NCBI GenBank assembly: GCA_004297165.1
Contig: SCUJ01000006.1
Span: 1,052,464 to 1,116,463 of the forward strand
Length of the DNA: 64,000 nt
Origin: Gammaproteobacteria bacterium
GTDB lineage: Bacteria > Pseudomonadota > Gammaproteobacteria > Eutrophobiales > Eutrophobiaceae
Reading direction: 5' to 3'
Below are positions 1 to 64,000 of the stretch, one piece after another. A model generated the notes under the pieces. The model ran no database searches. It was not told where the DNA came from and saw only the letters and a list, made by a program, of their open reading frames with translations. The translations under genes and the position numbers were made by a program. Numbering within the stretch: the stretch's first letter is position 1; the number at the start of each line of letters is the position of its first letter.

Positions 1-1254
1 CCGCGCTCCAGCGAACGCTGGATCGCCTCGAAGACCACGATGCTGTTGTCCACCAGCATGCCGATGCCGATGGCGAGACCCAGCAGCGTCACCAGATTCA
101 ACGTGTAACCGGAGAGATACAGGATCGCGCCCGCGATCAGGAGGCTCACGGGCACCGCCACCGCGACCACCACGACGGCGCGCGCCTCGCGCAGGAACAG
201 GTACAACACGACGAGGGCAATCACGAAGCCCGAGAGGGCCAGCGATTTCAGGCGATCCAGTTGTTCCTCGACGGTGCTGGCGGCATCGAACCCGATCCGG
301 AAATCGATGCCGAACGGGGCGTACTCGCGCTGCAATTCCTCGATCCGCGTGCGCATGGCGCGCCCGAGTTGCACCAGATTTGCGCCCTCGTCCTGAAATA
401 CCAGCAGTCCGACGGCGGTCTTGCCGTTGACCCTGAATACGCTCTCCTGCCGCGCCGTGCCCATTTCGATTTCGGCAACATGCCGCAACAACACCGGCCG
501 CTCGGGGATCAGGCGGATCTCCCCGAGCGCGGCCAGCCCGCGCGGCCGGCCGTCCAGTATGACTTCCACTCGCCGGCTGTGATCCTTGGCCCCGCCGAGA
601 TAACGCAGACGCCGCACGGACCTGCCGAGCGCCTCCGTCACTTGCTCGGCGCGCACCCCAAGCGCCGCGCAGCGGTCGGGGTCGATCCAGATGGTCACCT
701 CGCGCGGCGCGCCTCCATTCACCCACACCTGGCTGATCCCCGGCAGGGCCGCCACCCGCGGCTGGATCTGTTCATCCACCAGATCGCGCAGGACGTTCTC
801 GTCGTGATCGCCCATGACCTGAACAATCATTACGAAGCGGCTCAGGGCCGATAGGTCCTGGGAGGATACATTTATAAATGTGCCTTCCGGCTGGGTGCGG
901 TTGAGTTCCGCGGCGATCTGTCGCAGTTCCAATTCCCGCGTCTTGTGATCGCTGCCCCGTTCGAATTGCATTTGCATGCTGCCCCGGTCGCCGTTCACCT
1001 CGCCCCAGGTTTCTTCCAGGCCGGCCAGTTCCCCGGCGCGCGCTTCGAGCGGCATCAGGATCTCGCGCTCCACGGTGTCGGGGTCGGAACCTGGCCGCTG
1101 AAATTGCACATACAACTGCTCGCCGCTTATCGCGGGCAATAACTCGACGGGGATGCGGTACCAGGCATACAGACCGAGCAGCGCCAGCGCGAGGAAAAAC
1201 ATCGACACCGCCATGGGGCGCTGGATGAGCAAGGCGAACGGGCTGCGTTGCATA
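1..1254 (-). CDS. RND efflux permease (AcrB/MdtC-like); only the N-terminal ~418 aa lie in the window, the 3' end runs off the window start
   Basis: Hand translation of the minus strand from the ATG at 1254 gives MQRSPFALLIQRPMAVSMFFLALALLGLYAWYRIPVELLP..., a typical HAE1/RND N-terminus (TM1 plus large periplasmic loop). It is absent from the ORF track because there is no stop inside the window. It starts 10 nt after the stop of the upstream RND gene. Confidence 0.75.
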
Positions 1255-1264
1255 CGCTGTGACT

Positions 1265-4200
1265 TCAACGAGGGCGCAGTCGATCGAGCGCCATATACAA
1301 GCAGGGGGTCAGCGTCAAAGAACTGATCGTCGAGGTGATGATGCCGCCGATAATGACCAATGCCATCGGACTGCGTAATTGCGCGGCCTCGCCGCTGCCG
1401 AGCGCCAGGGGAACCATTGCCAGCGCCGTGGTTGCCGAGGTCATAAGGATGGGGCGCAGTCGTAGTGAAGCCGCCTTCGCCAGGGCTTTGCGCCGCTCCA
1501 TCCCATCCTGGATAAGCTGTTGCGCCATCGTCGCGAGGAGAATGGCGTCATTTACCGCGACTCCCGCCAGTACGATCAAACCGAGCATCGCCATGATGCC
1601 GATGGGATCGCCCAGTGGCACGAATATCATCGCCACGCCTATCAGTCCCGCCGGTATCGCGCTGAGCACGGTCAGCGGGTGCAATAAAGATTCGAAGGTT
1701 CCCGCCAGCACCATCAGCACCAGTAATATCGCCAGCAACCCGGCCCAGGTTAGATCCCTGGTGGTTTGTTGCCGTTCCAGCTCCTCGCCCGCCAGGCTGG
1801 CTTCAAGTCCGGCCGGCAAATCCGTGGCCGCCAGCGCGTTCGCAACCGCCGTTCGCGCCTGTGGCACCGTGTAACCCGGCGCAATGCGGGCGGTGACCTG
1901 CGCGATCCGCCGTTGATCCTTGCGGAATATCTCCCGGGCCCCGGCCTCTGCCTTCAATTCGGCTACATCGCCGATAGTCAGGCGCTGGCCGTTGCGGCCC
2001 GTGAACGGCAGCGACAACAACTCATCCGGACCGACCTTGGGCAGCATCAGCATGACATCCCGCTCCTCGTCACCCATGGTGATGGTCGTGACCTTCAAAC
2101 CTTCCAGCGAGGTCTCCAACACGGACCCGACGGTCTCGAGATCCACCCCCAGCCCGTCCGCGAGCGTCTGGCGCAGGTTGATGCGCATCTCCGGCGGCGC
2201 GCCTTCGAAGGACGAGCGGACATTCCACAGCGCCTTTTCCCCGGCAAGGCTGGCCTGCACCCGCTCGGCGCCCAGGCGCAGATCATCGAGGGAATTGCCG
2301 GTGATCGCGACCGTGATTGGCGGGCCCGTGGCGCCCAGCGCGCTGGCCAGGGCGGAATTGCCGACCTCCCAGGCGATCTCCGTCCCGTACAATTCCGCGA
2401 CCGCCGGGATCGCCGCCCGGACTATCGCCCCGGCCGGCTGGCCGCCGGCAGCCAACCGGACGCGCATCTCGGCGGTGTTCTCCTCGGTCTGCACCTCGCG
2501 GATCAGTCGATCATCCTCGGGCAGCCGGCCGACCTCGGACAGGATCGCCTCCACATCGCCGGCGGCGACTTCCTTCAGGATGGATTCGATGAGCGCGACG
2601 ACCTCGGCGGTGGCCTCCACCTTCTGACCGGGCGGTCCCACCACGCGCAGACTGAACTGGCGCGGATCGGCGGGCGGGAGTAACTCGGTCCCCAGCCGGT
2701 ACAACGACCCTACGGCGATGACCGAGAGGACCGTGCTGACGACGACGACAGTCCAGGGTCTGCCCAGCAATTGATACACCATGACTTCCAGCCGTTTACT
2801 GCCGGGATCGACATCACGAGTCTTCTCGCGCGGCAGCAACCAGACGGAAAGCGCCGGGATTAGCAATACCGCAACCACGAGGGAAACCAAAACGGAAACC
2901 ACCACCGTGAAGGCGATTCCGCTGACCAGTCTGGCGGCCATCCCCTCGATAAAAATCACCGGCAGGAACACGACACAGTGCGTCAGCGTGCTGGCGACAA
3001 TGGCGCCGGCAACGATGCCGGCGCCCCGGGCCGCCGCCTGTATTGGCGCATCGCCCGCGGCCCGGCGGCGGAAGATGCTCTCCATGACCACGATGGCGTT
3101 ATCCATCAGCATCCCGGCGCCGAGCGCCAGACCGCCGAGCGTCATCAGGTTGAGGCTGTGCCCGGCGAAGCCGAGGCTGAAGACCGTGGCGAGCAGCGAC
3201 ACCGGCACGGACACCGAGACAATCAGGATGGGCGCCGGACTGCGCAGGAACAGAAACAGGACCGCGATGGCGAGTGCGATGCCGATCATGGCCGCGTTTT
3301 CCACATCGGCGATGGCATCCTCCACCAGCGCGGCCTCGTCCGCGATGACCTTGACCTCGAGTCCCGGCAGATCCGCATCGAGTCCATTCAGCGCCTCGCG
3401 CACCATGCGCGACACCGTGACGGTGTTGGCGCCCGCCTCCTTGTAAACGGACAGGCCCACGCCCTCGATGCCGTCCACGCGCACGAGGTGTTTGATATCG
3501 GCATCGGCCAGCGCCACCTCGCCCAGATCGGCGACATGCACCGGAACGACGCCCCGCTGGCCGGTGTCGACATAACTCACCACCACCCGGCCGATATCCT
3601 CCGGACCGGTGAACCGTGACAATCCCCTGACCAGGAATACATGATCGGCCTCCGCCAGCGTGCCGGCGTTGATGTCGATGTTGGTGGCGCTGATCCGGTT
3701 GCGCACGTCATTGATGGTGAGCCCGTAAGCCTCGATCCGCGCGCGGTCCAGCCGCACCTGCACCTCGCGTTCACGGCCGCCGGTCACCCGGACCTCGGCC
3801 ACGCCCTGCAACTGCTCCAGGGCCGGGGCAATCTGGCGCTCGGCCTGCTCGCGCAGATCGGCGAGATCCGTGCGCTCGTTGACGGCGACGAGACCGAGCG
3901 TCAGCACCGGCAGTTGCCGCGGATCGAAGCGGCGGACTCGCACCTCATCCACATCCGGGTCCGCGGCGATCGGCGCGACTGCCCGGTTCACCTCCACCAG
4001 GCCGAGATCGATATCGGCATTCCAGTCGAAGGTCACCCGCGTGATTAATTGCCCCGAGCGGGCGATCTGATCCACCGCGCGCAGTCCGCGCACGGTGAAG
4101 AGCAGTTGTTCGATGCGCTCGCCGTACAACTGTTCCATCTCCACGGCGGGACGCTCGCCGGAACTGACGGATACGAGCACGGTGGGACTTTGAATGTCCG

Positions 4201-4315
4201 GGAAGAGATCCAGCGGCAGGCCGCGCCAGGAGACGCAGCCGAGGACCACCACGACCACGGCGAACACGGTCATCGCTACCGGGCGGCGGGCCGCGATGCC
4301 TGCGAGGTATTCCAT
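1265..4315 (-). CDS. RND efflux permease, HAE1 family (AcrB/MdtB-like), 1016 aa
   Basis: 1016-aa ORF starting MEYLAGIAARRPVAMTVFAVVVVVLG.... Length and TM-rich segments match the 12-TM RND topology. In tandem with a second RND gene, as in MdtBC-type pumps. Confidence 0.85.
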   Translation of the reverse strand: MEYLAGIAARRPVAMTVFAVVVVVLGCVSWRGLPLDLFPDIQSPTVLVSVSSGERPAVEMEQLYGERIEQLLFTVRGLRAVDQIARSGQLITRVTFDWNADIDLGLVEVNRAVAPIAADPDVDEVRVRRFDPRQLPVLTLGLVAVNERTDLADLREQAERQIAPALEQLQGVAEVRVTGGREREVQVRLDRARIEAYGLTINDVRNRISATNIDINAGTLAEADHVFLVRGLSRFTGPEDIGRVVVSYVDTGQRGVVPVHVADLGEVALADADIKHLVRVDGIEGVGLSVYKEAGANTVTVSRMVREALNGLDADLPGLEVKVIADEAALVEDAIADVENAAMIGIALAIAVLFLFLRSPAPILIVSVSVPVSLLATVFSLGFAGHSLNLMTLGGLALGAGMLMDNAIVVMESIFRRRAAGDAPIQAAARGAGIVAGAIVASTLTHCVVFLPVIFIEGMAARLVSGIAFTVVVSVLVSLVVAVLLIPALSVWLLPREKTRDVDPGSKRLEVMVYQLLGRPWTVVVVSTVLSVIAVGSLYRLGTELLPPADPRQFSLRVVGPPGQKVEATAEVVALIESILKEVAAGDVEAILSEVGRLPEDDRLIREVQTEENTAEMRVRLAAGGQPAGAIVRAAIPAVAELYGTEIAWEVGNSALASALGATGPPITVAITGNSLDDLRLGAERVQASLAGEKALWNVRSSFEGAPPEMRINLRQTLADGLGVDLETVGSVLETSLEGLKVTTITMGDEERDVMLMLPKVGPDELLSLPFTGRNGQRLTIGDVAELKAEAGAREIFRKDQRRIAQVTARIAPGYTVPQARTAVANALAATDLPAGLEASLAGEELERQQTTRDLTWAGLLAILLVLMVLAGTFESLLHPLTVLSAIPAGLIGVAMIFVPLGDPIGIMAMLGLIVLAGVAVNDAILLATMAQQLIQDGMERRKALAKAASLRLRPILMTSATTALAMVPLALGSGEAAQLRSPMALVIIGGIITSTISSLTLTPCLYMALDRLRPR

Positions 4316-4320
4316 TACTT

Positions 4321-5493
4321 CTATTGACCGGTCACGCGGACATGCATCTGATCGGTGAGCGTCTCCAGCCCCCGTACGACGACGCGATCGCCGGGTTCGA
4401 CGCCCTTGCTCACTTCCACTTGCGTATCATCGCCGAGGCCGACCGTAACCTCCTGCTGCGCCACGCGCTGGCCGCGCAGCACGAACACTACCCGCTTGCC
4501 GCCGCGCTCGGCGAGCGCCCGGCGGGGTATCACCGGGACCTGCTCGCGGCGCTCCCCGATCAGGGTCACCTCCACGAACATGCCCGGTCGCAGCAGGCCG
4601 TCGCCGTTTTCGATCTCCACTTCCGCGCGCACGGCGCGGGTCTTCTGATCGATGGTCGGGGAGAGCCGCAGCACCTTGCCCTTGAAATCCCGATCCGGCC
4701 AGGCGTGATAACGGGCGTGCGCCTCCATGCCGGGGCGCACGGCGGCGATGTCCTCGCCCACCAGATCGATATCGGCTATCAGGACATTCAGCGGCGCGAT
4801 CTGGGCGATCATCTGGCCGGGATTGACCTGTTGCCCGTTCGCAAGCAACTGACCCGTATCATCCCTGGCCAGTTTCAGGATCGCGCCGTCGATCGGCGTG
4901 ACCAGGACATTCCGGCTGAGATTGTGGCGGGCCCGCTCCAGTTCCAGTTTGGCCTCCTCGAAGATGTCTTCCTTGGATTTCAACTCGTTCTGCGACACAT
5001 ACAGGCCCCGCTCATGGATCTTCCGGGCGGATTCGAGTTCGCTCGAGGCGGCTGCGTAGTGTGTCTGCGCGGCGGTCAGGCGGGCGGCAAGGCGCACATC
5101 CTCGCCGACAATCCGGGCGATCTCGTCGCCCGCATGCACCAGGTCGCCTTCGGCCAGACGGCCGGACGGTCCTGCGCCGATCTCCAGCCGGCCGGTCATC
5201 AACACGTCGAGCGTGATGACCTCGGTCACCCGCAGCGTGCCGGAGGAGAGGATGCGATCTTCCACGGTCGCGGTGCCGACGGGCTCGACCGACACGGGCA
5301 CGCGAAATTCCACCTCCTGGTTCTGCATGCCGGGATCGCAGGCCGCGAGCAGGCCGGCCAGGGCAAAGACCAGCGTAACCTGGATGAAATGAAATGGAAT
5401 CCAGGAAAGGATTCTCCTACAGCTTTTTGACGATACAACCCCCTCTCCCACCGGGAGACGACTACCGGGGTGAGGGCCGTATATTAGCGTCAT
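4321..5493 (-). CDS. RND/efflux periplasmic adaptor subunit (membrane fusion protein, HlyD/AcrA family), probable lipoprotein
   Basis: 390-aa ORF with a lipobox-like LAGLLAACD, beta-barrel/lipoyl-like and coiled-coil segments. The ATG at 5493 overlaps the TGA of the upstream permease gene (ATGA overlap). Confidence 0.8.
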   Translation of the reverse strand: MTLIYGPHPGSRLPVGEGVVSSKSCRRILSWIPFHFIQVTLVFALAGLLAACDPGMQNQEVEFRVPVSVEPVGTATVEDRILSSGTLRVTEVITLDVLMTGRLEIGAGPSGRLAEGDLVHAGDEIARIVGEDVRLAARLTAAQTHYAAASSELESARKIHERGLYVSQNELKSKEDIFEEAKLELERARHNLSRNVLVTPIDGAILKLARDDTGQLLANGQQVNPGQMIAQIAPLNVLIADIDLVGEDIAAVRPGMEAHARYHAWPDRDFKGKVLRLSPTIDQKTRAVRAEVEIENGDGLLRPGMFVEVTLIGERREQVPVIPRRALAERGGKRVVFVLRGQRVAQQEVTVGLGDDTQVEVSKGVEPGDRVVVRGLETLTDQMHVRVTGQ

Positions 5494-8400
5494 TGCGCAA
5501 TCTCCTGTTCGTCCTGTTTGGCGTCATCGGTATTGTTTCCGTTCGCGGGCGACCAGGCGATGGCGTCGGCGACCACCAGCGTTCCGTCCGTCTTGTCGGT
5601 AAGCTCGACGCTAACCTCGCCCGCGGGCAGATAATATTCTCCGACCAGGATCCAGCCATTGATGCTGCCGTTGGCGTTGAAATTGACTTCCTCCCGGCCC
5701 TCCGCCGTGACAATGGTCAGCGGCCAGATGCCGCGCCTGTCAGGCGGTATATAAGGTATCAACGGCATGTGGAACTCCAGCTCCCAGTTGCCGGCAGCGG
5801 GGATCTGCGCCTTCATGATGACGCGATTGTCCCCTTTGCCCGGCCGGATATAGGCCAGCGTGTGCCGGTAACGGCCGAAGGTATTGCGTCCGGCGCGGCG
5901 ACGCCATTCCGCCGGGATGCCCTGGCCGGTGGCCACGGGCAGACCCTGATCTTCGCCGGCATCGATCCCCTGGCCCAGCAAACGCATGCCCGAGACCTTC
6001 GCGCCCATGACCGCCGAGAAGCCCGGGTCCAGATCGTCCACGATGATGCGATCGTCGGAACCCTGGTCCCAGGGCGTTGGCATTACGCCGTTGACGGGTT
6101 CGACCTGCCGCTCCTGGATGTCCTCCGTAGCCAGCGTCTGCGCCAGGAAATCCTCCCGGTTCAGCGCCAGGTACGGTTCGACGTAGACGGCGACCGGCGG
6201 CTTGGACAGGACCGTGCCGAAACGGACCGCCGATCGGCCGTCAACCCGGAAGGGTTCGCTGCGGGTCCGGTTGGCATAGTCCTGTTGATCTTCCGCGGTC
6301 ATGGTCCAGGCGACCCGCGCGAAACCGGTCACCGGCTCGTCGTTGCGCACGCGCACCAGCAACTGGTATGCGCTCTCGCCGCTTTCGGTGTCTGGCAACC
6401 GGTAAAACTCGACGTTATCCGCGATGAAGCCGGGAAGATCGGCGGTGCCGAACCAATCGTCGAACAGCGCGCCGAGATCCCCGCCCGCGCCCGCGGCGGC
6501 GGTCACGAGGTCCGTGCGGGTGAAGGATTGTCCCGCGCGCTCCTTCAGCAGTTGCGCCAGCATCCGGCCGGTGGTCTCAGGCCCCAGGCTGTCATAGATC
6601 GCCTGCGCCAGTTTGCCGGCCTTCAGCGTCAGCACATCGATGGTCTTCTGCGGGTCGGCGTAGGGATCGAGGTCGGATAGCGGCGTCTGCAACGCCGCGT
6701 CCCACACCTTGGTTTGCGTGGTAAAGGCGGTGATGAGCGCATCGGTGACGCTGCTCGCGCCGCGGCCCTGGATGGAGTTGATGACGCTGGTCGCCGTCTG
6801 ATTTATAGAGGTGAAGAGATGGGCGGAGAAATAACTGCGCTGGCCCGAGAGGATCAGCGTCGCGAGTTCTTCCAGGGTGTAATCGAGCGCGATGGCGTCC
6901 GGTCCGTAGGCCGAGGTCCGGTGGGCGTAGATCGATTGCGCCGCCCCGGTGAACAGGTTGCCGCCGGAGACGTCGTTGTTGAAGAAGCCGATCAGGCGGT
7001 CGCGATCGATGCGGGCCTTGCCGCCTTCCTGATCGAAATCCCGCTTGTTGCCGAAACTGTTGCCGATATCGAAATCGAACCGCGCCGTCGGGAACCCGCT
7101 CTCCCGCAGCAACATGAGTCCGGGCGGCGCGAGCGCGGTGTTGAGGCGCCAGCCGCCCTGGAACGACCGCAGCCGGGACGGCACTTCCACCAGCGTGAAG
7201 GCGTCAAAGGGATAGTCCAGACCCGCCGTGCGATTAATCTCCAGGCGATCCGCGACCCAGCGCTCCACTTCATCGCGCGATTCTCCCAGCAAGGCAAGGT
7301 TCTGGTCATGATCGGGATGGACCAGGACCTCGAAATTTATACCGTCGATCTCGGTCGCATAACTCTTGAATTCGGAGGCAAGCAACGCCACTTCGGGCAG
7401 ATCCACCCTGGGCGCGAACCGGAACCTGGCCTGGTCCGCGCTCTTATCGATCGGCGTTCGTTTGCCCGGACCCGCCACGATCCAGTCGGATGGAACTCCA
7501 ACCTCGAGGTCGATGGTAAAAAAGTCCCGCCGCCGTTTGCGCGTATCGTCCCTGCCCACCGCGGCGCCCGCCGAGGGCAGCCAGTGGATTCCTGGCATCA
7601 GCGCCACGTACCGGCGATCGAAGACCCCGGGTTCGAAACCGAGTAATCCGACCTGGGCGTCCGACGTCTTGAGGTTTTCCATCTTCAACGAGCTGTCGAG
7701 ATAGGCGAAAAAGACCACCGGACTGCCATGATATTCCAGCGCGAGATCCAGCGATTCCCCCGCCGGGAGGGGCTGTGGCAACTGGATATCGAGCAGGCCA
7801 TCGGCGTGCGTTATCGAGAGCGCCGCACCGTCGCCGGCGCTCGCACTGTCGACCGTGAAGCCTGGGTTAAGGGTGAACAGCAGTTTATCGAGCCCCATCT
7901 CCGCCGGGGCTTGCAGCCGTATTCGCAGCTTGACGGTCAGGTTCTTGCCCGGCTCGATGCCTACGGACCCGCTGAGCGTTTGGAGATCCGGGAACGGGTC
8001 CGCGACGCGGGCGGTATGCGCCGCCGTCCACCGCTCCGCACGGGCCAGGGCATTGCCGCGCATCCCGGAGGCGCCTGCGAGCGACGCCAGCCCGATGATC
8101 ATCAAACCGGCTGAGATTCCCGCGGTCAAACCACGCCGACCGCCGTCCAGACGGGGATGAATGACCGCCGCGATCCCGACCAGGCCCAACGCAAAGGCCA
8201 GGTAGCCGGCGCGCTGCAACCAGCCTTCGGGCCGCAACATCGAGGGGACGATATCCGAGGGAAAATCCATCATGGTCATGCCGAGAAAATCGACGTAGGG
8301 CGCATGGATCGCCGGCCACGTGATGGTCGCCCAGTACATCCCGGCAAGCAGGGCCACCGACAGCAAGGCGGCGATCAAACGGTGCCGGACCAGCAAGGTA

Positions 8401-8933
8401 ATCGTGAAGACCAGGGCAAAGTTGAAGGCGAGCGCCGGGAGCGTCATCGGCAGCGCGAAACCGATGAGCGATACGGGTTCGATCGCCCGGCCAAGGGGCG
8501 AACCCACCAGCGGCAGGAGCCAGCCCAGGGTTTGCAGCAGCAGCGCGAGGAGTATCACCGGGATCCACGCGCAGAGCAGCAACCCGATGAATCTCCCCGC
8601 GATCAATTCAAGGTTGGTCAGCGGCCTGGCATCGAGGACTTCCACCATGCTCTCCCGGACATCGCGGGCGCGGACATCGAAGGCGAGGAAGATGACGCCT
8701 ATGGTAAAGCCGGTAAGGTAGACCGAGCCGATGGCGCTGACGAGATAACGCGGATTGATCATGCCGATGGTCGGGGAAAACGCGGAACCGAAGGCGTGGA
8801 TGGCGCTGTAATAAAAGAACAGCAGCAGACCGCCGCCGAAGGCCAGGGCAAGAAACAGCCAATAACGGGTCAAACGCCGGGTCAGACGGGCCTCAGTCCG
8901 CGCAACCGCCAGTATCTTTGTCACATCGATCAT
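5490..8933 (-). CDS. ABC-2 family transporter permease (N-terminal ~330 aa, multi-TM) fused to a large C-terminal extracytoplasmic domain resembling an M1 aminopeptidase-N fold; no HExxH seen, so probably catalytically inactive
   Basis: Long ORF. N-terminus MIDVTKILAVARTEARLTRRLTRYWLFLALAFGG..., with 6-7 hydrophobic helices. GGAGGAG RBS 7 nt upstream of the ATG at 8933 (the ORF track's 8993 start is less likely). The C-terminal ~800 aa resemble 'ABC transporter permease/M1 family aminopeptidase' fusion proteins, but I could not find HExxH. Confidence 0.55.
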   Translation of the reverse strand: MIDVTKILAVARTEARLTRRLTRYWLFLALAFGGGLLLFFYYSAIHAFGSAFSPTIGMINPRYLVSAIGSVYLTGFTIGVIFLAFDVRARDVRESMVEVLDARPLTNLELIAGRFIGLLLCAWIPVILLALLLQTLGWLLPLVGSPLGRAIEPVSLIGFALPMTLPALAFNFALVFTITLLVRHRLIAALLSVALLAGMYWATITWPAIHAPYVDFLGMTMMDFPSDIVPSMLRPEGWLQRAGYLAFALGLVGIAAVIHPRLDGGRRGLTAGISAGLMIIGLASLAGASGMRGNALARAERWTAAHTARVADPFPDLQTLSGSVGIEPGKNLTVKLRIRLQAPAEMGLDKLLFTLNPGFTVDSASAGDGAALSITHADGLLDIQLPQPLPAGESLDLALEYHGSPVVFFAYLDSSLKMENLKTSDAQVGLLGFEPGVFDRRYVALMPGIHWLPSAGAAVGRDDTRKRRRDFFTIDLEVGVPSDWIVAGPGKRTPIDKSADQARFRFAPRVDLPEVALLASEFKSYATEIDGINFEVLVHPDHDQNLALLGESRDEVERWVADRLEINRTAGLDYPFDAFTLVEVPSRLRSFQGGWRLNTALAPPGLMLLRESGFPTARFDFDIGNSFGNKRDFDQEGGKARIDRDRLIGFFNNDVSGGNLFTGAAQSIYAHRTSAYGPDAIALDYTLEELATLILSGQRSYFSAHLFTSINQTATSVINSIQGRGASSVTDALITAFTTQTKVWDAALQTPLSDLDPYADPQKTIDVLTLKAGKLAQAIYDSLGPETTGRMLAQLLKERAGQSFTRTDLVTAAAGAGGDLGALFDDWFGTADLPGFIADNVEFYRLPDTESGESAYQLLVRVRNDEPVTGFARVAWTMTAEDQQDYANRTRSEPFRVDGRSAVRFGTVLSKPPVAVYVEPYLALNREDFLAQTLATEDIQERQVEPVNGVMPTPWDQGSDDRIIVDDLDPGFSAVMGAKVSGMRLLGQGIDAGEDQGLPVATGQGIPAEWRRRAGRNTFGRYRHTLAYIRPGKGDNRVIMKAQIPAAGNWELEFHMPLIPYIPPDRRGIWPLTIVTAEGREEVNFNANGSINGWILVGEYYLPAGEVSVELTDKTDGTLVVADAIAWSPANGNNTDDAKQDEQEIAQ

Positions 8934-8961
8934 TTGCATTCTCCTCCGCGCCCGCGCCGGA

Positions 8962-9879
8962 TCAGTTGTCTGCCATCGCCAGTTCTTCGACATGGCGGCC
9001 GCGGCCGGCCATGAACGCGAGATAGGCCTCTTCGAGCGTGATATCCTCGACCAGCCTGGCCCCCGCGGGCCCGGTCCCTTCCTTGATCACGCCGCGCAAG
9101 GTCACAAGGCCATTCTTGAATGTCCGGGCGACGATCTCCATCCGCTCCCCCGCCTCCGCCTCCGCGGTTTCGGGCACCGTTATCTCGCACACCTTGTTGC
9201 GCGCGAGCGCGACGAGTTCGGACGGAGAACCGCGAAATTGGAGTTTGCCGTGATCGATCAAGGCAAGGTCCGAGCAACCCGACCCCAGATCGGCGACGAT
9301 GTGGGTGGAGAGAACGATGACGCGGTCCCGGCTGAGGTCGGTCATGAGTTGACGGAAACGCAGACGCTCCTCCGGGTCGAGCCCGACGGTCGGCTCGTCC
9401 ATGATCAACACCCTGGGTTCATGCACCAGGGCCTGCGCCACGCCGAGCCTTCTAAGCATGCCGCCGGAGAGTTGTTTCACCTTGCGATCGGCGACCTTCT
9501 CCAGACCGACGGACGCGAGCACCGCCGCGATGCGTTGTCCGCGGGACTTGCCATCCTTCATGCCGGAGAGCATGGCCAGGGTATCCAGGACCTCCTCCAC
9601 GCACTGCAACCTCCAGGCGCCGAATTCCTGGGGCAGATAGCCCAGCAGATTACGCACCGCGCGCCGGTTCTCCACCACGTCCATCCCGTCAACCGTGACC
9701 CGGCCGCGCGTCGGCGCGAGCAAGGTGCAGATGATCCGCATGAAGGTGCTCTTGCCGGCGCCATTGGAACCGAGCAGTCCGAACAATCCGGCGTCGATCT
9801 CCAGATTCACTCCGTCCAGCGCGACCGTGCCGCCGCGATAGACGTGCCCAAGATTTTCCGCAACGATCATACTGGCCAT
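8962..9879 (-). CDS. ABC transporter ATP-binding protein (ABC-2 type exporter ATPase)
   Basis: Walker A GSNGAGKST, ABC signature LSGGMLRR, Walker B VLIMDEP, H-loop STH. Confidence 0.9.
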   Translation of the reverse strand: MASMIVAENLGHVYRGGTVALDGVNLEIDAGLFGLLGSNGAGKSTFMRIICTLLAPTRGRVTVDGMDVVENRRAVRNLLGYLPQEFGAWRLQCVEEVLDTLAMLSGMKDGKSRGQRIAAVLASVGLEKVADRKVKQLSGGMLRRLGVAQALVHEPRVLIMDEPTVGLDPEERLRFRQLMTDLSRDRVIVLSTHIVADLGSGCSDLALIDHGKLQFRGSPSELVALARNKVCEITVPETAEAEAGERMEIVARTFKNGLVTLRGVIKEGTGPAGARLVEDITLEEAYLAFMAGRGRHVEELAMADN

Positions 9880-9943
9880 AAACGTGCATCCTCATCTATG
9901 CATATTTAAAGAGTAGGCGAATTGTACAACGATTGTCGTTATG

Positions 9944-9991
9944 GTGTTATATGCAACTATAACACTTATCGCATCACCTCCAATGCGATAA
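9944..9991. promoter_or_regulatory. Two abutting perfect palindromes (GTGTTATA-TGCAAC-TATAACAC, then TTATCGCAT-CACCTCCA-ATGCGATAA) in the divergent promoter region between the ABC/RND operon and the acyl-CoA synthetase gene; candidate operator sites
   Basis: Seen directly: 8-6-8 palindrome at 9944-9965 followed immediately by a 9-8-9 palindrome at 9966-9991, 65-110 bp upstream of the ABC ATPase start codon. Confidence 0.35.
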
Positions 9992-10314
9992 TTTCAGGGT
10001 GAGACTGGCGACGCTGACAGATCACCCAACCGGAGTGCGTGAATTAGATTTCGGATCGCCCAGTGCCCGATAAAAAATTTCACTCCGTACCCCCTCGCCC
10101 TGATTCTACAACCATCGTCTCCATGAATGTCACTCGGTATTCGGCGGGCGTCGCTCAAGACTCGGTCAGTGACGCCATGTTCCGCGTTCAATAATTACCG
10201 GGTAATGGTATGTTCAGATTGGCCCCAGGTCCGTAAAATACTTTTTTATCCGAATCCGGCCGCCACGGCTGGATTGGTTCGATAATAATCATAACGTTTA
10301 CGGGAGTAGTGCAT

Positions 10315-12372
10315 ATGTCCCCCTTTGAGACAGTAACCAACATTTTCCAGTCCGCTCACGCTGATGGCCGGGATACGCTTACCACCGTCGAGATAAAACG
10401 TCTCCTGGACTTTGGGGACGATCTCAAGCCGGCAACCGGCGCGGGACATGCCAGCATCTCGATAGGGATACGCCGCTTGCGGGATTTCGGCATGGTGATC
10501 GAGGCTGGCATAGCCGGAGAGGATCTCGGGATCTATGGCGGGGCCTTGCGCCGCGGTCAGGCAACGGCGACCGCGCTGACCGGACTCACCGATGCCCGCG
10601 GTTTCCTGGATACGTTCCGCGGCACGGTCGGATACCGCAAGCTCACCGCTCGCGCAGGCGCAGAGGCACAAGCGCTGGATAACGCGCTGGAAGCATGTTT
10701 CGCGCGTTTGATCGGAATAGCCAACACACTCGCCCCGGAGCATCCCGACACAAACTGGGTCATCGATGAACTCGAACTCACCCTGGCGACTTCGGATCGG
10801 CAACGGTTATTGCAGGAAAATTGCCGCTGCCGTTTCTCACGTAACGCGCCGGCCCGGACCGCGCGACCCATCGGGAAGATCGACAACCTGCTGCACCCCC
10901 AATCCATCGGTATCGTCGGGGTCTCCGCCAAGGGCATGAATTTCGGCCGCATCATCCTGAACAATATCGTGAGCGGCGGTTATGACAAGAACAAACTGCG
11001 CATCATCCGGCCCGGCGAGACGGAGATCGACGGGGTGAAGTGCGTCGAGAGTTTCGCGGCAATGAATGGCAAGCTGGACCTGATCATCATGGCCGTGGCC
11101 GCCGATGCGGCCTTCTCCATGGTGGACGAGATCATCAGCACGGATGCCGCCGAGTCCGTCATGCTGATCCCCGGCGGTCTGGGGGAGACCCAAAAAAGCC
11201 TGGAACCGACCGCGCGGATGAACGCGAAGATCGACGCGGCGCACCGGCAACCGGGGGGCGGCCCAATCTTCCTCGGCGGCAACTGTCTCGGTGTGATCTC
11301 CCATCCGGGCAATTACGACAGTTGGTTCGTTCCGCCCGAGCGACTGCCGCGTCCGCGGATCAAGGCACGGAGAAATACCGCGCTGATCAGCCAGAGCGGG
11401 GCCTTCATGGTCACCCGGATCGGCAAGCACCCCTGGCTGGATCCCGCCTACATGATCGCGGACGGCAATCAGAACGATCTCTCCCACAGCGATCTGCTGC
11501 GGTATTTCAACACCCGCGACGAGATCGAGGTGATCGGAATTTATATCGAGGGCTTCCGGGATCTGGACGGCGTCGCCTTCGCCCACGCGGTGCGGGAGGC
11601 GGTGCGCAAGGGGAAACAGATCGTCGTCTACAAGGTCGGGCGCACGGAATCGGGGCAGAAGGCCGCCATCGGACACACCGCCTCGACGGCCGGCGATTTC
11701 ACCCTGGCCGAGACCCTGTTGCGCCAGGCCGGCGCCATCGTGACCAACGACCTGACCGACTTCACGGACCTGATGTACATCGCCGATTGCCTGCACCATA
11801 AACAGATTAACGGCAAGCGAATCGGCACCATCAGCGGCGCGGGCTTCGAGGCCGTCGCGATGGCGGACAGCCTCGAAACGGACGGTTTCTCCCTGGAGAT
11901 GGCGGCGCTGACTCCGGAAACCGTAAAGCGCCTGGAACAGATATTGATCGACAAAAAACTGGACGCACTGATGGAGGTCCGCAACCCCATCGACATCAAT
12001 CCCGCGGCGGACGACGAGGCCCACCTGCGCTGCACGGTCGCCTTCGCCGAGGATCCCAACGTCGATGCCGTCGTGTCGAGCATGGACCCCGCCTCCCCCA
12101 TGATCATGGGCCTGGAGAAATCCAGCCGGCCGGGATTCGACATCCACAACGAGAAGAGCCAGGTGAACACCTTCCCGAAGATGGTGCGGGAATGCAATAA
12201 ACCGATCGTCTGTGTCGCGGACAGCGGTCCGCTCTATGACGTCATGGCGACGAAGCTCATGGATCAGGGCGTGTGTCTGTTCCGGTCCTGCGAACGCGCC
12301 ACACGCGCCCTGTCCCGGTACGTGGAGGCGCGACTGCGCGCGGAGGCGATCCGCAAACAGGCACGATCATGA
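10315..12372 (+). CDS. Acetate--CoA ligase (ADP-forming)/NDP-forming acyl-CoA synthetase family protein with a ~190-aa N-terminal extension
   Basis: CoA-binding domain (IGIVGVSAKG...), succinyl-CoA-synthetase-like and ATP-grasp parts. GGGAG RBS 8 nt upstream of the ATG at 10315 (a GTG at 10309 is also possible). Confidence 0.75.
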   Translation: MSPFETVTNIFQSAHADGRDTLTTVEIKRLLDFGDDLKPATGAGHASISIGIRRLRDFGMVIEAGIAGEDLGIYGGALRRGQATATALTGLTDARGFLDTFRGTVGYRKLTARAGAEAQALDNALEACFARLIGIANTLAPEHPDTNWVIDELELTLATSDRQRLLQENCRCRFSRNAPARTARPIGKIDNLLHPQSIGIVGVSAKGMNFGRIILNNIVSGGYDKNKLRIIRPGETEIDGVKCVESFAAMNGKLDLIIMAVAADAAFSMVDEIISTDAAESVMLIPGGLGETQKSLEPTARMNAKIDAAHRQPGGGPIFLGGNCLGVISHPGNYDSWFVPPERLPRPRIKARRNTALISQSGAFMVTRIGKHPWLDPAYMIADGNQNDLSHSDLLRYFNTRDEIEVIGIYIEGFRDLDGVAFAHAVREAVRKGKQIVVYKVGRTESGQKAAIGHTASTAGDFTLAETLLRQAGAIVTNDLTDFTDLMYIADCLHHKQINGKRIGTISGAGFEAVAMADSLETDGFSLEMAALTPETVKRLEQILIDKKLDALMEVRNPIDINPAADDEAHLRCTVAFAEDPNVDAVVSSMDPASPMIMGLEKSSRPGFDIHNEKSQVNTFPKMVRECNKPIVCVADSGPLYDVMATKLMDQGVCLFRSCERATRALSRYVEARLRAEAIRKQARS

Positions 12373-14183
12373 GCAAGACACTGATCCTGTCGGGCCTGCT
12401 GTCAGGCAGCCTTTGCTGCGCCGGACAGGTCATCGCCCAAACGACGGATTGGTTGAGCTACAACAACGGCCTGGATGGCCAGCGTTACTCGCACCTCGAG
12501 TCTATCAACGTCGCCAACGCCAGCCAGTTGGGGGAAATCTGCCGCGTGCAGATAGACGGTCCGGCCTCGTTTCATGCGGGGCTCATCGCAAGCGGCGGCC
12601 TGATCTACACCAACACCAGCCGCACGACGGTCGCCATCGATGCCCGGACCTGCGAGGTGCGCTGGAAGTACGATTATCAGCCGGAAGAGGCCCGATGCGG
12701 TGGCTCCAACCGCGGGCTGGCGCTGCACAACGGCAGACTCTATCGCGGCACCTGCGACGGCCGGCTGATCGCCCTCGATGCCGCAACGGGAAAACTGCTG
12801 TGGAAGAACGTCATCGCCGTGCCGGCGTTGGGAGAGAGCACCTCCGCCGTGCCGCTCGCCTGGCAGAACCTGGTGTTCATGGGCATCGGCGGGAGTGAGG
12901 TGGGGATCCGCGGACGGGTGATGGCCTACGACGCGACCACGGGTCAGGAGTTGTGGCGCTTTCATACCATCCCGATGGGAGACGAGATCGGCGCGAATAC
13001 CTGGAAGCGTCCCGAGACTGCGAAGACCGGTGGCGGCGGCGTGTGGGGCGCCATGTCGCTCGACGTGACGAGAGGAGAATTGTACGTCCCGGTCGGCAAT
13101 CCCTGGCCGGATATCGATCGGGATTACCGCCCCGGCGACAACCTGTTCACCGATTCCGTCGTCGTTCTCGATGCCCGCACCGGGGCGCTGCGGTGGTGGC
13201 ATCAGGTCGCCCCGCAAGACTGGATGGATTTCGATCTGGCGGCGGCGCCCATGCTCTACCGGGGCAACGGCGCGAGGGATTATGTCGCCATTGGCGGCAA
13301 GGATGGTTATCTCACCGTGGTGGACCGGGACACTCATAAGCAAGTATTCAAAACGCCGGTCACGACGGTCGAACACATTCATGACAAACCCTCCCGAGAA
13401 GGGACGCGGATGTGCCCTGGCTATGCCGGGGGTGTGGAGTGGAACGGACCCGCCCTGGACAGGACGACCGGCAATCTGATCGTCGGCGCTGTGGACATCT
13501 GCTTCATCGTCACCCTGGGGAAGGCGACCTACAAGGCAGGGCAACTCGATTTTGGCGGAACCGTGGCCCCGGATGGCGAGGCGACCGGCTGGATCACCGC
13601 CGTGGACAGCGAAACCGGGGAAGTCAAATGGCGCTACCACGCGGATAAACCCGTGGTGGCGGGCATCACCCCGACTGCGGGCGGAGTGACCTTCGCCGGC
13701 GATCTCGCGGGCAACTTCCTGGTCTTCGAAAGCGCGAGCGGCGACCTGCTGCACAAGGTCGATGTGGGCGGCGCGATGGCCGGCGGCGTGATTACCTACG
13801 CCATCGACGACCGGCAATATGTCGCCTTCGCATCCGGCAACATCTCCAGAAATGCCTTCGGCGATATTGGCTTTCCCAGCGTGGTCATCATGACCCTCAA
13901 TCCGGAGAACCCGCCCCGCGCGATCGATGCCACCGTCAAGGACGTGCAGGGGATCGCCAACGGCCGGCTCCTGTTTGGCGAGGTATGCGCCTCCTGCCAC
14001 GGCACGGACGGGAACCTCGTCCCCAATCACCCGCTAAGCAAGCTGGCGGCAAAAATGAACCTGGAGGATGCCGTCGATTACATCAAGGATCCGGCAGTGC
14101 CAATGCCGAACCTGTACCCGGATCTGATCGACGATCAAGCGGTGCTCAACGTGGCGCGGTATATTTTGGAAGAGTTGAACTGA
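12370..14183 (+). CDS. PQQ-repeat beta-propeller protein (quinoprotein dehydrogenase-like) with a C-terminal mono-heme c-type cytochrome domain (CASCH); secreted
   Basis: Signal peptide MSKTLILSGLLSGSLCCAGQVIA. Repeated W/G-rich propeller blades (ATGKLLWK, TGQELWRF, TGALRWWH, TGEVKWRY). A CxxCH heme motif near the C-terminus. The ATG overlaps the stop of the upstream gene (ATGA). No vicinal Cys-Cys ring, so not a canonical MDH/ADH. Confidence 0.7.
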
Positions 14184-14206
14184 ATAACCTTGGCTTGGGG
14201 CTCCAA

Positions 14207-14623
14207 TCAAATCCCCACCACCGCAGCGCCTATGGCGAGTTTCTTTCCGTCCTGATTTTCAGCCTGCAATTCCAATCGGATGATGCGCGGACTGCCCTCT
14301 TCGATGGCCGTGATCCGGCCCGTGCAGACGATGCAGTCTCCGGGTCTGGAGGGTGCGAGCAGGCGGGTCTGAAATTCCAGAAGGGATTGCTGCGGGACCC
14401 AGTTCGTGAGCAGGCGGCCGAGATACGCCATGGTCAGCATGCCGGGCCCGATGACGTCATCGAGGCCGGCAACGTTTCTGGCGTAATCGCTGTCCACATG
14501 GATAGGATTGTAATCGCCGGAGGCGCCGCAGTAGAGGGCGAGCGTCAAACGGGTGAGCGGCGGCGCCCGGAATTCTGGAATCGCGTCGCCGACCTTGAAT
14601 TTGAATTCCTTGATCGTATTCAT
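14207..14623 (-). CDS. MaoC family dehydratase (hot-dog fold, R-specific enoyl-CoA hydratase-like subunit)
   Basis: MNTIKEFKFKVGD...DYNPIHVD... hydratase motif. The start is at an internal Met of the 193-aa track ORF and overlaps the upstream partner by 4 nt. Confidence 0.75.
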   Translation of the reverse strand: MNTIKEFKFKVGDAIPEFRAPPLTRLTLALYCGASGDYNPIHVDSDYARNVAGLDDVIGPGMLTMAYLGRLLTNWVPQQSLLEFQTRLLAPSRPGDCIVCTGRITAIEEGSPRIIRLELQAENQDGKKLAIGAAVVGI

Positions 14624-15072
14624 GACCCCGCGCGCCGTTGGACAACTATCGTCTGCTCCGCTTCGCAGACCACTCGCCCCTCGCCGTCCTTGAACTCGGT
14701 GACCACGACGATGAACTCCAGCGCGCCGTTTTTCCGCGCATAGATGTCGCTCACCCGTTTCTGACCGTACAGCGTATCTCCCGCGCACGCCGGGAGGCGA
14801 TAGCGGAAGCTTTGTTCGCCATGGAGGATCTCGGCGAAATCGAGGCCGAAGAGATGCAGAGTATCGAAGGGATCGGGGATATCCTTGCCGAGGCAGAAGG
14901 GATAGGTCGGCGGCATGGGCAGCGAGCGGTAGCCGGCGGTGCGCGCGGCGTCCTCATCGGTATAGATCGGATTCGTCTCGCCAATCGCCTTGGCAAACAA
15001 CCGCAATCGCCCCTTCTCCAGTTCCACCTGGAAGGGCGGGAAACGATGGCCGATCAGGGTTCGATCAAGCAT
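14620..15072 (-). CDS. MaoC-like N-terminal dehydratase subunit (hot-dog fold partner of the downstream MaoC protein; HadA/HadB-like two-subunit hydratase)
   Basis: 150 aa, FAS1-like dehydratase/MaoC_dehydrat_N features. Translationally coupled to 14207-14623. Confidence 0.7.
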   Translation of the reverse strand: MLDRTLIGHRFPPFQVELEKGRLRLFAKAIGETNPIYTDEDAARTAGYRSLPMPPTYPFCLGKDIPDPFDTLHLFGLDFAEILHGEQSFRYRLPACAGDTLYGQKRVSDIYARKNGALEFIVVVTEFKDGEGRVVCEAEQTIVVQRRAGS

Positions 15073-15087
15073 CGCGATCCCTGCCGG

Positions 15088-15456
15088 TCACCAGAGCCCG
15101 AGTTGCAGACGGGATTCCTCCGTCATGTACTCCGGTTTCCAGAACGGGTCCCAGACCAGTTCGAAGGCGACGTCCGTTACGCCGTCTACCGCGAGCAGTG
15201 CCCGGCGGATCATCCCCGGGATCTCTTCCGAGACGGGGCACGAAGGCGTCGTGAGCGTCATCACCACCTTGACCTTGCCGTCCTCCCGGATCCTGAGATC
15301 GTAGATGAGACCCATCTCGAAGATGCTCACGGGTATCTCGGGGTCGTACACCGTGCGCAGGGCCTCGACGATCTGTGGTTCAAAAGGAGAAGTCTCTGTC
15401 CCGACCATATAAGGCACGGGGCGGGCATCGGGATCGAAGGGCTCGAAGTCAGGCAT
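15088..15456 (-). CDS. DUF59/MIP18-family Fe-S cluster assembly protein (SufT/PaaD-like)
   Basis: 122 aa; ...IVEALRTVYDPEIPVSIFEMGLIY...TLTTPSCPVSEEI... matches the DUF59 signature. Confidence 0.65.
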   Translation of the reverse strand: MPDFEPFDPDARPVPYMVGTETSPFEPQIVEALRTVYDPEIPVSIFEMGLIYDLRIREDGKVKVVMTLTTPSCPVSEEIPGMIRRALLAVDGVTDVAFELVWDPFWKPEYMTEESRLQLGLW

Positions 15457-15518
15457 GGCGGGCGTGGGCGATATAATGCATATATTCGTATTATAATACT
15501 TATTTAAGAATTCATTGA

Positions 15519-16013
15519 TTGATCATGGCATTACCTGGAGTCCGGTTATTCGACATGAACACAACGATTACAGGGGATTCGTTGCTGATCCGGGAGGCCC
15601 GCGCCGACGACCTCGCGGCCATCATCGGGATCGATGATCAGGTCACCAACATCGCCAAGCCCGAATACTGGCGGGATATGTTCACCCAATACGAACTTAA
15701 CCGGGAACACCGGTTTTTTTTGGTGGCGGACGAGTACGCGAAGGTCGTCGGCTTCATCATCGGCGAGGTCCGGGCCTGGGAATTCGGTTCCGCGCCCTGC
15801 GGCTGGGTCTTTGCCATCGGCGTCGATCCCGCCCGTCGCCAGTCCCAGGTCGCATCCAGAATGCTCGCCGCGCTCTGCGATCAGTTCGCGCAGGCCGGCG
15901 TCACCAAGGTGCGCACCATGACCTCCCGCCAGGATCACGTCCTGCTTTCCTTCTTCCGCAGCCAGGGGTTGATGGCCGGTCCGTATCAGCAACTGGAGAA
16001 GGACCTGTCATGA
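15519..16013 (+). CDS. GNAT family N-acetyltransferase
   Basis: Acetyl-CoA-binding core (VFAIGVDPARRQSQVASRMLAAL). The start may instead be the internal Met at 15555. Confidence 0.75.
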   Translation: MIMALPGVRLFDMNTTITGDSLLIREARADDLAAIIGIDDQVTNIAKPEYWRDMFTQYELNREHRFFLVADEYAKVVGFIIGEVRAWEFGSAPCGWVFAIGVDPARRQSQVASRMLAALCDQFAQAGVTKVRTMTSRQDHVLLSFFRSQGLMAGPYQQLEKDLS

Positions 16014-16486
16014 AACTTCAGCGCGCGACGCTGCTCGGCCTCTACGCCATCATTGAACTCGCCGATCAGCCGGATCTGCAACTCTCCCGCAGTGAGATCG
16101 CGCGCAAGTTCGATGTCTCCAGCAATCATTTGTCGAAGGTGATGCGCGAGCTCGGCAAGGCCGGGCTCGTGGAGGCCGTGCGCGGCGTCGGCGGCGGCTA
16201 TCGTTTCTGCGGCAACGCCAGACGCACCACGCTGCTCGATATCATCCAGATCTTCGAGGACTTCCGCTTCGACAGCCCGGACCAGCGGGAGCCGGGGATG
16301 GGTACCGAGATCGGCAAGGCCCTGGACCTCGTGCTTGGCGAGATCAACGAAAGCATAAACTCGACCTTGCGTTCCATCAGCCTCGCCACGATGTTGATGT
16401 TGAAAAATCGCCGCCAGGCTGTACCATCCGAACAGAGCACAGGTGATTCCTCGATTCAGTCATCCAGACCGGGACAATTATCATGA
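16010..16486 (+). CDS. Rrf2 family transcriptional regulator (BadM/IscR-like wHTH)
   Basis: MKLQRATLLGLYAIIELA...SRSEIARKFDVSSNHLSKVMRELGKAGLVEAVRGVGGGYRF is a canonical Rrf2 N-terminus. ATGA overlap with the flanking GNAT genes. Confidence 0.8.
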   Translation: MKLQRATLLGLYAIIELADQPDLQLSRSEIARKFDVSSNHLSKVMRELGKAGLVEAVRGVGGGYRFCGNARRTTLLDIIQIFEDFRFDSPDQREPGMGTEIGKALDLVLGEINESINSTLRSISLATMLMLKNRRQAVPSEQSTGDSSIQSSRPGQLS

Positions 16487-17484
16487 GTGAAGTAGACGCC
16501 CTTCCCTTAACCCGCCCCCTCACCGCCAGCGATTTCGATCAAGTGGTGGCCATCGACGCCAAGATCATCGGCCGATCCCGGCCCGGATTTTTCAGGAAAC
16601 GGCTCGCGGCTGCCCTCGCGGAGCCGGGCTATTTCATTTATATCGCCTGCGAGAGCGAAAACAAGTTGCAGGGCTTCCTGCTGGCGCGCCTGCTGGGCGG
16701 CGAATACGGGGAAGCGCAATCGATCGCCGTGCTGGACGCCCTCGGCGTCGCGCCGGTGAGCCAGGGGAAAGGCATCGGCACCCTGCTGATTCAGGAATTC
16801 GAACGGATCCTGCGGCGCAAACACATGCGCGAGATCCAGACGCAGACGGATTGGCGGCGTTTCAGTTTCCTGCGCTTTCTGTTCGCCAACGGCTTCCTGG
16901 TCGCGCCCGTGTATGTGCTGGAACGGGAGGTCAGCAATCTCGATACACGCCTGCGTGTCGATCCCGTGGCGAATCATGAAACCGCGAGCGGCGAACTCGA
17001 TTACAGCGATACCGGGACCCGCGGCGGCGAAACCCTGGCGCGCGATCGCGTGCCCTGCCGGAGCCTCGCAAGAGGCGATCTCGAAACGCTGATCCGCATC
17101 AACCGCAAGGTCACGGGCCTCGAGATGCGGGAGTTCTTTCAGCGCAAGGTGAAGGAGGTCCTGGACGAATCGGGCATCCGCGTCTCGCTCGTCGCGGAAG
17201 TGGACGGCCAGCCGGCTGGTTTCATCATGGCCCGGGTCGATTACGGCGAATTCGGCCGCACCGAGCCCGCCGCCGTGCTAGACGCCATCGCCGTCGATCC
17301 GGCCTATGGCCGGCAGCAGGTCGGCAGCGCCCTGCTATCGCAACTGCTTTCCAATCTCACGAGCCTCCGGCTCGAAGCCATCCGGACAGTGGTGCTGTCC
17401 AACCGCTTTGATCTCCTCAGTTTTCTGACGAAGAACGGATTCAAGCCGGGGCAGAGGCTGACCTTCTCCAAGCGGATTGATTGA
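16483..17484 (+). CDS. Tandem-GNAT (two acetyltransferase domains) protein
   Basis: 333 aa with two GNAT cores (…LDALGVAPVSQGKGIGTLLIQ… and …LDAIAVDPAYGRQQVGSALLSQ…). Confidence 0.75.
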   Translation: MSEVDALPLTRPLTASDFDQVVAIDAKIIGRSRPGFFRKRLAAALAEPGYFIYIACESENKLQGFLLARLLGGEYGEAQSIAVLDALGVAPVSQGKGIGTLLIQEFERILRRKHMREIQTQTDWRRFSFLRFLFANGFLVAPVYVLEREVSNLDTRLRVDPVANHETASGELDYSDTGTRGGETLARDRVPCRSLARGDLETLIRINRKVTGLEMREFFQRKVKEVLDESGIRVSLVAEVDGQPAGFIMARVDYGEFGRTEPAAVLDAIAVDPAYGRQQVGSALLSQLLSNLTSLRLEAIRTVVLSNRFDLLSFLTKNGFKPGQRLTFSKRID

Positions 17485-17566
17485 AATGGTTAGGTTCGCT
17501 GGAGTGGCGTTTTATCGATATACAAAAGGCGGAAATGAAAACGGCTTTTGGGCTGGGTACTAATAG

Positions 17567-18034
17567 TTGGGCCGCATATCAGCCATGACCACTCGCCCAC
17601 CCTCACAAGATCAACAATCGCTGGCGCATCTGCTTGATGTCGAGATCGGCGGCGATACCTTTGACGTAGCTGCCGCTAGAGTCATGGATGCAGTTGCACC
17701 GGCTATCGGCTATGAACCAGCGGAGCAGTCGAGCGAACGTCAGCGAGAATTTGCCAAATCGATTGGGCTAAACGTAATCGCAGACTCCAAACGAGTAGCG
17801 AGCGCAAAGATAGGCGAGGCGCTCTTCGCGAAGAACCAAGACGCAATTGCCACGCTGAATTTGAAACCACGAGACAGTGTCGTTCGTGTTGAGCACTTTG
17901 AGCACGAGGGAGAAATGCGCTCGGTCGAACAAGAATTTATCGTGTCGTCCATCCAGCGCAATGGGCGTGTATTCTTCAAGGGCGGCAACGGCCAGGGTGC
18001 TTGGCCTACGCAGCTAAGAAAACATGCGGGCTAA
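17567..18034 (+). CDS. Hypothetical protein (no recognisable domain); first ORF of the AT-richer islet
   Basis: 155-aa ORF. Lower GC than its surroundings. Followed by an AT-rich 277-bp spacer. Confidence 0.4.
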   Translation: MGRISAMTTRPPSQDQQSLAHLLDVEIGGDTFDVAAARVMDAVAPAIGYEPAEQSSERQREFAKSIGLNVIADSKRVASAKIGEALFAKNQDAIATLNLKPRDSVVRVEHFEHEGEMRSVEQEFIVSSIQRNGRVFFKGGNGQGAWPTQLRKHAG

Positions 18035-18311
18035 CCCGGCGGTCAACACGGTCCCGCGCAATCGGCGCTGCTCGCCGCTTGCACGAGCTGGTTACCTTGG
18101 ACGTTGAGGCTGTAGAAAAAGCCTATTTTGAAGGAAGCATCAAGGTAATTCGATATCAGGTTCATTCGCTATGAATTTAGAGTAATGTTGTTGCCACCAG
18201 ACAATAAAATATTACCTCTAAAGCGTTTGATGCGCCTGTGGCAATGTGTTTGACGCGGATCTGGAATAATATCTGCTTGCGTCAATTTTACAAATCACCC
18301 TGTTTTCGTAC

Positions 18312-19094
18312 TTGTTCTACAGGCTCATTAGCCGCCAAGGAGGTTCGGTGAATCGCCTACACTTCACGCCCCCTTTCTGTCCCAGTGCGCTACCGTCGTG
18401 GGGGTGCCCGCATTGCAGTGATGGCGCACTCGCGCTCGTCAAGAAATCACTACGAGTCGAAGAGACTTCGGAATCCAAAAAAGACCGAAGTCACCCGGAC
18501 TGGGATCCGGAATGGATTAGGCAGAGATTTTCTATTCTGTTGCGATGCGGTCAATGTCACGAGCCTGTTTTTGCCGTTGGTAACGTGCGGTTAAAGGAAG
18601 ACCATGATGATGTCCACGGTTGGTCTTTGGCTGATGCGTTGGTCCCAACATTCTTTGAGCCCGCACCGCCCGTTATTCGGATTCCACCAGCTTGCCCAAA
18701 GGAAGTGGGTGCTGAAGTCACGGGGGCAAGCGCGTTGTACTGGTCAAGCCCATCCTCTGCGGCCAATCGAATCCGCGCTGCTATCGAGAGGCTTATGGAT
18801 GATCGCGGTATTTCTAGGAAAGGCAAGACTAAGAATGGAAAGTTCGTCGATCTCACTCTGCACGCCAGAATCGAGCGATTCGCAACAAAGAATCAAGAAG
18901 TCGGTCAAACGTTACTCGCCATCAAATGGTTGGGAAACACCGGAAGTCATTCAATGGACCTGACGGCAGACGATATGCTCGATGCGTTCGAACTACTCTT
19001 GCATGCTCTCGAAGAGATTTACGAGTCGAAATCCTTTCGTCTTAAGAAGCTTGCATCTTCAATCATCAAGAAGAAAGGCCCCGTTACAAAATGA
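18312..19094 (+). CDS. Hypothetical protein: N-terminal C4 zinc ribbon (CPHC...CGQC) plus a C-terminal region with a DUF4145/HEPN-like K-x2-GN-x3-H signature
   Basis: 260 aa. CxxC-x33-CxxC near the N-terminus. C-terminal ...LLAIKWLGNTGSHSMDLTADDMLDAFELLLHALEEIY... resembles the R..GN..(A)H core of DUF4145 (Pfam PF13643), recalled from memory, not searched. Confidence 0.45.
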   Translation: MFYRLISRQGGSVNRLHFTPPFCPSALPSWGCPHCSDGALALVKKSLRVEETSESKKDRSHPDWDPEWIRQRFSILLRCGQCHEPVFAVGNVRLKEDHDDVHGWSLADALVPTFFEPAPPVIRIPPACPKEVGAEVTGASALYWSSPSSAANRIRAAIERLMDDRGISRKGKTKNGKFVDLTLHARIERFATKNQEVGQTLLAIKWLGNTGSHSMDLTADDMLDAFELLLHALEEIYESKSFRLKKLASSIIKKKGPVTK

Positions 19095-19376
19095 AAACGG
19101 CTAACCCGGCAGTCTGAGGGACCTCCACGAATTCATGTCCCAAAGCTCTCTGCTTGAGCCCTTGAGAGAAGACCCGTGATGGCATTACTGAGAGCGGTTC
19201 ACAAAAGCGTCGTAATTGGCCGTCTCCAGAGTCCCCGCCCCAGGAAGGGTATCGACAGAACGTGACAGCGAAACTCGGTATTAGCTAGTTTTTAACGGTG
19301 CAGGCCACTCTCACGTGCTGCCAGGCCGAGTAGTCGTGTTGGGCTGAATGGAATGAAGCCCAACATTATTATTTCT

Positions 19377-19406
19377 GCGTGGGCACGAAAAACGTGCCCA
19401 CCCTAC
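19377..19406. repeat. REP-like palindromic element copy 1 (GCGTGGGCAC-GAAAAAC-GTGCCCACCCTAC)
   Basis: Perfect 8-bp inverted repeat with a 7-nt loop plus a conserved CCTAC tail. Three copies in the window. Confidence 0.6.
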
Positions 19407-19422
19407 CCTGCTGAAGGATGCT

Positions 19423-20112
19423 GTGGGGCTCTGGCAGTTCGCTGAACCTTGCCTCTATTATCCCTATCACGATCATTTTGAAAAGGTTGCGACATCGCTT
19501 GAGCGTATCTGTCGCGAGGGCAACAAGGAAGACATGGAAACTTGGGGGCGCATTTCAGCCCTTGCCTCCCTGACGGGTCATATCGACTTTGCCCATTTGC
19601 TTGGCGCATTGAACAAACTGGATATTACCGAAGCGTGGCAGGGGGCAGCGAGTGTTTGGACCCACCCTAACAATATCAAACAACACCGCGAGCAATGCCT
19701 TGCAGGTATCGAAGCGGGACTGAAAGAAGACATCTCTCATGCAGCGGCAGTCGCTCGACAAGTAGACAAAATCTTCCGGGATAATGCTCCACCGACCCCC
19801 ATCCCGATAGAATTGGTTCGGCTTTGCTTTAGCGTGTTCGAAAACGATAGCGAAAACAAACATCACCGCCTGTTTGGATTTGACGACTGGCTCAATGCCA
19901 CTTCGCAGCGCGACCCGGAGCTCGCCTTAGCCGCAACCGAAATTTACCTAGCCTATATTAGTCGTACCAAACCATATTTTTATGACCATGAAAATCGACT
20001 TGTCCAGCTAATGACCAGGCTTTTTGCTGAAGCTGAGGAAAGGGAAGAATCCGATCAAGGTGTAATGCTTAAACGCGTAGTATCAGTTCAAGATATACTG
20101 TTATCATTGTGA
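19423..20112 (+). CDS. Hypothetical protein (predicted alpha-helical, no recognisable domain)
   Basis: 229-aa ORF in the islet. Lies directly upstream (97 nt) of the orphan higA-like gene. Confidence 0.4.
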   Translation: MGLWQFAEPCLYYPYHDHFEKVATSLERICREGNKEDMETWGRISALASLTGHIDFAHLLGALNKLDITEAWQGAASVWTHPNNIKQHREQCLAGIEAGLKEDISHAAAVARQVDKIFRDNAPPTPIPIELVRLCFSVFENDSENKHHRLFGFDDWLNATSQRDPELALAATEIYLAYISRTKPYFYDHENRLVQLMTRLFAEAEEREESDQGVMLKRVVSVQDILLSL

Positions 20113-20208
20113 GTGAATTCTATCGACGATTGGCTAAAGGCCGCCGAGAGACAATAAGTCAGCTCTCGTGATAACGAGTAAATAGTTGACTACCATTAAA
20201 GAAATATC

Positions 20209-20508
20209 ATGACCAAGAGAGACATTTCACCTATTCATCCCGGCGAGATCCTGCTGGAAGAATTTCTTTTGCCGATGGGTATTTCCCAATATCGCCTGGC
20301 AAAAGATATCAGCGTACCTCAACGTCGCATAAGTGAAATTGTCCAGGGAAAACGCTCGATTACTGCCGACACTGCCTTGCGCCTGGGTCGTTATTTCAGG
20401 ATGGAGGCGCAATTCTGGCTAAATCTCCAGTCTCGTTTCGATCTCCTGAATGCTGAAACAGAGCTGGCCAAACGGCTGGATAAAGAAGTCGTCCCACATG
20501 CTGCTTGA
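20209..20508 (+). CDS. higA: HigA-family addiction-module antitoxin (XRE-type HTH)
   Basis: 99 aa; ...GEILLEEFLLPMGISQYRLAKDISVPQRRISEIVQGKRSITADTALRLGRYF... is the characteristic HigA HTH. No RelE/HigB-like ORF nearby. Confidence 0.8.
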   Translation: MTKRDISPIHPGEILLEEFLLPMGISQYRLAKDISVPQRRISEIVQGKRSITADTALRLGRYFRMEAQFWLNLQSRFDLLNAETELAKRLDKEVVPHAA

Positions 20509-20609
20509 TAAAACGGATTATAACAATCCAACAACGATTTTTTCGGCGAGTGAAATCTGGATTTTGCTGCACCGCATCCTGGCTTGATTGTCGATATCCG
20601 CGTGGGCAC

Positions 20610-20640
20610 CAACAGCGTGCCCACCCTACGAAATCTGGAT
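20610..20640. repeat. REP-like palindromic element copy 2 (GCGTGGGCAC-CAACAGC-GTGCCCACCCTACG)
   Basis: Same family as 19377-19406. Lies between the convergent higA and fdx genes, overlapping the fdx stop. Confidence 0.6.
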
Positions 20641-20882
20641 TATCCGTGGATCCGATCGTATTTCGCTTGTAGATCTTCCTGGGTCTCCTCCCAGTCCGGA
20701 TTGGGGACGATGCAGGCGGAGGGACAGACGGCCCGGCATTGCGGTTCGTCCTCGGCGCCCACGCACTCGGTGCATTTCATCGGGTCTATCCGATAGGGTT
20801 CGCCGGCGGTGATTGCCTCGTTGGGACAGGGATCCACGCAGGCATCGCACATCGTGCAGTCGGCATTAATCATCAAGGCCAT
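20640..20882 (-). CDS. fdx: 2[4Fe-4S] ferredoxin (YfhL/Fdx-type, 80 aa), probable electron donor to benzoyl-CoA reductase
   Basis: Two CxxCxxC...CP cluster motifs (CTMCDACVDPCP; CTECVGAEDEPQCRAVCP). Immediately downstream of bcrD, as in the Thauera bcrCBAD-fdx arrangement (established knowledge). Confidence 0.8.
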   Translation of the reverse strand: MALMINADCTMCDACVDPCPNEAITAGEPYRIDPMKCTECVGAEDEPQCRAVCPSACIVPNPDWEETQEDLQAKYDRIHG

Positions 20883-20956
20883 TGGTCAGTCTCCACAATA
20901 ATTCTTTTTTCGGGTTGAAACAGCTTTTCATAATGACTCGCGTATTGCAATTCCTG

Positions 20957-21796
20957 TCACGCCGCCCGGTTCGCGGCCAACTCCTCCAGCCGCGTATGCC
21001 GGTACGCGCCCCAGAGCGCGGCGCCGATCGCGCCGGCATAGATCGAATCGGGATGGGACAGGACCTTGACGTCCATCTTCTGCGCCGTGACCGCCTCGTT
21101 GAGTGCGGCGATCAGGCCGACATCGGTGGCGAGCCCGCCGGTGGTCATGACAATCCCCTCCTTGACCTTGATCGATTTAAGTAGTTTGGCCATGCGATCC
21201 GCCATGGAGATGTGGATCCCCTTCAGGATGTTGCTCGCGCTGATGCCCCGCGAGACCATGTTGATGACATCGGTCTCGGCCAGCACCGCACAGATGCTGC
21301 TCACGGCCTCCGGGTCATCGCTCTTCAGCGAGAGCTCGCCGATCTCGTCCTGGGCGACGCCGAGATAACGGGCGATGTTCTCCAGGAACTGGCCGGAGCC
21401 CGAGGCGCACTGGCTGGTCATCTTGTAACCGAGCACCTTGCCGCGGGGATCAATCTTGATGGCCCGGCCGTGCAGCGCGCCGATATCCATCACCGACAGG
21501 GTCTGGTCGTTGAGATAGACCGCGCCGCGCGCATGCGTGGTCATGGAGTAGAAATGGCCGGTGCTGTAGGCGATGCTCTCGCCCTCGCCGGTCGTCGCGC
21601 AATAATCGATGGCCTTACGCTCGAGATGGTTGCGCTTGAGGACCTCGTCATAGGCCTGCTCAGTAAGCGCGAACGGGTCCTGTGTGCGGATCCGGTAGCA
21701 ACTCTTGTCCAGCCATTCGGTCTTGTCGCCCGTCGTTCTGAACAAGGCCAGCTTTACCGCGCTGGCGCCGATATCTATGCCCGCTGTCGTGACCAT
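20957..21796 (-). CDS. bcrD: Benzoyl-CoA reductase subunit D (BcrD/BadG; BadF/BadG/BcrA/BcrD ATPase family)
   Basis: Start MVTTAGIDIGASAVKLALFR is an acetate/sugar-kinase-fold ATPase N-terminus. About 280 aa as for Thauera BcrD. The start is 1 nt after the bcrA stop. The ORF track start at 22078 is an over-extension. Confidence 0.8.
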   Translation of the reverse strand: MVTTAGIDIGASAVKLALFRTTGDKTEWLDKSCYRIRTQDPFALTEQAYDEVLKRNHLERKAIDYCATTGEGESIAYSTGHFYSMTTHARGAVYLNDQTLSVMDIGALHGRAIKIDPRGKVLGYKMTSQCASGSGQFLENIARYLGVAQDEIGELSLKSDDPEAVSSICAVLAETDVINMVSRGISASNILKGIHISMADRMAKLLKSIKVKEGIVMTTGGLATDVGLIAALNEAVTAQKMDVKVLSHPDSIYAGAIGAALWGAYRHTRLEELAANRAA

Positions 21797-21797
21797 A

Positions 21798-23114
21798 TCA
21801 GTGCTCCATAACCGCCCGGTAGGCGAAGGTGGCGGCCCCGAGGGAGCCGGTGTAGATCGAATCGGGATTGATGTTGATGGTGACCTTGCCGTAGTTCTCA
21901 TCGACCAACTCACGCAAGGCGTTGACGGCGGCCTGGTTCTTGGCGACGCCGCCGGTGAAGGTGAACTGATCGGTGATGCCGCCGGAGCGGGCGATGATGG
22001 ACATGGCGCGCAGGATGATGGAGCGATGGAGACCGCCGAGGATATCCGCGCGGTCCTCGCCGAGCGCGAGCCGATCACGCAGCTCCGCGCCCGCGAACAC
22101 CGTGCAGGTGGAGTTTATCTTCACCTGTTTCTTGGCCTTTAGCGCCATCGGGCCCAGCTCGTGCAGACCGATCTTCATCTCGTCAGCGATGTAGCCAAGA
22201 TAGCGGCCGCAACCGGCGGCGCAGCGGTCGTTCATTTGAAAATTCTGCACGATGCCGTTCGCGTCCACCTGGATCGCCTTGGTATCCTGCCCGCCGATAT
22301 CCAGCACGGTGCGCGTGCCGTGGTACATGATATGCGCGCCGAGGCCGTGGCAGAGGATCTCGGAACGGATGTGCTCCTTGGAGAACGGCAGGCGGACGCG
22401 GCCGTAGCCGGTGCCGATCACATAACTCTCCTCCAGCTCGACGGCGAGCGCCCGATCCACCGCCTGCTGCATCGAGGCGCTGGACATCCTGTCCTCCCCA
22501 GCCTCCGTCAACAAATTCTCCAGTCCGCGGACGATCTTGCCCTTGAGATCCGCGGTCGGCGGGCGGTTTTCCACCTCGATGATGGCCTTGTCGTATACGG
22601 CGATGACCTGATCGAAGGGCAGATTCGCCTGCTTGCATACCTCGCCCGCGACGGCCAGATAAAAGGAACCGGCGATGTCGCGGAAGAAATCGGATTTGCG
22701 TTCGGCCCCAGGCTGGAACAATGCGCCGGCCTGGTCCGCGACCCGGCGGAAGATCTCGTCCAGCGCCTCGCGCACGGCCGCCTCCTTGTCCTTGAAGCGC
22801 GCCGCCGTGGCGAACTCGAGGCAGGTCCGGCGCAGGTCCTGCAACTGCTCCATGAACTGTTCGCGCCGGAAATTCCGCTCCAGATCGCGCAGGAAGGCAT
22901 CGATATCCACCATGCCGGATTGCGACTGTTCCAGCTCCCGGCGCAGGAGGGTGAACCGGGAGTCGATATAGGCCTCCTGCTTCGAGACCGCGGCGGCGGT
23001 GTCGTAGTTGGATCGGGAGTTGGTGATGCCGCGCCCCAGGACATCCTTGTTCTCGTCCATGAGGATGGCCTTGGTGGTGGTGGAGCCGAGGTCGATGCCG
23101 ATAAAACATTTCAT
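21798..23114 (-). CDS. bcrA: Benzoyl-CoA reductase subunit A (BcrA/BadF ATPase)
   Basis: Start [21 protein letters not shown]; about 439 aa. Second, non-identical ATPase subunit of a class I BCR. Confidence 0.8.
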
Positions 23115-23133
23115 CTCTGGTTCTCCTCTGCGG

Positions 23134-24432
23134 TCACGCGGCGCGCCGCTTCTGATCGACCATCTGGAAATAGCTCTCCAGCCGGTTCTTGACATTGGCG
23201 GCGGAGAAATAGCGCGGGTCCACGAGGTCGGTCTCCACGAACGCGGCTGGTTTCCCGGTGCGCTTCTCCACCTCGCGCATCATGAGCAACTGTCCCGCGG
23301 AGAAGCTGTTGCAGCTCTTGATCGAGTTGATCAGCAGGCCGTCCGCCTCATAGTCGTTGATGTAGTTCACGAGCATGTCGACCCGTTGCGGCAGGTTCAT
23401 GTTGGTGTAACATCCGAGGCAGTAATCGGCGAGCGATTCCAGCGGGTGTTCCGGGTCGTGCCGGAAGCCGAAATCGTAGACCCCGCCCACCTTCGTGTAG
23501 GAGCTGGCTACGACCACCGCGCCGTCGTCATAGAACATCTTCCAGAACTCGCGGAGATTGGTGTAATTCGGCGGGCCTTCGACCACGAGCCGGTATTTCT
23601 CCTCGCCCATGTTACCCTCCGGCGTGACCGGCCCGAGGCCGGCGTCGATGCGGGCCTGGATCTCCGCCCGCAGCAGCCGGTAATACTCCGTCGCATCCCG
23701 CGTCCCACGGAAGGCGGAGAAGATCGGGCCCACGTAATAGACACCGCCGAAATAGGCATCGATCGGCGAGGGCTTGTGGCGCGCGGTTTGCAGCACCCAG
23801 ACCAGGTCATCCTCCGCCCTGGCGGATTCCCGCAGGTATTCGCGCAGGCGATCGATGTCGAACTTCACGCCGCTGATCCGCTCCAGCGTCGGGATGACCT
23901 CCTCCTTCAACTGCTTGACCACATACTTGCGCATGTTCTCGGTGATCTTGCCGCCGCCCTGGTAGGGCACATGGAGCATTACGGTCGGGCACTTGTACTG
24001 GTGGCGCAGCAGCTCGAACCACTTGAGGAAGGTGAAACAACCGGTATACGACAAGAGCAGGATGTCGGGCTCCGGCAACCGTTCCCCGGTCGGGCCGATG
24101 TTGCCGTTGTAGACCATGCCGAGGTCGGTCTTCACATAGGTGCAGACGTCCTCGGAATGGCCGGCGCGCTCGGCGTCGAAGATGAAATTCCCCGACTTCT
24201 TGCGCATGCCCATCTGCAGGGCATTGATCTCGGGAAAGTTGCCGACCATGTCGAAGCACATCACCAGCTCGTTGATGTTGCCGGGAACGAAGGTGTAGGA
24301 GACCTTCTCGCCGGTCTGCGGCGCCCGCGCGAGACGCGTGAAATTGCCGGCGATCATCTCCTTCTGCTTCTCCATCGACTGATCCTTCTGGGCCTCGCGG
24401 AGATCGATCTTTTTCGTGGCGACTGTAGTCAT
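23134..24432 (-). CDS. bcrB: Benzoyl-CoA reductase subunit B (BcrB/BadE; 2-hydroxyglutaryl-CoA dehydratase D-component family)
   Basis: 432 aa, HgdB-like. Position and size match Thauera BcrB. Confidence 0.8.
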
Positions 24433-25610
24433 GCGTTTTCACCCCACAGTTTGATGGAATCGGCGAAGGTGCCCGCCTGTTCGCGGATCGGCTGCATCTG
24501 CCCGGAGTTCTCCGCGTATTTGAAAGCGATATAGGGGATGCCCGCGGCATTGAGGGCATCCTGGAGCATCGGGCGCTCCAGCAGGGCCGGGTCGCAGAAG
24601 CTCGGCGCGGCGAAGATAACGCCTTCCGCCCCGCTCTTGCGCACGGCCTCGACCAGGTACTGCCCCTTGTCGGCCTCGATCGGCTCGTAGGTGGCCGAGG
24701 TCTTGGTGGAATGATGCAGGAAGGCGCGCGCCAGGGCCTCGATCGGGTCCCCCGTCTCGCTGACCGGTTCCTGCATCCACCGGTTGATCAGCATGAAGTC
24801 GTCATCCACGACATAACAGCCGGCGAGTTCGAGCGACTTGATGAGATTGAGCGGCGGTTGCTCGCAGAACATCCCGCTGAGGACGATCTTGCAGTTGTCG
24901 CGGCGTGGACGATCCGCGCTCCTCGCGGCCTTGATATAGGATTCGACAAGGACATTGTGATCCTCCACGGGGAGCAGCATCCCGGCGCGGGAGAGCAGAT
25001 AGGCTTCTGTGGCCGGAACCTTCCAGGGTTCTGCGGCGCGCAAAATGTAAAGTTCCTTGATTAATTCGCGGTTGCGGTTGAAGAGCACAATGGATACGCG
25101 CAGCGCCGCATCCGTGATCTCGTTGCCGCTGAGATTTTCGAAATCGTGCCGCAGCTCCTGCAATTCATTGACATAGAATTCGCCGCCGACCCGATCGTCA
25201 TAATTCTGCGGCATGTCGTAGTAATGCGCGTACATGTCGGGGCGGATCAGTTGCAGCATCCCGGTGAGATTCCGGATGACGTCGCAGATGCTGGGGAAGA
25301 GCATGCCGTCGACAAAATCCAGCCGTTTAGTCAGGAACAATTCGATGGTCGAACGGGGTATCCGGCAGATGTAACTTTGATAATACGCGTCGCCCTGGAT
25401 GACCTCGATCTGATCGCCGCCGCCAAAGATGCCGAGCGGCAGCATGCCCGCGGCGTGGATCAACTCCCGCGGCACATAGATGGGCATGAAACCGACGACC
25501 TTGCGATCCGGTTCCGCCGCCTTCCATTCCCTTGCGGCGGTGAAGTGCAGGTCTTCAAACAGGGACTGGCAGCGCTGGATGATCTGGTCGGTGGTGGCCA
25601 TGTCTCTCAT
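24429..25610 (-). CDS. bcrC: Benzoyl-CoA reductase subunit C (BcrC/BadD; HgdA/HgdB-like)
   Basis: 393 aa. 4-nt overlap with bcrB. Order C-B-A-D as in Thauera aromatica. Confidence 0.8.
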   Translation of the reverse strand: MRDMATTDQIIQRCQSLFEDLHFTAAREWKAAEPDRKVVGFMPIYVPRELIHAAGMLPLGIFGGGDQIEVIQGDAYYQSYICRIPRSTIELFLTKRLDFVDGMLFPSICDVIRNLTGMLQLIRPDMYAHYYDMPQNYDDRVGGEFYVNELQELRHDFENLSGNEITDAALRVSIVLFNRNRELIKELYILRAAEPWKVPATEAYLLSRAGMLLPVEDHNVLVESYIKAARSADRPRRDNCKIVLSGMFCEQPPLNLIKSLELAGCYVVDDDFMLINRWMQEPVSETGDPIEALARAFLHHSTKTSATYEPIEADKGQYLVEAVRKSGAEGVIFAAPSFCDPALLERPMLQDALNAAGIPYIAFKYAENSGQMQPIREQAGTFADSIKLWGENA

Positions 25611-25680
25611 CTCTTAATGAATCTCTTCGTTATTGTTCCGCTTTGCGGTATAACAGGCAATCAACAAAGTAGAGCAAGTT

Positions 25681-25695
25681 TAATTCCAGGAATTA
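25681..25695. promoter_or_regulatory. Perfect palindrome TAATTCC-A-GGAATTA in the AT-rich divergent bcrC/korA promoter region; candidate operator
   Basis: Seen directly in the 177-bp intergenic region, which also contains several TATAAT-like runs (ggtataataatactataatact). Confidence 0.3.
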
Positions 25696-25787
25696 CATGG
25701 GATTGTCAATAATGGTATAATAATACTATAATACTACTTAGTCAATCAGGACCAACAATCCCCGATCCGATCCGGAGTTTATACATT

Positions 25788-27536
25788 GTGAATTCGAACA
25801 GTCAGAGTCATTTAGTCTCCACTGGCGCCCTTTCCGTCGCCGTGGTCGGCAGTGGCGGGGCCGGGGCCATCACGACCGGTACATTATTACTCGAGGCCGC
25901 GTCACGACAGGGGCATTACGGCATTCTCACCCGCACCGTCGGTCCCCAGATCCGCGGGGGCGAGGCCGCCGCCCTGGTGCGCCTCGGCACGCAGCCCATC
26001 GATTGCATCGGCGACGGCTTCGACATCCTGCTCGCCATGGACTGGAATAATTTCGATCGCCTTGCCGCCGAGATCCCGCTCTCGACGAAAAGCTTGATCA
26101 TCGCCGACCCTGAACAGGGCGATGTACCCGAGGTCGTCCGCGACACCGGGGCCGTTATCTGCAACCTGCCCATCGGCGAGCTGGCGAAGGCCGTTAACAA
26201 GGGCCGGCCCAACATGCTCGCGTTCGGCATTATCGCCGAGTTGCTGGACCTGCAAACCGCATCGGTCGGGGCCGTGCTTGAAAAGCAACTCGCGAAGAAG
26301 GGCGAACAGGCCTTGCAGAGCAGCCTGGAAACCGTGCGTGCGGGCCGCGCCGCTGCAACCGGACTCGCCAAGCGAACCCTGGCGGGTCAAGGCTCGCGGC
26401 AGGACGGCCGCTGGTTGATCACAGGCAATCATGCCTGCGGCTACGGGGCGTTGCGGGGCGGGATCCGCTTCGTGGCCGCCTATCCCATCACCCCGGCGAC
26501 CGAGGTCCTGGAATGGCTGTCCTCCGGGCTTATGAAGTCCGGCGGGCGGCTGGTTCAGGCGGAGGATGAATTGGCCTCCATTAACATGATCGTCGGCGCC
26601 TCCTACGGGGGCATCCCATCTCTGACCGCGACCTCCGGCCCCGGCTTGTCTCTCATGATGGAAAGCCTGGGGCTTGCGGTAGCCGCCGAGATCCCGCTAG
26701 TCGTGATCGATGTGATGCGCGTCGGGCCTTCCACGGGCATCGCCACCAAGGCCGAGCAGAGCGACCTGAACATCGCCGTCTACGGATTCCATGGCGACGC
26801 CCCGCACGTGGTCGTGGCGCCGAACTCGGTCGGTGATTGCGTCGCAACCACGCAGTGGGCCGTGCAACTGGCGGAGTCCATGCAGGCGCCGGTGATTGTC
26901 CTCACCGATCAGTACATGGGACAGACCAAATCCATCATCGATCGACCTGCCTTGGCGGAGGCCGGGGCCGGGCGGCTCACGTGCGACAACCCCGCGCCCG
27001 ATTACGCGCGTTATGCCAATACCGAGAGCGGCATCTCGCCCATGACGATCCCTGGAACTCAGGGCGGACAATACACCGCGGACGGTCTGGAACATTCGGT
27101 CAAGGGCATCCCCTCGACGCGGGCGGAAGATCACGAACAGCAGATGGAGAAGCGCCGGCGCAAGATCCATGACTTCGACTACGGCGAGCGGTGGGCGGAT
27201 GTGGAGGGTGCGGGTCGGCACGCCATACTGACCTGGGGCTCGACCACCGGGGCGGTGCGCGAGGCGCTCGATCAATTGCGGCGCACTGGCGTGGATGACA
27301 TCAAACTCATATCGCTCCGCCTGATCACGCCGGCACAGCCGGAGAAATTCGCGGAAGCGATCGCGGGCGTCGACCGGGTCCTGGTCATCGAACAGAATCA
27401 TTCCGGGCAACTGCGGCATTTTCTGCGCGCCCACTACGACCTGCCCAAGGACATCGAATTTTACAACCGGGCCGGCCCCATCCTGTTCCGGCCGGGCGAG
27501 ATTGGCGACTGGATCAAACAATGGAGGTCGGCATGA
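25788..27536 (+). CDS. korA: 2-oxoglutarate:ferredoxin oxidoreductase alpha subunit (fused gamma/alpha)
   Basis: 582 aa. N-terminal catalytic gamma-like domain (AVVGSGGAGAITTG) then the alpha pyruvate-flavodoxin-oxidoreductase core. Paired with a TPP-binding beta subunit. Adjacent to the bcr genes, as KorAB regenerates reduced ferredoxin in Thauera. Confidence 0.85.
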   Translation: MNSNSQSHLVSTGALSVAVVGSGGAGAITTGTLLLEAASRQGHYGILTRTVGPQIRGGEAAALVRLGTQPIDCIGDGFDILLAMDWNNFDRLAAEIPLSTKSLIIADPEQGDVPEVVRDTGAVICNLPIGELAKAVNKGRPNMLAFGIIAELLDLQTASVGAVLEKQLAKKGEQALQSSLETVRAGRAAATGLAKRTLAGQGSRQDGRWLITGNHACGYGALRGGIRFVAAYPITPATEVLEWLSSGLMKSGGRLVQAEDELASINMIVGASYGGIPSLTATSGPGLSLMMESLGLAVAAEIPLVVIDVMRVGPSTGIATKAEQSDLNIAVYGFHGDAPHVVVAPNSVGDCVATTQWAVQLAESMQAPVIVLTDQYMGQTKSIIDRPALAEAGAGRLTCDNPAPDYARYANTESGISPMTIPGTQGGQYTADGLEHSVKGIPSTRAEDHEQQMEKRRRKIHDFDYGERWADVEGAGRHAILTWGSTTGAVREALDQLRRTGVDDIKLISLRLITPAQPEKFAEAIAGVDRVLVIEQNHSGQLRHFLRAHYDLPKDIEFYNRAGPILFRPGEIGDWIKQWRSA

Positions 27537-28372
27537 ACGAGACTGCGGTTGCGCTCAACAAACCGACCCCGGCGGATTACCGCTCGGGGATCAAGCCGAT
27601 CTGGTGCCCCGGTTGCGGGGATTACTCCGTGCTGCTCGAGATCACCAAGGCGCTGGCCGCGCTCGAACTCCCGGCGGCGGAGGTCGCCATCGTCTCCGGG
27701 ATCGGTTGTTCCTCGCGGATCCCGGCCTACAGCAGTTGCTACGGGTTTCATGGGGTGCACGGGCGCGCCCTGCCGGTGGCGACCGGCCTCAAGGTCGCGC
27801 GTCCGGACCTTACCGTGATCGCGACCGGCGGCGACGGCGACGGATTCTCCATCGGCGGCAATCATTTTCTCCATGCCTGCCGGCGCAATGTCGATATCAC
27901 TTATATCGTCATGGACAACCAGGTCTATGGCATGACCAAGGGCCAGGCCTCGCCCACCACCGATCCCGACTGGGACAGCGTCCTGACGCCGGGCGGCACC
28001 GGGATACGCCCCTTTCAGCCGCTGGTGATCGCACTCGCCTCGGGCGCGAATTTCGTCGCCCGCGGCTTTGCCGGCGATCCGGCGGGCACGACCGAGATGA
28101 TCATCGAGGGGATCAAGCACCCCGGATTCTCCTTCATCCAGATCCTGAGCCCCTGCGCCACCTTCCGCCCGGATCAGCGGGAATGGCGCAACCTGGTCCG
28201 GCCGGCCCCGGTCCCCTTCACCACCGATCCGTCCCGCGCCGCCAACCGCATCATGACCGATGACGGCTTCAATCTCGGGATCCTCTATCGCGGCGATCGC
28301 CCGCCCTATGAATCAGGACGGAAGTCCGAGCCCAGGGATATTGATGCGATCGCGGAGGAATTCGTCCTATGA
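27533..28372 (+). CDS. korB: 2-oxoglutarate:ferredoxin oxidoreductase beta subunit (TPP-binding)
   Basis: MNETAVALNKPTPADYRSGIKPIWCPGCGDYSV... and the GDGDGFSIGGNH TPP motif. ATGA overlap with korA. Confidence 0.85.
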   Translation: MNETAVALNKPTPADYRSGIKPIWCPGCGDYSVLLEITKALAALELPAAEVAIVSGIGCSSRIPAYSSCYGFHGVHGRALPVATGLKVARPDLTVIATGGDGDGFSIGGNHFLHACRRNVDITYIVMDNQVYGMTKGQASPTTDPDWDSVLTPGGTGIRPFQPLVIALASGANFVARGFAGDPAGTTEMIIEGIKHPGFSFIQILSPCATFRPDQREWRNLVRPAPVPFTTDPSRAANRIMTDDGFNLGILYRGDRPPYESGRKSEPRDIDAIAEEFVL

Positions 28373-28890
28373 CTGCCGGGCCTCGACCAGCGAATATCGC
28401 TGAGTTACTGACGCATGCACTCGCATTGGAGATTGAGGCCAGCGAGCGCTACGCGGATCTCGCCGAGCAGATGAAGTCGCATAACAACCTTCGCATTGCG
28501 AAGTTGTTCGGCAAGATGGCGGACATCGAGAAACTCCATGTGGACCACATCCGCAAGATGATCGAACGGCATGGGGTCAAACTGTCAGAACCAGCGAATT
28601 ATTACTGGACCTCTCCCGAAGGACCGGAAACCACAGACCCGCTCGACCTGCATTACCTCATGACCCCGCGCCAGGCGTTGGAACTCGCACGACACAATGA
28701 AGCGCGGGCGCGCGATTATTATGCCCATCTCGCCACGGATGCGCAGGATGGAGAAACCCGCCGCATGGCGCAAGAGTTGGCGGCGGAGGAAGAAGAGCAT
28801 GTCGCCCTGATCGACGCCTGGCTCGCCAAGGTCCCGGAGACCGACGCGGACTGGGACGAGGACGATGACCCGCCGTTCTTGCAGGATTAG
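28369..28890 (+). CDS. Ferritin-like/rubrerythrin-family diiron protein (no rubredoxin domain)
   Basis: Two E...ExxH diiron half-sites (EIEASERY...EKLHVDH; ELARHNE...EEEEHVAL). 4-nt overlap with korB. Confidence 0.7.
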   Translation: MTAGPRPANIAELLTHALALEIEASERYADLAEQMKSHNNLRIAKLFGKMADIEKLHVDHIRKMIERHGVKLSEPANYYWTSPEGPETTDPLDLHYLMTPRQALELARHNEARARDYYAHLATDAQDGETRRMAQELAAEEEEHVALIDAWLAKVPETDADWDEDDDPPFLQD

Positions 28891-28896
28891 GGAAAC

Positions 28897-28993
28897 TCTG
28901 AATAAGTACTCACCGTTCGGGCTGAGCTTGTCGAAGCCCTTGATTTTACGAGTACGCATTTCGACAGGCTCAATGCGAACGGACTTATTCAGA
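28897..28993. other. Extended imperfect inverted repeat (about 18-bp bulged outer stem enclosing smaller hairpins) filling the convergent intergenic region; candidate bidirectional terminator or small structured RNA
   Basis: TCTGAATAAGT(actca)CCGTTCG at 28897-28919 pairs with CGAACGG-ACTTATTCAGA at 28976-28993. Inner GGGCT...AGCCC hairpin. Confidence 0.3.
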
Positions 28994-29004
28994 ATTTCCT
29001 TAAG

Positions 29005-29553
29005 TTAGCCCTGTATCGCAGCGGGCATGACCACGTTGATTATCTTTTCAACGTCCGGCCGATCGGCGGGCCCCCGACCAACATGATGCAGCCGGACGAT
29101 CCCGCCGGGGTCGATCAGGACATCGCCGCCGCGTTGCATCACATCGGCGCCGGCCCGTCTCAGGCCCTGTCCTTTCCGTAATTCGCGCACATAGGCCAGC
29201 CAACTCGCGGGTCCCCAGACATCCATGAACGAGGCCCGCAACATGCCATAGGCCCGATAAAGCCCCCGCGTTTCGTCGATGAGCAGCGGCCACTCGATCC
29301 CGGTCTCCTCGATATAGGCACGGCAGAGGAATGGTCGGTCAAACGTAACCACGGCAACGCGCACATCCAGTGCCTCCAGATCCGCCTGCCGTTCGCGCAA
29401 CTGCGCGAGATGCCCACGGCAGGGCAGTCAACCGAGATGCCGGTGAAAGACGAGCAGGAGCCAGTGGCCGGAGAAATTCTGCAGGCAGCAGATCCTGCCC
29501 TGGAAGTCAGGCAAGGAAAATGGCGCAGCGGGCCGGTCGGTTTGTAACTGCAT
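29005..29553 (-). CDS. Peroxiredoxin-like (AhpC/TSA_2/Redoxin-family) thiol-disulfide oxidoreductase, probable selenoprotein with U-x-x-C motif (in-frame TGA at 29428-29430)
   Basis: Two track ORFs (29428-29715 and 29005-29400, both minus) are in the same frame, separated only by a TGA. Joined protein: MQLQTDRPAAPFSLPDFQGRICCLQNFSGHWLLLVFHRHLG-U-LPCRGHLAQLRERQADLEALDVRVAVVTFD... The TGA sits exactly where Prx-like proteins have the first Cys of CxxC, and a stem-loop follows it. Confidence 0.6.
29386..29422 (-). promoter_or_regulatory. SECIS-like stem-loop beginning 6 nt downstream of the in-frame UGA (7-bp lower stem, internal loop, 6-bp GC-rich upper stem, AGUU apical loop)
   Basis: Minus-strand RNA: UGA cugcc-CUGCCGU-gggcauc-UCGCGC-AGUU-GCGCGA-ACGGCAG. 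Apical loop about 26-29 nt after the UGA, as in bacterial SECIS elements. Confidence 0.5.
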
Positions 29554-29653
29554 GGTATCCTGCAAAGACTGGTCGATATAAATTTCACACATATATATGC
29601 CAAGTCGGGCGGACTGTATAGAATTCAAAATAAATTTATAAAGGGAAACCGCC

Positions 29654-31303
29654 ATGACCAGAATGACCTGCGGCACCGCCATCGTCAAAACCCTCCAACA
29701 ATACGGCGTCGACACCGTCTTCGGCGTTCCCGGCGCGCAGACCTACGACTTCTTCGATGCCATTGCCCAGGCCGATCCGCCGATCCGCTACATCGGCGCT
29801 CGGCATGAGCAGAGCACCGCCTACATGGCCTTCGGTTACGCCAAGGCGACCGGCCGGGTCGGCGTCTATTCCGTGGTGCCGGGACCGGGCATGCTCAACT
29901 CGGCGGCCGCCCTCTGTTCCGCCTATGGCGCGAGCACGCCGATACTCTGTGTCACAGGCCATGTGCCGACCCAATTCATCGGTTCGGGCAAGGGTGCCCT
30001 GCACGAGTTGCCCGATCAACTCGCGACCCTGCGCTCGCTTACGAAATGGGCGGGGCGCATCGATCACCCCGCGCAGGCCCCGGAACAGGTCGCCGAGGCC
30101 TTCCGGCAGATGCTTTCCGGACGCCCGCAACCGGCCGCGCTGGAGATCCCGTGGGACATTCTGGCCATGAGCGGCGAGGTCGATCTGCCCCCGGCCGTGG
30201 CCCCGCTCCCGGCGCCGACGCCGGACCAGGCGCAGATCGACGCGGCCATCGCCCTGCTCAAGGCGGCGCGCAATCCCATGATCATGGTCGGCGGCGGGGC
30301 CTTGCACGCCGCGCGGGAAGTGCTGGCGCTCGCGGAATTGCTGCAAGCCCCCGTGGTCTCCTTTCGCAGCGGCCGAGGCATCGTGAGCGACGCGCATCAT
30401 CTCGGCTTCAACTGCGCGGAAGGCGCGTTGCGCTGGCCGGAAACGGATGTCCTGATCGGGATCGGTTCGCGCATGGAACTGTCCTGGGCCCGCTGGACGG
30501 GACCGGCGCGCCCGCAGAACCTGAAACTCATCCGCATCGACATCGATCCCAAAGAGATGATCAGGCACCGCGCCGACGCCGCGATCCTCGCCGATGCCGT
30601 AACCGGGACCGCTGCCCTCACGGCCGCCTGCGCGGCGGAAGGCATCCTGGCGCCATCGCGCGAGGCGGAATTTTCGCGCCTCAAACATAACCGTCGCGCC
30701 GAGATTCAAAAAAAACTGCAACCCGAGGCGGATTATTTGCGGGTGATTCGAGAGCGCCTTCCCCAGGATGGATTTTTCGTGGAGGAGGTCTCCCAGGTGG
30801 GGTTCTCCTCCTATGTCAGTTTCCCGGTTTATTCGCCCCGCACCTTCGTCACCTGCGGCTACCAGGGCACACTCGGATTCGGCTTTCCCACCGCGCTGGG
30901 CGTCAAGCTGGCCCATCCGGATCGCCCGGTCGTCGCCATCAGCGGCGACGGCGGCTTCATGTTCGGGATGCAGGAACTCGCCACAGCGGCGCAGTACGAC
31001 ATCGGCCTGGTGACCATCGTTTTCAACAACCATTCGTATGCGAACATCCGCCGCGACCAGAAGCGCTTTTATCAGGGTCACCTGCTGGGGGCCGATCTTC
31101 AAAATCCCGACTTCGTCGCACTGGCGCGCGCCTTCGGGGTGGACGGTTACCGGGTTGATTCGCCGGCCGCCCTCGGCCCCTGCCTCGAACAGGCGTTGGT
31201 CAAGGGCGCCCCGGCCTTGATCGAGGTGGAGGTTGCAATCGACTCCGAGGCCTCGCCCTGGCAATTCCTCATGCCGGGGACGGCCTACGGCGCCGCGCCA
31301 TAG
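29654..31303 (+). CDS. Thiamine pyrophosphate-dependent enzyme (acetolactate synthase large subunit/benzoylformate decarboxylase/Xsc-like fold), substrate unknown
   Basis: 549 aa. N-terminal TPP pyrimidine-binding domain, central domain, and C-terminal GDGGFMF...NN TPP-binding motif. Confidence 0.8.
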   Translation: MTRMTCGTAIVKTLQQYGVDTVFGVPGAQTYDFFDAIAQADPPIRYIGARHEQSTAYMAFGYAKATGRVGVYSVVPGPGMLNSAAALCSAYGASTPILCVTGHVPTQFIGSGKGALHELPDQLATLRSLTKWAGRIDHPAQAPEQVAEAFRQMLSGRPQPAALEIPWDILAMSGEVDLPPAVAPLPAPTPDQAQIDAAIALLKAARNPMIMVGGGALHAAREVLALAELLQAPVVSFRSGRGIVSDAHHLGFNCAEGALRWPETDVLIGIGSRMELSWARWTGPARPQNLKLIRIDIDPKEMIRHRADAAILADAVTGTAALTAACAAEGILAPSREAEFSRLKHNRRAEIQKKLQPEADYLRVIRERLPQDGFFVEEVSQVGFSSYVSFPVYSPRTFVTCGYQGTLGFGFPTALGVKLAHPDRPVVAISGDGGFMFGMQELATAAQYDIGLVTIVFNNHSYANIRRDQKRFYQGHLLGADLQNPDFVALARAFGVDGYRVDSPAALGPCLEQALVKGAPALIEVEVAIDSEASPWQFLMPGTAYGAAP

Positions 31304-31323
31304 CAGGTTTCTGGTCAATCCCG

Positions 31324-32046
31324 TTGTCTGACCTTGTAGCCTGGGTGCTCGCCGCCGGCATCCTCCTCTTCGGTTGCTGGCTGCAAACCGCGCTCGGATT
31401 CGGCATGGCGGTGGTCGCCACGCCCATCATCGTGATCATCCGGCCGCAATGGGTGCCCGTGGTATTGAGCATCACCGCCCTGCAACTGTGCCTGGTCAAC
31501 ACCTGGAACCAGCGGCAATACTGTGATTTCAGTGGCATGCTGACGCCGGTCCTGACCCGCATCCCCGGCACCTGCGCGGGGATCTGGCTGCTGCTGCGCA
31601 TGGAGACGCGCACGCTGCAAATCCTCGTCGCCGTCTGTGTACTTTTGGCGGTGCTGGTCAGCGTCAGCGCCGCGCAGTTCCGTACCACGCCATTTCGGCT
31701 CGGTCTCGCGGGCTTTTTCAGCGGGCTCATGGGCACTTCCACTTCCATAGGCGGACCGCCCATGGCCCTGGTCATGCAGCATGGAGACCCGCGCACTGTC
31801 CGCGCGAATCTCTCCCTCTATTTTACCTATGGGTGCCTGATCAGCCTCGCGGGTTACGCCCTCTCCGGATTGCTCGATCGTCAACTCGTCCTGATTAGTC
31901 TCAGCTTCCTGCCCATCTCCCTGTTGGGATTCTTCACCGGCATCCGGGCGCGTCAATTCATCGACAAAAAACGGTTCAGGGTACTGTTGCTGGGGTTGTG
32001 CATCCTGTCCGCAAGCGTGGCCCTGGCCACGGCGCTGCTATGGTAG
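31324..32046 (+). CDS. TauE/SafE (TSUP, DUF81) family sulfite/anion exporter
   Basis: 240 aa, 7-8 TM helices, Gly-rich repeated halves typical of TSUP. Confidence 0.75.
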   Translation: MSDLVAWVLAAGILLFGCWLQTALGFGMAVVATPIIVIIRPQWVPVVLSITALQLCLVNTWNQRQYCDFSGMLTPVLTRIPGTCAGIWLLLRMETRTLQILVAVCVLLAVLVSVSAAQFRTTPFRLGLAGFFSGLMGTSTSIGGPPMALVMQHGDPRTVRANLSLYFTYGCLISLAGYALSGLLDRQLVLISLSFLPISLLGFFTGIRARQFIDKKRFRVLLLGLCILSASVALATALLW

Positions 32047-32111
32047 TACATTCGATTTGCAGTCTGGTTAACTTTGGATAAATATAGCGGCCTGTTTTTG
32101 GAGGAGTCATC

Positions 32112-32873
32112 ATGCAGACAGCAAAAAAGAAACCCATCGCCCTGATCGCCATTGTCCTCATCCTGGTCATTATCGGGTTATCCCTATTTTCGAGGCGCCT
32201 GGCGACCCCGCTGGAACCCGCCGCCAACGAACCGGCGTCAGCAACAACACCGGCCGCACCCCCTGCCACTGCGCCAGCCCCAACAGTATCCGACGCCGCC
32301 GCAGCACCGGCCGCGGCCGTGAGCACTCCATCTGCCTCCGCCGGATCCGCCCAGGCTTGGTCCGTTGTAGAGGGCGAGAGCCGCCTCGGTTTTGAAGGCG
32401 ATTATTCCGGCTCCGGTTTCTCCGGCCAGTTCCCGCGGTTTACGGCGGTCATCAATTTTGACCCGGACCATCTGGAAGATTCCGGCTTTAATGTGACCGT
32501 GGACACCACCTCGGTCACCACCTTCAACGCGGACTGGGATTCGAATCTTGGGACCAAGGACTGGTTCGACTTCGGCAGCTATCCCAACGCCACCTATGTG
32601 ACCCACTCTTTCCGCAATCTGGGACCGGGGCAATTCGCAGCGCTCGGCACCCTCGACCTCAAGGGCCACCAGAAGGAGGTGGAGTTGCGCTTCCAATGGA
32701 CCACCAACGCGGAAGGACAAACCCTGCTGGAAGGCCAGGCCAAGCTGCTCGGCGACGCCGAGGTCAATCGTCAGGATTTCCGGATCGGTGACGGCGAGTG
32801 GTACGAGAACAGCACCGTCGGTTACAAGGTGATGGTGAAGGTCAGCCTGCTCCTGCAAAAAGCCCCGCAATAA
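32112..32873 (+). CDS. YceI family periplasmic protein (polyisoprenoid-binding) with an Ala/Pro-rich linker
   Basis: Signal anchor plus a low-complexity linker. The C-terminal ~170 aa have YceI-like beta-barrel motifs (SRLGFEG..., GTLDLKGHQKEVEL). Confidence 0.7.
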   Translation: MQTAKKKPIALIAIVLILVIIGLSLFSRRLATPLEPAANEPASATTPAAPPATAPAPTVSDAAAAPAAAVSTPSASAGSAQAWSVVEGESRLGFEGDYSGSGFSGQFPRFTAVINFDPDHLEDSGFNVTVDTTSVTTFNADWDSNLGTKDWFDFGSYPNATYVTHSFRNLGPGQFAALGTLDLKGHQKEVELRFQWTTNAEGQTLLEGQAKLLGDAEVNRQDFRIGDGEWYENSTVGYKVMVKVSLLLQKAPQ

Positions 32874-32941
32874 ACCTCAGACGGGGAACCTCGGCGCCTC
32901 GCGGAGGTTCCCCTCCCCCTCCGGCGCCGGACAGGCCGGTA

Positions 32942-33580
32942 TCAGATGGAATAATCCATGGTGTGCAATCCGCACTCGCGGTCGCTCTTGACCTTGGTGG
33001 GATCGAAATAGTTTTCCACCTGTGGGAGCGCATGCTCCTTGAGATAGACCTCCATGTCGGCCTCGGACCAGTGCAGGAACGGCGCCACCTTGAGCACGCC
33101 GTTCGGCCCCTTGCTGATGACCTCCAGGGATTTGCGGAAGGTGGTCTCCTCCCGCCGGATCGCCGTGATCCAGAACCTGGGCTTCAAGGCGTCCAGGGCC
33201 CGCTGAAAGGGTTCGAGCTTGACCTGCCGGGTGAATTCCGGATGCAGATCGCTGCTCAGGCTGGGTATGCCCTTCATCAAGGCATCGCGTCTGGCCGCGG
33301 TGATCTGCGGGATGTAGATATGTATGTTGAGTTGCAGATCCTTAATCAACTTCTCGGCGTAAACATAGGTTTCCCAGGTGTTGTAGCCCGAGTCGACCCA
33401 GACCACGGGTATATCGGACCGCACCCGCGTCGCGGCATGGAGCATGACGGCCGAATAGGGCCCAAAGCTCGTGCTTACGATGGCCGGCTCGGCCTGGTTC
33501 ACGGTCCACTGGATGATCTCATGCGGCATTTTATCCGCCAGTTCATGATTGCCCAGCGACTGCAACTCGTCAGGTGACAC
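32942..33580 (-). CDS. cysH: Phosphoadenosine phosphosulfate (PAPS) reductase family protein (CysH-like, thioredoxin-dependent type; no Fe-S Cys pairs)
   Basis: 212 aa. PAPS_reduct fold (IVSTSFGPYSAVMLH...) and the C-terminal ECGLH catalytic motif. Confidence 0.7.
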   Translation of the reverse strand: MSPDELQSLGNHELADKMPHEIIQWTVNQAEPAIVSTSFGPYSAVMLHAATRVRSDIPVVWVDSGYNTWETYVYAEKLIKDLQLNIHIYIPQITAARRDALMKGIPSLSSDLHPEFTRQVKLEPFQRALDALKPRFWITAIRREETTFRKSLEVISKGPNGVLKVAPFLHWSEADMEVYLKEHALPQVENYFDPTKVKSDRECGLHTMDYSI

Positions 33581-33707
33581 GTCGTTTAAGTTCCGTAAAA
33601 GCTAGAGGTTGATGAAAAACGCAGTATTATATTGATATTGGCAGGATGAGTCATTTTCAATTGCCATTTCCGGCGCCAGCAGGGGCTTTTTAAGGGGAAT
33701 CCTCCAC

Positions 33708-34718
33708 ATGCTTGATGAAAACAACCGTCGCCTGCGACAGCTCGACACCCTGATCGAGATGACCCGTCTCATTAATTCCACCCTCGATACCCATCTGGTG
33801 CGTGAAAAATCGATCGCCGCCATCATGCAATTGATGGATTCCGAGGCCGCCAGCATGCTCCTGCTCGACGCCGGGACCAACGAGTTGTACTTCGAGGTCG
33901 CCCTAGGCGAAAAACATAACGAGATCCAGTCCATCCGCATCGAGGCCGGCAAAGGCATCGCCGGCCATGTGGCCCGCACGGGCATCCCCCTCATCGTGAA
34001 GGATGCGCAGAAAGACGATCGTTTTTATCCCGGCGTCGATGAGACCAGCGGCTTCAAGACGCGCGATATCCTGTGCGTGCCCATCATTTCCAAGGAACAG
34101 ACGCTCGGGGTTTTGCAGGCCATCAACCGGCGCGAAGGCGAATTCGGCGAAGAGGATGAGATCATCCTGCACGCCCTCGCGAACCAGGTTGCGGTCGCCA
34201 TCGAGAACGCCGCCCTGTATCGGGATTCCATCTCCGACGGCCTGACCGGGATCTACCAGCGCCGCTATCTGGACCTGCGCCTCAAGGAGGAGATGCACAC
34301 CGCGAAACGCTACCAGCACCCGCTCTCCATCATGATGCTCGATGTCGATCATTTCAAACAGGTCAACGATCGCTATGGCCATACCTCCGGGGATGAAGTG
34401 CTGAAAAAGGTCGCGGCGGTCATGAAGCAGGGCACCCGCATGAGCGATGTCGTCGGCCGTTATGGCGGGGAAGAGTTCATGATTATCGTGCCCTTCATCG
34501 CCCAGCGCGATGTGGAGAGCCTCGCCGAGCGCATCCGCCGCGCCATCGCCGCGAGCGACATCAACGGCATCAAGGTGACGATCAGCATCGGCGTCGCGCA
34601 TTTCGATGGCCGCCCCGGCAAGGTGGAATATGACCGCCTGCTGGAACTGGCGGACAATGCCCTCTATGAGGCGAAGACCAGCGGCCGGAATAAAGTCGCG
34701 GTGCGACTGCCAAGATAG
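33708..34718 (+). CDS. GAF domain-containing diguanylate cyclase (GGDEF, intact RYGGEEF A-site)
   Basis: GAF (res ~20-170), then GGDEF with RYGGEEF and DxLT. Confidence 0.85.
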   Translation: MLDENNRRLRQLDTLIEMTRLINSTLDTHLVREKSIAAIMQLMDSEAASMLLLDAGTNELYFEVALGEKHNEIQSIRIEAGKGIAGHVARTGIPLIVKDAQKDDRFYPGVDETSGFKTRDILCVPIISKEQTLGVLQAINRREGEFGEEDEIILHALANQVAVAIENAALYRDSISDGLTGIYQRRYLDLRLKEEMHTAKRYQHPLSIMMLDVDHFKQVNDRYGHTSGDEVLKKVAAVMKQGTRMSDVVGRYGGEEFMIIVPFIAQRDVESLAERIRRAIAASDINGIKVTISIGVAHFDGRPGKVEYDRLLELADNALYEAKTSGRNKVAVRLPR

Positions 34719-34824
34719 CTGTCAACGTGGCAGCGTGAATTATCGTATTGTCAGCCTGAGGTTTTCTGCCCCATACTTGCGGCATTCTCCACCGATGAGG
34801 CGACCAGACGCTGGTTGAACCCGC

Positions 34825-35496
34825 ATGCATCCATCCCGTAAATCCGTTCTTGTCCTTTTAATTCTCTGGTCGGTCGCCGGTCTGTGCGGCGATGCCTTCA
34901 AGGAAGGCGGCGAGGCTTACAAGCAGGGGGATTACGCGACCGCGGCGGCCAAATTCAAGGAAGTGGCGGAGGTGGGCGATCATCGCGCCATGTACGCCCT
35001 GGGTTCCATGTACGCCTCGGGCAATGGGGTGACGAAGGATTATCAGCAGGCCTTTACCTGGTTCAGCAAGGCGGCCGGTTACGGACGCACCGACGCGCAA
35101 TACAAACTTGGCCTGATGTACGACATCGGGATTGGCGTGAAAAAAAATCCGCGCCGCGCCATCCGCCTCTACGACGCCGCGGCAAAGAAAGGTTATGCCC
35201 ATGCCCAGTTCCGTCTGGGTCTGATGTACGCGCAGGGCAACGGCGTGAAGCAGGACAACATCAAGGCCTATGCATGGTTCAAGACAGCGGAGACCAACTA
35301 TGCGGCGGAAAGCGCCGCCGAACCCACCGACGCCGACGCCGCACCCGTGGATGGGCAACCTCCTGCAGATGACCCTTTCGCCGCGATCCATGCCGGGATG
35401 ATTCAAACCGCACTGCAGGACCTGACCGCGAAGCTGACGCCGGATGAGTTGCGCGCTGCGCAATCCCTGGCGCAGGAGTATCTGCGCCTTCGCTAA
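34825..35496 (+). CDS. Sel1-repeat (TPR-like) periplasmic protein
   Basis: Signal peptide plus four to five Sel1 repeats (A..Y.LG.MY..G.GV..D...A..W..KAA). Confidence 0.75.
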   Translation: MHPSRKSVLVLLILWSVAGLCGDAFKEGGEAYKQGDYATAAAKFKEVAEVGDHRAMYALGSMYASGNGVTKDYQQAFTWFSKAAGYGRTDAQYKLGLMYDIGIGVKKNPRRAIRLYDAAAKKGYAHAQFRLGLMYAQGNGVKQDNIKAYAWFKTAETNYAAESAAEPTDADAAPVDGQPPADDPFAAIHAGMIQTALQDLTAKLTPDELRAAQSLAQEYLRLR

Positions 35497-35580
35497 CGGC
35501 AGGCGGGATTGACTCAACCCGCGGATACCCATACATTGTCCGCGATTTTTTTAAAGCCACCGGAACCACAGGCTCAGCCC

Positions 35581-36933
35581 ATGCAAAACAAGAATAACAA
35601 CGACTCCTTCGAATCCCTCTCCCCTGCCGAAAAGCTCCAGTTTCGCCTGGATGCCTGGAAAGAAAGCGCCGGACGGACCTTCGCGTCGGATGAGGTCAGA
35701 GACCTCTACCGAAAGCGCGTCGGCCGTCTGATCGACGCCATGACCCTAAAGGATTCCGGGGAGACGCCGGCGGCCTTGCTGATCGGCGGCTACACGGCGC
35801 GCTTCGGCGGCGCGAGCCAGGCGGACATCTATTACAACAGCGAAAACATCTGCAAGGCGGTGATCCGCTTCATCGAGGAATTCAAACCTGACTATGCCTT
35901 CGGCACCATGGCGCCGACCGGACCCATCTATGACCTGCTCGGTTACAACACCTATCGCTGGCCGGGCGGGAAACTCCCCCCGGACGTCTCCTTCCAGTAC
36001 GTCGAGGGCGAATATATGCCCGCCGGCGATTACGACGCCCTGATCAACGACCCTACGGGCTACATGATGCGCCGCTATGCCCCGCGGGTCTTCGACAACC
36101 TGAAAGGTCTGGCCCGGATGCCCAATTTCTTCAAGACCATGCAGATCACCGAGGTCATCAGCATGGTCATGGCCTTCACCCATCCGGAGTTGCGTGAGGC
36201 GCTCGAGAGATTGCTCAAGGCCGGCGAGATGCTGAAGGCCGGGATGGAGAAATCCCGCAAGACCAACCTGGAATTGACGGAACGCTACGGCGTCTCGGGT
36301 TTCTTCACCAACATCTGCTTCGCGCCCTTCGACATGATCGGGGACACGCTGCGCGGCACCCAGGGCGTGCTGATGGACATCTACCGCCGCCCCGACAAGC
36401 TGCTCGCCGCCTGCGAGGCCGTGGTCCCTGCCGCCATCGACATGTCCATCACCAACCGCATGCCCGGCGCCCCGCCGATCTCCTTCATCCCCCTGCACAA
36501 GGGCGCGGACGCCTTCATGTCGCGCGAACAGTTCAAAGTCTTCTATTGGCCAACCCTGCGCAAGCAGATCGACGGCATCATCGAGGCGGGCATGATCCCC
36601 CTGCTCTTCGTCGAGGGCGGTTACGACAAGCGCCTCGACCTCATCGCCGAGGCGGGACTGCCGAAAGGCAAGACCGTCTGGCTGTTCGACCGCACCGATA
36701 TGCAAAAGGCGAAGGAGTATCTGGGCGATGTCGCCTGCATCGCCGGCAACGTCCCCGCCTCGCAGTTTTCCGCGGGCACGCCGGAGAGCATCGAGGAACA
36801 ATGCCGGCAACTGATAGCAACCGCCGGCAAGGGTGGCGGCTTCATACTTTCATCCGGCAGCCCCATCGATCAGGCCAAGGCGGAAAACGTTCATGCCTTC
36901 TACCGGGCTGGAAGGAAATATGGCTTGAAGTAG
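35581..36933 (+). CDS. Uroporphyrinogen decarboxylase (URO-D) family protein (MtaA/CmuA-like methyltransferase fold; function unknown)
   Basis: About 450 aa with URO-D-like TIM-barrel segments. Start taken at MQNKNNND (the track ORF starts at 35509). Confidence 0.65.
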   Translation: MQNKNNNDSFESLSPAEKLQFRLDAWKESAGRTFASDEVRDLYRKRVGRLIDAMTLKDSGETPAALLIGGYTARFGGASQADIYYNSENICKAVIRFIEEFKPDYAFGTMAPTGPIYDLLGYNTYRWPGGKLPPDVSFQYVEGEYMPAGDYDALINDPTGYMMRRYAPRVFDNLKGLARMPNFFKTMQITEVISMVMAFTHPELREALERLLKAGEMLKAGMEKSRKTNLELTERYGVSGFFTNICFAPFDMIGDTLRGTQGVLMDIYRRPDKLLAACEAVVPAAIDMSITNRMPGAPPISFIPLHKGADAFMSREQFKVFYWPTLRKQIDGIIEAGMIPLLFVEGGYDKRLDLIAEAGLPKGKTVWLFDRTDMQKAKEYLGDVACIAGNVPASQFSAGTPESIEEQCRQLIATAGKGGGFILSSGSPIDQAKAENVHAFYRAGRKYGLK

Positions 36934-36996
36934 GCTTCTGTCTGCCTATACTTGTAGTTGAGTGGTAGCCACTTCACCTGCCACGATCCGTGGCAC

Positions 36997-37036
36997 GAAC
37001 CCCCGTCCCGCCAATGGCCCCACGGGGGTTCTTCGT
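36997..37036 (+). terminator. Candidate rho-independent terminator (GAACCCCCGT-15 nt loop-ACGGGGGTTC followed by TTCGTT)
   Basis: 10-bp perfect GC-rich stem 64 nt after the URO-D-family stop. Preceded by a second small hairpin CCACG-atc-CGTGG at 36981-36993. Confidence 0.4.
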
Positions 37037-37438
37037 TAAGGCCAACTACGCCTTCCGGTTTTAGCCCGCCAGCTCCTACCCATTCAAACCAGCCCCTGGA
37101 TATGAAAAGCTGGGCCCTATCATAAAAATTGGGCGCAGTAAATAGTCCATTTGCATCCCTCCTGGCATCGGATATAGACTTTGTCCAGATCTAGTATTTC
37201 ATACTGAATATTTAATGAGATTAAACACATTTTCCTACCCAAAACAGGGTATATCAATGATGGAACGACGAGGGTAGAATTTTCAACTATAGTGAAACAG
37301 ACCTTCCACCACTGCATAAAATTTACAGAGTAAGACCATAAGATTACAGAACTTTTTCGATAGATATTTTCGCGAAGGGTTGCACGAGATCTTAAACCGG
37401 TAATCCCATGCCTCGGCAGTTACAGTGGAGTCTTCGTA

Positions 37439-37906
37439 GTGGCTAAAACGGCAACATTGGTTCAACTGGTCCTGTTCATCGTTGACGAGCAAACCTACGC
37501 GCTGCCGCTGGCCGCGGCGGAGCGGGTCCTGCGCATAGTCGAAATCACGCCCCTGCCGGGAGCCCCCGACTCCGTCGAAGGCGTCATCAATATTCAGGGC
37601 GATGTGGTCATTGTCGTGAGCGTCCGCAGACGCCTCGGCCTTGCCGAACGGTCGGCAGGGGCGGCCGACAGCCTGATTGTGGCGCGAGCGCGCGCCAGGC
37701 GAGTCGCCATCATCGCGGAGTCCGTGGTGGGCGTTGTAGAGCGCCCGGTTGACGCTGTGGTAAGCGCCGGCCACATCACGCCCGGCATCGAACCTATCGA
37801 GGGCGTGCTCAAGACGAGTGAAGGCCTGGTATTGATCCACGATCTGGACCGGTTCTTCTCGGCTACGGAAGAACAGTTCCTGGATCAGGCCCTGGAAAGG
37901 CTCTGA
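37439..37906 (+). CDS. cheW: Chemotaxis coupling protein CheW (WspB-like)
   Basis: 155 aa single CheW domain (…YALPLAAAERVLRIVEITPLPGAPDSVEGVINIQGDVV…). Confidence 0.8.
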   Translation: MAKTATLVQLVLFIVDEQTYALPLAAAERVLRIVEITPLPGAPDSVEGVINIQGDVVIVVSVRRRLGLAERSAGAADSLIVARARARRVAIIAESVVGVVERPVDAVVSAGHITPGIEPIEGVLKTSEGLVLIHDLDRFFSATEEQFLDQALERL

Positions 37907-37909
37907 CGT

Positions 37910-39364
37910 ATGTCTGTCGATGTGCCAAATGCGTTGCCCGATTCTCTGCTGTCGCAGTTGAGCGATTTCCTCGAATCGCAGATGGGCCTGCACTTTCCGG
38001 AAGAGCGCTGGCGCGATTTGGAAAGCGGAGTCGCCGCCGCCGCCCGGGACTTTGGCCTTCGGGACGCGGAATCCTGCGCCAGGTGGCTTTTATCCGCACC
38101 CCTGGCGCGCAACCGCGTCGAAGTCCTGGCCTGCCACCTGACCGTCGGCGAGACTTATTTCTTTCGCGAGCAGAGAAGTCTCGAAGTCCTCAAGGAGCAA
38201 ATTCTGCCCGAACTGCTCCGCTCCGGGATCGGGGCAGAGCGGCGCCTTCGAATCTGGAGCGCGGGCTGCTGCACCGGCGAGGAGCCGTACTCCATCGCCA
38301 TGCTTCTGGACCAGCATATCCCCGCTCCCGTGGCGAATAACCTCTCCCTCCTGGCGACGGACATCAACCCGCGGTTCCTGAGCAAGGCGGCGCAGGGCGT
38401 GTACGGCGAGTGGTCGTTCCGCAGCACGCCGGGATGGATGAAAGAGCGGTATTTCAGGAAAAGGAAAGACGGGCGCTACGCCCTGCTGCCGCAGATCAGG
38501 AACCGTGTGACATTCTCGTACCTTAATCTAGCAAACGACGTTTACCCGTCGCTCCTGAACAACACCAACGCGATGGACGTGATCTTCTGCCGCAACGTGT
38601 TGATGTATTTCAGTGCGGATCGGGCAAAGCAGGTGGCCGAGGGTCTTTACCGTTCACTCGTCGACGGCGGGTGGTTGATCGTCAGCCCGGTGGAAAACTC
38701 GAACACTCTGTTCTCCTCGTTTTCGGCAATCCAGTTCCCTGGCGTCGTGGTGTACCGGAAGATCGTGGGGGCCGCCCAGCGAGTTGCCATCATGGGCAAC
38801 CAGACCTCCGCGTTTTTCCCGGCAGCCGAGAGCATGAACCAGCCGGTCCCGGCTCCCTGGACAAGATCCGTTGCGCCGGACGAGACGCCGCCTGCGCCGG
38901 GCGTCCCGGAAATAGGGGATGCAGGCATAAAGCCTGCCCAGGGAAAGGACGACGGGACTGCATTTTCAAGCGCCGCGCGCCGTTGCGCAAACGAGGGCAG
39001 GCTCGCCGAGGCCGCCGAGTGGTGCGAGAAGGCGATTGCAGCCGACAAGCTGAATCCGGCGCACTACTATCTGCTCGGGACCATCCGGCAGGAGCAGGGG
39101 CAGCCGGAGGCGGCGCGGCGGTCGTTGCTACGCGCCTTATATCTCGATCCCGAATTCGCACTTGCCCATTTCGCTCTGGCGAACATCGAGTTGTCGCAAG
39201 GCCGGTGCATTCAGGCCGAGCGACATTTCTCGAACTCACTTGCGTTGCTGCGGGCGCGGCCGCATGACGAATCTCTCCCGGAATCGGAGGGACTGACCGC
39301 GGGGCGGTTGGTCGAGATCGTCGCCTCCATCCTGGCAAGCCAGCCGCGCACCCGGGTGGCGTGA
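37910..39364 (+). CDS. cheR: Chemotaxis protein methyltransferase CheR with C-terminal TPR repeats (WspC-like)
   Basis: CheR_N plus a SAM-dependent MTase (RIWSAGCCTGEEPYSIAM) plus C-terminal TPRs. Confidence 0.85.
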   Translation: MSVDVPNALPDSLLSQLSDFLESQMGLHFPEERWRDLESGVAAAARDFGLRDAESCARWLLSAPLARNRVEVLACHLTVGETYFFREQRSLEVLKEQILPELLRSGIGAERRLRIWSAGCCTGEEPYSIAMLLDQHIPAPVANNLSLLATDINPRFLSKAAQGVYGEWSFRSTPGWMKERYFRKRKDGRYALLPQIRNRVTFSYLNLANDVYPSLLNNTNAMDVIFCRNVLMYFSADRAKQVAEGLYRSLVDGGWLIVSPVENSNTLFSSFSAIQFPGVVVYRKIVGAAQRVAIMGNQTSAFFPAAESMNQPVPAPWTRSVAPDETPPAPGVPEIGDAGIKPAQGKDDGTAFSSAARRCANEGRLAEAAEWCEKAIAADKLNPAHYYLLGTIRQEQGQPEAARRSLLRALYLDPEFALAHFALANIELSQGRCIQAERHFSNSLALLRARPHDESLPESEGLTAGRLVEIVASILASQPRTRVA

Positions 39365-39383
39365 GCGTGAGAGACATGCCCGC

Positions 39384-40010
39384 ATGAGCACGCATAAACC
39401 GCCGCTGCGAAAGAAGGTAGCCATCGACTGGCGCGAGGTCCATCGGCGCCTTGAGATGGCCCGCGCTGACGCCGAGTGCATATGGGCGCCGGACGCCAGG
39501 GTGACCCAACGGGTACTAAAGGCCAGGGCGCAGGAACTGGCCAGGGAACCAGAAAAAGTGCAGCTCGCCGATGCGCAGGTGGAAATCCTGGAATTTATCC
39601 TGGCGCAAGAGAGGTATGCGGTCGAATCGCGACATGTCCGGGAGGTCTATCCTCTGGAGAATCTGACGCCGCTCCCCTGCACGCCGCCATTTGTGCTCGG
39701 CATCATCAATCTGCGCAGCGAGATTGTCTCAGTTATCGATATTAAAAAGTTTTTCGATCTGCCGGAGAAGGGGCTGACCGATCTCAACAAGGTCATCGTT
39801 CTCCAGTCCGGGCCGATGCTTTTCGGCATTCTTGCGGACATCATCGTCGGTGTGCGCCGGATCCGGGCGGCGGAAATCCAGCCGTCCCTGCCAACGCTCT
39901 CCGGTGTCCGGGAAAAATATCTGCGAGGCATCACCTCGGATCGAACGGTCCTGCTCGACGCGGGGAAACTCCTGGCGGACGAGCAAATCATCGTGCAGGA
40001 ACAGGTTTGA
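39384..40010 (+). CDS. cheW: CheW-like protein (WspD-like second coupling protein)
   Basis: 208 aa with a CheW domain (…YAVESRHVREVYPLENLTPLPCTPPFVLGIINLRSEIVSVIDI…). Confidence 0.8.
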   Translation: MSTHKPPLRKKVAIDWREVHRRLEMARADAECIWAPDARVTQRVLKARAQELAREPEKVQLADAQVEILEFILAQERYAVESRHVREVYPLENLTPLPCTPPFVLGIINLRSEIVSVIDIKKFFDLPEKGLTDLNKVIVLQSGPMLFGILADIIVGVRRIRAAEIQPSLPTLSGVREKYLRGITSDRTVLLDAGKLLADEQIIVQEQV

Positions 40011-40071
40011 GATAGAGCCGCCGGGACCGCGGACCATGAATGGCAACGCATACAAATAAGGGGAAATAATC

Positions 40072-41709
40072 ATGAGGTGGTTTTTCGATCTGACCACGCG
40101 GGGCAAGCTGCTCGTTTGTTTCGGTCTGATATTCGCTCTGTTGTCATGGGTGATTGCAACCGCGTACACCGGAATCGTTACCATCCGGGAGTCCCAGGAG
40201 CGTCTCTACGACGAACACTTCGCCAACGTGCGCGATCTGATGGTTCTGCGCGCGTATCAAAATCAGATACGGGCCCTGATGCTCGAAGTGCAGTTGTTGA
40301 CCCAACGCACGGAACAGGATCCGCTGCTGGCGCAGGCCGCGGAACGCTCGCTACAGATCGACCGCCTCATCCTCGACCTCCTGGCGCGGGCGAAGCGCGA
40401 CCCTCAGCGGCAGTCGCGGATCGAGGAGTTACAATCCACCTGGCAGGCATTCGCCAAAACCAAGGACACCGAGATCATTCCCCTGATCCTCGCCGGCAGG
40501 ATCGCCGAATCGCAGGAACTCGCGGCCGGTGTGCAACAAGGGCGGCAGCAGAAGATTCGCACCATCGCCGAGGAGTTAGGCAAGTTGGTCGAAGAAGATG
40601 CGCGCCTCGCCGTGGCTGATGCCGGCGTTCGGGCCAACCAGTCGTTTCGCATTTTTCTGTTGGTCGGGATAGCGGCCGTGGTGATCGGCATCGCGCTGGC
40701 GCTGTTAATGGAGCGGGTTATCGCGGGACCGTTGCGCGACTTGTCGCGCGCCGCGGATCAGGTCGCGTCGGGCATTCTCACCATCGATGTGCCCCAGGAC
40801 AATCGCGCCGACGAGGTCGGCACGCTGGTGCGCGCGTTCGGCGCCATGGTCGGGAACCTGCGGCGCACAACCCAGGAACTGAACGAAGGCGTCGGCGTAC
40901 TCGCTTCTTCGTCCAGCGAGATTCTCGCCACCACGGCGCAGGTCGCATCCAGCGCGGCGGAGACGGCCAGTGCGGTGAGCGAGACCACGGCCACGGTGGA
41001 GGAAGTCAAGCAGACGGCGCAGGTGGCGGGCCAGAAGGCGAAGTATGTTTCAGAAAGCGCCCAGAAAGCGGCGCAGGTTTCCCAGGCCGGCCGCAAGTCG
41101 GTGGAGAACGCCATCCAGGGCATGCAGCGCATCCAGGAGCAGATGGAATCGATCGCCGAAAGCATCGTGCGGCTGTCGGAGCAGAGTCAGGCGATCGGGG
41201 AGATCATCGCCGCGGTGAGCGATCTGGCGGAGCAATCGAACCTGCTGGCGGTGAACGCCGCCATCGAAGCAGCCAGGGCCGGCGAGCAGGGCAAGGGCTT
41301 CGGGGTGGTGGCGCAGGAAGTGAAGAGCCTGGCCGAACAGTCCAAGCAGGCAACCGCGCAGGTGCGCGCCATCCTCGGCGAGATCCAGAAAGCCACCGGC
41401 GCCGCGGTGCTGGCCACCGAGCAAGGGTCCAAGACGGTGGAAGCCGGCATGAAGCAATCCACGGAAACCGGCGAATCGATCCGCCTGCTGACCGACAGCA
41501 TCAATGAAGCGGCTCAGGCGGCGACGCAGATTGCGGCGTCGAGCCAGCAGCAGATAGTGGGCATGGATCAGGTAGCGCTGGCGATGGAGAACATCAAACA
41601 GGCCAGCGTGCAGAACGTGGCCGGCACCAAACAGGCGGAGACCGCTGCGCAGGGTCTGCATGAACTGGGACTGAAGCTGAAGCAATTGGCGGAGCAGAAC
41701 AAGGCATAA
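40072..41709 (+). CDS. Methyl-accepting chemotaxis protein (TM-periplasmic 4-helix-bundle sensor-TM-HAMP-MCP signalling domain; WspA-like)
   Basis: 545 aa. Two TM segments flank a ~150-aa periplasmic region. Highly conserved MCP signalling core (…[33 protein letters not shown]…). Confidence 0.85.
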
Positions 41710-41750
41710 CGGCATGCCGCGACAACTTAAATTATGACGGAGATCAAGCC

Positions 41751-43211
41751 ATGACCATCGGAAAAAAATTTTTCGGCGGCTACGCCCTTGTGCTGGCGCT
41801 TCTGGCAATCGTGATGTCTATCGCTTTCTACTCTCTCTCCAGAATTCAGGCGGCCTATGATGGATTCATCGACGTAGACGAGCGGCTGGTCGACGGCGCT
41901 GGTAAGTTGCGTTTCGAGATGAACGGTCAGGTTTCCAGCTACCGGGGCATTCTTCTCTACCCGGATCTCCAGAGCAGCCATCAGGAGGAATTGCTGGCTA
42001 GCCGACGCCGGGTCACCGAGGTCATCGGAACGATGCGCCAACTCGTTTACACCGCCGAAGAACGCAGCATGCTGGAGGAGATCGCAACCCAGCAGGCGAG
42101 GAACGAGCGGAATCAGGATCAGGTCATCGAACTAGCGCGGCAAGGAAAGCAGGCGGAGGCGCTGGCGCTGGGGATCGAGGAAGTCCGCCCCCTCAACCGC
42201 GCCCTGGACGACTTGGCGGAGCGCTTCCGCGACCGCCAATTGAAACTGTTGACAGAGGGAAGGACCGAACTCGCGGCGACGATTAATTTCTTCATGATCA
42301 TGATGGCAAGCGTCTCGCTGCTCGGATTCGTTGCCGGTCTGGGCATCGCGTTTTATCTCGGCCGCGCCATCACCAGCCAGTTACGCGAAAGCATCGCCCA
42401 ACTGTCGTCGTCCGCGGCCGAAATCCTCGCGACGACCGCGCAGGTGGCCTCCGGCGCCACCGAGACGGCGAGTGGGGTGAGCGAGACCACGGCGACGGTG
42501 GAGGAAGTGAAGCAGACGGCGCAGGTTTCCACCCAGAAGGCGAAGTACGTCTCCGAGAGCGCGCAGAAGGTCGCGCAGGTCTCGCAGTCCGGGCGCAAGT
42601 CGGTGGAAGACTCCATTCAAGGCATGCATGTCATCCAGGAGCAAATGGAATCCATTGCCGGGAGCATCGTGCGGCTCTCCGAGCAAAGCCAGGCGATCGG
42701 GGAGATCATCGCCACGGTGAACGATCTCACGGAGCAATCGAACCTGCTGGCGGTCAACGCCGCGATCGAGGCGGCCAGGGCCGGCGAGCAGGGCAAGGGT
42801 TTTGCCGTGGTGGCGCAGGAGGTGAAAAGTCTCGCGGATCAGTCCAGGCAGGCGACGGCGCAGGTGCGCGCCATTCTGGGCGACATCCAGAAAGCGACCA
42901 GCGCCGCGGTGCTGGCGACCGAGCAGGGCAACAGGGCGGTCGAGGCGGGGGTGAGGCAATCGGCGGAGACGGGCGAGTCGATCAGGCTCCTGGCCGAAAG
43001 CATCATGGAGGCGGCGCAGGCGGCGACCCAGATCGCGGCGTCGAGCCAGCAACAAATGGTGGGGATGGACCAGGTGGCGCTGGCGATGGAGAACATCAAG
43101 CAGGCCAGCATGCAGAACGTGGCGGGCGCCAGGCAGGCGGAAATCGCCGCCCACGATCTCAACGAACTGGGTCAGAAGTTGAATCACTTGATCGCAAGCA
43201 AATCCGACTGA
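41751..43211 (+). CDS. Methyl-accepting chemotaxis protein, paralog of the upstream MCP (different sensor, near-identical signalling domain)
   Basis: 486 aa. The C-terminal ~260 aa are nearly identical at protein and DNA level to 40072-41709. Confidence 0.85.
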
Positions 43212-43215
43212 TTGG

Positions 43216-45540
43216 GTGTCTGCCATGGCCAGGAAGAACGACGATTTCCAGAAAAGGCTCCTGGCGACCTTCCGGGTCGAGGCCAACGAGCATCTTCAGG
43301 CGATGTTTTCGGGTCTCGCCGAACTGGAAAAGACGCCGGCAGGAAACCAGCGGCTGGAAACCCTCGAGAGGGTCTATCGCGAGGCGCATAGTCTGAAGGG
43401 GGCTGCGCGGGCCGTGAACCTCGCGGAGATCGAGTCGGTGTGCCATGCGCTGGAAAATGTCTTCGCCGGGTTGAAGAGCAGCCTTGTTGCCGCTTCGCCG
43501 TCGCTTTTTGATCTCCTGCATAAGACCCTGGACGCTCTCGGAGGGCTTCTCGCCGCCGATGCGCAGACACAGACCGAAGTCCGGAAGCCGGTGGTTGCGA
43601 CGCTGATTCGGCAACTCGACTCTGTGGCGAGCGGTTCAGCCTCCGGGGATGCAGGTAACGCTTCGCCGCCGCCGGCGGCAACCCCTGCCCTTACAGTGGC
43701 CGAGCCCGCTGTGACTGCCGGTACTGAGTCAGTTCAGCAGACCTCCGGTCCCGGATCTGGGACGATCAGGGTTTATACGGAAAAACTCGACACGGTGATG
43801 CGGCAAGCGGAAGAACTGCTTGCGCCGCGGCTGACAGCGGGCCAACGCGCCGCGGAATTGCACGAATGCAGGACCGCGCTCGCTGTCTGGAAAAAGGAAC
43901 GGGTTAAAGTCGCTCCGGCTTTACGGGCGGTTGAGCGGTCCTTCATGCAGCCGGCCAAGACCCATGGCGCCGCAAGCGAGCGGCGAGAACTGACCCGGCT
44001 GCTTGAGTATCTGGAAACGGAGAACGCTTTATTGACCGGCCTCGAGGACCGGCTGGCGAAGCTGGAGCGGTCTGCCGGGCGCGATCAGCGCATGCTGGCC
44101 GTAATGACCGACAACCTGCTTCACGACGTGAAGGAGATGCACCTCTTGCCGTTCTCGTCGCTGCTCGAAGTTTTACCGCGGTTTACCCGTGAATTCGCCC
44201 GCGACCAGGCCAAGGAGGCGGTACTCGTCATTCAGGGAGGTGAGATCGAAATTGACCGGCGCATCCTGGAGGAAATGAAGGATCCGCTCATCCATATGCT
44301 CCGGAATTGCATCGATCATGGCATCGAGATGCCTGCGGAACGGGAGCGGAAACATAAACCAACGCACGGAACGATCACTATCGCAATTTCACAGAATGAC
44401 AGCGGCAAGGTCGAGATCCTCGTCGCCGACGACGGCGCTGGCATAGACGTGGCCAGGGTGAAATCCGCCGCCTGCAAGATCGGCATCGTATCCGCCGAAG
44501 AAGCGCACAAGCTCGGCGAACAGGAGGCGATCGCGCTCGCCTTCCAGTCCGGCATTTCAACCAATCCCATCATCACGGACAGTTCCGGGCGGGGACTCGG
44601 GCTTGCCATCGTTAGGGAAAAGATCGAGCGTCTCGGCGGCGCTATCGCCGTCGAATCGCGTACCGATGCGGGAACGAGCTTCCGCATGGTCGTGCCGCTG
44701 ACCCTTGCCACGTTTCGGGGCATCCTCGTGCGCGCCGGTGAACAACTTTTTGTGATTCCCGCAATCAACGTCGAACGGGTGGCGCGAGCGGGTCTGGAGG
44801 AAATACGGACCGTGGAAAACCGCGAAACGATTCCACTCGACGGCCAGCCCGTTTCTCTGGTCTGGCTCAGCGACGTGCTGGAGCTCTCGCGTAAGGGCGC
44901 CGCGGACAGACCAGTGGATAAGGCGCAGGTGGTTGTTCTCAGCCTGGGTCTCACGCGTATTGCATTCCGGGTGGAAGAAATCCTCGGCGAGCAGGAGGTG
45001 TTGGTCAAGGCGCTCGGCCCGCAACTCGCGCGCGTGCGCAACGTTGCCGGCGCGACTGCACTGGGAACGGGTCAGGTGGCGCCGGTGCTGAACGCGCCGG
45101 ACCTGATAAAGTCGGCCATGAAACTGGCCGGGGCTCCGAGCGCGCACGCGGCCATCGAGCAATCCACGGATTTGAAAAAACAATCCATCCTCGTCGTGGA
45201 GGACTCAATCACCTCTAGGGCTCTGCTGAAGAACCTATTGGAAGCGGCTGGTTACACAGTCGCCACGGCGGTGGACGGCGTCGATGCCTATACCTCGCTC
45301 AAGACCGGCGCGTTCGATCTGGTGGTGTCCGACGTGGAGATGCCGCGCATGGATGGATTTGATCTTACGGCCAAAGTACGGGCGGACAAGCGGTTGTCGG
45401 AGTTGCCCATAGTCCTGGTCACGGCGCTGGAGTCGCGCGAGCATAGGGAGCGCGGGGTCGACGCCGGCGCGAATGCCTACATCGTCAAAAGCAGCTTCGA
45501 TCAGAGCAACCTGCTGGAAGTGATCGGGAGACTGATATGA
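43216..45540 (+). CDS. cheA: Hybrid chemotaxis histidine kinase CheA with C-terminal receiver domain (CheA-CheY fusion, WspE-like)
   Basis: Hpt (…EAHSLKGAARAV…), dimerisation, HATPase_c (…DDGAGIDV…GRGLGLAIV…), CheW-like domain, then REC (ILVVEDS…DVEMPRMDG…). Confidence 0.85.
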   Translation: MSAMARKNDDFQKRLLATFRVEANEHLQAMFSGLAELEKTPAGNQRLETLERVYREAHSLKGAARAVNLAEIESVCHALENVFAGLKSSLVAASPSLFDLLHKTLDALGGLLAADAQTQTEVRKPVVATLIRQLDSVASGSASGDAGNASPPPAATPALTVAEPAVTAGTESVQQTSGPGSGTIRVYTEKLDTVMRQAEELLAPRLTAGQRAAELHECRTALAVWKKERVKVAPALRAVERSFMQPAKTHGAASERRELTRLLEYLETENALLTGLEDRLAKLERSAGRDQRMLAVMTDNLLHDVKEMHLLPFSSLLEVLPRFTREFARDQAKEAVLVIQGGEIEIDRRILEEMKDPLIHMLRNCIDHGIEMPAERERKHKPTHGTITIAISQNDSGKVEILVADDGAGIDVARVKSAACKIGIVSAEEAHKLGEQEAIALAFQSGISTNPIITDSSGRGLGLAIVREKIERLGGAIAVESRTDAGTSFRMVVPLTLATFRGILVRAGEQLFVIPAINVERVARAGLEEIRTVENRETIPLDGQPVSLVWLSDVLELSRKGAADRPVDKAQVVVLSLGLTRIAFRVEEILGEQEVLVKALGPQLARVRNVAGATALGTGQVAPVLNAPDLIKSAMKLAGAPSAHAAIEQSTDLKKQSILVVEDSITSRALLKNLLEAAGYTVATAVDGVDAYTSLKTGAFDLVVSDVEMPRMDGFDLTAKVRADKRLSELPIVLVTALESREHRERGVDAGANAYIVKSSFDQSNLLEVIGRLI

Positions 45541-45562
45541 GCGCGAGCACGCGGAGCCGCCC

Positions 45563-46612
45563 ATGATAAAAGTCCTGGTGGTGGAAGATTCGCCCGCGGT
45601 GCGCGAGTTTCTCGTTCACCTGTTCGGTTCCGATCCCGGCATCAAGGTGGTAGGAACGGCGAACGATGGGGAGCAAGCACTCGACGCCGTGCGGCGCCAT
45701 CGACCCGACGTGATCACGATGGACATCCACATGCCGAGAATGGACGGGCTGGATGCCACGCGCCGGATTATGGAAACGTACCCCACGCCTATCGTCATCG
45801 TCAGCGGAAGCACTGATCCGCGGGAGGTCGCGACCACGTTTCGCGCGATGGAGGCGGGCGCCGTGGCCGTGTTGCGTCGGCCGGCGGGCATCGGTCATCC
45901 GGACCATGAAGCCACCGCCGGCGAGTTGATCCGGACCGTGAAACTGATGTCCGAGGTCAAGGTAATCAAGCGCTGGCCCAAGGGTCAGCGCCGCGCGGAG
46001 GTCCCGCGTACGGCGGCGGCAAATCCCGTGCTGGTCGAAGCGAGAGTAAAGGTCATCGCCATCGGCGCCTCGACCGGCGGTCCACCCGTGCTGCAAACCA
46101 TTCTCGCGGCGCTGCCGCGGGATTTGCCGACGCCGGTGCTGATTGTGCAGCACATGGCTGCCGGATTCACTCAGGGGTTCGTCCAGTGGCTGGCACAAAC
46201 GTCCAGCCTGCCCGTGCATCTTGCCGCGCACGATGAACCTGTCCGTCCGGGCCATGTGTATGTGGCCCCCGATGAATTTCAGATGCGCGTCGAGCGGAGC
46301 GGAAAAATCGTCCTGACGAAAGACGCGCCAGAGAACGGATTGCGTCCTTCAGTTTCCTATCTTCTGCGTTCGGTGACTGAGGTCTATGGAAGCGATGCCA
46401 TAGCCGGCCTGCTCACCGGCATGGGACACGACGGCGTCGAGGAGTTGCGGCAGTTGAAGGACAAAGGTGCGATTACATTCGCCCAGGACAAGGACAGCTC
46501 AGTCGTGCACGGCATGCCGGGCGAAGCGATCAAGCGCGATGCGGCGACGCTGGTTCTCCCACCAGAGAAAATTGCCGCGACGCTGGCGAATCTAGCGAAA
46601 AATCACATGTAA
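45563..46612 (+). CDS. cheB: Chemotaxis response regulator protein-glutamate methylesterase CheB (REC plus CheB methylesterase; WspF-like)
   Basis: REC (KVLVVEDS…DIHMPRMDG) plus methylesterase (IAIGASTGGP…). Confidence 0.85.
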   Translation: MIKVLVVEDSPAVREFLVHLFGSDPGIKVVGTANDGEQALDAVRRHRPDVITMDIHMPRMDGLDATRRIMETYPTPIVIVSGSTDPREVATTFRAMEAGAVAVLRRPAGIGHPDHEATAGELIRTVKLMSEVKVIKRWPKGQRRAEVPRTAAANPVLVEARVKVIAIGASTGGPPVLQTILAALPRDLPTPVLIVQHMAAGFTQGFVQWLAQTSSLPVHLAAHDEPVRPGHVYVAPDEFQMRVERSGKIVLTKDAPENGLRPSVSYLLRSVTEVYGSDAIAGLLTGMGHDGVEELRQLKDKGAITFAQDKDSSVVHGMPGEAIKRDAATLVLPPEKIAATLANLAKNHM

Positions 46613-46627
46613 TCCCGGGTATCAGCC

Positions 46628-49588
46628 ATGAAAACCAAGAAAAACAAGATGGGCGGCGTGGAGATCCTCATCGCCGAGGACAGTGCAACGCAAAGAAAGC
46701 AGTTGGAGCATTTGCTGTGCGAGCACGGCTATGCGGTCGTTGCCGCGCCCGACGGCAAACAGGCCCTGGCGGCGGCCCGCGGGCGCAAGCCGTCTCTCAT
46801 CATCAGCGATGTCATGATGCCGGAACTGGACGGCTTCGCGCTGTGCCGGGAAATCAAGCGTGACGAGCAACTCAAGGACGTTCCGGTGATCCTGCTCACC
46901 TCGCTCACCAACGTGCGGGACATCATGCAGGGGCTGGAATGCGGCGCCGATAATTTCATCCGCAAGCCGTACGAGGAGCGCTACCTGCTCGCCCGCGTCG
47001 ATTACCTGCTGATGAACCGCGAACTGCGCAAGAATCAGAAAATGAGCATGGTGGTGGAAATCTATCTCGGCGGGCAGCGGCATTTCATCACCGCCGAGCA
47101 ACAGCAGATCGTGGACTTGCTGATTTCGATCTACGAGGAGGCCGTCCACATCAACGAGGAACTTAAGGTGCGGCAGCGCGAGCTGGCGGACTCGAACCAG
47201 TCCTTGTCCGCCCTCTACCGGGTAGCGCAGGGACTGAATCACGCGGTGAGCGAGCGCGAGGTCTGCGAGAGGTCGCTCGAACACGCGCTGGAGCTGCCGG
47301 GAGTGTGGGCGGGGTGGATCTCCCTGTGGGAGAAGGAGACCAATGCCTTTCGCACGGCGGCGGTGCGCAACCTGCCACCCGCGCTGCAGGGCGAAGGCGC
47401 TATGGGGGGCTCTTGCGAGTGTCAGCGGCGGCTCATTGCGGGAGAGCTTAATCACGTCACCAATATCCTGGAGTGCGAACGGTTGAAGGACGCCGCGGAG
47501 GGCAACCGCGGCCTGCGCTACCACGCCAGCGTCCCGTTGCGGATCGGCGACCGGAACCTGGGCATCATGAACCTGGTGGGGGCGGAGCAAGGCTTGTTCA
47601 GGGATGACGAACTGGAAACGCTCTACGGGATCGGGAATCAGATGGCTGTGGCGCTGGAGCGGGCCCGGCTGCACGAGCACCTGGAGCGACTGGTGGAGGA
47701 GCGCACCGTGGCGCTCACCGCGGAGATCGCCGAGCGCAAGGAACAGGAGGCGAGGGTCATCCGGCTCAATCGCATCTACAGCGTACTCAGCGGCATCAAT
47801 ACCACCATCGTGCGCGTCCGCGAACGGCAGCAACTCTTCGACGAGGCGTGCCGCATTGCGGTGGAGCATGGCAAGTTCGTATTCGCCTGGATCGGCACTC
47901 TTGATGCTGACACCCGGCAGGTCACGCCGCTCGCCAAGGCAGGCCGCGACGGCGGCTACCTGGCGCAGATCAATCTGACCGCCTTGGCGGACGCTCCTGG
48001 AAATTGCCCGCTGATCGCGCGGGCGCTGAATCAAGCGAGCCCGGTGATTTGCAACGACATCGCCACGGACGAGGCCATGCTATCGTGGCGCGCCGAAGCG
48101 TTGCGCCGCGGCTATCGTTCGGTGGCGGTGTTCCCGCTCGTTGTGGAAGACCGGCCAATCGGCGTGTTCCCGCTCTACGCGCCGGAGCCGAATGCCTTCG
48201 ACGAGGAGGAGATGAGACTGCTGGTCGAGATGGCCGGCGATATTTCGTTCGCTCTGGACCACCTCAAGAAAGAGGAACAGCTCAACTATCTCGCCTGTTT
48301 CGACCCTCTTACGGGGCTTCCGAACCGGGCATTGTTTTGGGATCGTCTCGATCAGCGGGTCGGCATCGCGCGCCGCGACCAACAGGCATTCTCCGTGATC
48401 ATGCTCGACATCGAGCGGTTCAGCGCCGTCAACGAAACCCTGGGCCGGCAGGTCGGAGACGAACTGTTGCGTCAGTTCGCCCGGCGCCTGAAGCAGGCGT
48501 TCGACGAAACCGACCTCCTGGCGCGTCTCGCGGACGACCGTTTCGGCCTCGCTACGAGGCATGGCGATGACGGCGCGGACATCGCCCATATCCTCGAGCG
48601 GATTATTTCCGGTATCCAGGGGCAGGCGTTTCGAGTAGAAGGCAGCGAGTTGCGTGTCGCGGCGAAAGCGGGGGTGGCGTCCTTCCCCGCCGACGGCGAG
48701 GACGTGGAGGACCTATACCGCAATGCCGAGGCGGCGCTGAAAAAAGCCAAGCTCTCGGGAGACAGATACCTGTTCTACACCCCCGAGTTCAATGCCCGGG
48801 TGGCCGAGAAACTGGCGCTTGAAAACAAGCTGCGCCGCGCGCTGGAGGAAGAACAACTGGTTCTGTATTACCAGCCGAAGATCGACCTCATAACGGGGCG
48901 GATCAGCGGGCTGGAGGCGTTGATGCGCTGGAACGATCCCGAGACAGGCCTGGTCCCGCCGCTGAAGTTCATCCCCCTGCTTGAGGAAACGGGGATGATC
49001 CTCGAGGCAGGCCGTTGGGCCCTGGCGCAGGGGTTATCGGATTACCGGATGTGGCGGGCGAAAGGCCTGCAGTCCCCGCGGATCGCCGTCAATGTATCGC
49101 CGATCCAGCTCCGGCAGAAGGATTTCGTAGCCACAGTGGAGGGCTTGCTGGACGGGGCCGGCGAGGCGGCTGCCGGGCTGGAGCTGGAGATTACCGAGAC
49201 CTTGATCATGCAGGACATCAAGGCGAACATCGGGAAGCTCAAGGCCATCCGGGAGATGGGGATCAGGGTCGCGATCGACGATTTCGGCACCGGTTATTCA
49301 TCGCTCAGCTATATCGCCCGGCTGCCCATCGGCGCCCTGAAGATTGATCGGGCGTTCATCGCAAACATGACGAGCAGCCCCGACGATCTGAGCATCGTGT
49401 CCACGATCATTGCCCTGGCGCATTCCCTGAATTTAAGGGTCACTGCGGAAGGCGTAGAAACCGAGGAACAGGTAAAACTCCTGAGATTGCTCAAATGCGA
49501 CGAGTTCCAGGGCTACCTGTACAGTCCCGCGGTCCCGGCGGAGGGAATCGAACAGTTCCTGCGCGAGGACAAATCACAGCCGGGTTAG
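46628..49588 (+). CDS. Response regulator: REC-GAF(Cys motif)-coiled coil-GAF-degenerate GGDEF-EAL (predicted c-di-GMP phosphodiesterase)
   Basis: REC (VEILIAEDS…DVMMPELDG), GAF with GSCECQRRLIAGEL…LECERL, a second GAF, GGDEF with the GG(D/E)EF site replaced (…DDRFGLA…), and an intact EAL (GLEALMRWN, DDFGTGYSSL). Confidence 0.8.
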   Translation: MKTKKNKMGGVEILIAEDSATQRKQLEHLLCEHGYAVVAAPDGKQALAAARGRKPSLIISDVMMPELDGFALCREIKRDEQLKDVPVILLTSLTNVRDIMQGLECGADNFIRKPYEERYLLARVDYLLMNRELRKNQKMSMVVEIYLGGQRHFITAEQQQIVDLLISIYEEAVHINEELKVRQRELADSNQSLSALYRVAQGLNHAVSEREVCERSLEHALELPGVWAGWISLWEKETNAFRTAAVRNLPPALQGEGAMGGSCECQRRLIAGELNHVTNILECERLKDAAEGNRGLRYHASVPLRIGDRNLGIMNLVGAEQGLFRDDELETLYGIGNQMAVALERARLHEHLERLVEERTVALTAEIAERKEQEARVIRLNRIYSVLSGINTTIVRVRERQQLFDEACRIAVEHGKFVFAWIGTLDADTRQVTPLAKAGRDGGYLAQINLTALADAPGNCPLIARALNQASPVICNDIATDEAMLSWRAEALRRGYRSVAVFPLVVEDRPIGVFPLYAPEPNAFDEEEMRLLVEMAGDISFALDHLKKEEQLNYLACFDPLTGLPNRALFWDRLDQRVGIARRDQQAFSVIMLDIERFSAVNETLGRQVGDELLRQFARRLKQAFDETDLLARLADDRFGLATRHGDDGADIAHILERIISGIQGQAFRVEGSELRVAAKAGVASFPADGEDVEDLYRNAEAALKKAKLSGDRYLFYTPEFNARVAEKLALENKLRRALEEEQLVLYYQPKIDLITGRISGLEALMRWNDPETGLVPPLKFIPLLEETGMILEAGRWALAQGLSDYRMWRAKGLQSPRIAVNVSPIQLRQKDFVATVEGLLDGAGEAAAGLELEITETLIMQDIKANIGKLKAIREMGIRVAIDDFGTGYSSLSYIARLPIGALKIDRAFIANMTSSPDDLSIVSTIIALAHSLNLRVTAEGVETEEQVKLLRLLKCDEFQGYLYSPAVPAEGIEQFLREDKSQPG

Positions 49589-49690
49589 ATTGGGAGAATA
49601 ACGAACCGGGGCGCGAACCTGCGGCAGGTCGTGAATCGCCGTGACGTAGGCGAATCGGGTAAACCACAGAGGCAAGACGAGGCACGATCC

Positions 49691-52600
49691 ATGAAATCCG
49701 GGAATAAATGGCGCGGCGGCATCGAAATCCTCATCGCCGAGGACAGCCGGACCCAGACGGAACGATTACGGCATCTGCTCGAGCAACGCGGCTATGCGGT
49801 CGTGACCGCCGCCAATGGCAAGCAGGCGCTTGAAACTGCTCGCAAACACGTTCCGACGCTGATCATCAGCGATGTCCTGATGCCGGAACTGGACGGCTAC
49901 GGCCTTTGCAAGTCGATCAAGGCCGACGAGAAGCTGAGGGATATCCCGGTCATGCTGGTGACCACGCTCTCCGACCCTCAGGACGTCATCCGGGGCCTGG
50001 AGTGCGGGGCGGACAACTTCATCCGCAAGCCGTACGAAGACAAATTCCTGCTGTCGCGCATCGACTACCTGCTGATGAACATCGAACTGCGCAAAAACCA
50101 GAAAGTGCAGATGGGCGTGGAGATCAAGCTGGGCAACCGGAAACATTTCATCAGCGCCGAGCGCCAGCAGATACTGGACCTGCTGATCTCGACCTTCGAG
50201 CAGGCGGTGCAGATCAACGAAGAACTCAAGCTGCGGGATAAGGAACTGGCGCATTCCAACCAGGTGCTCAACGGACTCTACCTCATTGCCGAAGGACTGA
50301 ATAAGGCAGTCACTGAACAGGAAGTCGCGGAAACAGTGCTGGAACGGGCGCTGGAACTGCCGGGAATCCAGGCCGGCTGGATCTCCCTGCGGGAAGGAGA
50401 ATCTGGCTTCCGGCTGCTCGCCGCGCGCAACTTGCCGCACGCACTCGAGGCGCCCGGCGCCATGGAGGGCGATTGCGCCTGCCGTCGCCGACTGGTTTCC
50501 GGCGAACTCACCTCGGTCATGAACACACTGGAGTGCGAAAGGCTGGAAAGAACCGGGGGCGACGCGCGCGGGCTGCGCTACCACGCCAGCGTTCCGCTTT
50601 GGCTGGGCGAGCGGACGGTGGGCGTGATGAACCTGATCGGACCGAGAAAAGGCCTGTTCAATGAGGATGAATTGCGGATCCTGTACGGGATAGGCAATCA
50701 GGTCGCGGTAGCGCTTGAGCGGGCGGGCCTGCGCGAGCATCTGGAGCAGTTGGTAAGTGAGCGAACCGCCAAGCTCGAAACGGAAATTGCGGAGCGAAAA
50801 CGAATCGAGAAGGAACAGGCGCGGCTGGTGGCGATCATCGAGACCACCTCCGATTTTATCGGGACCAGCGACCCGGATGGCAAGGTGCTTTACCTGAACC
50901 AAGCGGGCCTGCGGATGCTCGGATACGAATCGGCACAGGACATGCCCATGGCGCGGATCGCTGAAGTCCATCCGGAGTGGGCGGCGAAGCTGGTGCTGGA
51001 GGCGGGTATCCCCCACGCCCTCGATCATGGAAGCTGGAGTGGGGAAACCGCCTTCCTGCACCGCAATGGGCGCGAGATCCCGGTTTCGCAGGTCATCATC
51101 GCGCACAAGGGGGCAAACGGCTCGGCCGAGTTCCTGTCGACAATAGCGCGCGACATTACCGCGCCCAAGGAGGCGGAGCGCAGGATCCGGATGCAATTGG
51201 ATAACTTGGGCCTGTTGGATCAGATCACCCGCGCGATAGGCGAGCGCCAGGATTTGCGCAGCATTTTTCAGGTGGCTATCAGAAGCCTCGAGGACAGCCT
51301 GCCGATCGATTTCGGTTGTATCTGCCTGCATGACCCGACTGCCAATGCCCTGACTGTCGACTGCGTCGGAGTGAAGAGCGAGACGCTGGCTCATTCACTG
51401 ACGATGGATGAACGGACGATTATCGGCGTCGACGACAATGGCCTGGGGCGCTGTGTCCAGGGGCTACTGATCTATGAGCCGGATATAGGCCAGGCGCCAT
51501 TCCCGTTTACCGAGCGCCTCGCCCGCGGTGGATTGCGATCGGTGGTTCTGGCGCCATTGGGGGTAGAAAGCCGGGTCTTCGGCGTGCTGGTTGCCGCGCG
51601 TCACAGGGCCAGCGCCTTCAGCAGCGTCGAGTGCGAGTTCCTGCGGCAGTTGAGCGAGCACGTGGCGCTCGCCGCCCACCAGGCGCAACTCTACGACGCC
51701 CTGCGACAGGCCTACGACGACCTGCGCCAGACCCAGCAGGCGGTGATGCAGGAGGAGCGCCTGCGCGCGTTGGGGCAGATGGCGAGCGGCATTGCCCACG
51801 ACATCAACAATGCCCTTTCGCCTGTATCGCTGTATGTGGAATCGTTGCTGGACACGGAGAAGAACCTCAGCAAAAGGGCTCGCGGTTACCTGGAGACCGT
51901 TCAACGAGCGGTCGAGGATGTGGCGCAGACAGTGGCGCGCATGCGCGAGTTTTACCGCAAACGCGAGCAACAGATCGAGCTTGCGCCCGTGCATATGAAC
52001 GACATGGTGCGGCAGGTTGTCAATCTGACCCGTGCCCGTTGGAGCGACCAGCCGTTGCAAAACGGCATCGTAATCCGAGTGCTGATGGAACTCGCGCCCA
52101 ATCTGCCGGAGATCATGGGGGTGGAGAGCGAGTTCCGCGAGGCGCTCACCAACCTGGTCTTCAACGCCGTGGACGCCATGCCGGAAGGCGGCCACCTGAA
52201 GCTGCGAACCAGGCTCGTCGCTTCCGGCAAGGGAAGGTCAAGTGTGGAGGTCGAGGTCGAGGACAGCGGCAGCGGCATGGACGAAGACACGCGCCGGCGT
52301 TGTCTAGAGCCGTTCTTTACCACCAAGGGCGAGCGCGGCACGGGCCTGGGCCTCGCCATGGTGTTCGGGATGGCGCAGCGGCACAGCGCCGAGATCGAGA
52401 TCGGCAGCGCTCTTGGCGTCGGTACTATTGTGCGGCTGATTTTTGCAGTTCCTTCCGCCATACAGACGGATACTTCCGGACAACCCGTGAATGAGCCCGA
52501 TCCGCCGTTGCGGCTGCGCCTGCTGCTGATAGACGATGACCCGATCCTCTTGCAGTCGCTGCGCGATGCGCTGGAGGCGGATGGCCATATCATCATTACG

Positions 52601-52906
52601 GCGAACAGCGGCGAAGCGGGCATTGCCGCGTTCCATGCCTCTCTCGATCGCGGTGAATACTGCGCCGCGGTGATCACCGACCTTGGCATGCCCCACGTGG
52701 ATGGCCGCCAGGTTGCCGCCACCGTAAAGAAAGCCACCCCCGCCATGCCGGTGATCCTTCTTACGGGCTGGGGTCGGCGGCTGGTCGCGGAAGGCGAAAT
52801 CCCGCCGCACGTCGACCGCGTTCTGGCAAAACCGCCAAAACTGCGCGAGCTGCGCGAAGCCCTCGCGCAACTCTGCCGACCTGTACCATCCGGGGCGAAT
52901 ACATGA
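49691..52906 (+). CDS. Hybrid sensor histidine kinase/response regulator: REC-GAF(Cys motif)-PAS-GAF-HisKA-HATPase-REC
   Basis: The N-terminal REC-GAF is paralogous to 46628-49588 (…GDCACRRRLVSGEL…LECERL). H-box MASGIAHDINNAL. HATPase (…GTGLGLAMV…). C-terminal REC (LLLIDDDP…). The start may be the GTG at 49631 instead. Confidence 0.8.
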   Translation: MKSGNKWRGGIEILIAEDSRTQTERLRHLLEQRGYAVVTAANGKQALETARKHVPTLIISDVLMPELDGYGLCKSIKADEKLRDIPVMLVTTLSDPQDVIRGLECGADNFIRKPYEDKFLLSRIDYLLMNIELRKNQKVQMGVEIKLGNRKHFISAERQQILDLLISTFEQAVQINEELKLRDKELAHSNQVLNGLYLIAEGLNKAVTEQEVAETVLERALELPGIQAGWISLREGESGFRLLAARNLPHALEAPGAMEGDCACRRRLVSGELTSVMNTLECERLERTGGDARGLRYHASVPLWLGERTVGVMNLIGPRKGLFNEDELRILYGIGNQVAVALERAGLREHLEQLVSERTAKLETEIAERKRIEKEQARLVAIIETTSDFIGTSDPDGKVLYLNQAGLRMLGYESAQDMPMARIAEVHPEWAAKLVLEAGIPHALDHGSWSGETAFLHRNGREIPVSQVIIAHKGANGSAEFLSTIARDITAPKEAERRIRMQLDNLGLLDQITRAIGERQDLRSIFQVAIRSLEDSLPIDFGCICLHDPTANALTVDCVGVKSETLAHSLTMDERTIIGVDDNGLGRCVQGLLIYEPDIGQAPFPFTERLARGGLRSVVLAPLGVESRVFGVLVAARHRASAFSSVECEFLRQLSEHVALAAHQAQLYDALRQAYDDLRQTQQAVMQEERLRALGQMASGIAHDINNALSPVSLYVESLLDTEKNLSKRARGYLETVQRAVEDVAQTVARMREFYRKREQQIELAPVHMNDMVRQVVNLTRARWSDQPLQNGIVIRVLMELAPNLPEIMGVESEFREALTNLVFNAVDAMPEGGHLKLRTRLVASGKGRSSVEVEVEDSGSGMDEDTRRRCLEPFFTTKGERGTGLGLAMVFGMAQRHSAEIEIGSALGVGTIVRLIFAVPSAIQTDTSGQPVNEPDPPLRLRLLLIDDDPILLQSLRDALEADGHIIITANSGEAGIAAFHASLDRGEYCAAVITDLGMPHVDGRQVAATVKKATPAMPVILLTGWGRRLVAEGEIPPHVDRVLAKPPKLRELREALAQLCRPVPSGANT

Positions 52907-55900
52907 TCCCCACTCCACTGGCCCGCATACTAATCGTCGACGACGAGGCAGCGCAGATGCGCGCTCTTTGCGATACGCTACGTGATCAGGGCTACGAAAC
53001 CACGGGCTGCGCGACGGGAGAAGATGCCCTCAAGGCATTACATGGAATGCAGTACGATCTGCTGCTCACCGATCTGATGATGCCGGGCATGGACGGCGTC
53101 GATCTGCTTGCTCAAGCCATGAAGATCGATCCGCAGATCGTCGGCATCCTCATGACCGGCATGGGCACGATCGAAACCGCGGTTCGCGCCATGCAGGCGG
53201 GGGCGCTCGATTATATAGTCAAACCTTTCAAGGTGAGCGTAATACTGCCAGTGCTCGAGCGCGCGCTGGGCATCCGGAGGTTGCGGCTGGAGAATATGGA
53301 ATTACGCAACACCGTGGCGTTCCACGAGTTGAATCAAGCCATCGCCTATACGCTTGACCCTAATGTCCTGCTCGAAAAGATCGCCAGCGCCGCGCTCGCG
53401 CAATTCGAGGCCGATGAGGCCTCGATCATGCTGCTCACCGACGACGGCCGTTCGCTCTACGTAGCGGCGGTTCAGGGCGGGCAAAGGGACACGCTGCTCG
53501 GTGCGCGCGTGCCTGTCGGCGAAGGCATCGCGGGCTGGGTGGCCGCGCGCCTCGAGCCGCTGGTGCTGGAAGGCGAAATCAAGTACCCGGGCCAGACGCC
53601 AGTTCATCCTCGCGCCGATATCCAATCCGCCTTGTCCATGCCCCTGATCGCGCGCAACAGGTTGATCGGCGTGATCAATGTCAGTTGCATCCGCAAGCGC
53701 CGGGCCTTCCCCATTGGGCAGGTCAATGTACTCAGCATCTTCACCAATGCCGCCGCCGCCGGCATCGAAGCGGCGCGTCTATACCAGGATGAGCGCAAGG
53801 CCGACGCGCGCTACCGCGAGGTGCTGCACATGGCCGCCGACGGCATCGTCTCGATCGATGAAGAACAGCGCATCGTCGTATTCAACGATAGCGCGGAAAA
53901 GCTTTTCGGCTACCGCGCCAATGAGGTCCTTGGCAGGCCGCTCGATCTACTCTTACCTGAGGCAGCCGCCGCCGCCCATCGCCAGCACGTGCCAGCCTTT
54001 GGAAAGGGCCCGGACCAATCGCGCGAGATGGGCATACTCGGCCAGCGGCTGTTCGGCCGGCGTAAGGACGGCGTGCTGTTTCACGTCGAAGTGGGGATTT
54101 CCAAGCGCCCGGAGAACGGCAAGCTGCTCTACACGGCGGTGGTGCGCGACATCACGCAACGCGTGCGACATGAAGACCGGATCGCGCGCTTGACCCGGCT
54201 CTACGCGACCCTCTCGGATATCAATTCCGCTATCGTGCGCATCACCGATGAGACCATGCTGTTCTCGGAGATCTGCCGGATCGCGGTCGAATGCGGCAAG
54301 TTCACCGCCGCGTGGATAGGAACTTACGACGAGAACGCCAGCGATATTGTACTGGTTACAAGCGCTGGCAACACACCCGCGAAAAATCGCTACCACATCG
54401 ACCCCAAGTCGCCTGAGGATCCGGGAAATACCTTAATCGCTATCCAGGAGAAACGGATCGTCTGGGACAACGACCTTGCCGCCACGCTGGATCGCGGAAC
54501 CACTCTGCGTAAGGACGCCATAGCGCTCGGCGCCCGCTCGGGTGCTATATTGCCGTTTATCCTCAACAACGCCGTTCGGGCGGTCATGTTCCTGAACTCC
54601 GATGCCCAGGATGCCTTCGGGGAAGAGGAGCTTGCCTTGTTGCACGAATTGGCTGGTGACGTCTCGTTCGCGCTTGATCACATTATAAAATCCGGGCAGG
54701 TAAAATATCTCGCCACTCACGATCAGTTGACCGATCTGCCGAACCGCGCGCTGTTCATGGACCTGCTCGCACAGTCCGTGTCCGCGGCACACGCCAAAGG
54801 AGAAATGCTGGCCGTCGTTTTTACCGATATTGAGCGCTTCAAACTGATCAATGACACATTCGGCCGGCTGGCGGGCGATCGGCTGTTGCGGCAAATCGCG
54901 GATCGCACCAAGAACATCGTCAGAGATCACTCCGGTCTCGCGCGGGTCGGCGCGAACAGTTTTGCCGCTATCCGCGGCAACTTCACGCAGGCCCTGGATC
55001 TGGCAAAAACCATCCTACATCGTATAGAAATGGTATTTTCCGAACCTTTCATGGTTGAAGGAAAGCTGCTGAATCTCTCCGCCCGTTGCGGAGTCGCAAT
55101 CTTTCCCACCGATGGCGCGAATGCCGAAACGCTTTTCAAGAACGCGGAAACGGCGCTTAAACGATCAAAGTCCATGCTTGAGCGAGTCGTCTTTTACACA
55201 CCTGATCTTAATGCCAGGATGGCGGAACAGCTCGCCTTGGAGAACAAGCTGCGCAAGGCGCTGGAGAAGGACGAATTCATCCTGCATTACCAACCCAAGA
55301 TCGATTTTGCCACGGGCCGCATCACCGGCTTCGAGGCGCTGATCCGGTGGCAGGACCCGGTGAGCGGGCTCGTGCCGCCGATGCGTTTCATCCCGCTGCT
55401 CGAGGAAACGGGCCTGATCCTCCCGGTGGGCCGCTGGGCGATCGCGGAGGCTGTGCGCACCATCGCGGCTCTGCGCGCCAAGGGCCTGCCCCAGGTGCGA
55501 ATTGCGGTCAACGTCTCCCCCATTCAGTTGCGGCAGACAGATTTTGTGCGTTCTGTCGAGGAAGCTATCGCGGTGGCGGGCGATGGACCACACGGCCTCG
55601 ATCTCGAGATCACCGAGAGCATGATCATGCACGACATCGAGGCGAATATCCGGACATTCAATACGCTACACAGCCTGGGTGTGGAACTCGCGATTGACGA
55701 TTTCGGCACCGGCTACTCATCGCTCGCCTACATGGCGCGCCTGCCCGTCGACACGATCAAGATAGACCGCCTTTTCATTCGGGATCTTACAGATAACGAA
55801 AACAGCCGATCGGTCGTTTCCTTGATCATCTCGCTGACGCACACGCTTGGCCGGAAGGCGGTTGCGGAGGGAGTGGAGACCGAGGCGCAGGCAAGGTTGC

Positions 55901-56001
55901 TGCGGCAACTCAACTGCGACCAGTACCAGGGCTTTCTGTTCAGCAAGCCGGTGGCAGTAACCGAAATCGAACGCTTGATGCTTGCTGCGCCAAATAAATA
56001 G
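52903..56001 (+). CDS. Response regulator: REC-GAF-PAS-GAF-degenerate GGDEF-EAL (predicted c-di-GMP phosphodiesterase)
   Basis: REC (ILIVDDEA…DLMMPGMDG), GAF, PAS (…VVFNDSAEKLFGY…), GAF, GGDEF-like with the motif lost (…RVGANSFAAI…), EAL intact (GFEALIRWQ). ATGA overlap with the kinase gene. Confidence 0.8.
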   Translation: MIPTPLARILIVDDEAAQMRALCDTLRDQGYETTGCATGEDALKALHGMQYDLLLTDLMMPGMDGVDLLAQAMKIDPQIVGILMTGMGTIETAVRAMQAGALDYIVKPFKVSVILPVLERALGIRRLRLENMELRNTVAFHELNQAIAYTLDPNVLLEKIASAALAQFEADEASIMLLTDDGRSLYVAAVQGGQRDTLLGARVPVGEGIAGWVAARLEPLVLEGEIKYPGQTPVHPRADIQSALSMPLIARNRLIGVINVSCIRKRRAFPIGQVNVLSIFTNAAAAGIEAARLYQDERKADARYREVLHMAADGIVSIDEEQRIVVFNDSAEKLFGYRANEVLGRPLDLLLPEAAAAAHRQHVPAFGKGPDQSREMGILGQRLFGRRKDGVLFHVEVGISKRPENGKLLYTAVVRDITQRVRHEDRIARLTRLYATLSDINSAIVRITDETMLFSEICRIAVECGKFTAAWIGTYDENASDIVLVTSAGNTPAKNRYHIDPKSPEDPGNTLIAIQEKRIVWDNDLAATLDRGTTLRKDAIALGARSGAILPFILNNAVRAVMFLNSDAQDAFGEEELALLHELAGDVSFALDHIIKSGQVKYLATHDQLTDLPNRALFMDLLAQSVSAAHAKGEMLAVVFTDIERFKLINDTFGRLAGDRLLRQIADRTKNIVRDHSGLARVGANSFAAIRGNFTQALDLAKTILHRIEMVFSEPFMVEGKLLNLSARCGVAIFPTDGANAETLFKNAETALKRSKSMLERVVFYTPDLNARMAEQLALENKLRKALEKDEFILHYQPKIDFATGRITGFEALIRWQDPVSGLVPPMRFIPLLEETGLILPVGRWAIAEAVRTIAALRAKGLPQVRIAVNVSPIQLRQTDFVRSVEEAIAVAGDGPHGLDLEITESMIMHDIEANIRTFNTLHSLGVELAIDDFGTGYSSLAYMARLPVDTIKIDRLFIRDLTDNENSRSVVSLIISLTHTLGRKAVAEGVETEAQARLLRQLNCDQYQGFLFSKPVAVTEIERLMLAAPNK

Positions 56002-56110
56002 TAGCGAGACGGGGATGGCAACAATTCTTATCAAGCGGTTTGGGAACATGACATAATGGAAACCTCCGGGCACAGCGCCGGGTCACTCACACGCTTGCAG
56101 GGTCACGATC

Positions 56111-57091
56111 ATGAGCACAGCAAATATCATTCGGACGGTCGGCATCGGGATACTGGCCTATCTCCTGGTTATCGTGATCCTGATCTTTTACTGGGACGTG
56201 GAACCGGATCTGTTCGAGGTGCGCAGCGAAGCGGGCGCCGTCAACGCCCGATCCGTCACCGGGACGACCACTACCCGCACCTTGATCCGGGTGATGAACA
56301 CCGTACTCGACAAACGCGGAGGTTTTCTTACGAACGACATCCTCCCGCCGGGCTTGGTCATGGACAACATCCCCAACTGGGAATTCGGCGTCATCACCCA
56401 GAGCCGTGATATGGCGCGCGCACTGCGCAATGACATGAGCCGATCCCAGACCCAATCGACCGAAGACCCCGACCTCTCCGTCGCCGATCCCCAGTTTCAT
56501 TTCGACACCGAATCCTGGATGCTGCCGGACAGCGAGGGCGAATACCGGCGCGGCATCGCCTCACTGGAAAGCTACCTCAACCGCCTGAACGTGGTGAGCG
56601 ACACCGACGCCCAGTTTTACGCCCGCGCCGACAACCTGCGGGAATGGCTGGCGATCGTGGAAAAGCGGCTGGGCAGCCTCTCGCAGCGGCTCAGCGCCAG
56701 CGTCGGTCAGGTGCGGATCAACACCGATCTGCAGGGCGATTCGGCCGCCACCCAGTCCACCGAGAAACCTCACATTGTCACCGTGAAGACTCCATGGCTC
56801 GAGATCGACGATGTCTTTTACGAGGCGCGGGGTTCGGCCTGGGCCTTGCTGCACTTCCTGCGCGCGATTGAGGTGGATTTCGGATCGGTATTGGAAAAAA
56901 AGAACGCCCTGGTAAGCCTGCGCCAGATCATCCGGGAGCTGGAGTCCACACAGGAATACGTCTGGAGCCCGATGATCCTGAATGGCACCGGCTTCGGTTT
57001 CGTCGCCAATCATTCGCTGGTGATGGCCTCTTACCTGTCTAGGGCCAATGCGGCGGTCATCGACCTGCGCAATCTGCTCCAGCAAGGATAG
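56111..57091 (+). CDS. Conserved membrane-anchored hypothetical protein (possibly DUF2333 family)
   Basis: 326 aa, with a single N-terminal TM (IGILAYLLVIVILIFYW). The family assignment is from memory only. Confidence 0.45.
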   Translation: MSTANIIRTVGIGILAYLLVIVILIFYWDVEPDLFEVRSEAGAVNARSVTGTTTTRTLIRVMNTVLDKRGGFLTNDILPPGLVMDNIPNWEFGVITQSRDMARALRNDMSRSQTQSTEDPDLSVADPQFHFDTESWMLPDSEGEYRRGIASLESYLNRLNVVSDTDAQFYARADNLREWLAIVEKRLGSLSQRLSASVGQVRINTDLQGDSAATQSTEKPHIVTVKTPWLEIDDVFYEARGSAWALLHFLRAIEVDFGSVLEKKNALVSLRQIIRELESTQEYVWSPMILNGTGFGFVANHSLVMASYLSRANAAVIDLRNLLQQG

Positions 57092-57094
57092 AGA

Positions 57095-57562
57095 ATGCGG
57101 AGGACAAGGCCCAGCCTCCGGCATATTTCAATCTGCCTGATCTTCCTGTTCCATACGCTCGCAGGGTGCGCGGAGGAACAGGTTGCCGCCGCTCCCTTGA
57201 AGACCCTCATCGTGCGCACGGCTGAGCGCGACATCCGATACCGTGTCGAGATCGCGGACGATGACGCCTCCCGCACCCGCGGCCTCATGGACCGTAAATA
57301 TCTGCCGGAGGATCAGGGGATGCTGTTCGACTTCCATGCCGATGAGCAACTCTCTTTCTGGATGAAGAATACCTATATCCCGCTCGATATGCTCTTCATC
57401 GACGGCCGGGGCGTGATCCGGAGGATCGTCCCGAATACCGAACCCCTGTCCACCCGCGCCATCCCCAGCGGCCAGCCGGCGCGTTATGTGCTGGAGCTCA
57501 ACGCCCGGCAGGCGGAGCGGCAGAATATCAAGGTCGGGGACAGCATCCTGCCGCCGGAGTGA
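57095..57562 (+). CDS. DUF192 domain protein (secreted)
   Basis: Signal/lipobox (…FHTLAGCAEE) and the DUF192 core (RTRGLMDR…GMLFDF…SFWMKNTYIPLDMLFIDGRG). Confidence 0.65.
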   Translation: MRRTRPSLRHISICLIFLFHTLAGCAEEQVAAAPLKTLIVRTAERDIRYRVEIADDDASRTRGLMDRKYLPEDQGMLFDFHADEQLSFWMKNTYIPLDMLFIDGRGVIRRIVPNTEPLSTRAIPSGQPARYVLELNARQAERQNIKVGDSILPPE

Positions 57563-57584
57563 TGGCGGCCTGCCTCGCTCTACC

Positions 57585-58613
57585 GTGGCGAAACTCATTA
57601 CCAAACGCGGTCTTCTGAAGACATTCCTTGCGCTAACCATGTTGGCGCTGATCACTGCCGGGGTGTTCGCGGCGCTGCTCTCCTACGGAACATCCATGCC
57701 CGGCGTTTCTTATGCAGGGCCACTGCCGGATGTCCCGGAAATAAACGAAACCGGGGAAAGGCTTGCCACTCATGTGCGGACGCTGGCTGGAGATATTGGC
57801 GAGCGGCACTTCTGGCGCGGGCGATCCCTGGACGATGCGGCGAATTACATCGAAGAGCGATTCAGGGAGTTTCGCTACGTCCCGCGGATCGAGGAGGTGG
57901 ACAACCGGGGGGCGAGAAATATTCTTGTCGATTTGCACGGCACGCGGGCGCAACAACGCATCCTGGTCATCGGCGCGCATTATGACAGCAGATTGTTCAC
58001 ACCGGGGGCGGACGACAACGCCTCCGGCGTGGCCATGCTGCTCGAACTCGCCCGCGCCTTCTCCGGCAGGCGGCAACCGCTGACCCTGAGATTCATCGCC
58101 TTCACCAACGAGGAGCGCCCGTTTTTCGGCACGCCACGCATGGGCAGCCGGGTGAGCGCCGAGCGTTCCCGGACGGCCGGCGAGGAGATCGTCGGCATGT
58201 ATTCGCTGGAGATGCTAGGTTTCTACTCGGATGAACAAGGCAGTCAGCGGTATCCGCGGGTGATCAAAAATAAGTATCCAGATGCCGGAAACTTTGTGGC
58301 GTTCGTCGGCAACCTCAATTCCCGATCCTTCCTGCACGAGTCACTCGCAGTGTTCCGTAACCGCGCTCGCTTCCCTTCGACGGGGTTAAGCATGCCGCAA
58401 TTGCTCGTACCCGGCATCCGCCGCTCGGATCATTCCTCCTATTGGGTGAACGGGTATCCGGCGGTGATGATCACTGACACGGCTGAATACCGCAATCCGA
58501 ATTACCATCAACTCACGGACACGCCGGACACCCTGGATTACGATCGCATGGCGCTGGTGCTGGAAGGTCTCATCGCGATGATCGAATCGATGGCCGCGGA
58601 TACATCGGAATGA
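57585..58613 (+). CDS. M28 family zinc peptidase (membrane-anchored/secreted aminopeptidase-like)
   Basis: GTG start with an N-terminal signal anchor (KLITKRGLLKTFLALTMLALITAGVFA). M28 metal-binding motifs (…IGAHYDS…, DDNASGVAMLLELA, …NEERPFFG…). The track start at 57486 overlaps the upstream gene. Confidence 0.7.
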   Translation: MAKLITKRGLLKTFLALTMLALITAGVFAALLSYGTSMPGVSYAGPLPDVPEINETGERLATHVRTLAGDIGERHFWRGRSLDDAANYIEERFREFRYVPRIEEVDNRGARNILVDLHGTRAQQRILVIGAHYDSRLFTPGADDNASGVAMLLELARAFSGRRQPLTLRFIAFTNEERPFFGTPRMGSRVSAERSRTAGEEIVGMYSLEMLGFYSDEQGSQRYPRVIKNKYPDAGNFVAFVGNLNSRSFLHESLAVFRNRARFPSTGLSMPQLLVPGIRRSDHSSYWVNGYPAVMITDTAEYRNPNYHQLTDTPDTLDYDRMALVLEGLIAMIESMAADTSE

Positions 58614-58621
58614 TAATCCAT

Positions 58622-58640
58622 GGGCATGACTTCAATGCCC
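58622..58640 (+). terminator. Small hairpin GGGCAT-gacttca-ATGCCC just after the M28 peptidase stop
   Basis: 6-bp perfect stem 9 nt after the stop. Weak; no clear U-tract. Confidence 0.25.
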
Positions 58641-58662
58641 TCGCGGAATCAACGTTGAATCA

Positions 58663-58692
58663 CGTGGGCACAAACAACGTGCCCACCCTACG
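58663..58692. repeat. REP-like palindromic element copy 3 (CGTGGGCAC-AAACAAC-GTGCCCACCCTACG)
   Basis: Same family as 19377 and 20610. Again between convergent genes. Confidence 0.6.
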
Positions 58693-58734
58693 ATCTGAAC
58701 TATCTGATAGAAGCGCTGATGGCGCGCTGATCAA

Positions 58735-59769
58735 TCATTGTTCATTCCACCGGAACAGCGTGGCGGCAGCGACAAGAAATACGACACTCATCAGCCCCAG
58801 GACCCAGAGGTGGCCGCCAATTTCAGCGAGACCCGCGCCCTCAATCATGATGTCCCGCGCTCCCTGCACCATGTGCGTCAGCGGCAGGCAATCCGAAATG
58901 AACGTGAGCCAGGGGGGGGCATCGTCCATGGAGAACCAGACCTCCGAGAGCAGCATCATGGGAAAGGTGAAGAGGTTTAATATCCCGTTCGCGAGTTCCT
59001 CGCTGGCGGTGCGGCAGGCCACGATGAGCGCGAGCGCTATCATCGAGAAACTCCCCAGAACCGTTATCAGGAACAGGTCGAAATAATTTCCCAGCATGAC
59101 GAAATCGAGGAACAGGTCGCAACCGATGTAGACCACGGCGGCGCTGACCAGCATGATTACCAGCCTGGAAATCACCTGGGCGGTGACGAACTGCAAGCGT
59201 GTCACCGGCGTGACCTGGAGGCGCTTGAGCACGCCATTCTTGCGGTAGCGCACGATGACGTAGCCGATCCCGAACAGGCATCCGAACATGATATTCATCC
59301 CAAGGACGCCGGGGATCACCCAGTCCACGTAGCGCACACGCCTGCCGCTTACGGTGCGCCTTTCCATTGAATCGCCGGTCTCCGCCAGCAGCAGTTTCTC
59401 TGCGGCCCGGCTTTGCACGGAGAGGTCATTGATCCAGTAGGCCTCCGGTTCGCTGCCGTCCAGCAACAGATCAAGCTGGTGATAGCGCATCCGGTCCAGG
59501 GCCTGCTCGCGGTTGTCGTATTCGATGCGCTTGATCCAGGGCGCGGCAATATAATCCGCCACCTCGCCCTGCCCGCCGGCGCCATTGACGATGCCGACCT
59601 TGAAGATCCCCTGTTCATCGCTGGAAAAGGCGAAGCCAATCGCGGCGATGATGCAGGCCGGAAAAACGAATGACCAGATGAGGGTCCCCCGATCCCGGTA
59701 GAACTCCTTGCCGCGGGCGACGAACAGTGCGGTCGTCACCCGGATGAAATCGGATGGCAGGTTACTCAC
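58735..59769 (-). CDS. ABC-2 type transporter permease
   Basis: 344 aa, six TM segments, ABC2_membrane-like. 8-nt overlap with the upstream ATPase gene. Confidence 0.75.
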   Translation of the reverse strand: MSNLPSDFIRVTTALFVARGKEFYRDRGTLIWSFVFPACIIAAIGFAFSSDEQGIFKVGIVNGAGGQGEVADYIAAPWIKRIEYDNREQALDRMRYHQLDLLLDGSEPEAYWINDLSVQSRAAEKLLLAETGDSMERRTVSGRRVRYVDWVIPGVLGMNIMFGCLFGIGYVIVRYRKNGVLKRLQVTPVTRLQFVTAQVISRLVIMLVSAAVVYIGCDLFLDFVMLGNYFDLFLITVLGSFSMIALALIVACRTASEELANGILNLFTFPMMLLSEVWFSMDDAPPWLTFISDCLPLTHMVQGARDIMIEGAGLAEIGGHLWVLGLMSVVFLVAAATLFRWNEQ

Positions 59770-60646
59770 GCAGGGTATGTCCGGTAAGTTTCAGAAACAG
59801 GTCCTCCAGGGTAGGCTGCCGCACGCTCAGGGAATTCAACTGGGCGCCGTGCTGGATCAGCCGTTGCAGTGTGTCGTTGACCGAGCGGCTCTGGATCTCG
59901 ATCCGGCCGTTTTTCCGCGCGACCGGCTCGCCGATTTCGATGCCCAGCGGATCGAAATCCTGCGTGTCAATACAGACATAGAAATATCCGAAATGCTCCT
60001 TGAGCAGGGCCGTCGGAGAGCCCTCCGCGATTATCCGGCCATGATCGATGATGATCAGGTGATCGCAGAGGATCTCCGCCTCATCCATGTAATGAGTCGT
60101 CAACAGGACGGTCTTGCCCTGCGCCTTGATCCGTTCGATCAGTTTCCAGAGGTTGCGGCGCGATTGCGGATCGAGTCCGGTGGTGGGCTCGTCGAGGAAG
60201 ACGATCTCCGGGTCATTGATGAGCGAGAGGGCGAACATCAGGCGCTGCTTCTGGCCGCCTGAGAGTTTCGTGGCCGTCTGCTCCAGCAACGATTCGAGGT
60301 CACAGAGCGCGATCAGTTCGGGGAGCGGCAGGGTCTTGGCATAAAGCGAATGAAAGAGTTCCAGGATCTCGCGGGTCTTCAAGTGGTCCATCATCGAGGT
60401 GGCCTGGAACTGAATCCCCGCCTGCAGGCGGAAACTGGCATCGCGCGGAGCGCCGCGAAAGAGGATCTCGCCCGTGGTCGGGCGGGTGATTCCCTCGATC
60501 ATCTCGATGGTGGTGGTCTTGCCGGCGCCGTTCGGTCCAAGCAGGCCGAAACAAATGCCTTCCGGGATCTGGAAGGAGATATCGGCTACGGCGACCAGGT
60601 CCTTGAAACACTTCCTGAGATTGCGGACTTCCAATATGGCAGACAT
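59762..60646 (-). CDS. ABC transporter ATP-binding protein
   Basis: Start MSAILEVRNLRKCF. Walker A GPNGAGKTT, signature LSGGQKQR, Walker B IVFLDEPTTGLD. The track ORF is over-extended to 60799. Confidence 0.85.
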   Translation of the reverse strand: MSAILEVRNLRKCFKDLVAVADISFQIPEGICFGLLGPNGAGKTTTIEMIEGITRPTTGEILFRGAPRDASFRLQAGIQFQATSMMDHLKTREILELFHSLYAKTLPLPELIALCDLESLLEQTATKLSGGQKQRLMFALSLINDPEIVFLDEPTTGLDPQSRRNLWKLIERIKAQGKTVLLTTHYMDEAEILCDHLIIIDHGRIIAEGSPTALLKEHFGYFYVCIDTQDFDPLGIEIGEPVARKNGRIEIQSRSVNDTLQRLIQHGAQLNSLSVRQPTLEDLFLKLTGHTLRE

Positions 60647-61037
60647 GATTTGGATCAGATAATGTTGGGCATCATTTGTAGTTTCACGAACATCTCGACA
60701 TTCTTCCAGCAGGCGCTGCACCGGGCTTATCATCGCAGATAATCTCCGGGCTTGCCACAATCCACACCGGGTTGATTGGATACGCGCAAGGCGCCGCAAT
60801 GGCCTTCGCGCTGACTTTCAGCTAAGCTTACCGCTCGAATCTTTCATAATATAACAGCCAAAACACTCGCGCCCTCGGTGGGCGCGCTCAAGCAATGGCA
60901 GATGGCGCGGGTTACTCAAACCCGTGGAAATGTTATCGAACCTGGCAGCTTTGCTGACCCTGCCAATACGGGCGGGGATTCAGGGGTTCACTCAAGCATG
61001 GCTTACATGCAGAACAAGAAGCTACGGATAGATTTCG

Positions 61038-63404
61038 ATGATGCGACTGAAAAGTCTGACCAGCCGAATGGTGGTGTTTTATTCGCTGCTGCTTGCGGCG
61101 GCGCTCATCATCGTATTCATTCTGGTTACCAATTCCGGTTATAAAATCGCCCGCCAGCAGAACAATCAGGAGCTGGCGACCGGCGAGCGGGTATTTCGTC
61201 AATCGCTGATCCAGAACCAGCAACAGTTAACCCTGGCGGCCAATGTCTTGGCGGCGGATTACGGCTTTCGCAACGCAATCACCAGCAACGATCTCGATAC
61301 GATACTGTCGGCGCTGAATAATCATGGCAGGCGCATTCAGGCCAGTCTGATGATGCTGGCGTCGCTCGATGGCGAGATGATCGCCTCGACTCTGGATCCC
61401 TCATATCAGGGACAAACACTGACAGCCCCGGAATTGATACAGAAGGCCGAAGCAGCGGGATTTTTTACCGATATTCTGCGCGCCGGACGCAATGTATACC
61501 AAATCGTCGTCGTCCCGGTTTTGGCGCCCCAACCTGTTGCCTGGATAATCCTCGGTTTTATCATCGACAACCGGCTGGCGCTGGACCTGCAGGCGTTAAC
61601 TTCACTACACATCAGTTTTTTTGCCAATAACGACGACGGCTCCTGGTCGATCCTGGCATCCACGCTGCCGCAAGCATTACAGGAAGATATGTTATCCGCC
61701 GTGAGCGCGACGGCGGGAAGGGATACTGGAATCAAACCAATGGAGATCGACGGTTATGCATCCCTGCTCACACCCCTGAGCCTGATACAGAACTGGAAGA
61801 TTGTCGCGTTGTTACAACGCTCGACGGTTGAGGCCATGCAACGCTTCGACCCCCTGCGCACGACATTGCTGATACTGGCGTTGGTCAGTCTGGGTCTGAC
61901 TATCCTGGGCAGCATCTTTATTGCCAGAAACATCACCCGTCCCATTAACGATCTTTCATTGCTGGCGCAAAAGATTAAGGATGGGGATTACAGCCAGGCT
62001 GCCGAAGCGACGGATATCAGGGAAATCGGCACGCTGGCGGAAAGCATCAACCTGATGCGGGAAGCGATCGCGACCAGGGAATCCGAGATCCGCAGGCTCG
62101 CCTATGAAGACACCTTGACCGGTCTGCCTAACAGAATCATGTTCAACAACGAACTGAACAGGATGACCAGGACGGCGTTCGAACGGGGCGAGCGTTTCCG
62201 CGTGCTGTTACTCAACCTGAACCGGTTCAAGGACATCAACGATATTCTCGGGCATGATGCCGGGGATGATGTCCTCAGGTTCGTGGCGAAACGTTTGCCT
62301 GGCGTCCTGCGGGAGACCGACAAGGTCGCCTGCATGGGCGGTGACGAATTTGCTGTCATGTTGCCGATGGGTTCAGCCGATCATCTGGACATCGTCATGC
62401 CGCGCATTCTTGCAAATCTCGAAAAGCCGTTCATGGTGGCGAACCAGTTGGTGGATATCACCTTCAGCATCGGGATAGCGAACTTCCCGGAACATGGCAT
62501 GGACGCTGGTTCCCTGATCAGATGCGCCGATATCGCCCTCAATAGCGCCAAGCGGCACCGGAACGTCTATGAGGTTTACGACAGCAATCTCGAAGCGAGT
62601 CGGCAGGAACATCTGCACTTGCTTGGCGATTTGCGCAGTGCCGTGGAAAACAACGAACTTTGTCTTTACTACCAGCCCAAGGTTCAGTTATCCACTGGCA
62701 AAACTGTCGCCGCCGAATCCTTAATCCGTTGGCGACATCCGGTACGCGGCTACATCGCCCCGAATGAATTCATCCCTTTCGCGGAACATACTGGCATCAT
62801 CAGGATGATATCAGCCTGGGTTATTGAGAATGCATTGAGGCAAATCGGGGTCTGGCAAGCAAGAGGATTGCAACTCGGGCTTTCCGTGAACATCTCGGCG
62901 CGGGACCTTCTGAACGATAAATTGCCGGGGATGCTCGAATCGCAACTGCGGGAAAATGGTCTCGCGCCAGAGTCGATATGCCTGGAAATAACCGAAAGCG
63001 CCCTGATGGAAAACCCCGTTAATTCCCAACATACGGTGCTCGGACTGCACGGCATGGGTCTGGAGATCTCCATCGACGACTACGGAACGGGCTACTCATC
63101 GCTGTCATATGTAAAGAATCTACCCGTGGATGAGTTGAAAATAGATCGGGCATTTATAATGCACATGGACGAAAATGAAAATGATCTCGCGATCGTCCGG
63201 TCGACCATCGACCTGGGACATAGCCTGGGTCTCAGGGTCGTGGCGGAAGGAGTGGAAACTGAAAGACAGTATAATCTGCTGCGCAGCCTGGGATGCGATC
63301 TGGCACAGGGTTATTACATTGCAAAACCCATAATCGCCGATGAATTTGAAGCCTGGCTTAACGGCAATAAACCGATCGAGTCGCTGCGCACGCTGCAAGC
63401 CTGA
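61038..63404 (+). CDS. Membrane sensor protein: periplasmic double-sensor (Cache-like) domain-TM-HAMP-GGDEF (intact GGDEF)-EAL (ESL variant)
   Basis: TM1 near the N-terminus, ~270-aa periplasmic region, TM2, HAMP, GGDEF (CMGGDEFAV), EAL domain with AESLIRW and DDYGTGYSSL. Confidence 0.8.
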   Translation: MMRLKSLTSRMVVFYSLLLAAALIIVFILVTNSGYKIARQQNNQELATGERVFRQSLIQNQQQLTLAANVLAADYGFRNAITSNDLDTILSALNNHGRRIQASLMMLASLDGEMIASTLDPSYQGQTLTAPELIQKAEAAGFFTDILRAGRNVYQIVVVPVLAPQPVAWIILGFIIDNRLALDLQALTSLHISFFANNDDGSWSILASTLPQALQEDMLSAVSATAGRDTGIKPMEIDGYASLLTPLSLIQNWKIVALLQRSTVEAMQRFDPLRTTLLILALVSLGLTILGSIFIARNITRPINDLSLLAQKIKDGDYSQAAEATDIREIGTLAESINLMREAIATRESEIRRLAYEDTLTGLPNRIMFNNELNRMTRTAFERGERFRVLLLNLNRFKDINDILGHDAGDDVLRFVAKRLPGVLRETDKVACMGGDEFAVMLPMGSADHLDIVMPRILANLEKPFMVANQLVDITFSIGIANFPEHGMDAGSLIRCADIALNSAKRHRNVYEVYDSNLEASRQEHLHLLGDLRSAVENNELCLYYQPKVQLSTGKTVAAESLIRWRHPVRGYIAPNEFIPFAEHTGIIRMISAWVIENALRQIGVWQARGLQLGLSVNISARDLLNDKLPGMLESQLRENGLAPESICLEITESALMENPVNSQHTVLGLHGMGLEISIDDYGTGYSSLSYVKNLPVDELKIDRAFIMHMDENENDLAIVRSTIDLGHSLGLRVVAEGVETERQYNLLRSLGCDLAQGYYIAKPIIADEFEAWLNGNKPIESLRTLQA

Positions 63405-63418
63405 GGGTATCTATCCGA

Positions 63419-64000
63419 ATGAAACGGAGTCCGCTGGCGATCATCTGGCTTTTGCCAAGCCTGCTGCCCTTTTCGCAACCCGTTAGCGCCGAATGGCTGC
63501 TGGATTCTTCAATCGCCCTGCAAATCAACGATAATCTGCCGAATGCCTCACTGGATCAGGATATCAAGAGCGACACAGCGTTTGACTTCGGGTTCTCGCC
63601 CGGTTTTTATTCCCAGATTTCGGGCGCCACGAGTCTGGCTGTAAGTGCTGATCTGGGCATCACGCGGCAGTTTGATTATAAGGATCTGGATCTGATTGCA
63701 ATCGGTTTGACTGGCTCTGTAAGACACAAATTCGGCCTGGGTAATTCAGCTCCGTGGGCCAGGATCGCGGGTTCCGCAAGCTACCTTGAGTATAAGGACG
63801 GCCAGCGGGATGGATGGTTTTACGCGGCGTCGATTGAAGGGGGGAAACAGCTGGCGGAACAGCTATCGATATGGGGCGGTTACAGGTTCGAGCTGCGCCG
63901 TGCCGAGCAGATAATCTCGATCCCGGCATTGGTCAGTAATTTCGGCATCGGCGGGGAGGCATTCGATACGGCTGCACATAACCTGGATATCAACGCAGCG
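63419..64000 (+). CDS. Secreted hypothetical protein, probable outer-membrane beta-barrel; 3' end beyond window
   Basis: Hand translation: MKRSPLAIIWLLPSLLPFSQPVSAEW..., with a signal peptide then alternating hydrophobic/polar beta-strand-like segments. No stop before 64000. Confidence 0.4.
   Translation, partial: MKRSPLAIIWLLPSLLPFSQPVSAEWLLDSSIALQINDNLPNASLDQDIKSDTAFDFGFSPGFYSQISGATSLAVSADLGITRQFDYKDLDLIAIGLTGSVRHKFGLGNSAPWARIAGSASYLEYKDGQRDGWFYAASIEGGKQLAEQLSIWGGYRFELRRAEQIISIPALVSNFGIGGEAFDTAAHNLDINAA

Follow-up and report, generated by a model that had tools for sequence, protein, structure and literature searches.

Bacterial selenoproteins with a UxxC motif, named 'Prx-like thiol:disulfide oxidoreductase' or 'Prx-like protein', were described in previous studies (Kryukov & Gladyshev 2004; Zhang et al. 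2005-2008; PMC1088965, PMC1794560, PMC13188914) and have been reported in Geobacter spp., Syntrophus aciditrophicus, and Desulfotalea (PMC1794560). A gene in the window (the whole stretch of 64 kb analysed here, from a gammaproteobacterial MAG) almost certainly encodes a selenocysteine by an in-frame TGA, and its product has in common with these selenoproteins the distant homology to peroxiredoxins (PF00578), the SECIS directly downstream, and the thioredoxin-like UxxC instead of the TxxU of Sec-peroxiredoxins (PMC1088965, PMC13188914). The groups in which such proteins were reported (PMC1794560) are also those that dominate the related loci found here, and the motif and the taxa suggest that the window protein belongs to the same subfamily as the type sequence WP_010940744.1; the published work, however, pools several Prx-like subfamilies. 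An earlier note on this DNA had called Prx-like U-x-x-C selenoproteins an established bacterial class, in agreement with these reports (PMC1088965, PMC1794560).

Among the Prx-like selenoproteins, selenoprotein L (SelL) occurs in aquatic eukaryotes (PMC2398784). The NCBIfam family NF040769 is named after it. In work by Shchedrina et al. from 2007, SelL reportedly has a UxxU motif that forms a diselenide and a eukaryotic SECIS in the 3'-UTR. The window protein differs in both respects: its motif is UxxC, in the form U-L-P-C with one in-frame TGA instead of the two Sec residues of UxxU, and its SECIS is of the bacterial type and in frame. Among solved structures, human prostamide/prostaglandin F synthase PRXL2B (PDB 9us9 and 9usa) is the best match both by sequence (E 1e-5) and by fold, the latter in a comparison with the model of P0006, a Cys-form homologue of the window protein (Foldseek E 7e-11, rmsd 1.8 Å, TM 0.76/0.84). 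The CVVC of PRXL2B aligns with the ULPC of the window protein, both being Prx-like2 proteins with an active-site dithiol-type motif, but PRXL2B is eukaryotic, is ~23% identical, and has Cys instead of Sec. It reduces prostaglandin endoperoxide, which is not known from bacteria, and a substrate shared with the window protein is unsupported. Canonical peroxiredoxins, such as AhpC, BCP, and AhpE (PF00578), have the same fold and a significant Pfam match with the window protein. In the alignment to AhpE (5c04), HRHLG-U-LP-C stands opposite HPLAF-T-GI-C and the Pro is absent; U42 takes the column of the Prx Thr, and C45 that of the catalytic (peroxidatic) Cys. The PxxxTxxC active site of canonical peroxiredoxins is thus replaced by HRHLGULPC, a thioredoxin-like dithiol-type motif with Sec42 in place of the catalytic Thr.

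With U replaced by C in the query, a profile search gave 188.6 bits (cut-off 120) for NF040769, "SelL-related redox protein", with a match that spans residues 10-174 of 182 and profile positions 4-172 of 173. Pfam AhpC-TSA (66.6 bits) and AhpC-TSA_2 also matched, so that the Prx-like AhpC/TSA_2 family named in the earlier note was well chosen, and the NCBIfam family places the protein more precisely. The window protein has the same length and the same HRHLG-[U/C]-LPCR motif as the members of NF040769, among which the Cys form P0006 bears the family's name at NCBI. In the AF2 model of P0006 (pLDDT 85), residue 42 is located immediately before helix 43-53, so that the U/C-x-x-C of the window protein would open the first helix of the thioredoxin fold, as in members of NF040769. 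No difference from the family was found; the window copy is its Sec form in a gammaproteobacterial MAG, unlike most retrieved members, which are from Desulfobacterota-type lineages. A literature search under the name 'SelL-related redox protein' found no papers. The window protein is a cytoplasmic 182-residue thioredoxin-fold member of the Prx-like2/SelL-related family.

The reading frame and its public annotation

We traced the minus-strand frame from the ATG at 29553 to the TAA at 29007-29005 and found one internal stop only, the TGA at 29430-29428, and no frameshifts. The complete selenoprotein gene (29005..29553, minus strand) has 182 codons and the TAA stop; read through, it gives 41 residues, U, and 140 residues, a product of 182 amino acids that contains ...LLLVFHRHLG-U-LPCRGHLAQLRERQADLEALDVRVAVVTFD.... 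Translation confirmed what had been noticed earlier, that two minus-strand open reading frames lie in one frame and are split by this TGA only, and the frame, the translation, and the Pfam and NCBIfam matches agree with the proposal that read-through yields one thioredoxin-fold protein. The mechanical list of open reading frames divides the gene into 29428-29715 and 29005-29400. Alignments to homologues begin at residues 1-9 of the window protein and run to about residue 175, which supports a probable start at ATG 29553 rather than at the upstream GTG 29715. An AGGA at 29558..29561 (minus strand), 4 nt 5' of this ATG, was read directly in the sequence and is a possible ribosome-binding site.

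The in-frame UGA (29428..29430, minus strand) corresponds to selenocysteine at residue 42, as indicated by the TGA conserved in relatives and the Cys of Cys-form homologues. Three codons on, the codon of Cys45 (29419..29421, minus strand), the resolving Cys of U-x-x-C, is a Cys codon in 80/80 retained loci, and the redox motif of the window protein is U42-L-P-C45. We consider it highly probable that this is a single 182-residue gene in which TGA 29430-29428 is read as selenocysteine.

GenBank gives the locus as TAJ94029.1 (P0174; 29005..29427, minus strand), a 140-aa 'redoxin domain-containing protein' with the sequence MPCRGHLAQ..., which takes the CTG that immediately follows the TGA as its first codon and has neither Sec42 nor the N-terminal strands. 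Taken literally, this entry and the many database entries called in the same way would mean two products, with translation stopping at the UGA and a separate redoxin-domain protein of 131-140 aa starting from CTG 29427 or TTG 29400. Such a downstream piece, however, would have neither the N-terminal β-strands of the thioredoxin fold nor the first residue of the active site, and the 41 codons before the TGA keep their frame across relatives and evolve under purifying selection. Moreover, the Cys-form homologues are single proteins of ~180 aa, and the called starts in homologues vary by entry (111-150 aa), as gene-caller artefacts would. Two separate products are therefore extremely unlikely, and TAJ94029.1 is a truncated call of the selenoprotein gene. 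Similar calls were observed among the best 120 database relatives, most of which are C-terminal fragments of 111-150 aa cut at the TGA. About 10 of the 120 are full-length; of those aligned, five have C and five have 'W' at the U position, and in P0003, where the 'W' was checked, the codon is TGA.

Conservation of the TGA codon

The TGA is found at the same position of WLLxVFHRHLG-U-LPCR in the best 80 of 268 related loci (80/80, different species), whose lineages include Desulfuromonadales, Geobacter, Desulfobulbaceae, Syntrophobacteraceae, Acidobacteria, Planctomycetota, Rokubacteria, and Limnocylindria. Four closer metagenomic contigs (L083-L086), the closest relatives of the window, have the same TGA. 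A gene boundary or a frameshift in homologues, which the earlier note had named as evidence that would speak against a selenoprotein, was looked for at this position, and the conserved TGA was found instead in the 80 retained loci and the four relatives. HRHLG-[U/C]-LPC is present in all homologues. In the Cys-form homologues P0006, P0009, P0010, P0019, and P0022, the U position aligns with the first Cys of CxxC, and at the nucleotide level the codon is TGT in L087 and TGC in L090-L092. The alignment, checked against these Cys forms and human PRXL2B, thus bears out the earlier placement of the TGA at the first Cys of CxxC. Against five relatives, dN/dS was 0.13-0.24 upstream of the TGA and 0.16-0.17 downstream; the protein is thus conserved and under purifying selection to either side of the UGA, as would be expected of a selenoprotein.

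A single transversion would be enough to turn a Cys codon (TGC/TGT) into TGA and inactivate a CxxC redoxin, and the public annotation does not show the gene as intact. A pseudogene of this kind is nonetheless exceedingly improbable, given that the same TGA recurs across several phyla in the best 80 of the 268 related loci and in the four close relatives, that dN/dS stays at ~0.16 downstream of it, that the frame holds no frameshifts or extra stops, and that the SECIS hairpin is kept by compensatory changes.

TGA terminates 25 of the 39 window genes and is the commonest ordinary stop there; hence, the recoding is site-specific. Some gene callers rendered homologues with TGA as Trp, and the UGA might be read through as another amino acid, such as Trp or Cys, by near-cognate decoding or an altered genetic code. 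Besides the frequent use of TGA as a stop in the window, several observations make this very unlikely: the position matches the redox-active Cys, where a Trp would have no activity; a SECIS-type hairpin accompanies the UGA and is lost where the codon is Cys; and the family is curated as SelL-related, with Prx-like UxxC selenoproteins being established (PMC1088965, PMC1794560). We also examined the 64-kb window for other genes split in the same frame by TGA. All three candidates were ordinary: one is antisense to an AcrB-like gene, one is a gene boundary ahead of cheR, and the third consists of a DUF59-like gene with a MaoC-like gene after it. The scan is weak because its GC3 filter would have missed the real selenoprotein gene, the N-terminal GC3 of which is 0.65.

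The SECIS hairpin

In the bacterial SECIS model, the apical loop has 3-9 nt with a G at loop position 1 or 2, the stem has 4-16 bp, the distance from the UGA is 16-37 nt, and the free energy is -7.5 kcal/mol or lower (PMC13188914). The hairpin of the window lies within all four published limits (PMC13188914), with a 4-nt loop, a 6-bp stem, a 25-nt spacing, and a core of -9.4 kcal/mol. The conserved core (29393..29408, minus strand), delimited by covariation, invariance, and a covariance-model match, consists of a 6-bp stem, 29408-29403 paired with 29398-29393, and the apical loop A-G-U-U at 29402-29399, and is contained in the codons for L-A-Q-L-R-E. The loop has its G at position 2, followed by U, and begins 26 nt after the A of the UGA, which leaves 25 nt in between. 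As folded in the window's lineage, the full stem-loop (29379..29427, minus strand) has a minimum free energy of -28.2 kcal/mol. Its lower helix pairs 29427-29416 with 29392-29382, could extend by two further pairs as far as 29379, and includes a 7-bp CUGCCGU/ACGGCAG register that starts 6 nt after the UGA; a 7-nt internal loop (29415-29409) is situated between this helix and the 6-bp stem UCGCGC/GCGCGA.

This is the layout of the SECIS-like hairpin claimed in the earlier note, and the upper stem and AGUU are conserved family-wide, but the lower 7-bp stem is limited to one lineage. The lower helix is identical in L001, a second species, and in L083-L086, and is absent in other phyla; the 7-bp stem is without covariation support because it is invariant within the window's own gammaproteobacterial lineage. 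The claim that the geometry is that of bacterial SECIS elements stands, the hairpin being conserved and covarying as well as within the published limits.

When the window hairpin alone was folded against shuffles, the z-score was -1.22 and 26/200 shuffles folded equally well; furthermore, a model-compliant perfect hairpin of 6 bp or more comes after 6.6% of all TGA triplets in the window, and an equally stable one after 3.7%. The single-sequence fold is not beyond chance, and the significance of the SECIS therefore rests on the comparison across species. In this comparison, 95% of the cells of seven pairs are paired, and four pairs are changed on both sides (89 cells). The covariation score is 0.419 versus 0.138 in shuffles, none of 500 shuffles being as high, and the slid controls reach at most 0.155. 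This signal, which comes from related sequences and lies inside coding sequence, could partly reflect shared ancestry; the slid-partner and Cys-form controls argue against this. All 81 sequences share the G-U-U of the loop and the two closing G-C pairs, synonymous positions included, and the Leu codon in the loop is UUG in 81/81 sequences, whereas other nearby Leu codons vary.

The hairpin is absent in four independent Cys forms, with energies of -2.1 to +6.4 kcal/mol, in contrast to a mean of -9.0 kcal/mol (range -12.0 to -4.4) in the 80 Sec forms. A covariance model trained on 79 other species, with the window and L001 left out, has one strong match in the window, at 29380-29430 on the minus strand (63.1 bits, rough E-value 4e-25); an Rfam scan of the 64-kb window gave no matches. 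The hairpin is a conserved, covarying SECIS-type element tied to the Sec forms. In the first helix, amino-acid choices such as I-T-Q-L-R-D, L-S-Q-L-R-E, and L-L-Q-L-Q-Q change in concert so as to keep the RNA stem, and the family illustrates cleanly how a SECIS can lie within coding sequence.

Decoding, proposed catalysis, and gene neighbourhood

Neither tRNA-Sec nor selA, selB, or selD was found in the 64 kb analysed, of which 40 open reading frames were scanned, or over the next 10 kb past its end, where the genes are ordinary catabolic ones only. ARAGORN found no tRNA in the 64-kb window and no tRNA-Sec in 82 related or flanking loci. The selection on the gene suggests that the source organism decodes selenocysteine in a SelB-dependent manner. 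By analogy with characterised bacterial systems, the hairpin would offer its A-G-U-U loop, 25 nt downstream of the UGA, to SelB carrying Sec-tRNA(Sec); the Sec-tRNA(Sec) would then be delivered to the UGA at 29430-29428 in place of release factor, and the codon would be recoded as selenocysteine during translation. Sec42 is predicted to occupy the N-terminal end of helix 1, where thioredoxins have their attacking Cys. Its most likely target is an oxidised substrate, which may be a disulfide, a sulfenic acid, or a (hydro)peroxide; a selenenylsulfide between Sec42 and Cys45 would form and then be reduced by a thioredoxin-type reductant.

The gene adjoins a rubrerythrin (28369-28890, plus strand) and, beyond it, KorAB (25788-28372, plus strand) and four benzoyl-CoA-reductase-type subunits (20957-25610, minus strand), in accordance with the rubrerythrin-like protein and benzoyl-CoA reductase module described earlier. 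The block bcrCB-korAB-rubrerythrin-selenoprotein is syntenic in the window and L001, with 77-91% protein identity, and the rubrerythrin-selenoprotein pair occurs in four more contigs. Neighbourhood clustering of the 80 loci revealed no conserved gene neighbour and none common to more than 10 loci, so that the context gives no family-wide functional clue; the only frequent 'clusters' are alternative-frame open reading frames that overlap the selenoprotein gene. PADLOC gave no matches on the open reading frames of the low-GC island of the window.

The selenoprotein may be linked to the neighbouring rubrerythrin and benzoyl-CoA reductase genes; we regard as unlikely the stronger proposal that, in this gammaproteobacterial lineage, it serves the anaerobic aromatic-degradation module as a dedicated accessory. 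As such an accessory, the Sec redoxin together with rubrerythrin would serve the oxygen-sensitive benzoyl-CoA reductase and 2-oxoglutarate:ferredoxin oxidoreductase by peroxide removal or by the repair of oxidised thiols. If this were true, anaerobic benzoate degradation in these organisms would depend on selenium.

The window gene is a new, mis-annotated member of a family that, like its UxxC motif, is already catalogued, Prx-like UxxC selenoproteins having been known since 2004-2005, and it leaves the current understanding of selenoproteins unchanged. The entries of this family, TAJ94029.1 included, are mostly cut at the Sec codon or given Trp there; as most are cut, the active-site residue and ~40 N-terminal residues are missing from protein databases. 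Selenoprotein counts that are based on such gene calls are too low, for the source MAG and for the other lineages found here.

Reading frame and conservation of the UGA codon

The minus-strand reading frame extends from an ATG at 29553 to a TAA at 29007-29005, and its sole internal stop is the TGA at 29430-29428. The read-through product has 182 aa (MQLQTDRPAAPFSLPDFQGRICCLQNFSGHWLLLVFHRHLG-U-LPCRGHLAQLRERQ...), with selenocysteine as residue 42, whereas a mechanical ORF listing splits the gene into 29428-29715 and 29005-29400. Re-reading of the frame and folding confirmed the coordinates, the sequence, and the stem-loop geometry proposed in an earlier note. In GenBank, the locus is occupied by TAJ94029.1 (29005-29427, minus strand), a 140-aa "redoxin domain-containing protein" flanked by TAJ94028.1 (rubrerythrin) and TAJ94030.1 (TPP enzyme) (locus tags EPO31_075xx). 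Its N-terminus, MPCRGHL..., corresponds to the CTG immediately 3' of the Sec TGA; hence, the gene is annotated in a truncated form, without selenocysteine. The JGI and Logan calls from the same species are fragments of 119 or 131 aa.

The majority of the top 120 database relatives are C-terminal fragments of 111-150 aa because the gene calls cut at the TGA. About ten are full-length, and among those aligned, the U position is Cys in five, the correspondence to be expected if the earlier note was right, and "W" in five (P0003, P0005, P0007, P0016, and P0021). In the DNA of P0003 (locus L093:174-755), the codon behind the "W" is TGA; this Trp is the product of a gene caller's TGA = Trp code applied to the contig of an ordinary-code organism.

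A scan covering a single genome for each species yielded 268 loci that encode relatives, of which the best 80 were kept. All of these best 80 carry TGA at the same position in the motif WLL[LM]VFHRHLG*LPCR, and they come from Desulfuromonadales, Geobacter, Desulfobulbaceae, Syntrophobacteraceae, Acidobacteria, Planctomycetota, Rokubacteria, Limnocylindria, and one gammaproteobacterial MAG. The closest relatives of the window, this MAG (L001) and the metagenomic contigs L083-L086, share the TGA at 76-85% identity. In pairwise comparison with the window, the 33 codons preceding the TGA have dN/dS values of 0.13-0.24 and the 132 codons following it have values of 0.16-0.17, so both halves are under purifying selection as one frame. 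An altered genetic code is ruled out, since TGA terminates 25 of the 39 window genes and is their commonest stop; the recoding must therefore be site-specific. Elsewhere in the window, a same-frame TGA at 15090 was considered as a second Sec candidate and rejected as an ordinary stop between genes; the minus-strand ORFs in this region, named by eye from their translations, are DUF59/SufT-like (15088-15456) and MaoC-like (14620-15072 and 14207-14788).

The window contains no tRNA genes and no Rfam matches. Neither selA, selB, nor selD was found among the 40 window ORFs scanned, nor were sel genes found within 10 kb past the window end.

The hairpin downstream of the UGA

Folding reproduced the stem-loop described in the earlier note, with its 7-bp stem, internal loop, 6-bp stem, and AGUU loop. 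The lower helix includes a 7-bp CUGCCGU/ACGGCAG register beginning 6 nt past the UGA, followed by a 7-nt internal loop and the 6-bp upper stem UCGCGC/GCGCGA. The element conforms in every respect to a published model of bacterial SECIS elements (PMC13188914): an apical loop of 4 nt (AGUU; model, 3-9 nt), an upper stem of 6 bp (model, 4-16 bp), a G at loop position 2, followed by U (model, G required at position 1 or 2), a UGA-to-loop spacing of 25 nt (model, 16-37 nt), and a free energy of -9.4 kcal/mol for the core and -28.2 kcal/mol for the whole element (model, -7.5 kcal/mol or lower). The fold alone is unremarkable for 61%-GC DNA, with a z-score of -1.22 and 26 of 200 shuffles as good. In a simple scan, 6.6% of the 1,870 window TGA triplets precede a perfect, model-compliant hairpin (6 bp or longer), and 3.7% precede one as stable as that described here. 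Owing to this weak single-sequence signal, the case must rest on comparison with other sequences.

The window and the 80 Sec-form loci were aligned ungapped in codon register, and RNAalifold on these 81 sequences predicts exactly the upper stem. Standard pairs occupy 95% of the cells (7 pairs, 81 sequences), and two-sided changes occur in four of the seven pairs (89 cells); at pair 30-43, 61 sequences have C-G and 17 have G-C, and at pair 31-42, 40 have A-U, 22 have U-G, 8 have C-G, and 5 have G-C. The covariation score is 0.419 compared with 0.138 ± 0.013 after shuffling, and none of the 500 shuffles is as high, although this count is not a probability because shuffling ignores relatedness. 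Two further controls address this weakness. Sliding the partners by 1-3 columns gives a score of at most 0.155, and the hairpin is absent from four independent Cys-form genes (-2.1 to +6.4 kcal/mol), whereas the 80 Sec forms average -9.0 kcal/mol (range -12.0 to -4.4). The Cys forms lack it even where Q-L-R is kept because the Leu codon is then CUN. UUG encodes the loop Leu in every one of the 81 sequences, while codon choice varies for the Leu residues at alignment columns 1-3 and 10-12. No sequence departs from G-U-U in the loop or from G-C at the two closing pairs, even at synonymous positions. The stem is also kept through joint amino-acid changes, such as I-T-Q-L-R-D, L-S-Q-L-R-E, and L-L-Q-L-Q-Q. 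A covariance model built from the 79 other species, leaving out the window and L001, gave one strong window match (29380-29430, minus strand, 63.1 bits, rough E-value 4e-25), the next scoring 9.5 bits. The family-wide part is the upper stem-loop only; the lower helix is common only to the gammaproteobacterial relatives, without sequence variation.

Six lines of sequence evidence agree in indicating that the UGA is decoded, and the purifying selection and the maintained SECIS lead us to infer selenocysteine decoding in this organism. The selenoprotein reading of the earlier note is thus upheld by the conserved TGA, the Cys correspondence, the purifying selection, and the covarying hairpin. As in characterised bacteria, SelB·GTP·Sec-tRNA(Sec) most likely binds the G-U-containing apical loop, whose distance from the UGA in the A site of the ribosome would be kept constant.

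Protein family and active site

In family searches run with U replaced by C, the Pfam models AhpC-TSA and AhpC-TSA_2 scored 66.6 and 48.4 bits, respectively, and NCBIfam NF040769 "SelL-related redox protein", under which NCBI curates this exact family, matched over nearly the full length with 188.6 bits (curated cut-off, 120). The full-length relative P0005 (309 aa) is a fusion variant of the SelL-related family, in which the SelL-related domain is joined to an N-terminal extension of ~125 aa that begins like a signal peptide and includes a PF19135 domain. Among solved structures, the closest in sequence is that of human prostamide/prostaglandin F synthase (PRXL2B, PDB 9us9), with its active-site CVVC opposite ULPC. 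An AlphaFold model of the full-length Cys-form homologue P0006, 51% identical to the window protein, shows a thioredoxin fold (mean pLDDT 85) in which residue 42 directly precedes helix 43-53; PRXL2B is also the best PDB fold match of this model (rmsd 1.8 Å, TM 0.76/0.84). When the protein is aligned to AhpE, a canonical peroxiredoxin, Sec42 takes the place of the catalytic Thr and Cys45 matches the peroxidatic Cys; therefore, the motif is a thioredoxin-like U-x-x-C instead of the peroxiredoxin PxxxTxxC. With this Thr replaced, the protein does not belong to the canonical peroxiredoxins. The protein also differs from eukaryotic SelL, the motif of which is UxxU.

The earliest surveys of prokaryotic selenoproteomes described Prx-like selenoproteins with a thioredoxin-like UxxC and list them for Geobacter, Syntrophus, and Desulfotalea (PMC1088965, PMC1794560, PMC2398784), and a 2026 review counts "Prx-like thiol:disulfide oxidoreductase, PF00578, UxxC/UxxU" as a predicted family of high confidence (PMC13188914). 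The locus is a mis-annotated, newly found member of this already known selenoprotein family.

Genomic neighbourhood and proposed function

The gene is convergent with that of rubrerythrin (28369-28890), with no terminator-like site found between them. Preceding the rubrerythrin gene are korAB (25788-28372), for the KorAB 2-oxoglutarate:ferredoxin oxidoreductase, and, adjoining these, four class-I benzoyl-CoA-reductase-type (BcrAD/HGD-D-family) subunits (20957-25610). Together, 20957-28890 constitutes a Thauera-type anaerobic benzoate degradation set, syntenic with L001:1042-7506 (MAG RIFCSPLOWO2_02_FULL_56_15) at 77-91% protein identity. On the other side, a TPP-dependent enzyme gene diverges from the AT-rich upstream region, a 100-bp intergenic stretch (29554-29653) with one sigma-70-like site on the plus strand (29597-29624). 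The bcrCB-korAB-rbr-selenoprotein block is syntenic in L001, and the rubrerythrin neighbour recurs in L083-L086; no neighbour is conserved across the best 80 of the 268 loci, so the rubrerythrin/bcr association is lineage-specific. This association hints only weakly at a functional link with these neighbours, since the gene is convergent and not co-transcribed.

A low-GC island (17500-20900; GC 0.45-0.55 against a window mean of 0.61) separates the GNAT/Rrf2 genes from the bcr cluster and may be a foreign insertion; PADLOC gave no matches for its three ORFs (17567-18034; 18312-19094, with a DUF4145 domain; and 19423-20112). Within 37910-56001, a chemotaxis-type cluster (CheR, CheW, two MCPs, a CheA-like hybrid kinase, and CheB) is followed by three very large response-regulator/GAF/PAS/GGDEF-EAL proteins.

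Sec42, at the N-terminus of its helix, would act as the nucleophile, and the oxidised state would be a Sec42-Cys45 selenenylsulfide recycled by a thioredoxin-type reductant. Any specific substrate assigned to this bacterial family would probably be wrong. Since the CxxC of PRXL2B, the closest relative among solved structures, serves to reduce an endoperoxide, our best guess by analogy is that the protein functions as a thioredoxin-dependent peroxide or disulfide reductase.

Follow-up and report, generated by a model that had tools for sequence, protein, structure and literature searches.

A conserved three-cysteine GAF domain related to AirS as a putative iron-sulfur sensor in the outputs of a Wsp-like chemosensory cluster

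Our analysis indicates that the first GAF domain of two paralogous signalling proteins, here called A and B, belongs to a rare family of predicted sensor domains that have hardly ever lost their three cysteines and one histidine in evolution. On balance, this domain (Cys-GAF) is probably a three-cysteine, histidine-containing variant of the AirS-type iron-sulfur GAF and would harbor a cluster of that kind. Because the cysteines and the histidine are so rarely lost and the domain is related to AirS, the Cys-GAF probably puts a chemotaxis-like pathway that tunes c-di-GMP under cellular redox control. A sequence-only reading of the 64-kb window (the whole stretch of DNA that was analysed) had pointed to the cysteines of the two GAF domains and proposed a ligated metal, an iron-sulfur cluster or a redox-active disulfide. 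The Cys-GAF observation is stronger than that reading stated, and it is extended here by the conserved histidine, the fourth cysteine that is missing relative to AirS, the N-terminal receiver and the conserved placement of the gene, which supplies a Che-type cluster with its output.

Results

Protein A (986 aa, 46628..49588, plus strand) consists, according to its open reading frame, Pfam matches and a motif check, of a receiver (REC), a linker, the Cys-GAF1, a second GAF, a degenerate GGDEF and an EAL domain. The receiver covers aa 13-124 (46664..46999; Pfam Response_reg, 3.3e-26), and the Cys-GAF1 together with its flanking signalling helices covers aa 180-364 (47165..47719), the region that was modelled and that scores 287 bits with the family HMM. 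GAF2 (47822..48259) scores 103 bits with the Cys-GAF HMM, as a diverged relative of that domain, and retains the first cysteine only, the five key columns reading C-I-D-A-V. The degenerate GGDEF (aa 557-711) and the EAL domain (aa 733-967) together occupy 48296..49528. Protein B (1071 aa, 49691..52906, plus strand) was delineated by its open reading frame, BLASTP and Pfam as REC, linker, Cys-GAF1 (50228..50779 with the flanking helices; family HMM 296 bits), PAS, GAF, HisKA, HATPase_c and REC; its start codon is likely the ATG at 49691, since the N-termini of B and A then align.

The sequence-only reading had assigned a c-di-GMP phosphodiesterase output to A and a histidine kinase output to B, and both assignments held. 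The catalytic EAL motifs EAL(x)R, DDFGTG, K(I/L)D, EGVE and QG are all intact in A (aa 763, 884, 905, 941 and 961, the first four in the forms EALMR, DDFGTG, KID and EGVE; Pfam EAL 242 bits), and all of them are also found in protein C, which is encoded downstream of B. The motif check did not find the GG(D/E)EF active-site motif in A, which has ADDRF instead (aa 635-639), and gave no match to it in C. The output of B is HisKA (PF00512)-HATPase-REC.

The N-terminal REC-linker-GAF modules of A and B are paralogs at both the protein and the DNA level, as had been proposed: the identity is 62% over 388 aa (BLASTP E 2e-158) and 70% over 1,096 nt (E 3e-143). Judged from the sequences, the duplication is old, because the third codon positions are merely 54% identical and each paralog has nearer orthologs in other genomes (80% identity for A, 76% for B).

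The cysteine block does lie inside the first GAF domain of both proteins, as placed by Pfam GAF_2 (PF13185). Protein A scores 136 bits and protein B 99 bits for this family (cutoff 28.6), each a whole-protein value summed over two GAF stretches, and the best stretch in B, aa 207-343, is GAF1. In A the motif C263-x-C265-x17-C283 spans 47414-47476 and in B the motif C262-x-C264-x17-C282 spans 50474-50536. A histidine located 16 residues past the third cysteine, in the LRYHASVPL block, is conserved as well. The putative ligand set of A, supported by conservation and by the AirS-type alignment, therefore comprises Cys263 (47414-47416), Cys265 (47420-47422), Cys283 (47474-47476) and His299 (47522-47524), all within 47414..47524 on the plus strand, a span that also contains the conserved Arg285 (47480-47482). 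The corresponding set of B, located by BLASTP against A and by the family HMM, comprises Cys262 (50474-50476), Cys264 (50480-50482), Cys282 (50534-50536) and His298 (50582-50584), within 50474..50584 on the same strand.

Conservation of the cysteines in homologues, on which the earlier proposal had been made to depend, was borne out. Among 122 domains (cluster representatives at no more than 50% identity, 22-68% identical to A), C263, C265, C283 and H299 of A are conserved in 97.6%, 95.1%, 95.1% and 94.3%, respectively, and rank among the best-conserved columns of the alignment, with neighbouring positions varying freely. The motif is also present in all 116 sequences recovered from a HisKA_3 sister branch, and the cysteines are near-invariant across phyla. 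In these alignments, conservation of the cysteines and the histidine is far above chance. In a six-frame scan of the window the full motif was found at two sites only, those in A and B. It is absent from the window's five other GAF domains, including those of protein C; in these other GAFs the canonical GxGxxG pocket loop stands in the place of the CxC.

Structure prediction confirmed the domain assignment. The AlphaFold2 model of A GAF1 (pLDDT 87.3, pTM 0.82) has a GAF fold, with an antiparallel sheet packing on helices and further helices at both ends, and its best Foldseek matches in the PDB (3ci6, 3k2n and 3p01, probability 1.0) are all GAF domains. The N-terminal end of helix 3 carries C263 and C265 in the model, that of helix 4 carries C283, and H299 opens strand 4; in the established anatomy of GAF domains, these elements line the ligand pocket.

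The proposed metal or redox input gains a homology basis from the relationship of the domain to AirS/YhcY, in which the matching cysteines are reported to be the ligands of a redox-active [2Fe-2S] cluster. In AirS (YhcS) of Staphylococcus aureus the cluster is held by a C-x7-C-x-C-x17-C motif and kinase activity depends on the redox state of the cluster (PMC4601167; PMC8774646). Our comparison was made with staphylococcal and Bacillus orthologues, and the AirS sensor domain is called a GAF from the Pfam matches of these orthologues. The staphylococcal orthologue was assigned by its motif, by 30% GC and by fumC synteny: its locus has the order fumC, pseudouridine synthase, kinase and NarL-type regulator, and the fumC-kinase order agrees with that of S. 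aureus, in which fumC is SAUSA300_1801 and AirS is SAUSA300_1799. One member of the Bacillus cluster is annotated yhcY. The GAF1 matches two Bacillus YhcY-type kinases (L083 and L084) at tblastn E 1e-13 to 1e-18 with no gaps across C-x-C-x17-C...H, and GAF1 of A matches the staphylococcal GAF at BLASTP E 2e-14 and 25% identity with the cysteines and the histidine in register. Comparison of the window GAF family with the Firmicute YhcY/AirS-type family by hhalign gave a probability of 99.9% (E 2.9e-32); the Cys-x-Cys-x17-Cys segment is aligned gap-free and C84, C86 and C104 are invariant.

The two families share, all in register, the C-x-C-x17-C motif, the Cys-x-Arg and the histidine about 16 residues later, and in both the domain is cytoplasmic and is followed directly by a signalling helix. 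The Firmicute members carry the C-x7-C-x-C-x17-C motif published for AirS, whereas the window proteins lack its first cysteine (x7 in staphylococci, x3 in Bacillus) and have three cysteines and a histidine: neither A (...AMGGS-C-E-C) nor B (...AMEGD-C-A-C) has a cysteine 7 or 3 residues before the CxC. This upstream cysteine accompanies 7 of the 235 motif occurrences in all collected proteins, in contrast to 24 of the 25 motif-bearing Firmicute matches. The histidine is invariant in the four-cysteine clade as well, which means that it does not have to replace the missing cysteine as a ligand. The window GAF also differs in being preceded by a receiver and a conserved linker, in belonging to genes embedded in a Che-type operon, and in its outputs (GAF-GGDEF*-EAL or PAS-GAF-HisKA-HATPase-REC, the asterisk marking degeneracy), where AirS/YhcY is a HisKA_3 kinase. 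By Pfam, neither A nor B has the HisKA_3 output that in AirS/YhcY goes with an adjacent NarL-type regulator; a sister clade from Chloroflexota and Actinomycetota has kept the GAF-HisKA_3 kinase and NarL-type regulator layout.

The genes of A and B follow a chemosensory cluster on the same plus strand, and the Che and receiver-protein genes are tightly spaced. As identified by Pfam, the cluster begins with a CheR methyltransferase with C-terminal TPR (37910..39364; CheR 1.6e-47, TPR families), followed by a CheW coupling protein (39384..40010; 1.7e-28), two MCPs with the layouts 4HB_MCP_1-HAMP-MCPsignal (40072..41709) and 4HB_MCP_1-MCPsignal (41751..43211), a hybrid CheA (Hpt-HATPase-CheW-REC, 43216..45540) and a CheB methylesterase (REC-CheB_methylest, 45563..46612), which is directly 5' of the protein A gene. 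Protein C (52903..56001, plus strand; REC-GAF-PAS-GAF-degenerate GGDEF-EAL by Pfam and motif check) is encoded in the same operon, its gene overlapping that of B by 4 nt. This arrangement recurs elsewhere: of 80 related loci, 58 have the Cys-GAF gene directly after cheB and 44 have a CheA homolog encoded upstream of it.

The Wsp system of Pseudomonas is a Che pathway of the alternative-cellular-function class that controls c-di-GMP via WspR. The cluster described here is Wsp-like: like Wsp, it has a hybrid CheA-REC, a CheR with TPR, CheB, CheW and MCPs, followed by receiver proteins with c-di-GMP domains (all by Pfam). It has, however, a single CheW compared to two in Wsp, and a cofactor-type sensor domain is inserted between receiver and output. 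The output also differs: a REC-linker-CysGAF-GAF-GGDEF*-EAL phosphodiesterase, a hybrid kinase and a REC-GAF-PAS-GAF-EAL protein stand here in place of the REC-GGDEF cyclase of Wsp.

Discussion

From the observed conservation, residue register with AirS, architecture and gene context we infer that the GAF pocket of A most likely contains an iron-sulfur cluster bound by C263, C265 and C283 and probably by His299 as a fourth ligand; by analogy with AirS the cluster would be of the [2Fe-2S] type. Changes in its redox state or integrity, caused by O2, H2O2, NO or a cellular reductant, would shift the GAF domain to another conformation, and the long helices flanking this domain would in turn modulate how strongly the signal of receiver phosphorylation is passed to the output; the direction of this regulation is presumed. 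The hybrid CheA of the adjoining Wsp-like cluster presumably phosphorylates the N-terminal receiver. In A the affected output would be the EAL domain's hydrolysis of c-di-GMP, and in B the hybrid kinase's autophosphorylation. Thus conceived, the module would merge two inputs: a chemosensory signal from outside and the redox state within the cell.

A three-cysteine cluster of this kind has a precedent in NreB of Bacillus licheniformis, a sulfide sensor whose PAS domain binds [2Fe-2S] with three cysteines and a labile sulfur ligand (PMC13478379). As in the Cys-GAF, this is the input domain of a sensor, here of a kinase, and it shows that three protein cysteines suffice for [2Fe-2S] and leave one coordination position free for signalling chemistry (PMC13478379). 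The resemblance is one of analogy only, as the fold is PAS, the motif is C-x2-C-x11-C and there is no sequence relationship to the Cys-GAF. Iron-sulfur chemistry in a GAF domain has been reported for Chloroplast Sensor Kinase and Hik2, in which a redox-responsive [3Fe-4S] cluster controls the kinase; by their description they are set apart, with one identified cysteine ligand (Cys19), no obvious cysteine motif and no CxC...C...H (PMC6949291). The regulatory GAF domains of the bEBPs NorR and PexR contain a mononuclear Fe(II)/Zn(II) site, and, much as the proposed cluster would, the metal in their GAF pocket gates the downstream domain on sensing NO or H2O2 (PMC4601167; PMC12754779). Asp, His and Arg predominate among their ligands, however, with one Cys, their output is an AAA+ sigma-54 activator, and no similarity between them and the Cys-GAF was detected beyond the generic GAF fold. 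In ligand chemistry, C-x-C ... C ... H, the Cys-GAF resembles the mitoNEET/CDGSH proteins, which bind [2Fe-2S] with three cysteines and one histidine and show that a CxC pair, a further Cys and a His can hold a labile, redox-active cluster of this type. Their fold is unrelated and their spacing is much tighter (C-x-C-x8-C-x3-H), which makes this a chemical analogy only.

Alternatively, the Cys3-His set could coordinate a lone metal ion in place of an iron-sulfur cluster: Zn(II), either structural or in a zinc-thiolate switch responding to redox as in Hsp33/RsrA, mononuclear Fe(II) as in NorR/PexR, or Cu(I). Three thiolates and one imidazole are a classic zinc ligand set, the zinc centre of Hsp33 is of the CxC...CxxC form, CxC...C...H sets are able to bind zinc or copper also, and the cofactor might have changed when the fourth cysteine was lost relative to AirS. 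Mononuclear Fe/Zn pockets are moreover documented in the GAF domains of NorR (PMC4601167) and PexR (PMC12754779), but these are rich in Asp and His with one Cys only (PMC4601167; PMC12754779), unlike Cys3-His, and the homologous AirS site was isolated with [2Fe-2S] (PMC4601167; PMC8774646). Additionally, one family member carries a fused N-terminal [2Fe-2S] ferredoxin domain (Pfam Fer2, 41 bits), a single case that suggests electron transfer, of which zinc is incapable. We therefore consider a single metal ion unlikely.

The cysteines could also act as a metal-free thiol switch, in which oxidants or reactive sulfur species would form reversible disulfides, sulfenates or persulfides and so change the GAF conformation. 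Such chemistry would resemble in kind that of fRMsr, a GAF-fold protein with three active-site cysteines, and it would suit the three conserved cysteines and the many sulfur oxidisers in the Cys-GAF family. However, it leaves the conserved His and Arg and the homology to an iron-sulfur-binding site unexplained, and a CxC-spaced thiol pair gives a strained disulfide, which makes this explanation improbable. As to membership in the fRMsr family itself, a profile search of all PDB sequences returned no fRMsr chain at E values up to 10, and it was rejected. We give the least credence to the notion that the residues are structural only, or that an organic ligand or chromophore is bound, for example a Cys-linked bilin as in the GAF domains of cyanobacteriochromes, with no redox sensing. 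Phytochrome and cyanobacteriochrome GAFs do occur among the many generic Foldseek matches, but the matches of both these kinds are only 9-15% identical and no better than GAFs without a chromophore. A Cys-His dipeptide of the kind to which bilin is attached is not found in the motif block. The signals that GAF domains are known so far to feed into c-di-GMP enzymes are bilin, cAMP and GDP (PMC8846402), which would favour an organic ligand; against this, the AirS homology points elsewhere, and the pattern, in which precisely four residues of the metal-ligand type are retained and those around them vary, is what a metal site typically shows.

The family that shares this putative iron-sulfur GAF is concentrated in bacteria of oxic-anoxic interfaces, such as Thiobacillus, Sulfuriferula, Gallionella, Sideroxydans, Rhodanobacter and NC10. 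The window also encodes O2-sensitive enzymes, a benzoyl-CoA-reductase type and a 2-oxoacid:ferredoxin oxidoreductase, and these genes fit the facultative anaerobe that the sequence-only reading had envisaged as the host of a redox input.

A paralogous module with a cysteine motif

According to the Pfam annotation, the genes A, B and C form the distal end of a closely spaced, one-strand Che gene cluster. The cluster encodes on the forward strand a CheR-TPR protein (from 37910), CheW (from 39384), two 4HB-type MCPs (from 40072 and 41751), a hybrid CheA-REC (from 43216) and CheB (from 45563), followed by A (46628-49588; REC-linker-GAF1-GAF2-GGDEF-EAL), B (49691-52906; REC-linker-GAF1-PAS-GAF-HisKA-HATPase-REC) and C (52903-56001; REC-GAF-PAS-GAF-GGDEF-EAL). 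A begins 16 nt past the stop codon of cheB, and B shares its last 4 nt with C. Since the motif check found the GGDEF active site of A to be degenerate (ADDRF) and all its EAL catalytic motifs intact, A is presumably a phosphodiesterase.

The sequence-only reading had noted a conserved cysteine block shared by A and B and read it as a possible ligated metal, Fe-S cluster or redox sensor. The block is indeed located inside the first GAF domain (GAF1) of both proteins, which are 62% identical over their N-terminal 388 residues (E 2e-158). At the DNA level the identity is 70% across 1,096 nt and just 54% at third codon positions, and each of the two proteins has closer orthologs in other genomes than its paralog. 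Therefore, the two copies arose by an old duplication and have both been retained. The motif in A reads C263-x-C265-x17-C283-E-R-L followed by G-L-R-Y-H299-A-S-V-P-L, and the equivalent residues of B are C262, C264, C282 and H298. The CxC pair stands where the canonical glycine-rich pocket loop of a GAF domain would be. The full Cys/His motif was not found elsewhere in the window in any of the six reading frames, and the five other GAF domains encoded there have either an ordinary G-x-G-x-x-G pocket loop or unrelated residues at the motif columns.

The second GAF domain of A (47822-48259) is the nearest relative of the Cys-GAF (103 bits against the family HMM) and has kept the first cysteine alone. 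The second GAF domains of three collected relatives (P0015, P0017 and P0033) are similar, with C-I/L-D-A/.-V at the key columns, and by their sequences such domains look like degenerate internal duplicates of the Cys-GAF.

The receiver and GAF1 are joined by a conserved module of some 60 residues (47000-47182 in A, 50063-50245 in B; residues 125-185), with the consensus YLLMN.ELRKNQK..M.VEI.LG...HFI.AE.QQI.DLLIS..E.AV.INEELK and no match in Pfam.

Size and conservation of the family

A word-indexed search with GAF1 retrieved 14 relatives, and the cysteines were present in all of them for which the region was covered. When a single genome from each GTDB species was scanned, 491 loci were obtained, which is a lower bound for the family among these species representatives; the Chloroflexota/Actinomycetota branch adds 821 clusters. 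The best 80 of the 491 loci are mostly from Betaproteobacteria (Thiobacillus, Sulfuriferula, Sulfuritalea, Gallionella, Sideroxydans, Rhodoferax), and the other carriers among them include Rhodanobacter, NC10/Methylomirabilis, Acidobacteriota and Gemmatimonadota. Of these 80 loci, 71 encode the linker module (46-88% identity), so in the REC branch the Cys-GAF apparently requires it as a partner. The cysteines are conserved at 96% in the scan, and this conservation alone is independent, because the pattern used for scanning was the His-containing peptide.

An exhaustive HMMER search added 149 top representatives clustered at 50% identity; its match totals were not used for the family size, since REC and generic GAF columns of the profile inflate them. 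From this set, 122 domains reached 100 bits or more with the family HMM; their identity to A is 22-68%. Conservation among them amounts to 97.6% for C263, 95.1% for C265, 95.1% for C283, 94.3% for H299 and 92.7% for Arg285, and the neighbouring residues 264, 282 and 298 are highly variable. Thus the alignment of homologues, proposed as a check along with the original reading, bears out the conservation of the cysteines. Of the seven exceptions, six come from other GAF domains with lower scores, and three of these are second GAFs beside a motif-bearing GAF in the same protein; in one first-GAF representative Gln replaces the His. As far as an alignment can tell, fixed ligand-type residues amid drifting neighbours are the picture of a cofactor site.

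The motif carriers form two architectural branches, to which the Firmicute kinases described below add a third. The first is characterised by the REC-linker-GAF arrangement and x17 spacing, and its outputs are EAL, HisKA kinase, HD-GYP and multi-GAF. The second comprises short kinases from Chloroflexota, Rubrobacter/Actinomycetota and Vicinamibacterales, in which an N-terminal GAF with x19 spacing is followed by HisKA_3 and which are paired with a NarL-type regulator. Beside two of these sister-branch kinases we found no informative regulon, only the cognate NarL-type regulator. NCBIfam has no model specific to the Cys-GAF domain.

The genomic position of the first branch is conserved as well. 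In the best 80 of the 491 loci, cheB lies directly upstream of the REC-linker-CysGAF gene in 58 cases, while CheA is found farther upstream in 44 and MCPs in 25, the last two counts being bounded by the 6-kb flank taken per locus. We take the hybrid CheA-REC and CheR-TPR to be marks of the Wsp-like, alternative-cellular-function chemosensory class. These features and the linkage to cheB and CheA point to the Cys-GAF protein as a conserved output regulator of a Wsp-like pathway.

Homology to the AirS/YhcY-type sensor domain

The N-terminal C-x7-C-x-C-x17-C motif of the sensor kinase AirS from Staphylococcus aureus holds a [2Fe-2S] cluster; the kinase is fully active with the oxidised cluster and has low activity with the reduced one, and the cluster is destroyed or nitrosylated by H2O2 or NO (PMC4601167; PMC8774646). 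The further AirSR literature that we searched does not state the type of the sensor domain, and searches of the PDB found no structure of it. AirS has the same GAF-HisKA_3 kinase architecture as the second branch and shares with A and B the identical x17 spacing after CxC.

A direct connection came from a tblastn search of GAF1 against a plasmid collection, which matched two Bacillus records (L083 and L084; E 1e-18 and 1e-13). Both encode a GAF-HisKA_3-HATPase kinase followed by a NarL-type regulator, and in the B. thuringiensis locus an FMN azoreductase comes next. The motif of both kinases is C-x3-C-W-C-x17-C-K-R-I-x16-H-H-A-T-(V/I)-P-L; it aligns with A and B without a gap, and the three cysteines, the arginine, the histidine and further family-signature residues are invariant. 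L084 is NZ_CP093325.1 from Bacillus sp. N5-665; this 5.5-Mb record is titled 'plasmid p1' and carries only 25 annotated features, but is evidently a chromosome filed as a plasmid, and it gave the bridge to the Firmicute kinases. A profile search with the GAF of the Chloroflexota branch returned no Firmicutes among the 120 matches listed.

With the Bacillus GAF as query, 33 Firmicute relatives were collected, and one member of a Bacillus cluster is annotated as "Two-component sensor protein yhcY". Among the Firmicute sequences (P0292-P0317; loci L083, L084 and L085), the Bacillus type has an extra cysteine at x3. In a second, Staphylococcus-like group this cysteine stands at x7, and the spacing reproduces the published AirS motif exactly. 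Both cysteines are present in P0297 and P0303, and neither is in P0305. The representative of the x7 group comes from a locus of 30% GC with the order fumarate lyase, pseudouridine synthase, kinase and REC-GerE regulator. In S. aureus USA300, fumC is SAUSA300_1801 and AirS is SAUSA300_1799 (for AirS, PMC8774646); since the gene order and the position of fumC match, the locus is a staphylococcal airSR locus. BLASTP aligned GAF1 of A with the staphylococcal GAF at E 2e-14 with the Cys and His residues in register, and the profile-profile comparison of both families, spanning 193 columns, gave a probability of 99.9% and E 2.9e-32. Therefore, at the level of sequence comparison, homology of GAF1 to the AirS/YhcY-type sensor GAF of Staphylococcus and Bacillus is established, together with a residue-level match of the putative ligands. 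This homology also supports, as far as such analysis reaches, the original reading of the block as a metal, Fe-S or redox site.

Predicted structure and the putative ligand set

The AlphaFold2 model of residues 180-364 of A (pLDDT 87.3, pTM 0.82) predicts a GAF fold between a 25-residue N-terminal and a 38-residue C-terminal helix. In the model C263 and C265 are placed at the N-terminus of the short helix following strand 2, C283 at the N-terminus of the helix following strand 3, and H299 opens strand 4. These elements border the ligand pocket in characterised GAF domains. The structure prediction, which had likewise been proposed as a check, thus yields a confident GAF fold with the Cys and His residues modelled at pocket-type elements. 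PDB sequence and Foldseek searches returned generic GAF domains only, with neither a metal-site homologue nor fRMsr among them, so the Cys-GAF family has no solved structure.

AirS and almost all of the motif-bearing Firmicute relatives possess a fourth, upstream cysteine, whereas nearly all non-Firmicute members, A and B included, do not: a cysteine up to 12 residues upstream of the motif was found in just 7 of 235 motif occurrences. Because this residue is nearly confined to Firmicutes, the conserved core of the superfamily is three cysteines and one histidine, and the shift between x3 and x7 suggests that the fourth cysteine sits on a flexible loop outside the ancestral ligand set. The histidine is invariant in the four-Cys clade too, hence it may be a ligand throughout or a second-shell residue throughout. 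There are precedents for a three-Cys cluster with a fourth ligand that is not cysteine or is exchangeable: in mitoNEET a [2Fe-2S] cluster is held by 3Cys:1His. The other precedent is NreB of B. licheniformis, where a [2Fe-2S] cluster is bound by three cysteines with a labile sulfur ligand (PMC13478379). A [3Fe-4S] or a site-differentiated [4Fe-4S] cluster may be the alternative in A and B.

What the site may bind

Our data imply that GAF1 of A and B is an AirS-type cysteine GAF in its three-Cys form, and more probably than not it holds an iron-sulfur cluster. One would argue that such a ligand set suits zinc, and that the pocket could instead hold a single Zn, Fe or Cu ion, as GAF pockets do in NorR (PMC4601167) and PexR (PMC12754779). 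However, Asp and His make up much of the NorR and PexR sites, and AirS binds a cluster at the homologous site, thus we consider a mononuclear site unlikely. A thiol switch free of metal would employ the cysteines, but it leaves the histidine, the arginine and the AirS homology unexplained, and the PDB profile search gave no link to the GAF-fold enzyme fRMsr; such a switch is very improbable. We give hardly any credence to a purely structural role or to chromophore binding, for which no specific support was found.

Two other analogues were dismissed. The [3Fe-4S] GAF of CSK/Hik2 is not the closest one, since its ligand differs (Cys19) and the motif is missing (PMC6949291). Iron or heme sensing by PdtaS is irrelevant, as binding takes place in its PAS domain.

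For an AirS-type GAF the most economical mechanism is a convergence of CheA phosphorylation and GAF redox sensing. The hybrid CheA would phosphorylate the receiver domains, the GAF cofactor would report the intracellular redox or oxidant status, and both signals would meet via the helical linkers at the EAL domain of A and at the kinase core of B. A redox cofactor would suit the lifestyle of the carriers as well as the oxygen-sensitive enzymes encoded elsewhere in the window. Supporting but weak evidence is the fusion of a plant-type [2Fe-2S] ferredoxin (Fer2, 41 bits) N-terminal to the Cys-GAF-HisKA_3 kinase of a Latescibacterota MAG (P0159, MBI4553146.1); among the proteins collected, ferredoxin fusions did not recur beyond this one.

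A more speculative notion, which we regard as rather doubtful, likens the three-Cys site to the three-Cys cluster of NreB: one coordination position of the putative cluster would be exchangeable and filled by His299 or by an external hydrosulfide, thiol, NO or O2-derived species. The module would then act as a redox or small-molecule gate that sets whether CheA-derived phosphorylation becomes c-di-GMP hydrolysis and a downstream phosphorelay. If true, this would be a dedicated two-input logic element, not just an AirS domain minus one cysteine, and it would be conserved in bacteria of oxic-anoxic interfaces that oxidise iron or sulfur or that denitrify.

AirS has so far been regarded as a staphylococcal curiosity, and the present comparison places it in a large, cross-phylum and ecologically coherent family. 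In Betaproteobacteria and relatives this GAF is part of regulators that apparently serve as the output of a Wsp-like chemosensory pathway. A conserved core of three cysteines and one histidine, compared to the four cysteines described for AirS, would mean that the ligand model of AirS-type sensors has to be revised. The domain itself extends a known sensor and introduces no new principle; what is new is the receiver-gated architecture with c-di-GMP and hybrid-kinase outputs, and the conserved genomic role as an output of the Che pathway. We found no description of the three-Cys family in the literature searched, and no iron-sulfur input appears in the 2022 census of signals sensed by c-di-GMP enzymes (PMC8846402). 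If the cofactor is confirmed, it would be, as far as this literature shows, the first Fe-S input to c-di-GMP turnover, and it would explain concretely how lithotrophs and denitrifiers could let their redox state decide between biofilm and motility. This prediction is specific enough to be tested.

Other features of the window

An ORF of about 1,166 residues on the reverse strand (5490-8993) is uncharacterised apart from its sole Pfam match, a C-terminal Golvesin_C. The GC content at 18001-20000 falls to 0.51, compared to about 0.60-0.64 in the rest of the window, and this stretch may be foreign DNA. The region 21798-28372 encodes a BcrAD/BadFG-type ATPase, an HGD-D component of the benzoyl-CoA reductase or 2-hydroxyacyl-CoA dehydratase type and a 2-oxoacid:ferredoxin oxidoreductase, which fits an oxygen-sensitive anaerobic metabolism in keeping with a facultative anaerobe. 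A URO-D-family protein (uroporphyrinogen decarboxylase or methyltransferase-like; 35509-36933) is encoded shortly before the Che cluster.

Genes of c-di-GMP signalling are unusually dense across the window. Just upstream of the Che cluster lies a gene for a GAF-GGDEF protein (33708-34718) with an intact GGEEF site and the canonical pocket loop GKGIAG, whose product, judged by these motifs, is probably an active diguanylate cyclase. A further c-di-GMP protein with the Pfam architecture dCache_3-HAMP-GGDEF-EAL is encoded at 61038-63404.
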